Positions 1 through 64,000 are shown, counted from the first letter of the stretch. The stretch: DNA of 64,000 bases from Macrostomum hystrix (GCA_950097015.1 CATNEN010000025.1:8990001-9054000), one strand, 5' to 3'. Program-made: numbers and translations. The notes: a model not told the origin generated them from the letters alone.

Positions 1-161
1 TGTCTGTCCGTCTGTCTGTCTTCCCGTCTGCCTCAGCTAGAGTGCACAGTTCAAATATTGCTGACGTGTCGCGTCACAGAATTTCGAGAACTGTTAAGCT
101 TTAGTCTGGCACAAAAATCCGCATGATTTATTATTCAACAGGGCAGAAGTGGACTTGGAAA

Positions 162-199
162 ATGGAGGCCTGCCATAATGTTCACTCAACAAAGCAACG

Positions 200-238
<39 letters not shown>

Positions 239-3200
239 GGTTAAAACGCTGAGTAGCCAGTCTGAGAACACGGCCCACTCAGTTGACTGGCGACTGCATG
301 CCTGTGAGTTCTCGAGGCCACGTACGAGTACTCACACATCAATTTTGAGCACTTTAAGCCTCTTCAAGGAGATAATAAAAAGTAGGGAGATTAATTTTTA
401 TCAGATAAACAAAAAACAAAAAAAACAAAAAAAATAGAAGAGACAATTTACTCAAAGATTTAGACGTGGGTACTGTGATTCTATTATCACCAGTTAATTT
501 CTCAACTGCTGAGTTCTGGTCCAACTAGAAAAATATAAATACCTATACTCAAAGCGAGTGCTGTGAGCACTGACACGTCGGCCCACAATCAGAGAGTTGC
601 CCACGTTTTAACTAGGGCGAGGAACGCATCTAGAATCCTAGAAAAATTGTATTAAATAGAGAAAAATTGACATTTTGGCAGTGCCGCTTCCGCTATTAGA
701 CAGAACTCGCAGGCAAGTAAATGCCTTTCCATTTTAAAATTTGCATTTCTATTCTGTAACAGCTGGACTGACAAAATTTCACTTCCAGGGAATCCCTCCG
801 GACCGGTCGGCCAACCAATCAACTCACTGCCCACAAATGAAGCAAAGGCCAGGCAGCAAAGTGAGTAAAATGCATCCTTGCCTCCTTAGTGTGTCATCTG
901 CTAACACTCTACTCATATTACCTGTTATCCTGACTCTCATGTTACCTGTTATCCTGACTCTCATGTTACCTGTTATCCTGACTCTCATGTTACCTGTTAT
1001 CCTGACTCTCATGCTACCTGTAATCCTGACTCTCATGTTACCTGTTATCCTGACTCTCATGCTACCTGTTATCCTGACTCTCATGTTACCTGTTATCCTG
1101 ACTCTCATGTTACCTGTTATCCTGACTCTCATGTTACCTGTTATCCTGACTCTCATGTTACCTGTTATCCTGACTCTCATGTTACCTGTTATCCTGACTC
1201 TCATGCTACCTGTTATCCTGACTCTCATGTTACCTGTTATCCTGACTCTCATGTTACCTGTTATCCTGACTCTCATGTTACCTGTTATCCTGACTCTCAT
1301 GTTACCTGTTATCCTGACTCTCATGTTACCTGTTATCCTGACTCTCATGTAACCTGTTATCCTGACTCTCATGTTACCTGTCATCCTGACTCTCATGTTA
1401 CCTGTTATCCTGACTCTCATGCTACCTGTTATCCTGACTCTCATGTTACCTGTTATCCTGACTCTCATGTTACCTGTTATCCTGACTCTCATGTTACCTG
1501 TTATCCTGACTCTCATGTTACCTGTTATCCTGACTCTCATGTTACCTGTTATCCTGACTCTCATGCTACCTGTTATCCTGACTCTCATGTAACCTGTTAT
1601 CCTGACTCTCATGTTACCTGTTATCCTGACTCTCAATCTGTTATGCTGACTCTCATGTAACCTGTTATCCTGACTCTCAATCTGTTATCCTGACTCTGAT
1701 GTTACCTGTTATCCTGACTCTCATGTTACCTGTTATCCTGACTCTCAACCTGTTATCCTGACTCTCATGTTACCTGTTATCCTGACTCTCATGCTACCTG
1801 TTATCCTGACTCTCATGTAACCTGTTATCCTGACTCTCATGTTACCTGTCATCCTGACTCTCATGTTACCTGTTATCCTGACTCTCATGCTACCTGTTAT
1901 CCTGACTCTCATGTTACCTGTTATCCTGACTCTCATGCTACCTGTAATCCTGACTCTCATGTTACCTGTTATCCTGACTCTCATGCTACCTGTTATCCTG
2001 ACTCTCATGTTACCTGTTATCCTGACTCTCATGCTACCTGTTATCCTGACTCTCATGTAACCTGTTATCCTGACTCTCATGTTACCTGTTATCCTGACTC
2101 TCAATCTGTTATCCTGACTCTCATGTAACCTGTTATCCTGACTCTCAATCTGTTATCCTGACTCTCATGTTACCTGTTATCCTGACTCTCATGTTACCTG
2201 TTATCCTGACTCTCAACCTGTTATCCTGACTCTCATGCTACCTGTTATCCTGACTCTCAACCTGTTATCCTGACTCTCATGTTCCCTGTTATCCTGACTC
2301 TCATGCTACCTGTTATCCTGACTCTCAACCTGTTATCCTGACTCTCATGCTACCTGTTATCCTGACTCTCATGCTACCTGTTATCCTGACTCTCATGTTA
2401 CCTGTTATCCTGACTCTCATGCTACCTGTTATCCTGACTCTCATGTTACCTGTTATCCTGACTCTCATGCTACCTGTAATCCTGACTCTCATGTTACCTG
2501 TTATCCTGACTCTCATGTTACCTGTTATCCTGACTCTCATGTTACCTGTTATCCTGACTCTCATGTTACCTGTTATCCTGACTCTCATGTTACCTGTTAT
2601 CCTGACTCTCATGCTACCTGTTATCCTGACTCTCATGTTACCTGTTATCCTGACTCTCATGTTACCTGTTATCCTGACTCTCATGTTACCTGTTATCCTG
2701 ACTCTCATGTTACCTGTTATCCTGACTCTCATGTTACCTGTTATCCTGACTCTCATGTAACCTGTTATCCTGACTCTCATGTTACCTGTCATCCTGACTC
2801 TCATGTTACCTGTTATCCTGACTCTCATGCTACCTGTTATCCTGACTCTCATGTTACCTGTTATCCTGACTCTCATGTTACCTGTTATCCTGACTCTCAT
2901 GTTACCTGTTATCCTGACTCTCATGTTACCTGTTATCCTGACTCTCATGTTACCTGTTATCCTGACTCTCATGCTACCTGTTATCCTGACTCTCATGTAA
3001 CCTGTTATCCTGACTCTCATGTTACCTGTTATCCTGACTCTCAATCTGTTATGCTGACTCTCATGTAACCTGTTATCCTGACTCTCAATCTGTTATCCTG
3101 ACTCTGATGTTACCTGTTATCCTGACTCTCATGTTACCTGTTATCCTGACTCTCAACCTGTTATCCTGACTCTCATGTTACCTGTTATCCTGACTCTCAT

Positions 3201-6200
3201 GCTACCTGTTATCCTGACTCTCATGTAACCTGTTATCCTGACTCTCATGTTACCTGTCATCCTGACTCTCATGTTACCTGTTATCCTGACTCTCATGCTA
3301 CCTGTTATCCTGACTCTCATGTTACCTGTTATCCTGACTCTCATGCTACCTGTAATCCTGACTCTCATGTTACCTGTTATCCTGACTCTCATGCTACCTG
3401 TTATCCTGACTCTCATGTTACCTGTTATCCTGACTCTCATGCTACCTGTTATCCTGACTCTCATGTAACCTGTTATCCTGACTCTCATGTTACCTGTTAT
3501 CCTGACTCTCAATCTGTTATCCTGACTCTCATGTAACCTGTTATCCTGACTCTCAATCTGTTATCCTGACTCTCATGTTACCTGTTATCCTGACTCTCAT
3601 GTTACCTGTTATCCTGACTCTCAACCTGTTATCCTGACTCTCATGCTACCTGTTATCCTGACTCTCAACCTGTTATCCTGACTCTCATGTTCCCTGTTAT
3701 CCTGACTCTCATGCTACCTGTTATCCTGACTCTCAACCTGTTATCCTGACTCTCATGCTACCTGTTATCCTGACTCTCATGCTACCTGTTATCCTGACTC
3801 TCATGTTACCTGTTATCCTGACTCTCATGCTACCTGTTATCCTGACTCTCATGCTACCTGTAATCCTGACTCTCATGTTACCTGTAATCCTGACTCTCAT
3901 GCTACCTGTTATCCTGACTGTCATGCTACCTGTAATCCTGACTCTCATGCTACCTGTTATCCTGACTCTCATGTTACCTGTTATCCTGACTCTCATGTTA
4001 CCTGTTATCCTGACTCTCATGCTACCTGTTATCCTGACTCTCATGCTACCTGTTATCCTGACTCTCATGTAACCTGTTATCCTGACTCTCATGTAACCTG
4101 TTATCCTGACTCTCATGCTACTTGTAATCCTGACTCTCATGCTACCTGTAATCCTGACTCTCATGCTACCTGTTATCCTGACTCTCATGTTACCTGTTAT
4201 CCTGACTCTCATGTTACCTGTTATCCTGACTCTCATGTAACCTGTTATCCTGACTCTCATGTAACCTGTTATCCTGACTCTCATGTTATCCTGGCTCACC
4301 TGTTATCCTGGCTCACCTGTTATCCTGGCTCACCTGTTATCCTGGCTCACCTGTTATCCTGGCTCACCTGTTATCCTGGCTCACCTGTTATCCTGGCTCA
4401 CCTGTTATCCTGGCTCACCTGTTATCCTGGCTCACCTGTTATCCTGGCTCACCTGTTATCCTGGCTCACCTGTTATCCTGGCTCACCTGTTATCCTGGCT
4501 CACCTGTTATCCTGGCTCACCTGTTATCCTGGCTCACCTGTTATCCTGGCTCACCTGTTATCCTGGCTCACCTGTTATCCTGGCTCACCTGTTATCCTGG
4601 CTCACCTGTTATCCTGGCTCACCTGTTATCCTGGCTCACCTGTTATCCTGGCTCACCTGTTATCCTGGCTCACCTGTCATCCATGCTCAGTCTGCAGGGC
4701 GGTGTCAACGCTGCCATCCGATGCCCACCTGTTGGCCGTGTCCGGCAAGTCGTTCCACCCGGCTCTGAACAGTTTCTGTCGCATCTTCAACGTCACCTGC
4801 GTCTTCCTCGACGCCCTGGAAGGTGAGAGAGTGCCAGACGACTGGCTGTACAATGGCATTCGCTTCTTCCCCGCTCCCGAGCTGCGCAGCCGGTCGATTT
4901 ATGAGTACATCACCTGGGCCATGTGGAGTAACCTTGTGGTGCTCTACTGCGATTTTCACAGTGAGAATATTTTTTAACAACGCTTTCGAGATGAGGGAGA
5001 TGAGGGAGAGATGAGACAGGAAAGAGATGAGACAGGGGAGAGATTAGACAGGGGAGAGATTAGACAGGGGAGAGATGAGACAGGAGGGGAGAGATGAGAC
5101 AGGAGGTGGAGAGATGAGGCAGGAGAGGGAGAGATGAGACAGGAGAGGGAGAGATGAGACAGGAGGGGGAGAGATGAGGCAGGAGAGGGAGAGATGAGGC
5201 AGGAGAGGGAGAGATGAGACAGGAGGGGGAGAGATGAGGCAGGAGAGGGAGAGATGAGACAGGAGAGGGAGAGATGAGACAGGAGGGGGAGAGATGAGGC
5301 AGGAGAGGGAGAGATGAGGCAGGAGAGGGAGAGATGAGACAGGAGGGGGAGAGATGAGACAGGAGGGGGAGAGATGAGACAGGAGAGGGAGAGATGAGGC
5401 TGGAGAGGGAGAGATGAGACAAGAGGGGGAGAGATGAGACAGGAGAGGGAGAGATGAGACACAGGGTGTCGGAGTTAGGGTGCTTTGTTGAGTAGCTTGG
5501 GTGTCGCATTTACCTGACCCCTTGCCCAAACCTGTCTGCAGACCTGGAGAGCATTCACAGTGTGTTCCACTATCCAATGGGTCCCGTGCTGTTCCGTCAT
5601 CTCGATCTGGACAACGCCACTAGCGCCCTGAATGTCATTCGACAGCTGAAACTGTCAACCATCAACAACTTCATCCTCGACATGCCGCACAATCAGATTC
5701 TAAAATTTCTTAAACTGGTGAGGTGCACAGAGAGTCAGGGATTTTTATCAAATTTCATTTAAAAAAACAAACTATTGCGTTAAACAATATTGCCTACAGG
5801 CAAACGAGGCCAATTTAAAAGGCTTGGCGAGAAGTTTTCTACTCATCCGAGAAGTGAGTCACAGATTGTTCGATATTTTGAAATTGTTGCCTTTTTAACT
5901 GAATCAAACTGTTACTAAATTGATAGGCAAATCAAAAGGCATGTTAGCTCGAAAATCGAGTCACATTGTTGTGAGTCACATCGGTTTGAGTCACATTGTT
6001 GTGAGTCACATTGGTATGAGTCGCATCGGTGTAAATGACCTTGAAAAGTCACCTTGGTTTGAGTCAACTAATAGGTGTGAAAAAAATTCCGGTGTGAATG
6101 ACCTTGAAATGTTCAGCTCGAAAAGAGCTTTCCAATTATTTCAAAAGCTGCGCACTGAACAGTTTTTGACGGACAGTTTGAACAAGTTCAGGTTGGCTGT

Positions 6201-9200
6201 CACTCAAGACCCTCCAAGCCCTGTTAATAATGAGCTTCTAGGAGCTCACAGGAAGCAGTCTCAATGGAACTTTCTCACTTCCGCAGATAAACAGCAGCTT
6301 CTTCCAGGAGCGAATGGCCGACGGAGTCTGGGCTGGAATGAACTTCACATCCCACCTGTTTGATGGAGTCAGCTTCATCAGCGATGGGCCAGGAGCCGTG
6401 AGGACTAATTATGCAGCTTTGTATATGTTGGGTGAATGGTAGAACAGTTGTTGTAGTTTATCGGTACCGTCGGCAGTTCGCCGACGCGGTAGTTCGGGTA
6501 CGGACCGCCCAAAGCTTGCCGGGGGAGGAGGGATGGGAAGCAGCGACCCTCGAGGCGTTCAGACACTCCGAGGAGAGACGGGATGGGCTTGGAGCGTACA
6601 GACACAGACAAGCCCGGCACAGGTGGATGCGCGAAGGCTTTGACTGCGAGCGGGTAGCCACTCGACAGCCCCAGAGAGAGGTGGATGACGGTCTGGAGGC
6701 GTACCGACGCTTCGCAGACTCGAGGGAAGACTCTGGAGGAGAAGGATGATGATGATGAGCTTTTGGCAGCAGCAGAGGTCGGGCAGAGGAACAAGGTTTG
6801 AGCACGGACAAATAAATAACTCGTTAATGCTTTTCTTACCGGGAGGGATCGAACGCTGCACTCATGGCAATTAGTGTAGCTCAGGCTGCGTAGTTTATTA
6901 TTGTATTGATTGTTCGCTTCTAACTCAGGGCAACGTTCTCACAATAGTACTCGGGAGGCGCGGGGGCTGGCCACGGGCAGCGCGCGCTAATAAATAACAG
7001 CGTGGGGTGGGGCGAGGGCATAGGGCTGGACGGGGTAGGGCTAAGCCACGCAGGGCTGGGGTGGGAGTAAACACACAAGGCTGAGAGCCGAGAGAGAGAG
7101 AGAAGGAGGCCGGCTAGCCAATCAGAAGTCGCCTTGGCGAGAGGCCTGATTGGACTAGCGAAGACGGCGCAGGGGGCAGCCAATGGGCGAGCGATAAACA
7201 ACGATAAAGGAGGGTGGCCTAAGCCGGGGCCGGGCAGAACTGGATTGAGCAGGTGGCCGGGGTGGAAGGGTTAGTGACGCAGGGGTCGGGGCAAGGTCAT
7301 TGTGAGACGCAGCTCACAACACAGTAGAAAGGGGTATTTGAAATATCCACATTTTTTCTTTTTTCTGTGTCTCCCAAAATATGCGACCAATGGCCACGAA
7401 AATGCAGAACACGGGCTAAAAGTTTCCACTCTATCCGATGAAACAGCTTCCAGAATCACAAAACATCGGCATCGTCGAGGTATTCACCGATCTCGTCGGG
7501 GTGTCTGTTGACGAAAGCAAAAAAAGATTGGCAGAGTCTTTCTACTCACAAAATTTCATCATCTAACCATGCAGGCTGTTATTGTTGAGAATTTTGTTTT
7601 GCTTTTACTGTTAGTTATTATATGATTGAATCAATAACGACTCGCCATAGAAGCTTATGCAGAGAAATGTTGGTTGGTCACCAGGGTCTTCGTGTCTTCG
7701 TATCTTCGGGATATTATGGTCTTTCGACTGTTAATTAGGGATTTTCAAGTTGGTATCGAGTTTCGTAGCGGGTTGGGAAAATACCACTATTTGCTATTTG
7801 CTAATTAGTACAACGCTGAGCAACAGGTAAATTCGCTACTTCTCATTTTGATAAAAGCATAAATAACATCTTTGTTTAATTCGAACTTTATTGGATAATT
7901 GGATTAATTTATTAATCTATTAATTGAAATAGTGCGGGTCTTTTGCTAGCCGATGACCGCCCTCATGAAAGATAGGAGTGTGGAAAACGACGATAGAGTC
8001 GGAGGTCGATCGCTGCTGCCGCGAGCTGTCGCAGAGAGGGATGACGAAGGGAGGGATGAAGGGAGAGATGAAGGGAGAGATGAGGCGGTACAAAGGATGC
8101 AAGTGAGTGGTCCTATTGGCCTCAGGCTGGCCAGTCCCACCCAACCCATAGGCCACAGGCATGACTGCCGTGCCCACCCCAAGCAGTGCTCGAAACCGGC
8201 TAAAAGTCTAAATAGATGTCGGACTACCCGCAAGCGAATAGGACAGGGCTAGATAGCCTACTGTCATCAGTAGCATGTTCGTAACTGACTCCTAACTTTG
8301 GTAGCAGTGGTCGACTCGGCCTAGGCTCTTGTCTTAGAAATGCGGAAAGGCTATCGGCAAAGCGGATAATGATCGAAGGTAGCGCCACCACCCAATGCGC
8401 CTACGTTGCCACCGCAGACATTTGGGAACTTGGGTCCCCGGAGCTCGCAGCTCCCAGTTTGTCACACAGATCTTAGACAAGCCGAAAAATAGAGCATTCT
8501 GTAACTTCCGTTTTAGACTAGGGTGAGCACCCCAGAATGGATCGAGTCACGCCTCACAAGGGGATTCCTGAAACTGCGCTACAGTGGTCTAGGAAGGTGG
8601 TACTCCGAACCCGAATGAGAAATCCATAGCCAGAATCCTACTCATGAGACATTAGACACATTCCGTACATTAGACTGCAGCCTACTCATTAGATAACTAG
8701 CAAGCCGATTCTGTGTGAGTTGAGGAGAACAGAGGCAGGAGAGATTAAGCTGAACACTGGCTGAGTGATTATGCAAGCAGGAAATTATTAGATCACGCCT
8801 CTCGCTCCCATGGCCGCGGTTGCGAAAGGCGGGGAAAAGAGGGAGAATTCAAATTGGCAAAGGAACTTGACGCATACACTGGAACCCGCCGAGAGAGTGA
8901 GGAAAGCCGGCCAAGGAATCCCCCACCTCGTAGGCAGAAATGCACACGCTACATCCCGCATTTAGCTCGCAAATCCCTAGCTCCATATTACTCTCATGCG
9001 TGCTCACAGTAGCCTTCTTGCCGCAGCTTTCAGCTCGGCCTCGCCAGAGCCCATTCCCCTAGTGAATTAGCCACTCATGATTGAGGGCTGTCTAATGATA
9101 CAATAAAGGGGAAATAACAGCATGATAGAAAGTGATTTAAATTGTTACTAAATTGCCTAATAGTTAAATGATTGGCGACTAAGATGAATAATAGTTTATT

Positions 9201-12200
9201 AGGCTAGAATCAAATCCCTGCCCTCGCCCCGATTGCCCACTAGCTAAGTAATAAATCCCTTAGGGATAGCAATAAGAGTCCGCTACGCGGGTTACTTATC
9301 TGATTGCTGACTGACTTCACTGCAGGCCGTCGATCTCGCGGGGGAATGCAAATGAACAGGGGAATAGGTGAGGAATTGCTGAGTGCAGTTGGCAAGGGGC
9401 CAGACTGCAGGGAGCTCAAGGCTCAATTTGGAGCGCACCCAAGGAGGTGGCTTGCGCTTAGGGGCACTAGCAGGTAGTTGCCTGCTGCTATGATCTGGAG
9501 CCTTAGGCTCAGGGACTAGGTGCTAGCCTAGAAGGGGGAGAGTCCACGGACCGAGTTCCGGGACCAGACAGGAAGGGGGTAGGTTTTAGTCCAGGGTGGA
9601 GGGAAGGTTCCCCTAGGGGCAGCGCAGCGCGCTCTCTTAAATAGTCCTGCAGCTCCGCCAACCTCGCATTCATCAAAATAACCCACATGCTCGCCGGCCT
9701 GTCAGCGAGGAATCGGGTCGGCATAATGCCACCCCAATTGCCCACTGAAGCGGCGGCGAGAATCGCCAGATGCCCCACTAGGAGCGTCTGCCGGCAGTCG
9801 GCCAATGATTGTGATCCCGCCGGGATATGGGAAGCGCAGGCGCCGACCTGCCTATAGTGTCGTTACATGTATCTAGAGGGGGAAAGGTCATAATCGAGCC
9901 CCGGCTCGGGTTACAGTAAAGAAGAGGGACATGAAGAATTAAAGCTCACTCTAAACGCATGAGTGCTCCCGACAATCTGATCGCGGTTTGGAGGGGAATT
10001 ATGACCTAAACTAGTCCATACAGTATTGCTATTTCCGCGATCAGTCACTCCTACAGGGGACTAGACAGATCCGAGACAAAGGGAATCGGCGGCTACTTAA
10101 TTCACCTCCGCCCCAAGTCTGGCCCTAAGATTAATGATGGTGTTCTGCGGCCAGCTGCTATGTGGGTCGCGATTATTAACTTGCTAAAAATGGAAAAATT
10201 TGGCTGGCTCACAACCCCACTCGATTCCGAAGTACACTCCACATCACACCGCCCTTGCTCACTTTCACGTAAGACACTTACGTGCTTACTGTTAGTAGTG
10301 GGGTGTCCCGCGAATCGAGGGGGCAAAAACTTACATTACCCTACTGCATACCGTAAAGAATCCTAAGAAGAAAACCGCTAGAGAAGAAATCCTAAGTTAT
10401 CGTACGTAACAATACTGCTATAAATAGATTTTGTGCGAGAGTGTAAAAGGTCGGCGCCCCTAGCGACTAAGGGATAGAGTCCTGAGGGGAGGTGGGTGCG
10501 CATTCCGGCTGAGTTAAGGTTGTTCTCGTTGCCCAGGGGTGCCGTGTCCCGGCTCGCCTTCTCCTCCAGGTGGCTGCAGCTGTCCCCGTCTTTCCCTGCC
10601 CGGCTTGGTCGCGGTTGCGCAATCCTGGGAGGCTCCGGCCGTTTTCCTCCTTAAGTCCGAGGGTCCGGCCGTGCTCTCACCAGGTGGCTCCAGATTGGCT
10701 GACCCGCTCTGCGTCCTCACCGATCCTGTTGCCGGGCGTTGGTAGCCTCTGATTCGCCGCGCGCTCCAGATGTTTCCGGCTGGCCGTGCCCGGGAATGTT
10801 CGCCGGGCCGGTTGCCTAGCCGTTGCGCGCGGCCCAATCGTCGCTGCAGCTGGTCGCAGCTGGGGAAACCGCTGCTCAGGCCGCTTGTGATGCTGTTGCC
10901 GGCCGAGGTGTCTCCTCACCGAAAAGGTCAGGGCCCCAACAACTAAACCGTTACTATGGGCCCCCTAAACTGGTTCTGCCCGGAATCCCCACTTTGCTCC
11001 CATGGGCTGGCGGTTAGACCGCCACGTCTCCCTAAATTAGCCCTATAAAAGCAAACTCTTGACGCCCCATTAACCTCAAGCCTGTTATCTCGCAATCAAC
11101 CTCCCGAACTGTCAGTAATCTATTTCTGCTATCAGCCCTACTAAGTCTCACATCCTCTGCGAATAAAACACAAGCGAGTGTTCCGTCTGCGTTTACCGCC
11201 TAAAGTTCCGCGTCTGACTCGTCTACTCCGCCCGCATAATGGCCCAGCAGCAGCCTGAAGGAGAGAGGTGAGTTATTACTTCTACTCGGCCCCCCCAAGG
11301 CCGGTTATTTAAGGATTATTGCGAGGGTTATTGCATAAGAATTAGAATAACGAAATCCCCCTTACCCACGGCACGCCTACTGATCCCCAAAAATCTGAAA
11401 TTGACCCCGACCCAATAAGGGGAAAACCCTTCCCCAGCCAAAGATTGATTAAATTGAGTTATTTGGGTTGCAATTGTCAATACTATTTTGTCCCCGCCTA
11501 ATCTGGCCACACCCTCCTTCCATTCCCAGCGATTACCTGCCCGGATTTGTAAATCCGCCTCGGCGCCGGGCCAGCTCAGGCGATCCCATTGCCTTATCAT
11601 TCGTGATGAGTAAGTTAGATGTTTTTTTCTGTCATACTCTCCCACCCAACTTGGGTTCCACTATTTGCGACTTCCCCCTACGAACCATCGCTGCCCGTTT
11701 ACTGAGCTACTCATCCACCTTACCCCTCCAGACATTAACGTGCCCGAAGGCCGCGAGGAGGACGTGGCCGCGATAGCCCTCGGCTTTATCCGGGGCCCAC
11801 TAGGCGCAGCTCTGGCAGTCGCCATGATCGCCGTGGCCCTTGTTCTGGGCTTCATCTCGTACTTTCTGTGAGAGCCACCCAGTCGCGCCACCTTCACTCC
11901 TACGACGCCCCGGCCCCCCTATCAGCACATGATCAGCCTCCGCACCCACACAGACTCATATACCACGACTGGTGCTAAATGAACTTTCTATGCATAACGA
12001 AATAAACATGCAAAAATCCCTGGCTCCTTTTCTTTTACGCCACCATTTGAAATATGAAAGAGGGCTCACTATTTTCACCCGTCTTCTTTCCTAGACGAAA
12101 CATTACTGCTCAAGTTTTACAACCGCCTAGTAACCGAAAAAACTAACTGATAGACTGTTAATGAGTTTTTGAAACGTCTGGAACCTTAATTCATACGATT

Positions 12201-15200
12201 TATTACTACCTAGGTACCTAGATTTGAACTCCCAGCTGCTAACTTCTGGCTCCTAAATAATGTTTCTTTTTGTCTTTTCTAGCCCTAACAAAAGAAAAAT
12301 TATCATTTTGAAATCTGTCGCTCATTGAAACAGCCAGATTGTCTCCCCTAGAATTTGAATACCCGACCCTACCGGCTTCTTGATTTACAACCGCCCACTC
12401 TTTAAACAAACATTAAGAAAAACTCCCGAAACATACCACCCCGCTCACTTTAGCGGGTTGGTATACCCCCTAAATAGAAGCCGGTATAGCTAAACTCCCG
12501 AAACCAAGCATAGAGAACATGTAAGATAAGCAAGTTTGCGAAAAGTAGGTGCGAACCCTAGTTTGCGGCAGTTATTACGAAAATATTTCATGCGAAAATT
12601 CGTACTAGGGGAGTTTCACCCCACTAAGTATGTTTTTGGATTTTGATTTGTTTATATGAGTTTTTAAGAGGGTTTGGCGCCGAGATGGCCTTTTTGATTT
12701 GAAACCGCCTTCCCTCCCTTAAAGAAACATAGAATTTCCCATGGCATACCACCCCGCTCACTTTAGCGGGTTGGTGCCCCTCCTAAGTTAGAAGTTGTCC
12801 TAAATTGAACTCCCACAGACCCACCAATATGAACAAGATAAGGCAAAGGTGCCATGCATGATGTGGTGCGAATAAAAGTAAAATGCTCTTTGAGAAAAGA
12901 AGGTGCATGCCCTAGATTGCTACAATTAGATAGGCATCTCATGCGAAAAAGTACTAGGGGAATTTCACCCCACTAGGTATGTTTTTGGGTTTCTGGCTAA
13001 ATTATAAGAATTTTTATGAGATTTTTGTGCCAAGGCGGCTTTGATGAAAAAGGAAGGCATGCACAATAGGAGAAAAGGAGCAAAAAGTGTAACAGAATGG
13101 GGGATCGCTTCCCCAACGAGGTCTCCAGTGGGGCTCGGTCGCCTAGCACGGCCGGGTGAGTGCTTCGGGGCACCCGCAGCGGGAGCTACCTTTCCCTAGC
13201 CTGGGTCGTGGCCGTTGGTATTTACCTGCGCAGCAGCGGACCTCAGGCGGTCGGCGAATGAGGCATATGATTCGCCTCGGTCCTGCCTCAGGTTGCGCCC
13301 GCTGAGGGGCCGGGCATAGGGGGTGCAGGCGCCGCTGAGGGCCTCGGTCAGGTCCTGCACGAACCGGAAATAGGTCACGCGGCGCGGCAGGGTCATCGCT
13401 TGGGTTAGGGGTTCACCGCCTAGGTGGGCCAGCAGGGTGAGGATTTTCTCCTCTTCTGTTTCCAAGCCCTCAGCCTCAACCTTCAGGTTAAACCGGCGCA
13501 GCCAGCGGGGAAAAGAGTCTGCTGCCGATTCGAATGGTTCCAGGGCAACTTTCACCCTGTGAGTTCTTGCTCGACGCGGCTCTAGACGCTCCATCAGGGA
13601 GGCTAGGCGCTCGATGGGGTCCCCTTGATTGGCGGCTGCAGCTGCTGCTGCCGCTGGGGGATCGGCGCGCGCTGCGGCAGCAGCGCGGCCTCTAGGTGGG
13701 CGGGGGGCGCCGATGGCCTCGACGACCTCATCCTCCTGGTCGGACATTTTCGGCCAAAAGAGAAAATGAGGGTTTTGCGAATTGAAAAGGGGTGTTTGTC
13801 GCTAATGCAACAATGGGGAAGGAGAGAAAGGGGAGGCACGGATCACGACCGGGGGTCGTGCGAGAGGGAAAGAGAAAGGCCTGAGTTGTCAAATCCAGCC
13901 CTAATTAATGGCGAGCAAATTCCTTATTCCTAGCAAACAATCCTACAGCAAAAAATGAGATCAAAGATCAATGAGAGAGAAAAAAAAGGCCCAGGGCCCT
14001 GGCTAGCTTTGCTTCCAGCCTTGGCTACCGACAACTGCTTGCGCGCACTTAAGTCTGGGACATAGAAGTCTAGGTTTTAACTTAGCACTCATTCAGCAAC
14101 CCTATAGCAGACTGTTACACTATAGGTACGGCGGGGCCAGTACTACTGCAAGCTGGCGCCTGCAGCAGCCTATCTCCCTACCGTGGAAAGTACGCGACTC
14201 AAAAAGTCATTCAAAGAAGGCTAATCCCCGATTCGCTCAGAGGGCCCTTCCCGGTTGGGATGGCCGGGGGCTTCGCCTCCGCGATTTACGAGGCTGGGGA
14301 TCCCAGGAATTATACATCTGAGACCTCGCTCGGTTAGGGGTCCGTGGCTTAGAGCCCGGTTTCTCCGTTTAGACCATCCCTCAGAGAGTTTCTTAGAAAA
14401 GACGCGCCGACCGAATTCTAGCCCATACTTGAAGTAGGCAGCTTCGAGAGGCGGGCACGGGGGTCGCTAGACCTCCCTCAAAGTCCCACCTCCCTAACTG
14501 TTCCCCACCAAAGTCAGACTTGGTCAAAGTTATGTGACACTTTCAAAATCAGGTACACGTAAGCAGGCCTGCATGCTACCCAAGAGAACCAATCCCCGGT
14601 GCTCGGCGAGTCATCGATTCCCGGCTGCATTGCCGGGGGCTCCCCTCGCTCGGTTAGAAGGCCGAACGGCGTTGCCCGGTCCCTCGTTAAGAATGGCCCC
14701 TCCCAGATCAGTCACGCGGGAAAACCCCACAGACAGTCCCTGACTCCTGCAGCAGCCACATAACCCGAAGACACTCTAGCATGAAGTCCGCTCACACAGC
14801 CTACTCTTAGTAGAAAGTCACTAATCGGAAATTTTGGAAATCCTAACAAAATCCTTACATTAAAGTCCGAATCAAATTGAAACTGTTCAAAGAAAATTAA
14901 TTGACAGTTACTCGAACTGAAGTCCAGTCTCTAGAGATAAGATTTAGGCGTACGGAAGATGAAATCTAGAAGAAGCCCTTACGGCTAACTACCACAGAAA
15001 TCTGCGGCGCTAATCTAACAATTGAAAAAAATTCAAGTTCGTTTCGCGCCCTTTCTAGATCCCACCTCGATGCCACCATTGAAATAGTGCGGGTCTTTTG
15101 CTAGCCGATGACCGCCCTCATGAAAGATAGGAGTGTGGAAAACGACGATAGAGTCGGAGGTCGATCGCTGCTGCCGCGAGCTGTCGCAGAGAGGGATGAC

Positions 15201-18200
15201 GAAGGGAGGGATGAAGGGAGAGATGAAGGGAGAGATGAGGCGGTACAAAGGATGCAAGTGAGTGGTCCTATTGGCCTCAGGCTGGCCAGTCCCACCCAAC
15301 CCATAGGCCACAGGCATGACTGCCGTGCCCACCCCAAGCAGTGCTCGAAACCGGCTAAAAGTCTAAATAGATGTCGGACTACCCGCAAGCGAATAGGACA
15401 GGGCTAGATAGCCTACTGTCATCAGTAGCATGTTCGTAACTGACTCCTAACTTTGGTAGCAGTGGTCGACTCGGCCTAGGCTCTTGTCTTAGAAATGCGG
15501 AAAGGCTATCGGCAAAGCGGATAATGATCGAAGGTAGCGCCACCACCCAATGCGCCTACGTTGCCACCGCAGACATTTGGGAACTTGGGTCCCCGGAGCT
15601 CGCAGCTCCCAGTTTGTCACACAGATCTTAGACAAGCCGAAAAATAGAGCATTCTGTAACTTCCGTTTTAGACTAGGGTGAGCACCCCAGAATGGATCGA
15701 GTCACGCCTCACAAGGGGATTCCTGAAACTGCGCTACAGTGGTCTAGGAAGGTGGTACTCCGAACCCGAATGAGAAATCCATAGCCAGAATCCTACTCAT
15801 GAGACATTAGACACATTCCGTACATTAGACTGCAGCCTACTCATTAGATAACTAGCAAGCCGATTCTGTGTGAGTTGAGGAGAACAGAGGCAGGAGAGAT
15901 TAAGCTGAACACTGGCTGAGTGATTATGCAAGCAGGAAATTATTAGATCACGCCTCTCGCTCCCATGGCCGCGGTTGCGAAAGGCGGGGAAAAGAGGGAG
16001 AATTCAAATTGGCAAAGGAACTTGACGCATACACTGGAACCCGCCGAGAGAGTGAGGAAAGCCGGCCAAGGAATCCCCCACCTCGTAGGCAGAAATGCAC
16101 ACGCTACATCCCGCATTTAGCTCGCAAATCCCTAGCTCCATATTACTCTCATGCGTGCTCACAGTAGCCTTCTTGCCGCAGCTTTCAGCTCGGCCTCGCC
16201 AGAGCCCATTCCCCTAGTGAATTAGCCACTCATGATTGAGGGCTGTCTAATGATACAATAAAGGGGAAATAACAGCATGATAGAAAGTGATTTAAATTGT
16301 TACTAAATTGCCTAATAGTTAAATGATTGGCGACTAAGATGAATAATAGTTTATTAGGCTAGAATCAAATCCCTGCCCTCGCCCCGATTGCCCACTAGCT
16401 AAGTAATAAATCCCTTAGGGATAGCAATAAGAGTCCGCTACGCGGGTTACTTATCTGATTGCTGACTGACTTCACTGCAGGCCGTCGATCTCGCGGGGGA
16501 ATGCAAATGAACAGGGGAATAGGTGAGGAATTGCTGAGTGCAGTTGGCAAGGGGCCAGACTGCAGGGAGCTCAAGGCTCAATTTGGAGCGCACCCAAGGA
16601 GGTGGCTTGCGCTTAGGGGCACTAGCAGGTAGTTGCCTGCTGCTATGATCTGGAGCCTTAGGCTCAGGGACTAGGTGCTAGCCTAGAAGGGGGAGAGTCC
16701 ACGGACCGAGTTCCGGGACCAGACAGGAAGGGGGTAGGTTTTAGTCCAGGGTGGAGGGAAGGTTCCCCTAGGGGCAGCGCAGCGCGCTCTCTTAAATAGT
16801 CCTGCAGCTCCGCCAACCTCGCATTCATCAAAATAACCCACATGCTCGCCGGCCTGTCAGCGAGGAATCGGGTCGGCATAATGCCACCCCAATTGCCCAC
16901 TGAAGCGGCGGCGAGAATCGCCAGATGCCCCACTAGGAGCGTCTGCCGGCAGTCGGCCAATGATTGTGATCCCGCCGGGATATGGGAAGCGCAGGCGCCG
17001 ACCTGCCTATAGTGTCGTTACATGTATCTAGAGGGGGAAAGGTCATAATCGAGCCCCGGCTCGGGTTACAGTAAAGAAGAGGGACATGAAGAATTAAAGC
17101 TCACTCTAAACGCATGAGTGCTCCCGACAATCTGATCGCGGTTTGGAGGGGAATTATGACCTAAACTAGTCCATACAGTATTGCTATTTCCGCGATCAGT
17201 CACTCCTACAGGGGACTAGACAGATCCGAGACAAAGGGAATCGGCGGCTACTTAATTCACCTCCGCCCCAAGTCTGGCCCTAAGATTAATGATGGTGTTC
17301 TGCGGCCAGCTGCTATGTGGGTCGCGATTATTAACTTGCTAAAAATGGAAAAATTTGGCTGGCTCACAACCCCACTCGATTCCGAAGTACACTCCACATC
17401 ATAATTTATTATTTAACGGAAAACTTGTTGGAACATTTTGGATTTCGAAGTATTAATTAGATGATGCCAGTCAGATACAATGTAAAATATTTATTGTAAC
17501 TTTCGCACCCTGCTACTGAAACCAGCAGTAAGGCTTGCACACTAATCCAACTCAAACAGCGACGCAACAGGACCAGCGCTCTGCAAGAGCTGCTGAATCT
17601 GGCGCGTGCCGATTGGCTGACACTGCCAACAGTCGCCTCGGCTGGTCGAGCCGCTGAGGACTTGGATAGCGACTGGATCCAGTGCCGCCAGGCCCTAAGC
17701 CGGATCCGCCCGAACTCTGGACAGTTTAGGGACTTGTTGAAGGCGAGTTCCGCTTGCTGTGCCGCTAATTTCTAAGAAATGTGGCTCTTCCGAAGTTTTT
17801 ATAGTAACTTGAGTGCGAGTCACATTGGTGTGAGTTACCTTGGTGTGAGTTACCTTGGTGTGAGTCTCCTTGGTGTGAGTTACCTTGGTGTGAGTCTCCT
17901 TGGTGTGAGTCTCCTTGGTGTGAGCAAGGACCACTAGTAGATAGTATCTACTTGAGTAGTCCGTGGGTGTGAGTCACATCGGAGTGAGTCTCCTTGGTGT
18001 GAGTTACCTTGGTGTGAGTCACCTTGGTGTGAGTCTCCTTGGTGTGAGTTACCTTGGTGTGAGTCACCTTGGTGTGAGTCTCCTTGGTGTGAGTTACCTT
18101 GGTGTGAGTCTCCTTGGTGTGAGTCACCTTGGTGTGAGTTACCTTGGTGTGAGTTACCTTGGTGTGAGTCTCCTTGGTGTGAGTCACCTTGGTGTGAGTT

Positions 18201-21200
18201 ACCTTGGTGCGAGTCACATTGGTGTGAGTTACCTTGGTGTGAGTTACCTTGGTGTGAGTCACCTTGGTGTGAGTCACCTTGGTGTGAGTTACCTTGGTGT
18301 GAGTTACCTTGGTGTGAGTCACCTTGGTGTGAGTTACCTTGGTGTGAGAAGTTTTAAGAAGTTTTACTGTGAAGCTTGTAAGTTGTGCATTGAATCAATC
18401 CAAATCTCTTTCACCTGCAGAAACAGATCGTGGATAAAATCGGAACGGTAGTGATCGATGGCAAGGAACACTATAACTTTTCGTTCAGCGTCAATCACAT
18501 GTACTCGGAGCAGGACCCGGAGGTAGGTATTGAGTTGGACAATGCACCGAGAAATTCGGAAATGCACAATCTTTCAGAAAAAGACATAACTTAAACATTC
18601 TGTAACATTATTTGTGTTCTTTTTCAGACCAAGAAGAACATTAAAGAGATGAAGGATGTAAAGATGCTTCTAGCAAATTTGCTTTCTTTCGTTTGCTATT
18701 TTCAAAGGCTTAAAGTGCATGCAAATTTTTCGCATTTTTCATTTCGTTTCTTAAAAGATTGACATTGAACACAAGTTAGCGCCGTTGGCATGCTTCGTTT
18801 TGAAAATCATTTACTATAAATAGCAATGCTTTGCCAATGCTTTGGGGAGAGATGAGACACGGGGAGAGATGAGACACGGGGAGAGATGAGACACGGGGAG
18901 AGATGAGACACGGGGAGAGATGAGACACGGGGAGAGATGAGACACGGGGAGAGATGAGACACGGGGAGAGATGAGACACGGGGAGAGATGAGACACGGGG
19001 AGAGATGAGACACGGGGAGAGATGAGACACGGGGAGAGATGAGACACGGCAGAGATGAGGCACAGGAGATAAGACCTGGGAGAGATGAGACACAGAGTGA
19101 AGAGGTTAGAGTGGGCCAGGGGCTGTGTAGAGTAGCCTGGGTGTTGCGTTTAACTCACCCCTTATGTAACGAGTTGCAAAATTGTTTTAGTTCGCGAGCT
19201 GGACTGCTCAGAGAGGCTACGTCATGGCATCAGCAGCCGGAAGCAGGCACAAAAGGCATTTTCGAGAATTCATGAACGAGCTAAACCTCACAGTGGTCAC
19301 CGTCATCGACCCGCCGTTTAGCTTCGAGCGTGACTTCGATGACAAAGGCCGATTGCTGCATGGCAATGATCGGTGGACCGGATTCTCAATTGAACTGTTT
19401 AAACAGGTGGCCATTGTACTCAATTTGACGTGAGCACTTTCAGATATCTATTCTGTATAATTGAGTACTCGTACCGTACGCTCCCAGTATATATGAGTCC
19501 AGTACCGTACACTCCCAGTATAGATGAGTCCAGTACCGTACACTCCCAGTATAGATGAGTCCAGTACCGTACGCTCCCAGTATAGATGAGTCCAGTACCG
19601 TACGCTCCCAGTATAGATGAGTCCAGTACCGTACACTCCCAGTATAGATGAGTCCAGTACCGTACACTCCCAGTATAGATGAGTCCAGTACCGTACACTC
19701 CCAGTATAGATGAGTCCAGTACCGTACGCTCCCAGCATAGATGAGTCCAGTACCGTACACTCCCAGCATAGATGAGTCTAGTACCGTACACTCCCAGTAT
19801 AGATGAGTCCAGTACCGTACACTCTCAGCATAGATGAGTCCAGTACCGTACACTCCCAGCATAGATGAGTCCAGTACCGTACACTCCCAGCATAGATGAG
19901 TCCAGTACCGTACACTCCCAGTATAGATGAGTCCAGTACCGTACACTCCCAGTATAGATGAGTCCAGTACCGTACGCTCCCAGTATAGATGAGTCCAGTA
20001 CCGTACACTCCCAGTATAGATGAGTCCAGTACCGTACACTCCCAGTATAGATGAGTCCAGTACCGTACACTCCCAGTATAGATGAGTCCAGTACCGTACA
20101 CTCCCAGCATAGATGAGTCCAGTACCGTACGCTCCCAGCATAGATGAGTCCAGTACCGTACACTCCCAGCATAGATGAGTCTAGTACCGTACACTCCCAG
20201 TATAGATGAGTCCAGTACCGTACACTCTCAGCATAGATGAGTCCAGTACCGTACACTCCCAGCATAGATGAGTCCAGTACCGTACACTCCCAGCATAGAT
20301 GAGTCCTGTACCGTACACTCCCAGCATAGATGAGTCCAGTACCGTACACTCCCAGCATAGATGAGTCCAGTACCGTACGCTCCCAGCATAGATGAGTCCA
20401 GTACCGTACACTCCCAGCATAGATGAGTCCAGTACCGTACACTCCCAGCATAGATGAGTCCTGTACCGTACACTCCCAGCATAGATGAGTCCAGTACCGT
20501 ACACTCCCAGCATAGATGAGTCCAGTACCGTACACTCCCAGCATAGATGAGTCCAGTACCGTACACTCCCAGCATAGATGAGTCCTGTAGCATTTACCGA
20601 ACGCAAAAAAGTACTCCGGCACTCGCACCTTCCAGCTACACAATCCGAGTGAGCTCAGACGGTCAGTTCGGCTCACCGATAGAAACAGACTCAGGTGAGC
20701 AGGTCTGGTCAGGAACTGTTGGCGACCTCATGGCTGGCACTGCGGATGTGGCCGTGGCCTCCTTAGTCATCACCTACGATAGAGAACGGGTGAGCACTAC
20801 AGGCAAATAGCTCTACTTTTAAGTAGTATCATATACTCATATTCTAAGATAGATAAAATAACAAATTGCTTGGACCATGCAACAATATACAGCCACAGCA
20901 ATTGCTCGGCGTTTCCAAAAATTATGTACAGCTGTTCGGTCCATGGACTGGACTGTAAACTGTAACTCATCCAAATTTCTTCCCAATAATTAAAATTAAT
21001 TGATTACACCTGCCCTAATTGGGCCAGATGTGCAGCCGGCAGCACAGCCGCAGCTATTTCGCTGCGCATCTGAAGGCTGCGTACGGCTGTTCAGTCCATG
21101 GACTGGGGGGACGCCACACCCACCTTCAATTATCCCAGCTAACGCTGGTTCCCATTTACCAGCTGGATGAAATAAAGCTACGCAGAGTTAAGTGTCTTGC

Positions 21201-24200
21201 TAAAGGACACAAATTGTTCAAGTGAGTCTGGAATCGAACCCCCGACCTTCAAGACGTGTGTCCAACGCCCTAACCACTATAGGCTACAACCTTTGATTCT
21301 TCCTTCTTCCCAAGCTATACACTGGTACCCATGGATACCCAATACTGGTACCCATGGATACCCAATACTGGTACCCAATTTAATATTTTTTTAAAAAAAA
21401 GGTGGCAACATAAGACCGATTTGAAAGCCAAGGGCCCCTAACTCACAATAAAAATGTAGGTGACCACCAAAGATGGAGACGATGTAGGCACATTCGGGTG
21501 ACATGCTGATGACTAAAAGGATTAGGCGATAAATTAAAAACGTTTATTGTACTTAGAAGTGACAAGCATTTACGCGATACCCATTGCTTACAACTGAGTT
21601 AACACCGAATCTTGTTGCTCACTGCTCGAGTAAGGTCGTGGACTTCACGACGCCTTACATGAGCCTGGGCCTGAGCGTGATCATGAAGAAGCCGGAGCAG
21701 CAGACAGACCCGCTGCAGTTCATGCTGCCATTCAGCGGTCGTGTATGGACCTGTATGTTATTAGCCTGGCTACTCACAAGCCTACTCATGCTAGTCTGTG
21801 CCAGACTGAGTCCGTACGAGTGGTATTCTCATAGCGACTGTGTGCCGGTGGTTGAGAACCAGTTTGGAGCACTGAACAGCATGTGGTTCACCATCGGCTC
21901 GCTCATGCAGCAGGGTGAGCTGCAGCTTTGCCATCCTGTTTGAGAATAGACTCAGCCTCTCAGACACCGCGCAGATGGAGACTTTGGCCGCTTCCCCGCA
22001 GGGTCCGACCTCGCCCCCAGAGCCTCCTCCACGCGGATGGTGGCCACCACATGGTGGTTCTTCACCCTGCTGCTCATCAGCTCATACACGGCTAATCTGG
22101 CTGCCTTCCTCACCACCAACCGACTGGGCACCATCGACAGCGTTGATGCCCTGGCCAGCCAGAGCAAGGTGAAATTCGGCTGCCCCACTGGAGGGGCAAT
22201 GTACAACTTCTTCAAGGTGAGTCCTGTGTGCTCAGCTTCTTCAAGGTGAGTCCTGTGTGCTCAGCTTCTTCAATGTGAGTCCTGTGTGCTCAGCTTCTTC
22301 AATGTGAGTCCTGTGTATTGAGCTTCTTCAGTTTGAGTCCTGTGTCCCAGAGTGCTCAAACTTTTTCAACGTAAATCAGCTTCTTCAGGTGAATCCTGTG
22401 TCCCATAGAGTTAAGCCACCTCAAAATAAAATTCTGCTCTAATCCCAGCTTTAATTCTATAAGAAATTTCATCAGGAGTCCTATCGTAAATCCCTGCGGG
22501 ATTCCTAATAAAATTCCCAGGAGGAATCCTGCTGAAATCCCAACAGAAATCACACCCAGCGATTCATCGGAAATTCTTGCGGTAGTTTTAGCGTAAGCCC
22601 TTATTTCGTTCAGTAATCCCACAAAGAATCCAAGCGGAAATCCCAACGGAAATCCCAACGGGAATCCCAGCGGTAATCCTAGCGGGAATCCCAACGAAAA
22701 TCCCTGCGGGAATCCCAAATGCAGTCCCAGCGGGAATCCCAAGGGTAATCCCAGTGGGAATCCCAACCGAGAATCCCAGAGCCGCTCTCCGCCGCCCGAT
22801 CGCAGAACTCGCGCATCTCGCTCTACCGCCGGATGTGGGACTCGATGCAGGCCTGGAGCGCCACCAACGAGTCCTTTGTGCGGAAGACCTCCGAGGGCAT
22901 TAGTCGGGTAAGACAGGGCGGCTACGCCTTCATCATGGAGTCCACGTTCAACAAGTACTACAGGGAGAGGGACTGCGAGCTCACCCAGATTGGCGGCCTC
23001 TTCAACCCCAGCAGCTACGCCTTTGCTGTGCCTCAGGGCAGTGAGTGACAACAAACTTTTTTATTAGGAATTTTTTGAGTCCGTCTTGAAAAAAATAAGT
23101 TACTGCAGATCCCACAGACAGTGAGTCACTCAAGATTCCATAGACGATGAGTCACTCCAGATCCCATAGACAGTGAGTCACTCCAGATCCCATAGACGAT
23201 GAGTCACTCCAGATCCCATAGACAATGAGTCACTCCAGATCTCATAGACAATGAGTCACTCCAGATCCCATAGACAATGAGTCACTCCAGATCCCATAGA
23301 CAATGAGTCACTCCAGATCCCATAGACAATGAGTCACTCCAGATCCCATAGACAATGAGTCACTCCAGATCCCATAGACAATGAGTCACTCCAGATCCCA
23401 TAGACAGTGAGTCACTCCAGATCCCATAGACAATGAGTCACTCCAGATCCCATAGACAATGAGTCACTCCAGATCCCATAGTCACCATAGACAGTGAGTG
23501 ACCTTAGATTACAGCAAAATGCAAGATTAGGAAAATTTGCCCGAAGATGTTCTGCTGCGGGACGAGCTGAGCGAAGTGATTCTGAAGCTGCACAAAGAGC
23601 AGTTCATTGAAGATCTGTCAGACGCCTGGATCAAGCGGTTCAACCAAACCGGGCCGCCCTGCAGCGAAGTTTCCGTTGACGCAGCACCATCCGGCACCCT
23701 CGATGTGGCGTCTTTTGGCGGAGTTTTTGTTGCCATGCTGGCTGGGCTGGCCATCGCTGTTGTGCTCTGCTTTGTGGAACTGCTCTGGCGCTGTGGCACC
23801 TTGGCGATGAGGACCCGGGTGAGAGACGGGTTTCGGGAGTCTTTCGGGAGACTTTTGGTCCTTCTGGCAATTTACTCTTTCGGAATTTTTATTCTCCCTT
23901 TTCAGCGAGTTGTTATAAAAAATACTAGGGCAAAAACCCTAATGGGAATCTGAACGGGAATACCAATGAAAATCTAAGCGGGAATACCAACGGATATCCC
24001 TGCGGAAATCCCAACGGAAATCCAGCGGGAATCCAAACGGAAATTTCAGCGGGGATCCCAACGGAAATCCAAGCGGTAATCCCAACGGAAATCCAGCGGG
24101 AATCCAAACAGAAATTCAGCGGCAATCCAAACGGAAATTTCAGCGGGGATCCCAACGGAAATCCAAGCGGTAATCCCAACGGAAATCCAGCGGGAATCCA

Positions 24201-24866
24201 AACGGAAATTCAGCGGGGATCCAAACGGAAATCCCAAGGAGTATCTGATCGTGAATTCCCATCCATTTCCCTCGTCCTCTTTTCAGCGCGTTCTGATTCT
24301 ATTTTTTTGTCATTTCCAGTCCTCTTTTCCCAGTGACCAATGGTCCTATTTTAAGAAATTATTTGATTAAAGGTGAATAATATAATTAATTAATAAAGAC
24401 GCTGTGGATACGGACGCATCTGTTGGAAAATAAGTTAGCTGTTGATCCACGTACTGATACCGAACGCAGGCAAACACACAGGGTGTGTATATCTGCCATG
24501 ACCTTCTCATCGTCTGGCAGTGCACACTCTCACTGCACCGCAATGGGAGGATTGCCGCTCCCTAACAATGAGTGTTGCCACCTCACGTCTTCCACGAACA
24601 CCTACCTGCAGCGTCCGTTTGGCGAGCTGTGCGTCGAGCAGCTACGCCTGGCCATCCGTCTGACTGCCAACCGAAAGACCGACGAGGAAAATAAGCCGCA
24701 GCCGCCGCGGCCGACTCTTCATGCTCAGCACTCGTTGCCGACGCCGACGATTTGCCGCGGCGCTCGATTTCCTTCGACTAGCGACAACAGCGGGGAGGAC
24801 TGGAGCGACCATGACGACTACGGAGCCGGCACAACGCCAGGAATCGTCGCGAGAAGCGGCTTGTGA
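162..24866 (+). CDS. Ionotropic glutamate receptor (AMPA/kainate-like architecture), gene A, multi-exon
   Basis: Exons read by hand: 162-303 (poly-Leu signal peptide; link to next exon uncertain), ~763-860, 4691-4960, 5542-5717, 6287-6397, 7423-7500, 17560-17742, 18421-18522, 18628-18657, 19191-19429, 20636-20789, 21635-21914, 22002-22216, 22806-23040, 23547-23818, 24612-24866. Phases are compatible from 4691 onward. Hallmarks: [27 protein letters not shown]1, [11 protein letters not shown] pore loop, [21 protein letters not shown]4 [12 protein letters not shown]. Confidence 0.93.
912..4283. repeat. 24-nt minisatellite (CCTGACTCTCATGTTACCTGTTAT) with 20-nt variants and a higher-order duplication
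   Basis: Direct reading; variant pattern recurs at +1408. Confidence 0.97.
4284..4690. repeat. 17-nt minisatellite CCTGGCTCACCTGTTAT
   Basis: Runs up to the exon acceptor; same unit at 57261-57710 in gene B. Confidence 0.97.
4990..5461. repeat. Purine-rich ~19-20-nt repeat (GAGATGAGAC core)
   Basis: Direct reading; core shared with 18844-19092 and 54815-55250. Confidence 0.93.
6449..7321 (-). mobile_element. Solo LTR (873 bp) in a gene A intron
   Basis: Termini TGTTGT...ACAACA flanked by 4-bp direct repeat CAGT (6445-6448, 7322-7325). GC-rich interior with CCAAT boxes (~7118-7185) and AATAAA on the minus strand (~6895). Confidence 0.8.
7925..10246 (-). repeat. 3' LTR (2322 bp)
   Basis: Matches 15080-17401 at every segment I compared; ORF-track translations in both copies are identical (7953/15108, 9509/16664). 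Confidence 0.92.
10247..10262 (-). other. Polypurine tract-like segment
   Basis: Minus strand ...GAGCAAGGGCGGTG immediately precedes the 3' LTR TG; imperfect purine run. Confidence 0.5.
11044..11050 (+). promoter_or_regulatory. TATA box candidate for the antisense gene
   Basis: TATAAAA about 190 nt upstream of ATG 11239. Confidence 0.5.
11239..11871 (+). CDS. Three-exon antisense gene inside the LTR element; 82-aa protein with C-terminal transmembrane helix
   Basis: Exons 11239-11267 (AG|gtgagt), 11530-11609 (ttcccag|, A|gtaagt), 11732-11871 (ccctccag|); phases 2 and 1 join in frame. TATAAAA at 11044, AATAAA at 12001. Product [82 protein letters not shown]. Confidence 0.72.
12001..12006 (+). 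terminator. Poly(A) signal candidate of the antisense gene
   Basis: AATAAA 130 nt after the stop, followed by U-rich sequence. Confidence 0.55.
12429..13010. repeat. Duplicated ~320-350-nt unit with conserved hairpin blocks inside the LTR element
   Basis: CATACCACCCCGCTCACTTTAGCGGGTTGGT identical at ~12433 and ~12746; GTACTAGGGGA(G/A)TTTCACCCCACTA at ~12602 and ~12951; spacers diverged. Confidence 0.8.
13196..13747 (-). CDS. gag: Short Gag (capsid-like) protein, 183 aa
   Basis: FPRWLRRF...[10 protein letters not shown]...[18 protein letters not shown] resembles Ty3/gypsy retrotransposon gag capsid motifs. Same strand as the PBS. Stops before any zinc knuckle. Confidence 0.75.
   Translation of the reverse strand: MSDQEDEVVEAIGAPRPPRGRAAAAARADPPAAAAAAAANQGDPIERLASLMERLEPRRARTHRVKVALEPFESAADSFPRWLRRFNLKVEAEGLETEEEKILTLLAHLGGEPLTQAMTLPRRVTYFRFVQDLTEALSGACTPYARPLSGRNLRQDRGESYASFADRLRSAAAQVNTNGHDPG
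15059..15078 (-). other. Primer-binding site, tRNA-Leu-like
   Basis: Minus strand TGGTGGCATCGAGGTGGGAT directly after the 5' LTR; resembles the tRNA-Leu-type PBS TGGTGGCAGCGGTGGGAT with a small insertion. Confidence 0.7.
15080..17401 (-). repeat. 5' LTR (2322 bp)
   Basis: Minus strand starts TGATGT and ends ATTTCA, followed after 1 nt by the PBS. Confidence 0.92.
17812..18347. repeat. 15-nt minisatellite TGGTGTGAGT(T/C)ACCT, two blocks
   Basis: Direct reading. Confidence 0.95.
18844..19092. repeat. 17-nt repeat GGGGAGAGATGAGACAC
   Basis: Direct reading. Confidence 0.95.
19465..20590. repeat. 31-nt minisatellite AGTACCGTACACTCCCAG(T/C)ATAGATGAGTCC
   Basis: Direct reading. Confidence 0.96.
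21003..21290 (-). mobile_element. tRNA-derived SINE, family 1 (CORE-like central block)
   Basis: A-box TAGCCTATAGTGG, B-box GGTTCGATTCC, then TGTGTCCTTTAGCAAGACACTTAACTC; related copies elsewhere in the window. Confidence 0.75.
22217..22350 (+). repeat. 29-nt repeat of the exon/intron junction (GTGAGTCCTGTGTGCTCAGCTTCTTCAAG)
   Basis: Starts exactly at the donor; longer homologous array at 49790-50175 in gene B. Confidence 0.93.
23110..23500. repeat. 26-nt minisatellite GACAATGAGTCACTCCAGATCCCATA
   Basis: Direct reading. Confidence 0.95.
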
Positions 24867-25019
24867 ACCAATAAAATTTGACGCAGAACTGATGGACTTG
24901 GAAGAGTGAGATATGAGCAGCGAGAGTTGATTGTGTTGCTTGGTCAACTTGATAACTTTTTTATCTCCACATCAACATAGTTTCAGCTCCACAATATGTA
25001 TCCCGAACTATAATCACTA

Positions 25020-27170
25020 TCCTAATCTCTAATCTCTAGCCCCGATCTCTATTCTCAATCTCTAATCTCTATCCCCGATCTCTATTCTCAATCTCTAATA
25101 TCTAGCCCCGATCTCTATTCTCAATCTCTAATCTCTATCCCCGATCTCTATTTTCAATCTCTAATCTCTATCCCCGATCTCCATTCTCAATCTCTAATCT
25201 CTATCCCCGATCTCCATTTTCAATCTCTAATCTTTAGCCCCGATCTCTATTCTCAATCTCTAATCTCTATCCCCGATCTCTATTCTCAATCTCTAATCTC
25301 TATCCCCGATCTCTATTCTCAATCTCTAATCTCTATCCCCGATCTCTATTCTCAATCTCTAATCTCTATCCCCGATCTCTATTCTCAATCTCTAATATCT
25401 ATCTCCGATCTCTATTCTCAATCTCTAATCTCTAGCCCCGATCTCTATTCTCAATCTCTAATCTCTATCTCCGATCTCTATTCTCAATCTCTAATCTCTA
25501 TCCCCGATCTCTATTCTCAATCTCTAATCTCTATCCCCGATCTCTATTCTCAATATCTAATCTCTATCCCCGATCTCTATTCTCAATCTCTAATCTCTAT
25601 CCCCGATCTCTATTTTCAATCTCTAATCTCTATCCCCAATCCCTAATATCTATCCCCGAACTCTATTCTCAATCTCTAATCTCTATCCCCGATTTCTACT
25701 CTCAATCTCTAATATCTATCTCCGATCTCTATTCTCAATCTCTAATATCTATCTCCGATCTCTATTCTCAATCTCTAATCTCTAGCCCCGATCTCTATTT
25801 TCAATCTCTAATCTCTATCCCCGATCTCCATTCTCAATCTCTAATCTCTATCCCTGATCTCTATTTTCAATCTCTAATCTTTAGCCCCGATCTCTATTCT
25901 CAATCTCTAATCTCTATCCCTGATCTCTATTTTCAATCTCTAATCTTTAGCCCCGATCTCTATTCTCAATCTCTAATCTCTATCTCCGATCTCTATTCTC
26001 AATCTCTTATCTCTATCCCCGATCTCTATTCTCAATCTCTAATCTCTATCCCCGATCTCTATTTTCAATCTCTAATCTCTATCCCCGATCTCTATTCTCA
26101 ATCTCCAATCTCTAGCCCCGATCTCTATTCTCAATCTCTAATCTCTATCCCAGATCTCTATTCTCAATCTCTAATATCTATCTCCGATCTCTATTCTCAA
26201 TCTCTAATCTCTAGCCCCGATCTCTTTTTTCAATCTCTAATCTCTATCCCCGATCTCCATTCTCAATCTCTAATCTCTATCCCCGATCTCTATTCTCAAT
26301 CTCTAATCTCTATCCCCGATCTCTATTCTCAATCTCTAATCTCTATCCCCGATCTCTATTTTCAATCTCTAATCTTTAGCCCCGATCTCTATTCTCAATC
26401 TCTAATCTCTATCCCCGATCTCTATTCTCAATCTCTAATCTCTAGCCCCGATCTCTATTCTCAATCTCTAATCTCTATCCCCGATCTCTATTCTCAATCT
26501 CTAATATCTATCTCCGATCTCTATTCTCAATCTCTAATCTCTATCCCCGATCTCTATTTTCAATCTCTAATCTCTATCCCCGATCTCTATTCTCAATCTC
26601 TAATCTCTATCCCCAATCCCTAATATCTATCCCCGAACTCTATTCTCAATCTCTAATCTCTATCCCCGATTTCTACTCTCAATCTCTAATATCTATCTCC
26701 GATCTCTATTCTCAATCTCTAATCTCTAGCCCCGATCTCTATTTTCAATCTCTAATCTCTATCCCCGATCTCCATTCTCAATCTCTAATCTCTATCCCTG
26801 ATCTCTATTTTCAATCTCTAATCTTTAGCCCCGATCTCTATTCTCAATCTCTAATCTCTATCCCCGATCTCTATTCTCAATCTCTAATCTCTATCCCCGA
26901 TCTCTATTCTCAATCTCTAATCTCTATCCCCAATCCCTAATATCTATCCCCGATCTCTATTCTCAATCTCTAATCTCTATCCCCGATCTCTATTCTCAAT
27001 CTCTAATCTCTATCCCCGATCTCTATTCTCAATCTCTAATCTCTATCCCCGATCTCTATTCTCAATCTCTAATCTTTAGCCCCGATCTCAATTCTCAATC
27101 TCTAATCTCTATCCCCGATCTCTATTCTCAATCTCTAATCTCTATCCCAATCTCTCATCTTTATCCTGAA
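25020..27170. repeat. 33-nt CT/A-rich minisatellite TCTCTATTCTCAATCTCTAATCTCTATCCCCGA
   Basis: Direct reading. Confidence 0.96.
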
Positions 27171-28138
27171 TATCTAGTCTCTAGCCTACCATACCCCAGG
27201 AAAATCGCTTTTAGATTGCAACACAATTTAAACGACAGGTATTTTAATTCAGATGGTTTTTAAAAAAAAAATAATGCTCTATATTGTCATTTTCAGTTAA
27301 ACAGTCCTGTACCTTCAAGTGCAATAACAGTTGCATAGATTTCGGTTCCAGTTTCAACAGTACCGATTGAATAGTCGAATCTCAGACAGTCTATCTCTCA
27401 TCCCCTATTAAGTTTTCTATTTTCTCTTTTCCTTTCTTCACCTTTGTACTTTTACTTCCTCCCTGCGCAAGTCTAAAATTAATTTTCAAAGCTTCATTTA
27501 TGCACTGAATGAAATATAAAAATAAATATAAGCCTGCATATTCTGCGACACCGTCTGAGTATTTCAGAATATGCAGGAGCTCTAGCTGTCTCAAAGTATG
27601 CTCACACCTTCCCTACTCAAAGAATTGAGCTTATCACTGATAGCGAGACTAGAAGCAGTGACAGTCAGAACTGACAGCTCAAATCTTGCTCAAAGTATTT
27701 TGCTTCTGTGCCAGAAAATAATGTAAAGAATACTTCATATTCACAGGAGCAGCTTTTAAAATGTTTCTAAGAACTCAAACAGTTTCAGGCGGAACCACTC
27801 CAAGGTCGTTCAGGTCGAACTCGTTAAGATGACCTTCAAGTCTATTTTTAGTAACAAAAGAAGCGAAATCGAAGCAGATGAAGTCTATTTTTAGAAGCAA
27901 AAAATTTCCCTTTTGGGATTGATTTGCATCATCTGCGAACTCTGATTGATCCAACGGAATGAAAGAAACAGCGGGGGAGTGAAGATTATTCAGCCACTTT
28001 GTCACGTGTTTTGGTGACCTCTCTGCCATTGGCTCATGCCAGTTGGCATAAATACGAGTTTATCCTCACAGATGGTCTAGAATGTGCTCAACACGATTGC
28101 TATACTCTATCTGCTTTCATTTCAAGATCCCTTCAGTC

Positions 28139-28407
28139 ATGGGCCAAATCTGCGTGGCTGCAAGATCATCCTCAGCTGAACGTTACAAGCCGACCGCCTC
28201 CGCCTCCGCCTCTGTCGCCGACACTACTACCGTCGCCAATGCCACAGCTGCGACAGACGACAGCTCCAGGCCACCCGAGCTGTCATCCAGCGCTGAACAG
28301 CCGTCGTCTGTGCAGATGCAGACATTGCCGCTGTCGACATCTTCGACGCCTAGGACGAAGAGAAGCAGCTTCAGCAGTCGTGGTAAGTCTCAATCACAAC
28401 AGCAGCC

Positions 28408-28463
<56 letters not shown>

Positions 28464-28762
28464 GACGCAAAAAGTCGCTCTTCCGCTGTCCCAGCATCGC
28501 CGATCGGGAGATGTTCGGCGACATTCCGGACGGCACCTCAGAGGCCGCCAGGCGAGAGTTGCTGCTGCTCCGCGGCATGGTGAAGTCCGGCCTGCTGCCG
28601 TTGAAGTCCTACCAGCACATCGCCGCTGAGATCGTCGACGAGGACTTGCGCGTCGCCGCTGACCAACCGGAGCTTCTCCAGCTGGCCGAGGAGCGCCGAC
28701 AGCGTGACCAGAAGCGACGTCGTTCGAGGCTGCTTTTGAGCAAGAGGCGAAGTCTCACGTGA
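28139..28762 (+). CDS. Orphan 207-aa protein, N-terminal MGQIC, polyQ tract, charged helical C-terminus
   Basis: Long GC-rich ORF after a splice acceptor (tttcatttcaag at 28126); non-repetitive C-terminal half. Family not recognised; could be one exon of a larger gene. Confidence 0.6.
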
Positions 28763-28959
28763 CCGACGCACCAACTTGGAGAAACCGACGATAGCTATTG
28801 TCCTGAAGTACATTGTGTGTGTTCAAGCTTAGTAACAAGCTTAGACACCAAGTCTAAGCGTCATCAAGTCAAGAGCAGAGAGCATTGCTTGTTATTCTCA
28901 CGTTGTCAGTCAGTGACTTGCGCAAAAAAATCGAAAATTCTTCAGCTTTCCCCACTAAT

Positions 28960-29448
28960 TCCTCAAATCCTTTGGCTTCAATCCCAGATCCCTCAAATCC
29001 TTCGGCTTCAATCCCAGATCCCTCAAATCCTTTGGCTTCAATCCCAGATCCCTCAAGTCCTCCGGCTTCAATCCCAGATCCCTCAAATCCTTCGGCTTCA
29101 ATCCCAGATCCCTCAAATCCTTCGGCTTCAATCCCATATCCCTCAAATCCTTCGGCTTCAATCCAAGATCCCTCAAATCCTTCGGCTTCAATCCCATATC
29201 CCTCAAATCATTTGGCTTCAATCCCAGATCCCTCAAATCCTTCGGCTTCAATCCCAGATCCCTCAAATCCTTCGGCTTCAATCCAAGATCCCTCAAATCC
29301 TTCGGCTTCAATCCCATATCCCTCAAATCATTTGGCTTCAATCCCAGATCCCTCAAATCCTTCGGCTTCAATCCCAGATCCCTCAAATCCTTCGGCTTCA
29401 ATCCCAGATCCCTCAAATCCTTTGGCGTCAATCCCAGATCCCTCAAAT
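28960..29448. repeat. 30-nt minisatellite ATCCCAGATCCCTCAAATCCTTCGGCTTCA
   Basis: Direct reading. Confidence 0.95.
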
Positions 29449-29861
29449 ATGAAGCCGCATTGGTTAATTAAACTAAATAAATAAAAAGAATAAAAGAAAT
29501 TTTTAACAAAAAATCCTTGCAATTTTTTCTAGCCAGAAAGGGACAAAACCAAAACTGATCTCGCTCTAAGCCAATTGCACTCTGCTGATAATCCTCTGCT
29601 AGCCCGAGCAGAAACAGCGGAGACAAGAGCAGGCGAGGCGTGACACCCGTTCCTGACTTTTCTTAGAACTACGCGAGGAAAAAGACAGGAAGAGTAATTA
29701 TCAGAAACAGCTGAAAAGATTGGGAGACAGCTGGGCAAGAAGCATTGGGGAAGATTGGTGACGCTGGATACAAGTGCAATTCATTCTGAGAGCTCAGAAA
29801 GATTCGATAATAATTACCGCCAGATAAAACAGAAAGGTAAATTGAAACTTCTGAATGATTT

Positions 29862-30922
29862 TGAGACAGATAGTGAGACAGATAGTGAGATTAGTTCTGA
29901 GACAGATAGCGAGGCAGATAGTGAGACAGATAGTGAGACAGATAGTGAGACAGATAGTGAGACAGATAGTGAGACAGATAGTGAGATTAGTTCTGAGACA
30001 GATAGCGAGGCAGATAGTGAGATTAGTTTTGAGACAGATAGTGAGACAGATAGTGAGATTAGTTCTGAGACAGATAGTGAGATTAGTTCTGAGACAGATA
30101 GTGAGACAGATAGTGAGATTAGTTCTGAGACAGATAGTGAGATTAGTTCTGAGACAGATAGTGAGATTAGTTCTGAGACAGATAGTGAGATTAGTTCTGA
30201 GACAGATAGTGAGATTAGTTCTGAGACAGATAGTGAGACAGATAGTGAGACAGTGAGATAGATAGTGAGACAGTGAGACAGATAGTGAGACAGTGAGACA
30301 GATAGTGAGACAGATAGTGAGACAGATAGTGAGACAGATAGTGAGACAGATAGTGAGACAGATAGTGAGACAGATAGTGAGACAGATAGTGAGACAGATA
30401 GTGAGACAGTGAGACAGATAGTGAGACAGATAGTGAGACAGATAGTGAGACAGTGAGACAGATAGTGAGACAGATAGTGAGACAGATAGTGAGACAGTGA
30501 GACAGATAGTGAGACAGATAGTGAGACAGATAGTGAGACAGTGAGACAGATAGTGAGACAGATAGTGAGACAGATAGTGAGACAGTGAGACAGATAGTGA
30601 GACAGATAGTGAGACAGATAGTGAGACAGATAGTGAGACAGATAGTGAGACAGTGAGACAGATAGTGAGACAGATAGTGAGACAGTGAGACAGATAGTGA
30701 GACAGTGAGACAGACAGTGAGACAGATAGTGAGACAGATAGTGAGACAGATAGTGAGACAGTGAGACAGATAGTGAGACAGTGAGACAGACAGTGAGACA
30801 GACAGTGAGACAGATAGTGAGACAGATAGTGAGACAGTGAGACAGATAGTGAGACAGATAGTGAGACAGATAGTGAGACAGATAGTGAGACAGTGAGACA
30901 GATAGTGAGACAGATAGTGATG
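29862..30922. repeat. 12-nt GAGACAGATAGT repeat with 8- and 24-nt variants
   Basis: Direct reading. Confidence 0.95.
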
Positions 30923-31481
30923 CACTGAGAGAAATATTGAGAAATAATGCAGCAGACTTTTAATTGAGACGTCGTGAGCTCAGAATTCAGCCCAGGAGAA
31001 ACAATTTGTATTCCTTCAAGCTGGGGTAGACATTTGGGTTGTTCTGGCGACCTCTCCCAGTCCACGGACTGAACAGCTGCACACAACCTTTTGGAAAAGC
31101 CACCCTATACTCGTAGTAAAAAACAACGTCCAACGGAAAACAGACAGCCGGAATTTAGAATGCGCGAAAAGAAAGTAATTTATTTACACAAAAATTATTT
31201 ACAGCCTTTGCCTAGGCAAATTGCTTTGAAACTGGAGGAAAACAGCAAAACCTAAGCTTTGACTGAAAATTCAAGAACAAACCAGGAACGCAAGGAAGAT
31301 AGCAATTTACTTCAACAGATATTCAGCAAGACTACATTTTCTAATCCAAGTAAACGACCTGAGATGTGGCAGTGCAGTCTTCTCATCTATCACCATGATA
31401 ATGGACTGTAGTGCACAGAAAAAATTCTAATCAATTTTTTATAAGAAAGATCAACTGTCAGCGGTGGAAAACGGTGTCCGC

Positions 31482-34121
31482 CTACTTCCTTTGCTTCGTG
31501 GCATTCCTGGCTGTCATCATGCGGTAGAACTCTTCAAAGTCAACGAGACCATCTCGGTTGAAATCCGCCTCGGCGATCATGTCGGCAGCCTCCCGCTCCG
31601 TCAGCTTGATGCCTAAGTTGCTGAGAACATGCCGCAACTCAAGCGGGCTGATGAACCTGGTAAGTGGCATGCGAGGTCACAGGCTGCATTCTCAGAATGC
31701 ACACCGCTTGAGGTGTCACAGCACCCACCTCACGCCAGAGGAACCACTTCACGCCACACCACCCACCTCACGCCACAGAACCCACCTCACGCCACAGCAC
31801 CCACCTCACGCCACAGCACCCACCTCAAGCCAAAGCACCCACCCACCCACCTCACGCCACAGCACCCACCTCACGCCAAAGCACCCACCTCACGCCACAG
31901 CACCCACCTCAATATACTCGAATTACTCTACTTTCAGTAGCCACCAGAAGAAAGAAGCATCAGCCTACCCGTCCTGATCTCGATCGAACACTCGAAATGT
32001 CTCCAGAATCTCAGATCGAAGCTCGTCTTCAGTTTTGCGCGTCTCCATCAGGGCCACAAATTCGGAGAAGTCGATGGATCCATTGCGCTTGTCCGAGCGC
32101 TGCTGGCTTCGGCAGTCCTGCGGGTGAATCATCGGAGAGAGTGATGAAGGTCCATGAGGCAAGAGAAATTATGGACGAAGAATGAAGAATGAAGAATGAA
32201 GAGTGAAAAGTGAAGAATGAATAATGAATAATGAATAATGAATAATGAAGAATGAAGCGCTACCTTTCCGGCAGGATTTCGCCTGGCATCGGCCACAGCT
32301 CCGATGGCGTGCAGCTGGGACTCTGGCATCTCCTGGCCCAGGGACCGCATAACGCGACCCAGGTCATTGGTCGTGATGCAGCCGTCACCTGTACAATTAG
32401 GTGGGAATTAGCTGTCCTTTTTTTAAATTAGCGACAGCTAAGAGACGAGAGACAGCAGAGAGATTAGAGACAGCTGAGAGATTAGAGACAGCTGAGAGAT
32501 TAGAGACAGCTGAGAGATTAGAGACAGCTGAGAGATTAGAGACAGCTGAGAGATTAGAGACAGCTGAGAGATTAGATACAGCTGAGAGATTAGATACAGC
32601 TGAGAGATTAGAGACAGCTGAGAGATTAGAGACAGCTGAGAGATTAGAGACAGCTGAGAGATTAGAGACAGCTGAGAGATTAGAGACAGCTGAGAGATTA
32701 GTGACAGCTGAGAGATTAGAGACAGCTGAGAGATTAGAGACAGCTGAGAGATTAGATACAGCTGAGAGATTAGAGACAGCTGAGAGATTAGAGACAGCTG
32801 AGAGATTAGAGACAGCTGAGAGATTAGAGACAGCTGAGAGATTAGAGACAGCTGAGAGATTAGAGACAGCTGAGAGATTAGAAACAGCTGAGAGATTAGA
32901 GACAGCTGAGAGATTAGAGACAGCTGAGAGATTAGAGACAGCTGAGAGATTAGAGACAGCTGAGATATTAGAGACAGCTGAGAGATTAGAGACAGCTGAG
33001 AGATTAGAGACAGCTGAGAGATTAGAGACAGCTGAGAGATTAGAGACAGCTGAGAGATTAGAGACAGCTGAGAGATTAGAGACAGCTGAGAGATTAGAGA
33101 CAGCTGAGAGATTAGAGACAGCTGAGAGATTAGAGACAGCTGAGAGATTAGTGACAGCTGAGAGATTAGAGACAGCTGAGAGATTAGAGACAGCTGAGAG
33201 ATTAGAGACTGGAAGAGAATGGAAGGAAATGAATGGAAGAGCCGGAAACGGAAGCTAGAAACTAGACACCTTCGTAGTTTGCTTCACGTCCTTTATGCTG
33301 CTTCAAGCTATTGTTGCATTCTTGCTGTAGAAGTACAGCTAACACAATGAGACACAATTCAGACTCCATGCTGCAACATTGGATCCGGGAATTGTGAGCA
33401 TAGACTCAACTGAGAGGGCATGCATTGGAAACTAAGCAATAAAGAAAACTTAGTCCGACCGGATGGTGTGAGAATTTCATAGATTTAGGATGACTGACAG
33501 TTATAAAGAGGCTGCTAAAATTCGGCAGACGAAGTCAGGGCGAGAGTGTAGGCTGCAGAGTAGACAAACGAGAAAGAGAGATTATACTGCAGAGTTGACA
33601 ACAAGGAGATAGAGAGTAGACAGCAGAGTAGACAACAGGGAAAGAGAGTAGACTGCAGAGTTGACAACGAGGAGATAGAGAGTAGGCTGCAGAGTAGACA
33701 AACGAGAAACAGAGATTATACTGCAGAGTAGACAACAGGGAGAGAGAGTAGACTGCAGAGTAGACAACAGGGAGAGAGAGTAGACTGGCAAAGTAGACAA
33801 CAGGGAGAGAGAGTAGACTGCAGAGTAGACAACAGGGAGAGAGAGTAGACTGGCAGACTGCAGAGTACGCAACAGGTAGAGAAGGTAGACTGCAAAGTAG
33901 ACAACAGGGAGAGATTAGGCTGCAGAGTAGACTGCAGAGTAGACAACAGGGAGAGAGAGGAGACTGCAGAGTAGAGTAGATGGCCGAGTAGTCTACGCAG
34001 AGATTTACTTCGCGAGTTGAAAAGCGCTGGCACATTGTCACTCACCGTCTTTGTCGAACAGTGCAAAGGCCTCACGGTATTCGGCCACGAGGCCCTGGTC
34101 GAATTTGCTGAGGTCGGCCAT
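31482..34121 (-). CDS. Calmodulin-like EF-hand protein, 4 exons
   Basis: Exons 34121-34046, 32388-32264, 32117-31969, 31656-31482 with GT-AG and matching phases. EYREAFALFDKDGDGCITT, SIDFSEF, FRVFDRDQDGFIS, EADFNRDGLVDFEEF. Confidence 0.92.
32446..33210. repeat. 18-nt minisatellite GAGACAGCTGAGAGATTA
   Basis: Direct reading; lies in calmodulin-like intron 1. Confidence 0.96.
33540..33985. repeat. ~30-nt GAGAGTAGACTGCAGAGTAGACAACAGGGA family, degenerate array
   Basis: Same unit and orientation as 37735-38600. Confidence 0.9.
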
Positions 34122-34481
34122 CGCACACTCTCCCCCGAGACAGCTGGGTCAGTTTTGGTTCTAATTTCTCGCTGAGGTTCTCGCTGAGCTTGAGGCTTAT
34201 TATAGGAACTGAAAAGCTACCACCTACAGCTGGATGAGGTGGAGGCAGGTGACAGACTAACTCAGCCAATCAAACATAATTACAAACTTATCTAGCACAC
34301 TGGCGCATTACTGTGTGGGTATGAAAAATCTTGGCTAGAGTTACTATTTAGCTGTGTGTGTGTGTGTGTGTGTGTGTGCTTTCTGTTGCTTTCTGCTTCT
34401 GCCTAGCTCTTTCTCTATTGCTCGCACAAAAATTTATGTGGCTTTGGGGAGGCGTGTAATTTAGAGACTAGAGCTCTTAAT

Positions 34482-34737
<256 letters not shown>

Positions 34738-35571
34738 TCATCTTCGCCACACTCTACCTCAGTGACACCTGAGCTGCCTAGTCAGAATGCACAAAAACTG
34801 GCCGAAAATGCTTTTTTTCAAAACAAATACTTCGTATAGCATCAGCTCATAATCTATCCCATCTCTCCCTCTCTTCCAGTCAGACTGCATCATTGCCTGG
34901 CTGAGTGCAGTCAGTTATTTTTTCTCAGCCAGCCTAAAAGGACAGCGGTTTGAAAGGCCGCAACTTTGCGCTTGAGTCCGCTTGAGACAGGGGCGGAAAT
35001 CTGGAGAGCATTGGCGTACTCTGCAGTCTCAATGAGAAGGTCGCCCAGCTCATGGTCTCATTGTTGCCAGGGCAGTCCTGTCATATATGGTGAGAGAGAC
35101 AGAGAAGGGGAGAGCTGTCTTGGATACAGCAGCAGCAGCAGCAGCAGCAGCAAGGACTCGTCAATTTTAAGTGGATTTCTGAGAATGGCGAGCCGAGAGA
35201 GAGAGAGAGAGGAGGGGAGGGCTGATGAAAACTGCAAAAAAACTTAATTTTCTCGGCATAACGTTTGCTATTGTCTGTCTATAGCTGAGACTGCTCAACT
35301 AGAAAAATAAGCAATCTGACAGTCACTCTTTGACAGTGAATAACTCCAAACCCATCAATCGTGCCACTTTGGCCTGCGTTAGTGAAAATTATTTTATTCT
35401 TAGTGTTGCAAGAAACTAGTAAAGAATTCGCTCTTCTAAATTACGATCTTACGGTTCGTCAATTCGTCAATGAATTGTTATGTTTTCTCCACGGTTTTCT
35501 CTAGTATGTTCATGTTGCTACTGCCAGTAGCGTTGAAAATATATTCTCTTAGTGAATTTTTTATTTTCTGA

Positions 35572-36410
35572 AACAGGTAGTGGGAGATGGGAAGAGAGGA
35601 ACCGGTAGTGGGGGAATGAGAAGAGGGGAACAGGTAGTGGGGAATGAGAAGAGGGGAACAGGTAGTGGGGAATGAGAAGAGGGGAACAGGTAGTGGGGAA
35701 TGAGAAGAGAGGAACAGGTAGTGGGGAATGAGAAGAGGGGAACAGGTAGTGGGGAATGAGAAGAGAGGAACAGGTAGTGGGGAATGAGAAGAGAGGAACA
35801 GGTAGTGGGGAATGAGAAGAGAGGAACAGGTAGTGGGGAATGAGAAGAGGGGAACAGGTAGTGGGGAATGAGAAGGGAGGAACAGGTAGTGGGGGAATGA
35901 GAAGAGGGGAACAGGTAGTGGGGAATGAGAAGAGGGGAACAGGTAGTGGGGAATGAGAAGAGGGGAACAGGTAGTGGGGAATGAGAAGAGGGGAACAGGT
36001 AGTGGGGGAATGAGAAGAGGGGAACAGGTAGTGGGGGGTGAGAAGAGGAAAACAGGTAGTGGGGAATGAGAAGGGAGGAACAGGTAGTGGGGGATGAGAA
36101 GAGGGGAACAGGTAGTGGGGAATGAGAAGGGAGGAACAGGTAGTGGGGGATGAGAAGAGGGGAACAGGTAGTGGAAGAATGAGAAGAGGGGAACAGATAG
36201 TGGGGAATGAGAAGAGGGGAACAGGTAGTGGGGGAATGAGAAGGGAGGAACAGGTAGTGGGGAATGAGAAGGGAGGAACAGGTAGTGGGGGATGAGAAGA
36301 GGGGAACAGGTAGTGGGGAATGAGAAGAGGGGAACAGCTAGTGGGGAATGAGAAGAGAGAAACAGTTATTGGGAGAACGGAAAGAGGGGAACAGGTAGTG
36401 GGGAACGGGA
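35572..36410. repeat. 28-nt G-rich minisatellite GGAACAGGTAGTGGGGAATGAGAAGAGG
   Basis: Direct reading. Confidence 0.95.
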
Positions 36411-37734
36411 ACTATGGCATAGCTGTATGGGTAATGGAGAATATTTTTTCTAATAGCCGTCATTATTTAATTTACTATTGGTATTACAAGCGTAGTATGA
36501 ATATCGTGTGTTGCGGGCCAGGATAACGAACAATTGGTGTCTGCCCAGGGGGGCAGGAAAAGCAGCGATGCGAGATAAGCGGCATAATTTCCCAATACCG
36601 GTTGGGATGGTGCCTGGGATCCAGAAACCAGGAGTGGGGATCAGGACTGGGGAGGGGATAATTGTGCCAAGGTCTTCATTTTCCGACCAGCCGTGTGCTG
36701 GGCAGCCTGCCAAAACTGGCTCGTTAAGCTGCGGCGCCCTCCGCTGACGTAACTTGTCCGACTCTGCAACACACATTCTCCCCTCTCACTCTCCCTCTCT
36801 ACCTAACTCCCTCCATTTCTCCCACTCCCCCACTTCATTTTATTTAATTAATTAATGAGTTTTACTAGTTTTATTTTAACCTCAGTGCTTATTCTCTACC
36901 GCGTCAGTTCCCGGTATAGAAGGCGTTCTCCCCTCTCCCTCTCTCTCCCCTACCTTAAATCCCAAGAAACTAGGCCCCATTCTCCAGTTTTCCATCAGTT
37001 ATCACTCTCAGTCTCCCACTTCTTCTTTTCCCTCTCTCTCCCTATTCTCTCGCCTGGTTCCCTAATCCTCTCTCAGCCTCCTTATCAGTCACCCAGTCTC
37101 TAAGCGCGGATACACCTGCTAGTGTTCCCTGATCCTTCTTGATCTGCTATAGGTCAGTTAGTTGTCAGCGCGTCTCCCTAGACGACTGTGAAATTGACCC
37201 GCAGTTGCACAGTCCTCCAGTAGCGGCTCGTTGGTACTTTATAATGTCGAGCATGAGAGAGAGAGAGAGAGAGAGAATATACGGTGGAAGGCAATATAGC
37301 GGGTCAGTCTGTCTGACGCAGGAAATGCCCCGCGAGTCCAGTGGGGCGGAGGCAAAGCGGCGGCCACCTAATTACTTTGCTCGGCCTGTCTAGCGCCAGT
37401 TTGAACCGTTTTTCTTCGCAACAGCCAGCCAATAAATATAAGCATCTAGAAGACGTATAGAACCTACAAACGGACAGCGTCGGATTTTCTATTGGGGAAT
37501 GGTGGAGGGGTTGGGGCTAATTAATGAAATCGCTTGATTAGAGCCGCCAAGCCGATAGCCGCTATACCCGATTCTCAAATCTTAATCGTAAAGAACGATA
37601 AATCGTAGAAGACTGAGATATTTTCACGCGACATTGGAAGGAGGCGGCAACACCCATTTGGGAGAATATTGAAGATTAAGTATGACTGAGAGCCATAAAG
37701 AGGCTGATAAAAATAGTATTAGTGGAAGTCAAGG

Positions 37735-38600
37735 CAGGAGAGAGTAGAACAGAGAGCTGAGAGAGTAGACTGCAGAGAAGACAACAGGGAGAGAGAGTAG
37801 ACTGGAGAGTAGACAACAGGGAGAGAGTAGACTGCAGAGTAGACAACAGGGAGAGAGTAGACTGCAGAGTAGACAACAGGAAGAGAGTAGACTGCAGAGT
37901 AGACAACAGGGAGAGAGTAGACTGCAGAGTAGACAACAGGGAGAGAGTAGACTGCAGAGTAGACAACAGGGAGAGAGTAGACTGCAGAGTAGACAACAGG
38001 GAGAGAGTAGACTGCAGAGTAGACAACAGGGAGAGAGTAGACTGCAGAGTAGACAACAGGAAGAGAGTAGACTGCAGAGTAGACAACAGGGAGAGAGTAG
38101 ACTGCAGAGTAGACAACAGGGAGAGAGTAGACTGCAGAGTAGACAACAGGGAGAGAGTAGACTGCAGAGTAGACAACAGGGAGAGAGTAGACTGCAGAGT
38201 AGACAACAGGGAGAGAGTAGACTGCAGAGTAGACAACAGGAAGAGAGTAGACTGCAGAGTAGACAACAGGGAGAGAGTAGACTGCAGAGTAGACAACAGG
38301 GAGAGAGTAGACTGCAGAGTAGACAACAGGAAGAGAGTAGACTGCAGAGTAGACAACAGGGAGAGAGTAGACTGCAGAGTAGACAACAGGGAGAGAGTAG
38401 ACTGCAGAGTAGACAACAGGGAGAGAGAGTAGACTGGAGAGTAGACAAAAGGGAGAGAGAGTAGACTGCAGAGTAGACAACAGGAAGAGAGTAGACTGCA
38501 GAGTAGACAACAGGGAGAGAGAGTAGACTGCAGAGTAAACAAAAGGGAGAGAGAGTAGACTGCAGAGTAGACAACAGGGAGAGAGAGTAGACTGTAAATT
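37735..38600. repeat. 30-nt minisatellite, homogeneous array
   Basis: Direct reading. Confidence 0.96.
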
Positions 38601-38658
38601 TGACAATCGAGAGAATGTAGGTTGCAGAGTAGTAATAATAATTTTATTTTTCGATTAA

Positions 38659-38942
38659 AACTGCCCCAATTGGGCCAGATGTGCTGCCGACAGCACAGCC
38701 GCAGCTATTGCGCGACGCATCTGAAGGCTGCGTGCGACTTTTCAGTCCATGGACTGGGGAGGGGGGCACACACCCACCCTCAATTATCCCAGCTGATGCT
38801 GCTACCCGTTTTTACAGCTGGGTGAACTGAAGCAATGCAGAGTTAAGTGTCTTGCTAAAGGACACAAATTATTCCAGTTGAGTCGGGAATCGAACCACCG
38901 ACCTACAAGTCGCGAGTCCGACGCTCTAACCACAAGCCTAAA
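38659..38942 (-). mobile_element. tRNA-derived SINE, family 1
   Basis: Colinear similarity to 21003-21290 including the B-box and CORE-like block. Confidence 0.75.
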
Positions 38943-39855
38943 GCTTCCTTTTCAGAGTAGACAACATATATGGACTGCGAGAGACTGAGTAGGCTGTCAT
39001 TAAGGTGGCGGATTCGAACCAACGACCCTTTCGGACGAGTTGCCGTTTCGTCACTTAGTCCCGAATTATTTCTACAAACTTAACTGTCTAAATTTTCCCC
39101 TCGCAATGGAAGGTGATCCGCTAGAGCTGTCAGTCTTCCTAACCATTTTCTAGCTTCTTCTTTTCGTATATTTTAATGAGTTAAGCTTCCGTCAGTCGCA
39201 ACTGTTTGAATTTTAAAACTGACTAACCTAGTTTTAGTCTTAGAAATACACAAACCCAATTATCCCGTATTTCTGTTGATACCAGTCTGCTCTTATATCT
39301 TATATCTTATCTTATATTGCAGCTTGCCAAAGTCCTTGGCAACAACTATCTTCCCTCCCGCAATATCCGGCTGGCCGGCTGCCAAAGCTTGTGCACTTGT
39401 AAACTATCGTTTCAATAGCGAAATCTGTGCTTTATTGATTGGTTCGAATACCTGCCCCCTAAGGGTCAATGGCAAAGAGAAATCATGCCTCGAAAAAAAG
39501 ATTGGACTCGTGAGAAACTGCGGCTTGCCCATTGTGTGCCGCTAGCGTTGCTAACCCCAGTTCTTCTAACCAACCAATTAGATTGCAGCCAGGTCGTAAA
39601 GTGTTCTTTTAAAGAAGTTGCTTGAAATCTGGCCAGGCATTAAGCGAAGGCACACAGAAAAGCTAGTTGCCTGCGAGTGTGTGTGCTTCCTACAGCTGCC
39701 ATAGTTTAAGACAGTTAAAAAAACAAATACAATACTGTATCTGTCTACTGTTGCGCAACTCAGCAACAGTAACCGCTGAGCCACCGAAGCAGCCGCAGCC
39801 GCCGCCGCCGCCGCCGCCGCAGCCGTTAGTCAATGCTGGCCAAGCATCTCTCCAA

Positions 39856-42800
39856 ATGTTTGGCAGTAACAGGCGGCAGTCAAGGCTAGAGCTGCTCGGC
39901 TTGCATAGTCTGGCGAGGTGAGTGGAGTTTGAAGCAAAAACATTCCTAGATTAGTAATACGGTAAGGATATATGCAAGCAGAGAACAAAACTAGCTAAAT
40001 AAAATTTTTTTGTTCTAACGGGTTGTTAAGTTTTCCTAGGCAGTGAAGCTACATCAGACACTCGATATCAAAATCTGACATCTGAAATCGACATTCGACA
40101 TTTGAAACCGATTTTTGACTTCTGAAATGGGCACCCGACATATGTAGTTTACATCCGACATCTGAAATCGACACCCGACATCTGAAATCGACATCCGACA
40201 TATGAAATCGCCACCCGACATCTGAAATCGACACCCGACATCTGAAATCGACACCCGACATCTGAAATCGACACCCGACATCTGAAATCGACACCCGACA
40301 TCTGAAATCGACACCCGACATCTGAAATCGACACCCGACATCTGAAATCGACACCCGACATCTGAAATCGACACCCGACATCTGAAATCGACATCCGACA
40401 TATGAAATCGCCACCCGACATCTGAAATCGACACCCGACATCTGAAATCGACACCCAACATCTGAAATCGACACCCGAAATCCCACTTTATTGAAGTGGG
40501 CCTACAGTCGCATATTGCTCTTTGTTTGCATACCCCAGCTTGGCCATACTTACTTACCTAATCGTCGGCTTTCGATGGATTCGGGCTAATGATTGAACAC
40601 TTAGTGCTGTGATGTTGCGAGGGGTGGCTACATTTGCCAAGCTGTTTAAGGTCTAGAAGTAGTCTGCAAACAGGTTTGACAGGTTTGTTTGCAATCCCAT
40701 TTCTCCCATATCTGTAGGCAGCCGAAGCTGATTATTCTGGCACTGTGGACTCTACTGCTGCTTCAGCTGCAACTGATACTGGTGAGTCTGCAGTCATCCA
40801 CTTCCACTGGCTTAAACAGTGCGTGGGCGTCCACGCGTAATTTATTTTGTGGGATTTCGATTTCATCTGTCCGCCTACGCAGCGGTGTCCTTGTCAAAGT
40901 TTTAGTTGAAAAGTTTCTGCTGAAAGAATGGCCCCGGAATATTGACAGTTGCTGGGGTTAGGGGACGAGAGAGAGGGATGAGTGACGGACCGCTGCAATG
41001 CACTCTATTTGGTCAGCGATGCACTTTTAAGGGGCTGGGCAGCGTGACTCATCCATCGGTGAAGTGGAAAACATCCCAGCTTGGATCAGTGACGAAGATT
41101 CTCTGGCGAGGCGCGCACCTTTAATTGGTGGGCTTTGCGGTGCAGGCTTGATTTCAAACAGCTGGCGGTTCGGCCTTTGATCTTTGAAGTTTTCCGCCGA
41201 TAAAGCCGAATGTGATTTATTATTTTGGGAAATTTCAGCACCACTAAGTCTGCTACCCAGAATTAGCAGAATTTATAAATAAATTACATATAACACTATT
41301 ATTTGGGCGCGAAGCCTTAGGATGGGGAGTTACTGCCAGGTGTTAAGCTGTTATCAATTGGTGCAGTTTGAGTGCTAAATGCTTCCAGGTGTGATACTGT
41401 TATCAATTGGTGCAGTTTGAGTGCTAAATGCTTCCAGGTGTGATACTGTTATCAATTGGTGCAGTTTGAGTGCTAAATGCTTCCAGGTGTGATACTGTTA
41501 TCAATTGATGCAGTTTGAGTGCTAAATGCTTCCAGGTGTGATACTGTTATCAATTGATGCAGTTGAGTGCTAAATGCTTCCAGGTGTGATACTGTTATCA
41601 ATTGGTGCAGTTTGAGTGCTAAATGCTTCCAGGTGTGATACTGTTATCAATTGGTGCAGTTGAGTGCTAAATGCTTCCAGGTGTGATACTGTTATCAATT
41701 GATGCAGTTTGAGTGCTAATTGCTTCCAGGTGTGATACTGTTATCAATTGATGCAGTTTGAGTGCTAATTGCTTCCAGGTGTGATACTGTTATCAATTGA
41801 TGCAGTTTGAGTGCTAATTGCTTCCAGGTGTGATACTGTTATCAATTGATGCAGTTTGAGTGCTAATTGCTTCCAGGTGTGATACTGTTATCAATTGATG
41901 CAGTTTGAGTGCTAAATGCTTCCAGGTGTGATACTGTTATCAATTGATGCAGTTGAGTGCTAAATGCTTCCAGGTGTGATACTGTTATCAATTGATGCAG
42001 TTTGAGTGCTAATTGCTTCCAGGTGTGATACTGTTATCAATTGGTGCAGTTTGAGTGCTAATTGCTTCCAGGTGTGATACTGTTATCAATTGGTGCAGTT
42101 TGAGTGCTAAATGCTTCCAGGTGTGATACTGTTATCAATTGGTGCAGTTTGAGTGCTAATTGCTTCCAGGTGTGATACTGTTATCAATTGGTGCAGTTGA
42201 GTGCTAAATGCTTCCAGGTGTGATACTGTTATCAATTGGTGCAGTTGAGTGCTAAATGCTTCCAGGTGTGATACTGTTATCAATTGGTGCAGTTTGAGTG
42301 CTAAATGCTTCCAGGTGTGATACTGTTATCAATTGGTGCAGTTTGAGTGCTAAATGCTTCCAGGTGTGATACTGTTATCAATTGGTGCAGTTTGAGTTCT
42401 AATTGCTTCCAGGTGTGATACTGTTATCAATTGGTGCAGTTGAGTGCTAAATGCTTCCAGGTGTGATACTGTTATCAATTGGTGCAGTTGAGTGCTAAAT
42501 GCTTCCAGGTGTGATACTGTTATCAATTGGTGCAGTTTGAGTGCTAAATGCTTCCAGGTGTGATACTGTTATCAATTGGTGCAGTTGAGTGCTAAATGCT
42601 TCCAGGTGTGATACTGTTATCAATTGGTGCAGTTTGAGTGCTAATTGCTTCCAGGTGTGATACTGTTATCAATTGATGCAGTTTGAGTGCTAATTGCTTC
42701 CAGGTGTGATACTGTTATCAATTGATGCAGTTTGAGTGCTAATTGCTTCCAGGTGTGATACTGTTATCAATTGATGCAGTTTGAGTGCTAATTGATTCCA

Positions 42801-44643
42801 GGTGTGATACTGTTATCGATTGAAGCGGTTTGAGTGCTAATTACTGCCAGGTGTGTGATTGTTGTTGAAGTACAAGCCATTATAAAATAGAGATAATTTC
42901 GACGCCCGTGTCTGACACGTACACCTGTACTTGACGATTCGAACGAGCCTAATTTACCTGTTCTACTGCTTCCAGCGAGTCTCAGCGGCCAGCAACCGTG
43001 TCTTGGATAGCGGACCAATCAGCGACTTCCTGGCTGGCGAAGTTGGCGCCAGCCCGAAGCAGCGGGTCATTCGCCTGCGCTCCATGTGCGCCGATGGCTT
43101 CTTGGCGCCGGCGAGCAGTCAGACACCGCACCAAAGATTTGGGGCCGTCACAGCCTCACGCGGATTGGATTACTCAGCAGGGGCAAACGAGACAATATTG
43201 GCCGTTATGAATGGTTTGCTTCAGTTATTGCAGATCCCTGGTCACAGGATTTCAGATCCCACGATTTCAGATCCCATTATTTCAGATCCCATGATTTCAG
43301 ATCCCATTATTTCAGATCCCATGATTTCAGATCCCATGATTTCAGCTCCCATGATTTCAGATCCCATGATTTCAGCTCCCATGATTTCAGATCCCATTAT
43401 TTCAGATCCCAGGATTTCAGATCCCATGATTTCAGCTCCCATGATTTCAGATCCCATTATTTCAGATCCCAGGATTTCAGATCCCATGATTTCAGCTCCC
43501 ATGATTTCAGATCCCATTATTTCAGATCCCAGGATTTCAGATCCCATGATTTCAGATCCCATGATTTCAGATCCCATGATTTCAGATCCCATGATTTCAG
43601 ATCCCATGATTTCAGATCCAATGATTTCAGATCCCAGGATTTCAGATCCCATGATTTCAGATCCCATGAATTCAGATCCCATGATTTCAGATCCCATGAT
43701 TTCAGATCCCATATAGCAATGATTATAATTCTCAATCGCAGAAATCTGGGAGGTGACGGACCACACTCGTCAGTTCGCAAGCCATCTGTCAAGAAAACTT
43801 CGATTGTCGCCCGCTGGACGGTCGGGTGGCATTCTTGTGGTCAGCTTCAGGGTCAAGAGTCAGAACATCGCTGGCAGCTATCTGTGCTTGAGTCGATCGG
43901 GTGAACTGTCTGTCCGGGTGAGTCAATTCAATTACTCTCTGAGTTGGGGAATTAACTCTTGAGGCACTGACCTCCTGGGAGATTGTGCAGCACTTGACCT
44001 CCTCGCAGAGTGCAAACCTTTATTTTAATATTAATGAAACAAGGCTTTTGCAATCATGATCGCATGCTCTGCCTTTGACACCGACAATCAGGCGCGTCGC
44101 ATTGAAAGTGGGGCGCGTGGCGTCACGGAGCGGGTCTGGCGCCGAGCCTGTCTGTTCTCGTTGGCGCCTACTCCGTCAGCCAGTCGAAGCTGCCTGAACC
44201 CAGACCGAAGGCCTAAATCAAATAGCGGCCTGTACCGACTTCGCTCGCTAGGCAGACCGTCAGTGCAACCTCGAATGCCGAATTGTCGATCTAGACGTCG
44301 ACAAAGAAGTCGAAAATCCAGGCGACGCAAGATGGTCAGACATCGGCGCCCGCGGCAGATGCGGCGGCAGCAGCGCCGACTAGGCCGAAGCGGCTGCGAA
44401 GATGCGGATCTGGTCCGGCTTTGCGACGCCGAGCAGCAGGTCGTGTACATCAGCGCGTGCAGACCATCTGGCTACATCGGCAGCCCCTATCTGCGGCGAT
44501 GCCATCAGCTGTGGCGAGTTGTCAGCCCGGAGCCTTCCACATTTGCCGCCTGCAGCCTGAATGACGAGCTGATGAAGTTCAACGATCGAATAGCCGACCG
44601 ACTGACTGACGGATTCTTCGGCAATGGCACAGCGGGCGTTTAA
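39856..44643 (+). CDS. Divergent secreted FGF-like protein, 5 exons
   Basis: Exons 39856-39917, 40718-40781 (hydrophobic signal), 42976 to ~43213 or 43240 (donor uncertain), 43742-43917, 44092-44643. RVIRLRSM..GFLA, GSYLCLSRSGEL and ACLF match the FGF core pattern and exon phases 1 and 0. Confidence 0.68.
40070..40480. repeat. 20-nt minisatellite TCTGAAATCGACACCCGACA
   Basis: Direct reading; FGF-like intron 1. Confidence 0.95.
41345..42850 (+). repeat. 49-nt minisatellite GTGTGATACTGTTATCAATTGGTGCAGTTTGAGTGCTAAATGCTTCCAG
   Basis: About 30 units, some 48 nt; FGF-like intron 2. Confidence 0.96.
43245..43712 (+). repeat. 15-nt minisatellite ATGATTTCAGATCCC
   Basis: Direct reading; inverted copy at 48790-49218. 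Confidence 0.96.
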
Positions 44644-44689
44644 GTGCAACACCTGACTGTCTGACTGCTGTTTTATCTCGGTGTGTCCT

Positions 44690-45092
44690 TAATGACTGTG
44701 AGAATCTCCTACTTGACTGTGAGAATCTCCTACTTGACTGTGAGAATCTCCTACCTGACTGTGAGAATCTCCTACCTGACTGTGAGAATCTCCCACCTGA
44801 CTGTGAAAATCTCCCACCTGACTGTGAGAATCTCCTACCTGACTGTAAGAATCTCCCACCTGACTGTAAGAATCTCCTACCTGACTGTAAGAATCTCCCA
44901 TCTGACTGTGAGAATCTCCCACCTGACTGTGAGAATCTCCCACCTGACTGTAAGAATTTCCTACCTGACTGTGTGAATCTCCCACCTGACTGTAAGAATC
45001 TCCCACCTGACTGTGAGAATCTCCCACCTGACTGTGAGAATCTCCCACCTGACTGTAAGAATCTCCCACCTGACTGTGAGAATCTCCTACCT
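44690..45092. repeat. 21-nt minisatellite CCTGACTGTGAGAATCTCC(C/T)A
   Basis: Direct reading. Confidence 0.95.
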
Positions 45093-45664
45093 CACTTGTT
45101 CGAGACTAAAATACCTCTCTCATTAATACTAAAAACGCGGCTAACACATTTATTTTTCTTTTTTATTTGAATGTACCTCAAATTGAAATCCTCTTTCAAC
45201 GTCATTTCGACATTTCAATCGATATTGACAGCAATCCGACTTCACAATCATCTGTGAAAAGTGCCCGGTATTTTTCATGTTCGCAATAAAACATGACAAT
45301 ACTGTAATAGTAACTGCCGCTTTCTCTAGAATACTGACATAGAAAGTCAGTTCGGTAGTGTGCTTTTATTTTTAGCCCGCTAGCTTTTTGTACACAGTCA
45401 GTTTATTGTAAATATACTTATTTATTTAAAGTTACATTTTACATGCTCGTATTTAGCCCTACTAAAAATCTAGACAATGTTTATAGTGCAGCTTGATAAT
45501 GATGTATCGCTATAGAAGCTACACTAGTGGACCGATAAGCATCAAATATACTGTACTTTTATCCAGGTACAAAAAAGCCCAGAAAAAATTAACAGCAATG
45601 CCGGTGTTTTACTGAACCTGCTTCATTTAATAAGCGAAATAAACTCCCTAGCTATTATTGAAGC

Positions 45665-47360
45665 CTGTGCCTCTCTCCCTCTCCCCTTCTGTACATCTCC
45701 CTCTCTGCCTCTCTCCCTCTCTGCCTCTCTACCTCTCCCCTTCTGTACATCTCCCTCTCTGCCTCTTACCCTCTCCCCTTCTCTACATCTCCCTCTCTGC
45801 CTCTCTCCCTCTCCCCTTCTCTACATCTCCCTCTCTGCCTCTTACCCTCTCCCCTTCTCTACATCTCCCTCTCTGCCTCTCTCCCTCTCCCCTTCTCTAC
45901 ATCTCCCTCTCTGCCTCTTACCCTCTCCCCTTCTCTACATCTCCCTCTCTGCCTCTCTCCCTCTCCCCTTCTGTACATCTCCCTCTCTGCCTCTTACCCT
46001 CTCCCCTTCTCTACATCTCCCTCTCTGCCTCTCTCCCTCTCCCCTTCTCTACATCTCCCTCTCTGCCTCTTACCCTCTCCCCTTCTCTACATCTCCCTCT
46101 CTGCCTCTCTCCCTCTCCCCTTCTGTACATCTCCCTCTCTACCTCTCTCCCTCTCCCCTTCTGTACATCTCCCTCTCTGCCTCTCTCCCTCTCCCCTTCT
46201 GTACATCTCCCTCTCTGCCTCTCTCCCTCTCCCCTTCTGTACATCTCCCTCTCTACCTCTCTCCCTCTCCCCTTCTGTACATCTCCCTCTCTGCCTCTCT
46301 CCCTCTCCCCTTCTGTACATCTCCCTCTCTACCTCTCTCCCTCTGCCCTTCTCTACATCTCCCTCTCTGCCTCTTACCCTCTCCCCTTCTGTACATCTCC
46401 CTCTCTACCTCTCTCCCTCTCCCCTTCTGTACATCTCCCTCTCTACCTCTCTCCCTCTCCCCTTCTCTACATCTCCCTCTCTGCCTCTCTCCCTCTCCCC
46501 TTCTGTACATCTCCCTCTCTACCTCTCTCCCTCTCCCCTTCTCTACATCTCCCTCTCTGCCTCTCTCCCTCTCCCCTTCTGTACATCTCCCTCTCTACTT
46601 CTCTCCCTCTCCCCTTCTCTACATCTCCCTCTCTGCCTCTCTCCCCCTCCCCTTCACTACATCTCCCTCTCTACCTCTCTCCCTCTCCCCTTCTCTACAT
46701 CTCCCTCTCTGCCTCTCTCCCCCTCCCCTTCACTACATCTCCCTCTCTACCTCTCTCCCTCTCCCCTTCTCTACATCTCCCTCTCTGCCTATCTCCCTCT
46801 CCCCTTCTGTACATCTCCCTCTCTGCCTCTCTCCCTCTCCCCTTCTGTACATCTCCCTCTCTACCTCTCTCCTTCTCCCCTTCTGTACATCTCCCTCTCT
46901 ACCTCTCTCCCTCTCCCCTTCTCTACATCTCCCTCTCTGCCTCTCTCCCTCTCTGCCTCTCTCCCTCTCTGCCTCTCTCCCTCTCTGCCTCTCTCCCTCT
47001 CTGCCTCTCTCCCTCTCTGCCTCTCTCCCTCTCTGCCTCTCTCCCTCTCTGCCTCTCTCCCTCTCTGCCTCTCTCCCTCTCTGCCTCTCTCCCTCTCTGC
47101 CTCTCTCCCTCTCTGCCTCTCTCCCTCTCTGCCTCTCTCCCTCTCTGCCTCTCTCCCTCTCTGCCTCTCTCCCTCTCTGCCTATCTCCCTCTCTGCCTCT
47201 CTCCCTCTCTGCCTCTCTCCCTCCCCCCGTCTCTACATCTCCCTCTGCCTCTCTCCCTCTCCCCGTCTCTACATCTCCCTCTCTACCTCTCTCCCTTTCT
47301 GCCTCTATCCCTCTCTGCCTCTCTCCCTCTCCCCTTCTCTACATCTCCCTCTCTCCCCTG
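45665..47360. repeat. Polypyrimidine 38-nt and 16-nt CT-rich repeats
   Basis: Direct reading; lies between the 3' ends of the FGF-like gene and gene B. Confidence 0.95.
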
Positions 47361-47667
47361 CTCTCACTCTCACTCTTCTACCACTCAGCCTGTGCACTCA
47401 AACCCACAATTGCTCCTTCAATTCTCACTCATTCAATTCTTGACCTGCCCTCTCTTCCCCTCCCTCTCTCCGTCTCCCTTGTCCCTCTTGTCTATTCTCC
47501 ATTATCTTCATTTTCTTACTGTCTCAAGCAGTTCATCTCAAAGTATGCAAGCAAATAAGCCTGTTGCAATAAGGAAAAGTATTGTTTTCAAATCTTTGCC
47601 TTCCAAATTGTTTGTGTCGCGCACATGATTCAGCTGTTTCCATAATCCAAGAGTTTTCTGCGGCAGC

Positions 47668-50600
47668 CTATGACAAGCAGCATAGACGCTTTGGTTCTTG
47701 TTTGATCTCTTCTTTTTCCGTGGCGTCAGTGTTGATATCTACATCGGCGTCTATGGCAACCGCTTCGGTTGCTAGGGGATGTTTAGCGGCCGTGCCATCA
47801 GTTGTCATTGGCAACGCACTGCCTGATGGTTCGCCTTCCAGAAGCAACTGCGCCGGATTGCCATTGTCACTTTCGCTGCTGTTTGGCTTTGTTGCTATGG
47901 CCGGCGAGTCGGTTGCTATGGCCGGCGAGTCGGTTGCTATGGCCGGCGAGTCGGTTGCTATGGCCGGCGAGTCGGTTGCTATGGCCGGCGAGTCGGTTGC
48001 TATGTCGGGCGAACCGGTTGCTAGGGCTGCAGACTCGGTTACCAGAGCCTTATACTCGTTAGCCTTTGCCTGTGCGTCCGTTGCTGGGGGCGCAGGTTCC
48101 GTTGCTATGGCTAGGTCAGCCAGCTCCAACTGAGCCTCAGTATCCAGGGGCAACGCGTCCCACCCGGAGCCGGTGACGCAGGCACAGGGTCGTGGCGCGG
48201 GCGAGATGGGCCGACTGTTGACCCGGAGCTGAGCGGCCAGCCGAAGGTGCTCCATCAGTAAGTCCGAAAAAGAACGCTGAAAATGAGGAAGAACATCAGA
48301 ACTCGTGAAAAATCACGCATGACACGCTTACTTGATTAAACTTGATGTAAACTCTTACTGGGCCTTGGAGGTTGGCCCTCAAGGATGTAAATTGCACTAA
48401 AAGCCTCCAAGCCTTTTCTCAGCGGCTGCACCTCAATTGAATGTGGCCTCGCCTCTCGCTGGCTGCGGATTCGAACCACTGAAATTGCTCACCTTGGTCT
48501 TGATCGCCAGGGCGCCGCAGCGGCAGAACAGCTCGACGAAGCACAGCGCCACAGCGACGCCGAAGCCAGCCAGCATCAGCAGGAACACGCCGCCGAAGGA
48601 GACAACATCCAGGGTGCCGGCGGGCGGTTCATTGGCAGCCTCCTGGCTGCAGGACTGGCCGCTGGTGTTGTTGAAGTGCGTGATCCAGAAATCCGACAGC
48701 TCCTCAATAAACTGCTCCTTGTGCAGCTGGAGAATCACCTCGCCCAGCTCCTTCTGGAGGAATGCGTCTGCAAATCGGAGGAATGAACTTATATGGGATC
48801 TGAACTTATATGGGATCTGAACTTATATGGGATCTGAACTTATATGGGATCTGAACTTATATGGGATCTGAAATCATTGGATCTGAACTTATATGGGATC
48901 TGAAATCATTGGATCTGAAATCATAGGATCTGAAATCATGGGATCTGAAATCATTGGATCTGAAATCCTGGGATCTGAAATCATGGGATCTGAAATCCTG
49001 GGATCTGAAATCATGGGATCTGAAATCCTGGGATCTGAAATCATGGGATCTGAAATCCTGGGATCTGAAATCATAGGATCTGAAATCCTGGGATCTGAGA
49101 TCATGGGATCAGAGATCATGGGATCTGAAATCATGGGATCTGAAATCATGGGATCAGAGATCATGGGATCTGAAATCATGGGATCTGAAATCCTGGGATC
49201 TGAGATCATGGGATCTGAAGAATAATTAAATTAATATCAGGCAAAATCTAATGCAAAATCGACTTGTGAGATTCAAAATACTAGAAGAAATAGAGTGCTA
49301 AAAAATTCACACAAAAAATTACACATCTTATGCATTACATCATACGAGTAGACAAATCACGCGAAGCCACTCACTTCCTTGACGAACAGCGAAGGCGTAG
49401 CTGCTGGGGTTGAAGAGGCCGCCAATCTGGGTGAGCTCGCAGTCCCTCTCCCTGTAGTACTTGTTGAACGTGGACTCCATGATGAAGGCGTAGCCGCCCT
49501 GTCTTACCCGGCTGATGCCCTCGGAGGTCTTCCGCACAAAGGACTCGTTGGTGGCGCTCCAGGCCTGCATCGAGTCCCACATCCGGCGGTAGAGCGAGAT
49601 GCGCGAGTTCTGCGATTGGGCGGCGGCGGAGAGCGGCTCTGGGATTTGTGCTAGGATTCTCATTGAGATTTCCGCTGGGATTCCCGCTGGGATTTCCGTT
49701 CGGATTCACTCGGAAATTCTTTGTGGGATTTCGCTGAGATTTCAGTTGGGATTCGAGCAGCCATTCAAAGTTTGAGCACACTAGGACACAGGACTCAAAT
49801 TGAAGAAGCTGAGCACATAGGACTCAAATTGAAGAAGCTGAGCACACAGGACTCACATTGATGAAGCTGAGCACACAGGATTCACCTTGAAGAAGCTGAG
49901 CACACAGGACTCACATTGATGAAGCTGAGCACACAGGATTCACCTTGAAGAAGCTGAGCACACAGGACTCACATTGAAGAAGCTGAGCACACAGGACTCA
50001 CATTAAAGAAGCTGAGCACACAGGACTCACATTGAAGAAGCTGAGCACACAGGACTCACATTCAAGAAGCTGACCACACAGGACTCACATTGAAGAAGCT
50101 GACCACACAGGACTCACATCGAAGACGCTGAGCACACAGGACTCACCTTGAAGAAGCTGAGCACACAGGACTCACCTTAAAGAAGTTGTACATTGCCCCT
50201 CCAGTGGGGCAGCCGAATTTCACCTTGCTCTGGCTGGCCAGGGCATCAACGCTGTCGATGGTGCCCAGTCGGTTGGTGGTGAGGAAGGCAGCCAGATTAG
50301 CCGTGTATGAGCTGATGAGCAGCAGGGTGAAGAACCACCATGTGGTGGCCACCATCCGCGTGGAGGAGGCTCTGGGGGCGAGGTCAGACCCTGCGGGGAA
50401 GCGGCCAAAGTCTCAATGTGCACGGTGTCTGGGAGGCTGAGTCTATTCTCAAACAGGATGGCAAAGCTGCAGCTCACCCTGCTGCATGAGCGAGCCGATG
50501 GTGAACCACATGCTGTTCAGTGCTCCAAACTGGTTCTCAACCACCGGCACACAGTCGCTATGAGAATACCACTCGTACGGACTCAGTCTGGCACAGACTA

Positions 50601-53600
50601 GCATGAGTAGGCTTGTGAGTAGCCAGGCTAATAGCATACAGGTCCATACACGACTGCTGAATGGCAGCATGAACTGCAGCGGGTCTGTCTGCTGCTCCGG
50701 CTTCTTCATGATCACGCTCAGGCCCAGGCCCATGAACGGTGTTGTGAAATCAATGACCTGCGGACAGCCACAGGCGAAGTTACGCAACACCATGTGTACA
50801 GTAGGGTGTTAGACTATGGGTTATTGCATAACATGTGTACAGTGCATGCGTTATGGACGTTAATAATTTGAATATGTATATTTATAATTTTTTTAGAAAG
50901 TTTTGTCAGCACGCGCTTACCCGTTCTCTATCGTAGGTGATGACAAGGGAGGTCACAGCGACATCCGCTGTGCCAGCCATGAGGTCGCCGATCGTTCCGG
51001 ACCAGGCCTGCTCACCTGAGTCGGTTTCTATCGGAGAGCCGAACTGACCGTCTGAGCTCACTCGGATTGTGTAGCTAATTTTGGTGATTTTTACAGGAGG
51101 AGTTAGTAAAGAAGCATAAAGTAAACATTGATGACTAGAGGGCAGAGATTAGTGAAGAGAGCCAGTGTACATTGAGAACAAGAGGGCAGAGATTAGTGGA
51201 GAGAGCCAGTGTACATTGAGAGCAAGAGGGCAGAGGTTAGTGGAGAGAGCCTGTATACATTGAGAACAAGAGGGCATAGGTTAGAGGAGAGAGCCAGTGT
51301 ACATTGAGAACAAGAGGGCATAGGTTAGAGGAGAGAGCCAGTGTACATTGAGAACAAAAGGGCAGAGATTAGTGGAGAGAGCCAGTGTACATTGAGAACA
51401 AGAGGGCAGAGGTTAGTGGAGAGAGCCAGTGTACATTGAGAACAAGAGGGCATAGGTTAGAGGAGAGAGCCAGTGTACATTGAGAACAAAAGGGCAGAGA
51501 TTAGTGGAGAGAGCCAGTGTACATTGAGAACAAAAGGGCAGAGATTAGTGGAGAGAGCCAGTGTACATTGAGAACAAAAGGGCAGAGATTAGTGGAGAGA
51601 GCCAGTGTACATTGAGAACAAGAGGGCATAGGTTAGAGGAGAGAGCCAGTGTACATTGATGACTAGAGGGCATAGGTTACAGAGGGAGCCAGTGTACATT
51701 GAGAGCAAGAGGGCAGAGGTTAGAGGAGAGAGCCAGTGTACATTGAGAACAAGAGGGCATAGGTTAGAGGAGAGAGCCAGTGTACATTGAGAACAAGAGG
51801 GCATAGGTTAGAGGAGGGAGCCAGTGTACATTGATGACTAGAGGGCAGAGGTTACAGAGGGAGCCAGTGTACATTGATGACTAGAGGGCATAGGTTACAG
51901 AGGGAGCCAGTGTACATTGATGACTAGAGGGCAGAGGTTACAGAGGGAGCCAGTGTACATTGATGACTAGAGGGCATAGGTTACAGAGGGAGCCAGTGTA
52001 CATTGATGACTAGAGAGGAGGTATAAAAGGTAGTAAAGTGGTCGTCCAATGATAATTCTTACGAGATATTAAGTCGACGGGCCACCTCTTTAAAAAGCTC
52101 AACCGCCAGGCCCGTCCAGCGATCGTTTCCAAACAAGTGATTGCCGTACTCGTCGAAATCTCTCTCCAGACTAAATGGCGGGTCGATGACGGTGACTACT
52201 GTGAGGTTCAGGTCGTTCATCGACCGCTTGAAGTGAATCTCGTCCATGCCGCTGCCAAGGTCGGTGGTTCGATAGCCTTTGTCGGCTGTCCATTCAGCAA
52301 CCTGGAAGTGTACTGCTAGTATTTGTATTCTCTACTCTTGCATCACAACTTTTAATTAAGTCCAGTGAGTTACTGATGTGAGGGACCGATTTTAGTTCAA
52401 ACCGCATCCAACACCCCCAAACAACACCCAGCCAAACAACACCCTTTAAAAAAATACCCACCCCAAACAACACCCATTAAAAAAATACCCACCCCAAACA
52501 ACACCCATTAAAAAAATACACACCCCAAACAACACCCATAAAAAGCACCCACCCCAAACAACACCCAGCCAAACAACACCCTTTAAAAAAATACCCACCC
52601 CAAACAACACCCATTAAAAAAATACCCACCCCAAGCAACACCAAGCCAAAAAAACACCCACCCCAAACAACACCCACCCCAAGCAACACCCACCCAAACA
52701 ACACCCACCCCAAGCAACAGCCAGCCAAAACAACAGCCAGCCAAAACAACACCCACCCAAACAACACCCACCCCAAACAACACCCAGCCAAAACAACACC
52801 CACCCCAAGCAACAGCCAGCCAAAACAACACCCACCCCAAACAACACCCACTCCAAACAACACCCAGCCAAAACAACACCCACCCCAAACAACACCCACC
52901 CAAACAACACCCACCCTAAGCAACTCAGAAAATCAATCGAATGATCCTCTAAAAACTTATTTCCTTACCTTTATATTGACTACTCGATGAGCTGTAGTGG
53001 ATATCTAAAGTTTTCATAATTGTTTTTGTAAGATTTCACCATAGTAAATTTTAAATTTTCAGGATTGTTTGCAAAAATCTCACCGGATCCTCCAGACTCG
53101 TCATGTGCAGAACAGCAAAGGAAAAGTTGTAGTGCCTGATGCCATCCAGCCACACAACGCCAATGCGACTTTCGATTTCTTTCTGGAGATGAAAGATAGA
53201 AAGTCCAGAAGATTAGTCCAGAAAATGAATTTTTTTTTAACCAATATGGATTTGACATAAAGGTTTCTGCAAATCAATCTTAATTGTCCTTGTCACCAGG
53301 GTCTTGGACAAGAATCGTTGAATATCTCGACGATGCTGAGGTCGGACGGCTTTGAAAGTTGGTTCAACGTAAAGGGCGGGAAATTATCCATATGGTGGAC
53401 TTAAATGAAAATTGGTTATTCGGTTTGGGAGCTGTCGTGAAGCAGCTAACGTGGTCCTACTTCCTGGTCTGGTCTTTCTACTCTTAATACGAGATAAATT
53501 TCTGACAAATCGTCTTTCCATGGAAATTCCGTGGATTTTCCGTCACAATAAATGGCTCCAAGGACGAATTAGTTGTTGTCATTCAACACCAACGCAGGAA

Positions 53601-56600
53601 AGGATGCTAATATAATAGATTCGTAGAGTCAAATTCATACTTGTGAGAGATACAATTCAGACTACTGACAACAGTAGAAAAGCAAAGACTTGGCTGCAAA
53701 ACTCTCACATAACACTAAAAAGTATCGCCATAAAAATGGCAAGGTTAAAAGAGACTTCTGTGCACACTGAGAGTGGTGGGAGAGGACTGCGTGCGGCTAT
53801 GGCTGACTGACGAAGGCAAACAAGCCAGAAACCGGTCTCGGTCTGCCAGCGCGAGGTTCGTTCCCCACTTTTAGTGTGTTACAATACTCAATCAGTTGAA
53901 AGCAGATGACAAAATAAATTTCCAACCTCCAGTATATTTCGAAAATCTCCGACTTTGTCAGTGAGAGGCGCCCGGCATTGCACTGAGCCAATCAGTTCGT
54001 TTGCAACAAAGACTGAACCAGGGCGGCCGGTTAGCCAGTCTTTGTATGCCGATTCCAGTAGAATTTGCATTGCGCTAGCTCGAGAATGAGTCAACTGCGA
54101 TGGTCGCGGGTCACAATGAGCATTCGATAATTATTGAACTGATTGTGCTGACTAAAATGCGAATCTGTTTCTATAGTAAGTCATGTATCTCTGCATGTAG
54201 AAACTGGAATGCTAACTCCTTGAGTAGACTGACTAGCTGTGAGATAGTAGTGAGGTGAGAAGGCGGGAGATAAGACAGAAGTGAGGTGAGAAGGCGGGAG
54301 ATAAGACAGAAGTGAGGTGAGAAGGCGGGAGATAAGACAGAAGTGAGGTGAGAAGGCGGGAGATAAGACAGAAGTGAGGTGAGAAGGCGGGAGATAAGAC
54401 AGAAGGGAGGTGAGAAGGCGGGAGATAAGACAGAAGTGAGGTGAGAAGGCGGGAGATAAGACAGAAGTGAGGTGAGAAGGCGGGAGATAAGACAGAAGTG
54501 AGGTGAGAAGGCGGGAGATAAGACAGAAGTGAGGTGAGAAGGCGGGAGATAAGACAGAAGGGAGGTGAGAAGGCGGGAGATAAGACAGAAGTGAGGTGAG
54601 AAGGCGGGAGATAAGACAGAAGGGAGGTGAGAAGGCGGGAGATAAGACAGAAGTGAGGTGAGAAGGCGGGAGATAAGACAGAAGTGAGGTGAGAAGGCGG
54701 GAGATAAGACAGAAGTGAGGTGAGAAGGCGGGAGATAAGACAGAAGGGAGGTGAGAAGGCGGGAGATAAGACAGAAGTGAGGTGAGAAGGCGGGAGATAA
54801 GACTTGGAAGAAATATGAAAGGGAAGAGATGAGACACGGTAGAGATGGGACAGAGGAGAGATAAGACAAGGAAGAGATGAGACATGGGGGAGATGAGACA
54901 GGAAATAGATGAGACATGGGGGAGATGAGACAGGAAATAGATGAGACATGGGGGAGATGAGACATGGGGGAGATGAGACATGGGGGAGATGAGACATGGG
55001 GGAGATGAGACAGGAAATAGATGAGACATGGGGGAGATGAGACAAGAAATAGATGAGACATGGGGGAGATGAGACAGGAAATAGATGAGACATGGGGGAG
55101 ATGAGACAGGAAATAGATGAGACATGGGGGAGATGAGACATGGGGGAGATGAGACAGGAAATAGATGAGACATGGGGAGATGAGACAGGAAATAGATGAG
55201 ACATGGGGGAGATGAGACAGGAAATAGATAAGACACGGGAGAGATGAGAGTAGAGTGTGCGGTAAAAGCTTTTGGGGGCAGGTTTAGTAGCTTCAAGGGC
55301 TGCATCTTGCAAGCGGGCCAGAGGTTCGGCGTAACCAATGGGCCAAACAAGGTCCCAATGTCAATCAGTCCTGTGTAAATCTATTTGGACTCTATTAATA
55401 AGTAAACAATTGGCACTAACATTGCTTGCCGTCTCGCCAATAAGTCGGACGCCGTGAAACTGATGCGTAGTGAAGTTAATTCCGTGACTCAGTCTGAATG
55501 CAACGTGACGATCGAAGAAGGTGTCATTCACCTGGTTTGCCAAAGTTTTAGGACGTATTCGTCATGCTTAGAGTGCAAAAATAGTTTCGTCTAATTAACA
55601 GTTAATGAGAGTGTTCTCACCTCTGAGATGAGCAGGAAGCTGTGGGCCATTCCTGTGATCCCAGCAGCCCTGGCCTGAAGAATGGCACCGGGGGGCAAGT
55701 GTTTAATTCTAATTGATTACGCCTGCCCCGATTCAGATGTCAGATGTCAGATCTGAAGGCTGTACACGGCTGTTTAGTCCATGGACTGGGGAGACGCCAC
55801 ACCCACCCTTAATTATCCCAGTTAATCCTGGTACACATCCTGGTACCAGTGGAGTCGGGAATCGAACCACCTTTAAGTCGTGAGTCCGACAGTCTAACCA
55901 CTGGGCAACAACCCCTGCTCGATATATTTCAATCATCAGATAATTAGTTAAATTATAAAAGCGTTTTTTAATACGAATCAGCAGGATTGAAGAATGACCA
56001 AATTATAGAGAGAGCTGGCGTCAGACTCTCGCCACAAGGTCCCGAGCTCGATTCCGCAGCGAGGCCGCATTCATTTAGTGGAGCAGCCGTGGAGAGAAGG
56101 CTTGGGGGCTTGTCGTGCAATGACGATGAGAAAGTCAGAGCAGATGTAACTCACCCCTGTGCGAGTGTGCCCAAGGGTCATTGCATGACTGAATGTGGTC
56201 CGAATGACTAACACAACAGTCATCAGTACACACCAGACGGAAGAAGCTTGGAAGGTGCTGGTCGGGCATGTCCACAACGAATCGATGCAACGTGCTCTGG
56301 CGCAGCCTGTGGAGCTGATGCAGCGTCCTGCCAGGGCTGCTCATATTTAGCGGCCGGAATAGGCTGGGGCCCAGCGGATAATTGAGCAGGCTTTGCACCT
56401 TGTCAAGGTCTTTGTTGGGATAATGAGTGATTACTTGTTTTATATGGACTATCTCATATTTAACAATCGTACGTTCCTGTTCAACAGGTGAAATTGTCTG
56501 TCTAACAGGTGAAATTGTCTGTCTAACAGGTGAAATTGTCTGTCTAACTAACAGGTGAAATTGTCTGTCTAACAGGTGAAATTTTCTGTCTAACAGGTGA

Positions 56601-59180
56601 AATTGTCTGTCTAACAGGTGAAATTGTCTGTCTAACTAACAGGTGAAATTGTCTGTCTAACAGGTGAAATTGTCTGTCTAACTAACAGGTGAAATTGTCT
56701 GTCTAACAGGTGAAATTTTCTGTCTAACAGGTGAAATTGTCTGTCTAACAGGTGAAATTGTCTGTCTAACAGGTGAAATTGTCTGTCTAACAGGTTAAAG
56801 CTCCGATTCAGAGTGGTCAAACCATTGTAAATTTTGCTAATAAGGTGTGTAGTAGGTGTAAGCTACTGTCCATCAGGTGTGAAATCCTGTCTTAACGATG
56901 AATGTTCCCATCTAACAAGTATCACAAACTGATTTAAACATCTGAGAGCCATTTTGAGATAAATAGAGTTCAATTTAAACACAATCTCACTGTGAAACTT
57001 CGAGTAGAACACAACGAAATCGCCCCACATGGCCCAGGTGATGTACTCATAAATCGACCGGCTGCGCAGCTCGGGAGCGGGGAAGAAGCGAATGCCATTG
57101 TACAGCCAGTCGTCGGGCACTCTCTCACCTTCCAGGGCGTCGAGGAAGACGCAGGTGACGTTGAAGGTGCGACAGAAACTGTTCAGAGCCGGGTGGAACG
57201 ACTTGCCGGACACGGCCAACAGGTGGGCATCGGCTGGCAGCGTTGACACCGCCCTGCAGACTGAGCCAGGATAACAGGTGAGCCAGGATAACAGGTGAGC
57301 CAGGATAACAGGTGAGCCAGGATAACAGGTGAGCCAGGATAACAGGTGAGCCAGGATAACAGGTGAGCCAGGATAACAGGTGAGCCAGGATAACAGGTGA
57401 GCCAGGATAACAGGTGAGCCAGGATAACAGGTGAGCCAGGATAACAGGTGAGCCAGGATAACAGGTGAGCCAGGATAACAGGTGAGCCAGGATAACAGGT
57501 GAGCCAGGATAACAAGTGAGCCAGGATAACAGGTGAGCCAGGACAACAGGTGAGCCAGGATAACAGGTGAGCCAGGATAACAGGTGAGCCAGGATAACAG
57601 GTGAGCCAGGATAACAGGTGAGCCAGGATAACAGGTGAGCCAGGACAACAGGTGAGCCAGGATAACAAGTGAGCCAGGATAACAGGTGAGCCAGGATAAC
57701 AGGTGAGCATGAGTTGAATACTTACTCTCAGCTAGTGCAAGGTCTTCTGAGTCAGGCAGTTTTGCTGTGTTGCTGAGTGCCTGAATCTGAGAATGAGACT
57801 TTGAGCTCCCTAAAATAGAAATGAGTTCACTAGGAAATTAAAACGCCCAAAAAAGTAGCTATAAAAACGTCAGTCTTTTGCAAAACGATTCTCGGAATAC
57901 ATCAGCTGGCCTACAATCGTTGTGAAATTGCTTCTGAACTTCCGGACTGAAAGTGGCCAATAAAACAATTTGTTGCTTTTGTAATTGCTTCCTCTGAATC
58001 TCTGGAAGCTGGAAAAAATTATTTTGTCATAAAATGATTGGCTGGGTCACGCAACAAACGCAAACGCTGGCTCACACGCATGCACTCTCCATTCAATGTT
58101 TTCCACTGTCCCAGAAACCATATTTGTGGTCACGAGGGAAATGACAGTTAGCAAACTGGTGAGCATTGTGCTGCTGACGGAGCCTGGTGGCCTTGAGATG
58201 ACGCTTTGGTAATAGGTCAGCTATAATGATAGTGAGTATTGATATACGAGTATGTACTTAGGTAACAACCAATAGAGATAGAAATGGCACCTAATCTGCG
58301 TGGGACAGGGGCTCGCGCCAAGGTCTCTGAGCTCGGTTCCGCGTTGAGGCCACGTTTTCATTTGGGGCGCAGCCGCGGATAGAGTGTACACTGCCTGACG
58401 ATGATGAAGTCAGGGCTGATGTACACACCTGTGTGAGTGTATGCTCAGGAGTCAGCGAAAAATGGTTACTAATAGCACAACACTAATTGTGTTATAGGTT
58501 TCCACAGCCCTCCTCAAAATAAATTGTTTTATTAATAACAGATCGAGTGCAACAGGATCAATAATAATAAAAGCAATACTAGTCATAACAATAATAATTA
58601 TAATAATAATAATTACAGTAGGGCTGTGGGGAATGGCACATCATTTGGCGACAGTAGACCCGCAGCCAGCGAGCAGCCAATTCTGCCCATTCCGCTGACT
58701 CCTGAGCACACACGCACACAGATACTGTACGCAGGCACACGCTCACACAGGTGTGTACATCTGCCCTGACTTTCTCATCGTCTGGCAGTGTACACTCTCA
58801 CTGTGCCTTGGAGGTTGGCCCTCAAGGGCGTCTCTCCGCGGCTGCGCCCCAAATGAATGTTGCCTCGCCGCGGAATCGAACTTAGGGACCTTGGTGCGAG
58901 AGGCAAACGTGATAACCGCTCTGCCACTCACCCAATGTGCTACAATATCAAGGTGGAACTCACTCGTGCCAGTTGTTTAATCAGCCAACAGCCAAATGGA
59001 GTCCTGCTCTTATCAAGCCAAAAAATAACTGCCAAAGTGTGTGCCAGTATTTGAGCATTTATATACTGAACCGGCAGAGCGGCTACCCAGGCTTAGTCTA
59101 CTCTCATAGCTTTACGGACCAATCGTGGGCAAAGCCTGCAGCTTCCATCGCTTCATCAGTCAGTCCCAGTGTCTGCTTAA
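47668..59180 (-). CDS. Ionotropic glutamate receptor, gene B (inverted paralogue of gene A), multi-exon; first coding exon not located
   Basis: Exons 5' to 3': 59180-59116 (tentative), 57786-57726, 57260-56991, 56409-56234, 55531-55421, 55380-55237 (tentative), 54094-53927, 53182-53084, 53004-52969, 52301-52063, 51074-50921, 50757-50478, 50390-50176, 49609-49375, 48767-48493, 48276-47668. Many exon lengths equal those of gene A (270, 176, 111, 154, 280, 215, 235 nt). Same [12 protein letters not shown] and IMESTFN motifs. Confidence 0.92.
48790..49218 (-). repeat. 15-nt ATGATTTCAGATCCC array plus a 17-nt variant
   Basis: Reverse complement of the 43245-43712 unit. Confidence 0.95.
49790..50175 (-). 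repeat. 29-nt splice-donor-derived repeat, gene B copy
   Basis: Same unit as 22217-22350, more copies. Confidence 0.93.
51125..52015. repeat. 44-nt minisatellite (GAGAGCCAGTGTACATTGA core)
   Basis: Direct reading. Confidence 0.94.
52405..52922. repeat. C/A-rich ~16-nt repeat CAACACCCACCCCAAA
   Basis: Direct reading. Confidence 0.92.
54245..55250. repeat. 31-nt GAGGTGAGAAGGCGGGAGATAAGACAGAAGT array followed by 17-18-nt GAGATGAGAC arrays
   Basis: Direct reading. Confidence 0.94.
55710..55915 (-). mobile_element. tRNA-derived SINE, family 1, internally deleted
   Basis: Shares CTGAAGGCTG...GTCCATGGACTGGGG...CACACCCACC and the GGAATCGAACC B-box. Confidence 0.68.
56484..56795. repeat. 21-nt AACAGGTGAAATTGTCTGTCT repeat
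   Basis: Related to 59645-61270. Confidence 0.94.
57261..57710. repeat. 17-nt minisatellite, inverted homologue of 4284-4690
   Basis: Direct reading. Confidence 0.96.
58690..58935 (-). mobile_element. tRNA-derived SINE, family 2
   Basis: A-box TGGCAGAGCGG, B-box AGTTCGATTCC. Related partial copies at ~58300-58460 (+), ~56010-56175 (+), ~48350-48480 (-), ~24440-24600 (-). Confidence 0.7.
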
Positions 59181-59644
59181 CTGTGAGCAAGCAGTCAGGT
59201 CTCGTTGGACACATTATGTTTTTCTTCCTGTGCCCCGTGGGTTTGGTCACACAGATACTGTCCCACCAGGGGAGACCTGCCACTCGTTTGATTGATTGCC
59301 ACTGAGCATTGAATAATCCCAATGTCTGTTGGCTTTATTTCCTGTGATAGAAACTCATCAGTTGAATTAGTGACTTCGAAGCATGCAGCCATGAATTTTT
59401 ATGAGCAAATTCAGTCAACGGTTTTTACAATTTAATTATTTATACCAGTTTTGTGGGCCTCATATAGTATTATCATTCTAATCTATTTAGAATGAGATGT
59501 TTAACTCCACGACATGATACACTACTTGACTGAGTAGTGACGAAAGTCACGTAAGATTCATAAAATCTTTGTTATATTAGGTGGTATTACAGTCAATATA
59601 GACTGAATAGATTGAACAGCCAACAAGTAAAGCAGTGAATTTTT

Positions 59645-61270
59645 ATGTCTAACAGGTAAATATTTCTGTCTAACAGGTGAAATTTTCTGTCTAACAGGTC
59701 AATATTACTGTCTAACAGGTGAATATTTCTGTCTAACAGGCGAATATTCCTTACTAACAGATGAATATTTCTTATCATACAGGTGAAAATTTCTGTCTAA
59801 CAGGTAAATTTTTATGTATAACAGGTCAATTATCTGTCTAACAGGTGAATATTCCTGTCTAACAGGTGAATATTCCTATCTAACAGATGAATATTTCTTG
59901 TCATACAGGTGAACATTTCTGTCTAACAGGTGAATATTCCTGTCTAACAGGTGAATATTCCTGTCTAACAGGTGAATATTTCCTGTCAAACAGGTGAGTA
60001 TTCCTGTCTAATAGGTGAATATTTCCTGTCAAACATGTGAATATTTCCTGTCAAACAGGTGAATATTTCCTGTCAAATATGTGAATATTTCTGTCTAACA
60101 GGTGAATATTTCCCGTCAAACAGGTGAATATTTCTGTCTAACAGGTGAATATTTCCTGTCAAACAGGTGAATATTTCCTGTCTAACAGGTGAATATTCCT
60201 GTCTAACAGGTGAATATATTCTGTCAAACAGGTGAGCATTTCTGTCTAACAGGTTCATTTTTATGTATAACAGGTCAATTATCTGTCTATCAGTTGAATA
60301 TTCCTGTTTAACAGGTGAATATTTCCTGTCTAACAGGTGAATATTCCTGTGTAACAGGTGAATATTTCCTGTCAAACAGGTGAGTATTCCTCTCTAATAG
60401 GTGAATATTTCCTGTCAAACATGTGAATATTTCCTGTCAAACAGGTGAATATTTCCTGTCAAACATGTGAATATTTCCTGTCAAACATGTGAATATTTCT
60501 GTCTAACAGGTGAATATTTCCTGTCAAACAGGTGAATATTTCTGTCTAACAGGTGAATATTCCTGTGTAACAGGTGAATATTTCCTGTCAAACAGGTGAG
60601 TATTCCTCTCTAATAGGTGAATATTTCCTGTCAAACATGTGAATATTTCCTGTCAAACAGGTGAATATTTCCTGTCAAACATGTGAATATTTCCTGTCAA
60701 ACATGTGAATATTTCTGTCTAACAGGTGAATATTTCCTGTCAAACAGGTGAATATTTCTGTCTAACAGGTGAATATTTCCTGTCAAACAGGTGAATATTT
60801 CCTGTCAAACATGTGAATATTTCTGTCTAACAGGTGAATATCTCCTGTCAAACATGTGAATATTTCTGTCTAACAGGTGAATATTTCTGTCTAACAGGTG
60901 AATATTTCTTGTCTAACAGGTGAACATTTCTTGTCTAACAGGTGAACATTTCTGTCTAACAGGTGAATATTTCTTGTCTAACAGGTGAACATTTCTGTCT
61001 AACAGGTGAATATTCCTTACTAACAGGTGAATATTTCTTGTCTAACAGGTGAACATTTCTGTCTAACAGGTTAATTTTTATGTATAACAGGTCAATTAAT
61101 TGTCTAACATGTGAATATTTCTGTCTAAAAGGTGAACATTTCTGTCTAACAGGTCAATATTCCTGTCAAACAGGTGAATATTTCTGTCAAACAGGTGAAT
61201 ATTTCTGTCAAACAGGTGAATATTTCCTGTCAAACAGGTGAATATTTCCTGTCAAACAGGTGAATATTCC
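59645..61270. repeat. 21-22-nt AACAGGTGAATATTTCCTGTC(T/A) minisatellite
   Basis: Direct reading. Confidence 0.94.
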
Positions 61271-61786
61271 TGCATAGCAGTTAACTTTGTCCTGCTACCA
61301 GGGTGCAATATTTCTTTAATGAGTTTTCCGGTCTGACAGTAATTAATTGCTGTTGTAGATTCTTTCTTTACGAAAGTATCCTTGGAAGATCGCGTCATAG
61401 ATTTATAATTAGCTTGTGATATCCGGCTTTAGTTATATTATCCCAGTCTACTCGGTCGTTTAAGAACTATTCTGGCAACTAGAGTCAGTTCTTCCCACCC
61501 GAACTGCGCAGGAATATTCCTTGTCGATGTCCTCTCAAATAGAAAAAATCGATCCATGCATGCAATGCGCGCAGAGCAAATGAAATTTCAAGAACAGAAG
61601 ACAGGTTTGAGTCAAGAAACTAATCGACCAGAAACGCGAGTTCAAGGCACTCCCGAAGCCAAAGTCCATTGCTCTCAGCCGCTCAGAACAGTTTAGAACC
61701 TAGACTCAAAAAGAGACAAGAAGAGAGATTCTCCAACAAGCAAAGAGCTCTATGCTAACTGCTTGTTGATATTAAAGTCCTCCACA

Positions 61787-62323
61787 ATGCCCAGCTCTAG
61801 TTGCCTCGGGGACATTGGCAGTCACGTGTACATCAGCGACCAGTCCAAGGACCAGCTGACTGCTGGCCTTCGGATTCGCTTGAATGTGGCCGCGCTTTGC
61901 CTCGGCTTCTGCCTGTTCGGCCTGTTCTGCGCCTGCCTGCTTATCATCCTGGCTGCCGCTGATCGAGACGGCGACGGGGTCAGCGTCAGCTCTCCGTCTT
62001 TGAGCACCCGGTCGATGCGGCAGGCGGCCTACTGGCTGTTCGGCTGCGCTGGAGGCGGCAGTGTGGTGTCCTGCCTGGTGTGGCTGACACTGGTGCGAAT
62101 GGCCCACTGCCAGTTGCGAGACCATGAGCACATGCTCGCCAGGGATCGCTACCAGTTCCCCGGGGAGGATCAGCGGCGTGTCGGCGTTTCCATGGAGACT
62201 GTGGTTGCTAACAGCATCAAGCAGCAGCAGCAGCAGCAGCAACAGCAGGAGTTGAGGCAGCAGAGAAGCGATCAGAGAGGTCAGCAGTTGGGTTCGGTTG
62301 TGGAAGAGAGACTAGTTTTATGA
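61787..62323 (+). CDS. Single-exon 178-aa protein with two predicted TM helices and a short polyQ
   Basis: ORF with hydrophobic stretches VAALCLGFCLFGLFCACLLIILAAA and AAYWLFGCAGGGSVVSCLVWLTLV; GC-rich coding-like composition. Family not recognised. Confidence 0.68.
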   Translation: MPSSSCLGDIGSHVYISDQSKDQLTAGLRIRLNVAALCLGFCLFGLFCACLLIILAAADRDGDGVSVSSPSLSTRSMRQAAYWLFGCAGGGSVVSCLVWLTLVRMAHCQLRDHEHMLARDRYQFPGEDQRRVGVSMETVVANSIKQQQQQQQQQELRQQRSDQRGQQLGSVVEERLVL

Positions 62324-62639
62324 TCATTGTGCCTCCAATAATTTTGCTTTTGTTTTTTCGACATTGAGAGACATTGCAAGTCAGTGAGTTAAAGAGTAGA
62401 GTAGACAAAGATTGAGGTAGATACGAGCCGTAGATTTGCGACGTGAGGGAGATGAGGAGTGAGGTAGATTGATTGAATGTCGCCATTTTTTATTACTAGA
62501 CGTTTTAGAATATGTATTTAATGACTGTAAATATACACAAATTTTATTATTTGTGACCATTCATTGTAACGTGAGAGTTCTCAGATTTTGATTCACGATC
62601 TTAATTTGTCTGTTTCTCACTTCGCCACAACTTCTTACC

Positions 62640-64000
62640 TCAATGTCTACCCCACCGACACCAACCTCACTCCATCTCTACCCACCGACACCCACCTCAC
62701 TCAATCTCTACCCCACCGACACCAACCACACTCCATCTCTACCCACTGACACCCACCTCACTTAATCTGACCTTAGCGACACCCAACTCACTCAATCTCT
62801 ACCCCACCGACACTAACCTCACTCCATCTCTACCCACCGACACCCACCTCACTCAATCTCTACCCCACCGACACCAACCACACTCCATCTCTACCCACCG
62901 ACACCCACCTCACTCAATCTCTACCCCACCGACACTAACCACACTCCATCTCTACCCACCGACACCCACCTCACTCAATCTGACCTTAGCGACACCCACC
63001 TCACTCAATCTCTACCCCACCGACACCAATCACACTCCATCTCTACCCCACCGACACCAACCTCACTCCATCTCTACCCCACCGACAACCCACCTCACTC
63101 AATCTCTACCCCACCGACACCAACCTCACTCCATCTCTACCCCACCGACAACCCACCTCACTCAATCTCTACCCCACCGACACCAACCACACTCCATCTC
63201 TACCCACCGACACCCACCTCACTCAATCTGACCTTAGTGACACCCACCCCACTCAATCTCTACCCCACCGACACCCACCTCACTCCATCTCTACCCACCG
63301 ACACCCACCTCACTCAATCTCTACCCCACCGACACCCACCTCACTCCATCTCTACCCCACCGACAACCCACCTCACTCAATCTCTACCCCACCGACACCA
63401 ACCTCACTCCATCTCTACCCCACCGACAACCCACCTCACTCAATCTCTACCCCGCCGACACCAACCACACTCCATCTCTACCCACCGACACCCACCTCAC
63501 TCAATCTCTACCCCACCGACACCAACCTCACTCCATCTCTACCCCACCGACAACCCACCTCACTCAATCTCCACCCCACCGACACCAACCTCACTCCATC
63601 TCTACCCCACCGACACCAACCTCACTCCATCTCTACCCCACCGACAACCCACCTCACTCAATCTCTACCCCGCCGACACCAACCACACTCCATCTCTACC
63701 CACCGACACCCACCTCACTCAATCTCTACCCCACCGACACTAACCACACTCCATCTCTACCCCACCGACACCCACCTCACTCCATCTCTACCCACCGACA
63801 CCCACCTCACTCAATCTCTACCCCACCGACACCAACCACACTCCATCTGACCTTAGCGACACCCACCTCACTCAATCTCTACCCCACCGACACCCACCTC
63901 ACTCAATCTCTACCCCACCGACACCCACCTCACTCAATCTCTACCCCACCGACAATCCATCTTACTCTATCTCTACCCCACCGACAACCCACCTTACTCA
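62640..64000. repeat. ~31-nt CACCGACACCCACCTCACTCAATCTCTACCC minisatellite, runs off the window
   Basis: Direct reading; CACCCACCTCAC core shared with the 19-nt repeat at ~31715-31912. Confidence 0.94.

What the first reader, a model, noticed from the sequence alone, without database searches (positions are those of the whole stretch)
11044..12006. Intron-containing antisense gene for a small tail-anchored membrane protein carried inside an LTR retroelement
Seen: on the strand opposite to gag there is a TATA box (11044), ATG 11239, two introns with consensus donors (gtgagt, gtaagt), pyrimidine-rich CAG acceptors and a CTAAT branch-like site (~11497), phases that join into one 82-aa frame ending in a ~25-residue hydrophobic helix, and AATAAA at 12001. 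The ORF track misses it because it is spliced. Established: introns survive retrotransposition only if antisense to the genomic RNA, which is the orientation here. Inference: a self-contained accessory gene of the element (membrane anchor, particle targeting, or anti-silencing factor) or a captured host gene; I do not recognise the family.
Basis: partly seen in the sequence, partly recalled or inferred. Interest (0 to 1): 0.88.

Follow-up and report, generated by a model that had tools for sequence, protein, structure and literature searches.

The report
Backwards spliced membrane gene in retrotransposon
A young, pol-less jumping gene, likely in an animal, carries a backwards three-exon gene predicted to make an 82-residue membrane-anchored protein; diverged relatives keep its splice signals and reading frame, so it is likely a real accessory gene, in a layout already known from plant and fungal elements but with an unusual product.

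Summary
Observation confirmed. A 9.5-kb LTR element (two identical 2322-bp LTRs, 4-bp target duplication, truncated gag, no pol) lies on the minus strand. On the plus strand, between gag and the 3' LTR, TATA box, start codon, two GT-AG introns and AATAAA give an 82-codon frame ending in a transmembrane helix. A strict model of this kind arose in 0 of 2000 shuffles (criteria set after the fact). Contigs of four public runs (one study) hold diverged relatives that match only exon 2, its donor, the second acceptor and the start of exon 3; 12 of 18 differences fall on third codon positions of the predicted spliced frame (P=0.0004). The gene is therefore likely real and selected. Splicing, expression and function are not shown, no protein homologue was found, and an abundant sibling form replaces exons 2-3 with 149 other bases. 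Best reading: a trans-acting, tail-anchored accessory protein of the element family; a captured host gene is not excluded. Antisense extra genes are known (Grande, Retand, Boty brtn), and this scan found spliced ones before on other DNA. New here: a membrane micro-protein in a non-autonomous, probably animal element. It fails the sORF2/FAST fusogen criteria.

The parts
7921..7924 (.). Target-site duplication, left copy (TAAT)
   Evidence: same 4 letters at 17402-17405
7925..10246 (-). 3' LTR of the element, 2322 bp, TG...CA
   Evidence: identical to 15080-17401
10247..10266 (-). Polypurine-tract-like stretch (16 of 20 purines) next to the 3' LTR
   Evidence: function inferred from position
10500..10950 (.). 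GC-rich (66%), CpG-rich stretch upstream of the TATA box; likely non-coding promoter region
   Evidence: four 1-nt deletions in sibling contigs at 10646-10765 (table 4)
11044..11049 (+). TATA box of the antisense gene (predicted)
11239..11267 (+). Coding part of exon 1 (9 codons + 2 nt), good Kozak context
   Evidence: likeness to sibling contigs resumes at 11238/11239 after a diverged 5' UTR (table 5)
11268..11529 (+). Intron 1, 262 nt, GT-AG, branch-like CTAAT at 11498
   Evidence: GC 46% against 57-62% in exons
11530..11609 (+). Exon 2, 80 nt; basic patch with an R-R-x-S motif
   Evidence: relative matches 11557-11616 with 8 differences in 60
11610..11731 (+). Intron 2, 122 nt, GT-AG, branch-like site about 11702-11706
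   Evidence: relatives keep the donor and the last ~33 nt and diverge between
11732..11871 (+). Coding part of exon 3: amphipathic helix running into a C-terminal transmembrane helix, stop at 11869-11871
   Evidence: relatives match 11699-11768 (9 differences in 70) and 11729-11768
12001..12006 (+). Polyadenylation signal AATAAA with T-rich tract downstream (predicted)
13196..13747 (-). gag-like ORF, 183 aa, ending shortly after the capsid major-homology-like motif; no zinc knuckle, no pol behind it
   Evidence: 36% identical to P0001, E 3e-8; P0001 is 340 aa with Retrotrans_gag E 7e-4 and zf-CCHC E 0.003, both below Pfam's curated cut-offs
15061..15078 (-). Primer-binding-site-like stretch beginning TGG one base from the 5' LTR
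   Evidence: likeness to a tRNA-Leu 3' end is recalled, not tested
15080..17401 (-). 5' LTR of the element, 2322 bp
17402..17405 (.). Target-site duplication, right copy (TAAT)

Best explanation
This is a three-exon gene lying antisense inside a non-autonomous LTR retrotransposon, likely a selected accessory gene of the element family, predicted to make an 82-residue tail-anchored membrane protein that would act in trans as a membrane-bound adaptor for the element's particles. Shown: the element's anatomy, the open spliced frame, the C-terminal hydrophobic helix, and relatives whose likeness is confined to exons and splice signals. Inferred: transcription from its own internal TATA promoter; survival of the introns because the packaged minus-strand RNA reads them backwards; post-translational insertion into the ER or nuclear envelope (long, very hydrophobic tail without basic residues behind it, by established rules for tail-anchored proteins); about 45 cytosolic residues with a basic patch and a kinase-type R-R-x-S motif (motif recalled). 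Least certain: that its job is to tether Gag or particles to that membrane. Being a protein that works in trans, it can be lost from many copies, as pol has been.
For: Anatomy and frame. Chance: 0 of 2000 strict, 0-121 of 500 by looser rule sets. Relatives in all 4 of 4 runs of one study match only 11557-11616 and 11699-11768 out of 11400-12090, that is exon 2 with its donor and the branch/acceptor with the start of exon 3, and diverge at once inside intron 2. In the two alignable loose ends (50 exon bases) 12 of 18 differences are at third codon positions, 4 at first, 2 at second (Fisher P=0.0004; positions counted by hand), with no indel; the two exons are in different genomic frames, and the bias follows the frame that splicing predicts in each. 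Sibling likeness resumes at the start codon after a diverged UTR, and the two best-supported indels near exon 1 (11278, 11290) are in the intron. Element-borne rather than host gene (weak): the relatives' contigs have depths 7.5-25 while the host flank at 7800-7922 has about 0-4 by my arithmetic on bin 1 (the tool warns that depth is no copy number); no cellular homologue was found. Precedent for position and own promoter: Grande gene23 and others (PMC7264820).
Against: An abundant sibling form joins 11350 to 12099 with 149 other letters in all 4 runs (table 5), so exons 2-3 are not needed in cis and may be a minority cargo. All comparative data come from one study, and the near-identical 807-nt contig may be this DNA's own source; its single difference (11780) changes a residue in exon 3. 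The relatives' pieces are 56-350 nt long and are not shown to lie inside an element. The 5' third of exon 2 is only 8 of 27 identical in the relative (near random; third-position P=0.15), so its in-register acceptor is only suggestive. A minus-strand frame sharing third positions is open across exon 3 (85 codons, no Pfam match), though closed in exon 2. An AATAAA at 11162 lies in the predicted 5' UTR. No homologue or family points to any function; known antisense products are nuclear or DNA-binding.
Confidence: 0.5

Rival explanations
1. A small host membrane gene (a regulin-like or other tail-anchored micro-protein) was captured with its promoter and introns, in antisense, and now hitch-hikes; the diverged relatives are host paralogues and the selection acted on them, not on the element copy.
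For: The gene is self-contained (promoter, introns, polyA signal); an abundant sibling lacks exons 2-3; the relatives are not shown to be inside elements; LTR-mediated capture is described in animals (PMC5131818 passages).
Against: The captures described there are intronless retrocopies of mRNA; siblings share the TATA region, exon 1 and the donor; no cellular homologue among 34 candidates of 46-149 aa, in Pfam or the PDB; relatives' depth exceeds that of the host flank (weak).
Confidence: 0.2
2. An element-borne effector aimed at the host rather than at the particle: a small membrane helix that oligomerises or binds a host pump, channel or stress/apoptosis protein and so favours cells that carry the element.
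For: Six small-x3-small motifs along the helix suit helix packing; the basic, kinase-type motif in exon 2 lies in the best-kept 33 nt (1 difference); diverged variants and a replaced form suggest a variable slot.
Against: No family match; small-x3-small motifs are expected in any Ala/Gly-rich helix; no partner or antidote gene was found in the element.
Confidence: 0.2
3. A cell-to-cell transfer factor working like sORF2/FAST fusogens.
For: Similar size and a single transmembrane helix with an amphipathic stretch before it; Env-less elements use such proteins (10.1101/2025.03.14.642691, sections 7, 8).
Against: No N-myristoylation motif, no cytoplasmic tail and no polybasic patch behind the helix; antisense and spliced, whereas sORF2 is sense and unspliced.
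Confidence: 0.05
4. Chance signals in non-coding DNA; the conserved patches reflect RNA elements of the genomic strand.
For: Loose three-exon frames arise in 121 of 500 shuffles; exons 2-3 are missing from an abundant sibling.
Against: Full model 0 of 2000 and 0 of 500; third-position bias P=0.0004 in two different genomic frames; the best-kept exon-2 stretch folds no better than shuffles on either strand (z 0.27 and 1.02).
Confidence: 0.05

Closest known systems
Antisense additional ORFs between pol and the 3' LTR (aORF-3R): maize Grande gene23, rice RIRE2, Silene Retand, bean PvRetro13 (PMC7264820; PMC11963269)
   Same: Antisense to gag, in the 3' internal region, apparently with its own internal promoter; no homologue outside the element.
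   Different: Those are plant elements, with long ORFs and nuclear or DNA-binding products (TRP28, SMC-like); here a probable animal host, two introns, an 82-aa tail-anchored product, and no pol.
brtn of Boty-like Ty3/gypsy elements of Botrytis and Sclerotinia (Zhao et al. 2011; title seen in reference lists, paper not held; its splicing is recalled)
   Same: Antisense extra gene in the same slot, reported as spliced (recalled).
   Different: Fungal, autonomous elements; product not compared here; no evidence of homology.
TR-GAG / LARD non-autonomous LTR retrotransposons (definitions in PMC6022998 passages)
   Same: Long LTRs, gag only, no RT, RNase H or integrase; identical LTRs show recent movement, presumably in trans.
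   Different: Defined for plants; the gag here is itself cut short, and the element carries an extra gene.
sORF2 of MDG1-group retrotransposons / FAST proteins (10.1101/2025.03.14.642691)
   Same: Small single-pass membrane protein encoded by an Env-less LTR element.
   Different: sORF2 is sense, unspliced, upstream of gag, with a central helix, myristoylation motif in most members and a polybasic tail; none of these holds here.
Antisense genes of complex retroviruses (HTLV-1 HBZ, named in PMC11963269; HIV-1 ASP, recalled)
   Same: Antisense accessory gene near the 3' end; HBZ is spliced and ASP hydrophobic (both recalled).
   Different: HBZ is nuclear and driven from the 3' LTR; here the predicted promoter is about 800 nt inside the internal region; no sequence link tested or expected.

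Membership tests
LTR retrotransposon | Two LTRs bounded TG...CA with a short target-site duplication | tested here: met
   2322 bp, identical, 4-bp TAAT duplication
LTR retrotransposon | PBS next to the 5' LTR and PPT next to the 3' LTR | tested here: met
   TGG-starting stretch one base from the LTR; 16 of 20 purines at the other end. The priming tRNA was not identified by a call.
LTR retrotransposon | gag | tested here: met
   E 3e-8 to a 340-aa protein with weak Retrotrans_gag and zinc-knuckle matches; truncated
Ty3/gypsy superfamily | pol with domain order PR-RT-RH-IN | tested here: inconclusive
   No pol in this copy: longest other frame in the internal region 133 aa, none with a retroelement domain; gypsy-like only by the gag relative's sub-threshold Pfam match
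TR-GAG-type non-autonomous element | GAG (or GAG+protease) only, no RT, RNase H, integrase | tested here: met
   definition from PMC6022998, a plant scheme
Antisense aORF-3R | Antisense ORF in the 3' internal region | tested here: met
   between gag and the 3' LTR
Antisense aORF-3R | Transcribed from its own internal promoter | not testable with these tools
   TATA box and GC-rich upstream stretch only; no run on record as RNA
Antisense aORF-3R | Present and conserved in most copies of the family | tested here: inconclusive
   Exon 1 and donor shared by siblings, exons 2-3 replaced in an abundant form; diverged relatives show coding conservation
sORF2/FAST-like fusogen | 60-210 aa with a single transmembrane helix | tested here: met
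   82 aa, one hydrophobic helix
sORF2/FAST-like fusogen | N-terminal MGxxxS/T myristoylation motif | tested here: not met
   second residue is Ala; criterion
sORF2/FAST-like fusogen | Cytoplasmic C-terminal tail with polybasic patch after the helix | tested here: not met
   the helix runs to the stop codon; criterion
Tail-anchored membrane protein | Single hydrophobic helix at the very C-terminus, no N-terminal signal peptide | tested here: met
   hydropathy 2.7 at the C-terminus, polar N-terminus; sequence-level only
Tail-anchored membrane protein | Post-translational insertion with N-terminus in the cytosol | not testable with these tools
   needs cell or in-vitro insertion assay

The most novel reading that the evidence does not exclude
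Animal LTR retrotransposons of this lineage carry a hitherto undescribed class of accessory factor: a spliced, antisense-encoded tail-anchored micro-protein, exchanged like a cassette between subfamilies and kept even in copies that have lost pol, which docks particles on an internal membrane or modulates a host membrane protein. Such genes would be invisible to ORF-based annotation and could be widespread.
Probability: 0.25. Interest if true: 0.75.

Novelty: new variant of a known kind. Interest (0 to 1): 0.5.

Why it matters
The functions of antisense extra genes in LTR retrotransposons are an open question, and those described are plant or fungal and mostly nuclear. A selected, spliced, membrane-anchored micro-protein in a probably animal element widens the known tool kit of retrotransposons towards the small membrane accessory proteins of complex retroviruses, and shows that six-frame ORF screens (such as the one used for sORF2-like proteins) would miss a whole class. 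It is small and easy to express, so its location and partners can be tested directly. Because the element lies antisense in a host intron, the cargo gene's acceptors and polyA signal face the host transcript and could act as an exon trap.

Tried and rejected
No whole genome is held for this window, so copy number and host paralogues could not be counted. RNA: no RNA holder listed; the four runs are of unrecorded kind and were laid as contigs, which kept both introns and showed no splice joint; this is no evidence on expression. Protein searches for exon 3: 0 of 34 candidates at E<=10; Pfam only a weak transmembrane-type hit, E 0.41; exon 2 none; PDB none; metagenome contigs 0 of 594 pattern matches confirmed; viral contigs 1 of 112 (L001), rejected as a shadow frame opposite a phage head gene. 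Only single exons were searched, never the whole 82-aa product, which lowers sensitivity. gag: none among 7999 and 1074 candidates, 1 hit in 1.84 billion representatives, 0 of 20 viral and 0 of 212 metagenome stretches; single-sequence fold too poor to search (pLDDT 41). The ESM Atlas gave no answer. Rfam: nothing at E<=1 in 7800-17500. A nested DNA transposon around the gene: no terminal inverted repeats. RNA structure as the cause of conservation in exon 2: not supported. A single helix was not sent to fold search, and no complex was predicted. Papers: searches found no report of a spliced antisense tail-anchored gene in an animal LTR element; the library lacks most subscription journals, the brtn paper was not held, and supplements were not read (those of the sORF2 preprint are closed and list further small membrane ORFs).

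Full report
Setting. The window is repeat-rich eukaryotic DNA. Exons of an ionotropic glutamate receptor gene lie on the plus strand downstream of the finding (Lig_chan E 1e-11 and 6e-18; Lig_chan-Glu_bd E 0.002); upstream exon-like stretches at about 5540-5717 and 6250-6400 look like its N-terminal part by eye but gave no Pfam support. The channel motifs are of the animal type (recalled), so the host is probably an animal. No whole genome is held.

The element. Positions 7925-10246 and 15080-17401 are identical 2322-bp repeats that begin TG and end CA, flanked by TAAT on both sides. On the minus strand a TGG-starting stretch follows the right repeat and a purine-rich stretch precedes the left one, which fixes the element's direction as minus. 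The only retroelement frame in the 4833-nt interior is 13747-13196 (183 aa). It has one relative among 1.84 billion representatives, P0001 (36% identity, E 3e-8), a 340-aa protein with weak Retrotrans_gag and zinc-knuckle matches below Pfam's cut-offs. The window's gag stops at about residue 173 of that relative's 340. No other frame carries a retroelement domain. So this is a very young, non-autonomous, gag-only element, of the TR-GAG type by the plant definition (PMC6022998 passages); its superfamily cannot be fixed without pol. Contigs in 2 of 4 runs have 1919 letters in place of 13090-13295, so longer forms exist.

The gene model. TATAAA 11044, first downstream ATG 11239 in good context, donors at 11268 and 11610, acceptors ending 11529 and 11731, stop 11869-11871, AATAAA 12001 with a T-rich tract behind. 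Exons of 29, 80 and 140 nt give 82 codons. Exons are 57-62% GC, introns 46-49%. The last 25 residues are uncharged with hydropathy up to 2.71; exon 3 folds as one helix over residues 7-44, pLDDT 88, amphipathic at its start.

Chance. A strict rule set finds exactly one model in the real interior and none in 2000 dinucleotide shuffles, both strands. Looser rules give some three-exon frame in 121 of 500 shuffles, with a transmembrane stretch in 5, with TATA and polyA signal in 6, and with all three in 0. The rules were written after seeing the gene, so these figures are optimistic.

Relatives. Four public runs of one study and one organism hold the stretch; their kind is not on record. One contig of 807 nt covers 11322-12128 with one difference and may be this DNA's own source. 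Laid at 80% likeness on 11400-12090, all 4 runs also hold diverged pieces that match only 11557-11616 (8 differences in 60; 11557-11589 in one run) and 11699-11768 (9 in 70), and 3 of 4 runs hold a further piece at 11729-11768. These are exon 2 with its donor, and the branch site, acceptor and start of exon 3. Right after the donor the relative diverges. I compared the loose ends with the window by hand: over 11590-11609 and 11769-11798 there are 18 differences in 50 exon bases, 12 at third codon positions, 4 at first, 2 at second (Fisher one-sided P=0.0004; each stretch alone 0.022 and 0.012); 7 codons changed silently, 5 changed residue, no indel. Exons 2 and 3 sit in different genomic frames, so the bias confirms the splice phase of intron 2. 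A third loose end (11530-11556) is only 8 of 27 identical (P=0.15); it has a CAG exactly in register with acceptor 1 and no stop, which is suggestive only; with it the total is 20 of 37 (P=0.0003). These stretches are all the loose ends inside exons; none was dropped. Limits: one study, 77 bases, hand counts, and the pieces are too short to show that they lie in an element.

Siblings. Across the element the contigs show many diverged siblings. Their likeness lapses over the 5' UTR (11092-11238) and resumes at the start codon; the best-supported indels near exon 1 are in intron 1; the GC-rich stretch upstream of the TATA box takes 1-nt deletions and is non-coding. In all 4 runs a deep contig joins 11350 to 12099 with 149 other letters: an abundant form keeps promoter, exon 1 and donor but not these exons 2-3. 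Whether the 149 letters hold another exon is unknown. This argues that the gene is not needed in cis, and fits either a trans-acting factor lost from freeloading copies or a minority cargo.

How it likely works. Shown: position, frame, helix, conservation pattern. Inferred from established knowledge: the packaged RNA is the minus strand, on which plus-strand splice and polyA signals are silent, so the gene is copied whole; a separate plus-strand mRNA would be spliced and translated; a C-terminal, strongly hydrophobic helix with no basic residues behind it typically goes to the ER or nuclear envelope after translation (recalled rule). That leaves about 45 cytosolic residues with a basic patch and a kinase-type motif in the best-kept part of exon 2. 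I commit to a membrane-bound adaptor serving the element family in trans, most simply by tethering Gag or particles (0.5 for the whole reading; about 0.9 that the gene is real; about 0.7 that it is element-borne). Rivals: captured host gene (0.2), host-directed membrane effector (0.2), fusogen (0.05), chance (0.05).

What is known. Antisense extra ORFs between pol and the 3' LTR are described in Grande, RIRE2, Retand, PvRetro13 and Boty; gene23 of Grande has its own promoter and a nuclear product; functions are unknown (PMC7264820, main text read in parts 1-2 of 3; PMC11963269 passages). brtn is named in PMC8365987 (passages); the original paper was not held and its splicing is recalled. sORF2 of MDG1 elements is a small membrane protein, but sense, unspliced, with a polybasic tail and mostly a myristoylation motif (10.1101/2025.03.14.642691: abstract and sections 7, 8, 50); this protein fails those features. 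Bdelloid elements carry sense ORF3s with transmembrane regions (PMC5408684 passages). LTR-mediated capture in animals gives intronless copies (PMC5131818 passages). Passages of PMC8220671 repeat the plant picture; PMC12477816 and PMC12801592 (no hits) added nothing. Ten searches showed no report of a spliced antisense tail-anchored gene in an animal LTR element; the library is incomplete and no supplements were read.

Earlier notes of this scan (unchecked AI notes) describe spliced antisense genes in the same slot of many fungal and some other elements, with zinc-cluster, protease or transposase-like products, some called swappable; none had a membrane micro-protein among those listed, and none matched this sequence or genome. 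They lowered my estimate of how new the layout is.

Verdict. Real feature, likely a functional gene; a new variant of a known kind. Interest 0.5: the architecture is known, the product class and host are not, and function is untested.

Noticed in passing
window 7925-17401 within the host gene (about 5540-24870): The element lies antisense in what appears to be an intron of a plus-strand glutamate receptor gene, so the cargo gene's acceptors and AATAAA are in the host's sense direction and could trap or end host transcripts.
   Followed up: partly
window 12432-12473 and 12745-12786; 12602-12643 and 12951-12992: Two duplicated 42-nt units behind gag; the first folds into a stable hairpin on the element's strand (z -3.66, 1 of 200 shuffles as good): candidate packaging or export signal.
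   Followed up: partly
window 10419 and 11162: A second plus-strand TATAAA and an AATAAA inside the predicted 5' UTR; they could define a separate upstream non-coding transcript.
   Followed up: no
window 9195-9202 and 9637-9643 (and the same places in the other LTR): Minus-strand TATA-like and AATAAA signals suggest R of about 430 nt and an unusually long U5 of about 1.25 kb; unverified.
   Followed up: no
window 13089-13296: Sibling contigs of 2628 nt in 2 of 4 runs carry 1919 letters here: too short for a whole pol, perhaps a gag or gag-protease form.
   Followed up: no
window 48488-52220 against 19272-23823: A second, inverted glutamate-receptor paralogue, with exons up to 96% identical: recent duplication or gene conversion.
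   Followed up: no
whole window: Many stretches between exons hold their own minisatellite arrays (77 rows).
   Followed up: no
L001 4133-7890: Ordinary phage head module (capsid, head-tail genes by eye); the match that fetched it is a shadow frame.
   Followed up: yes
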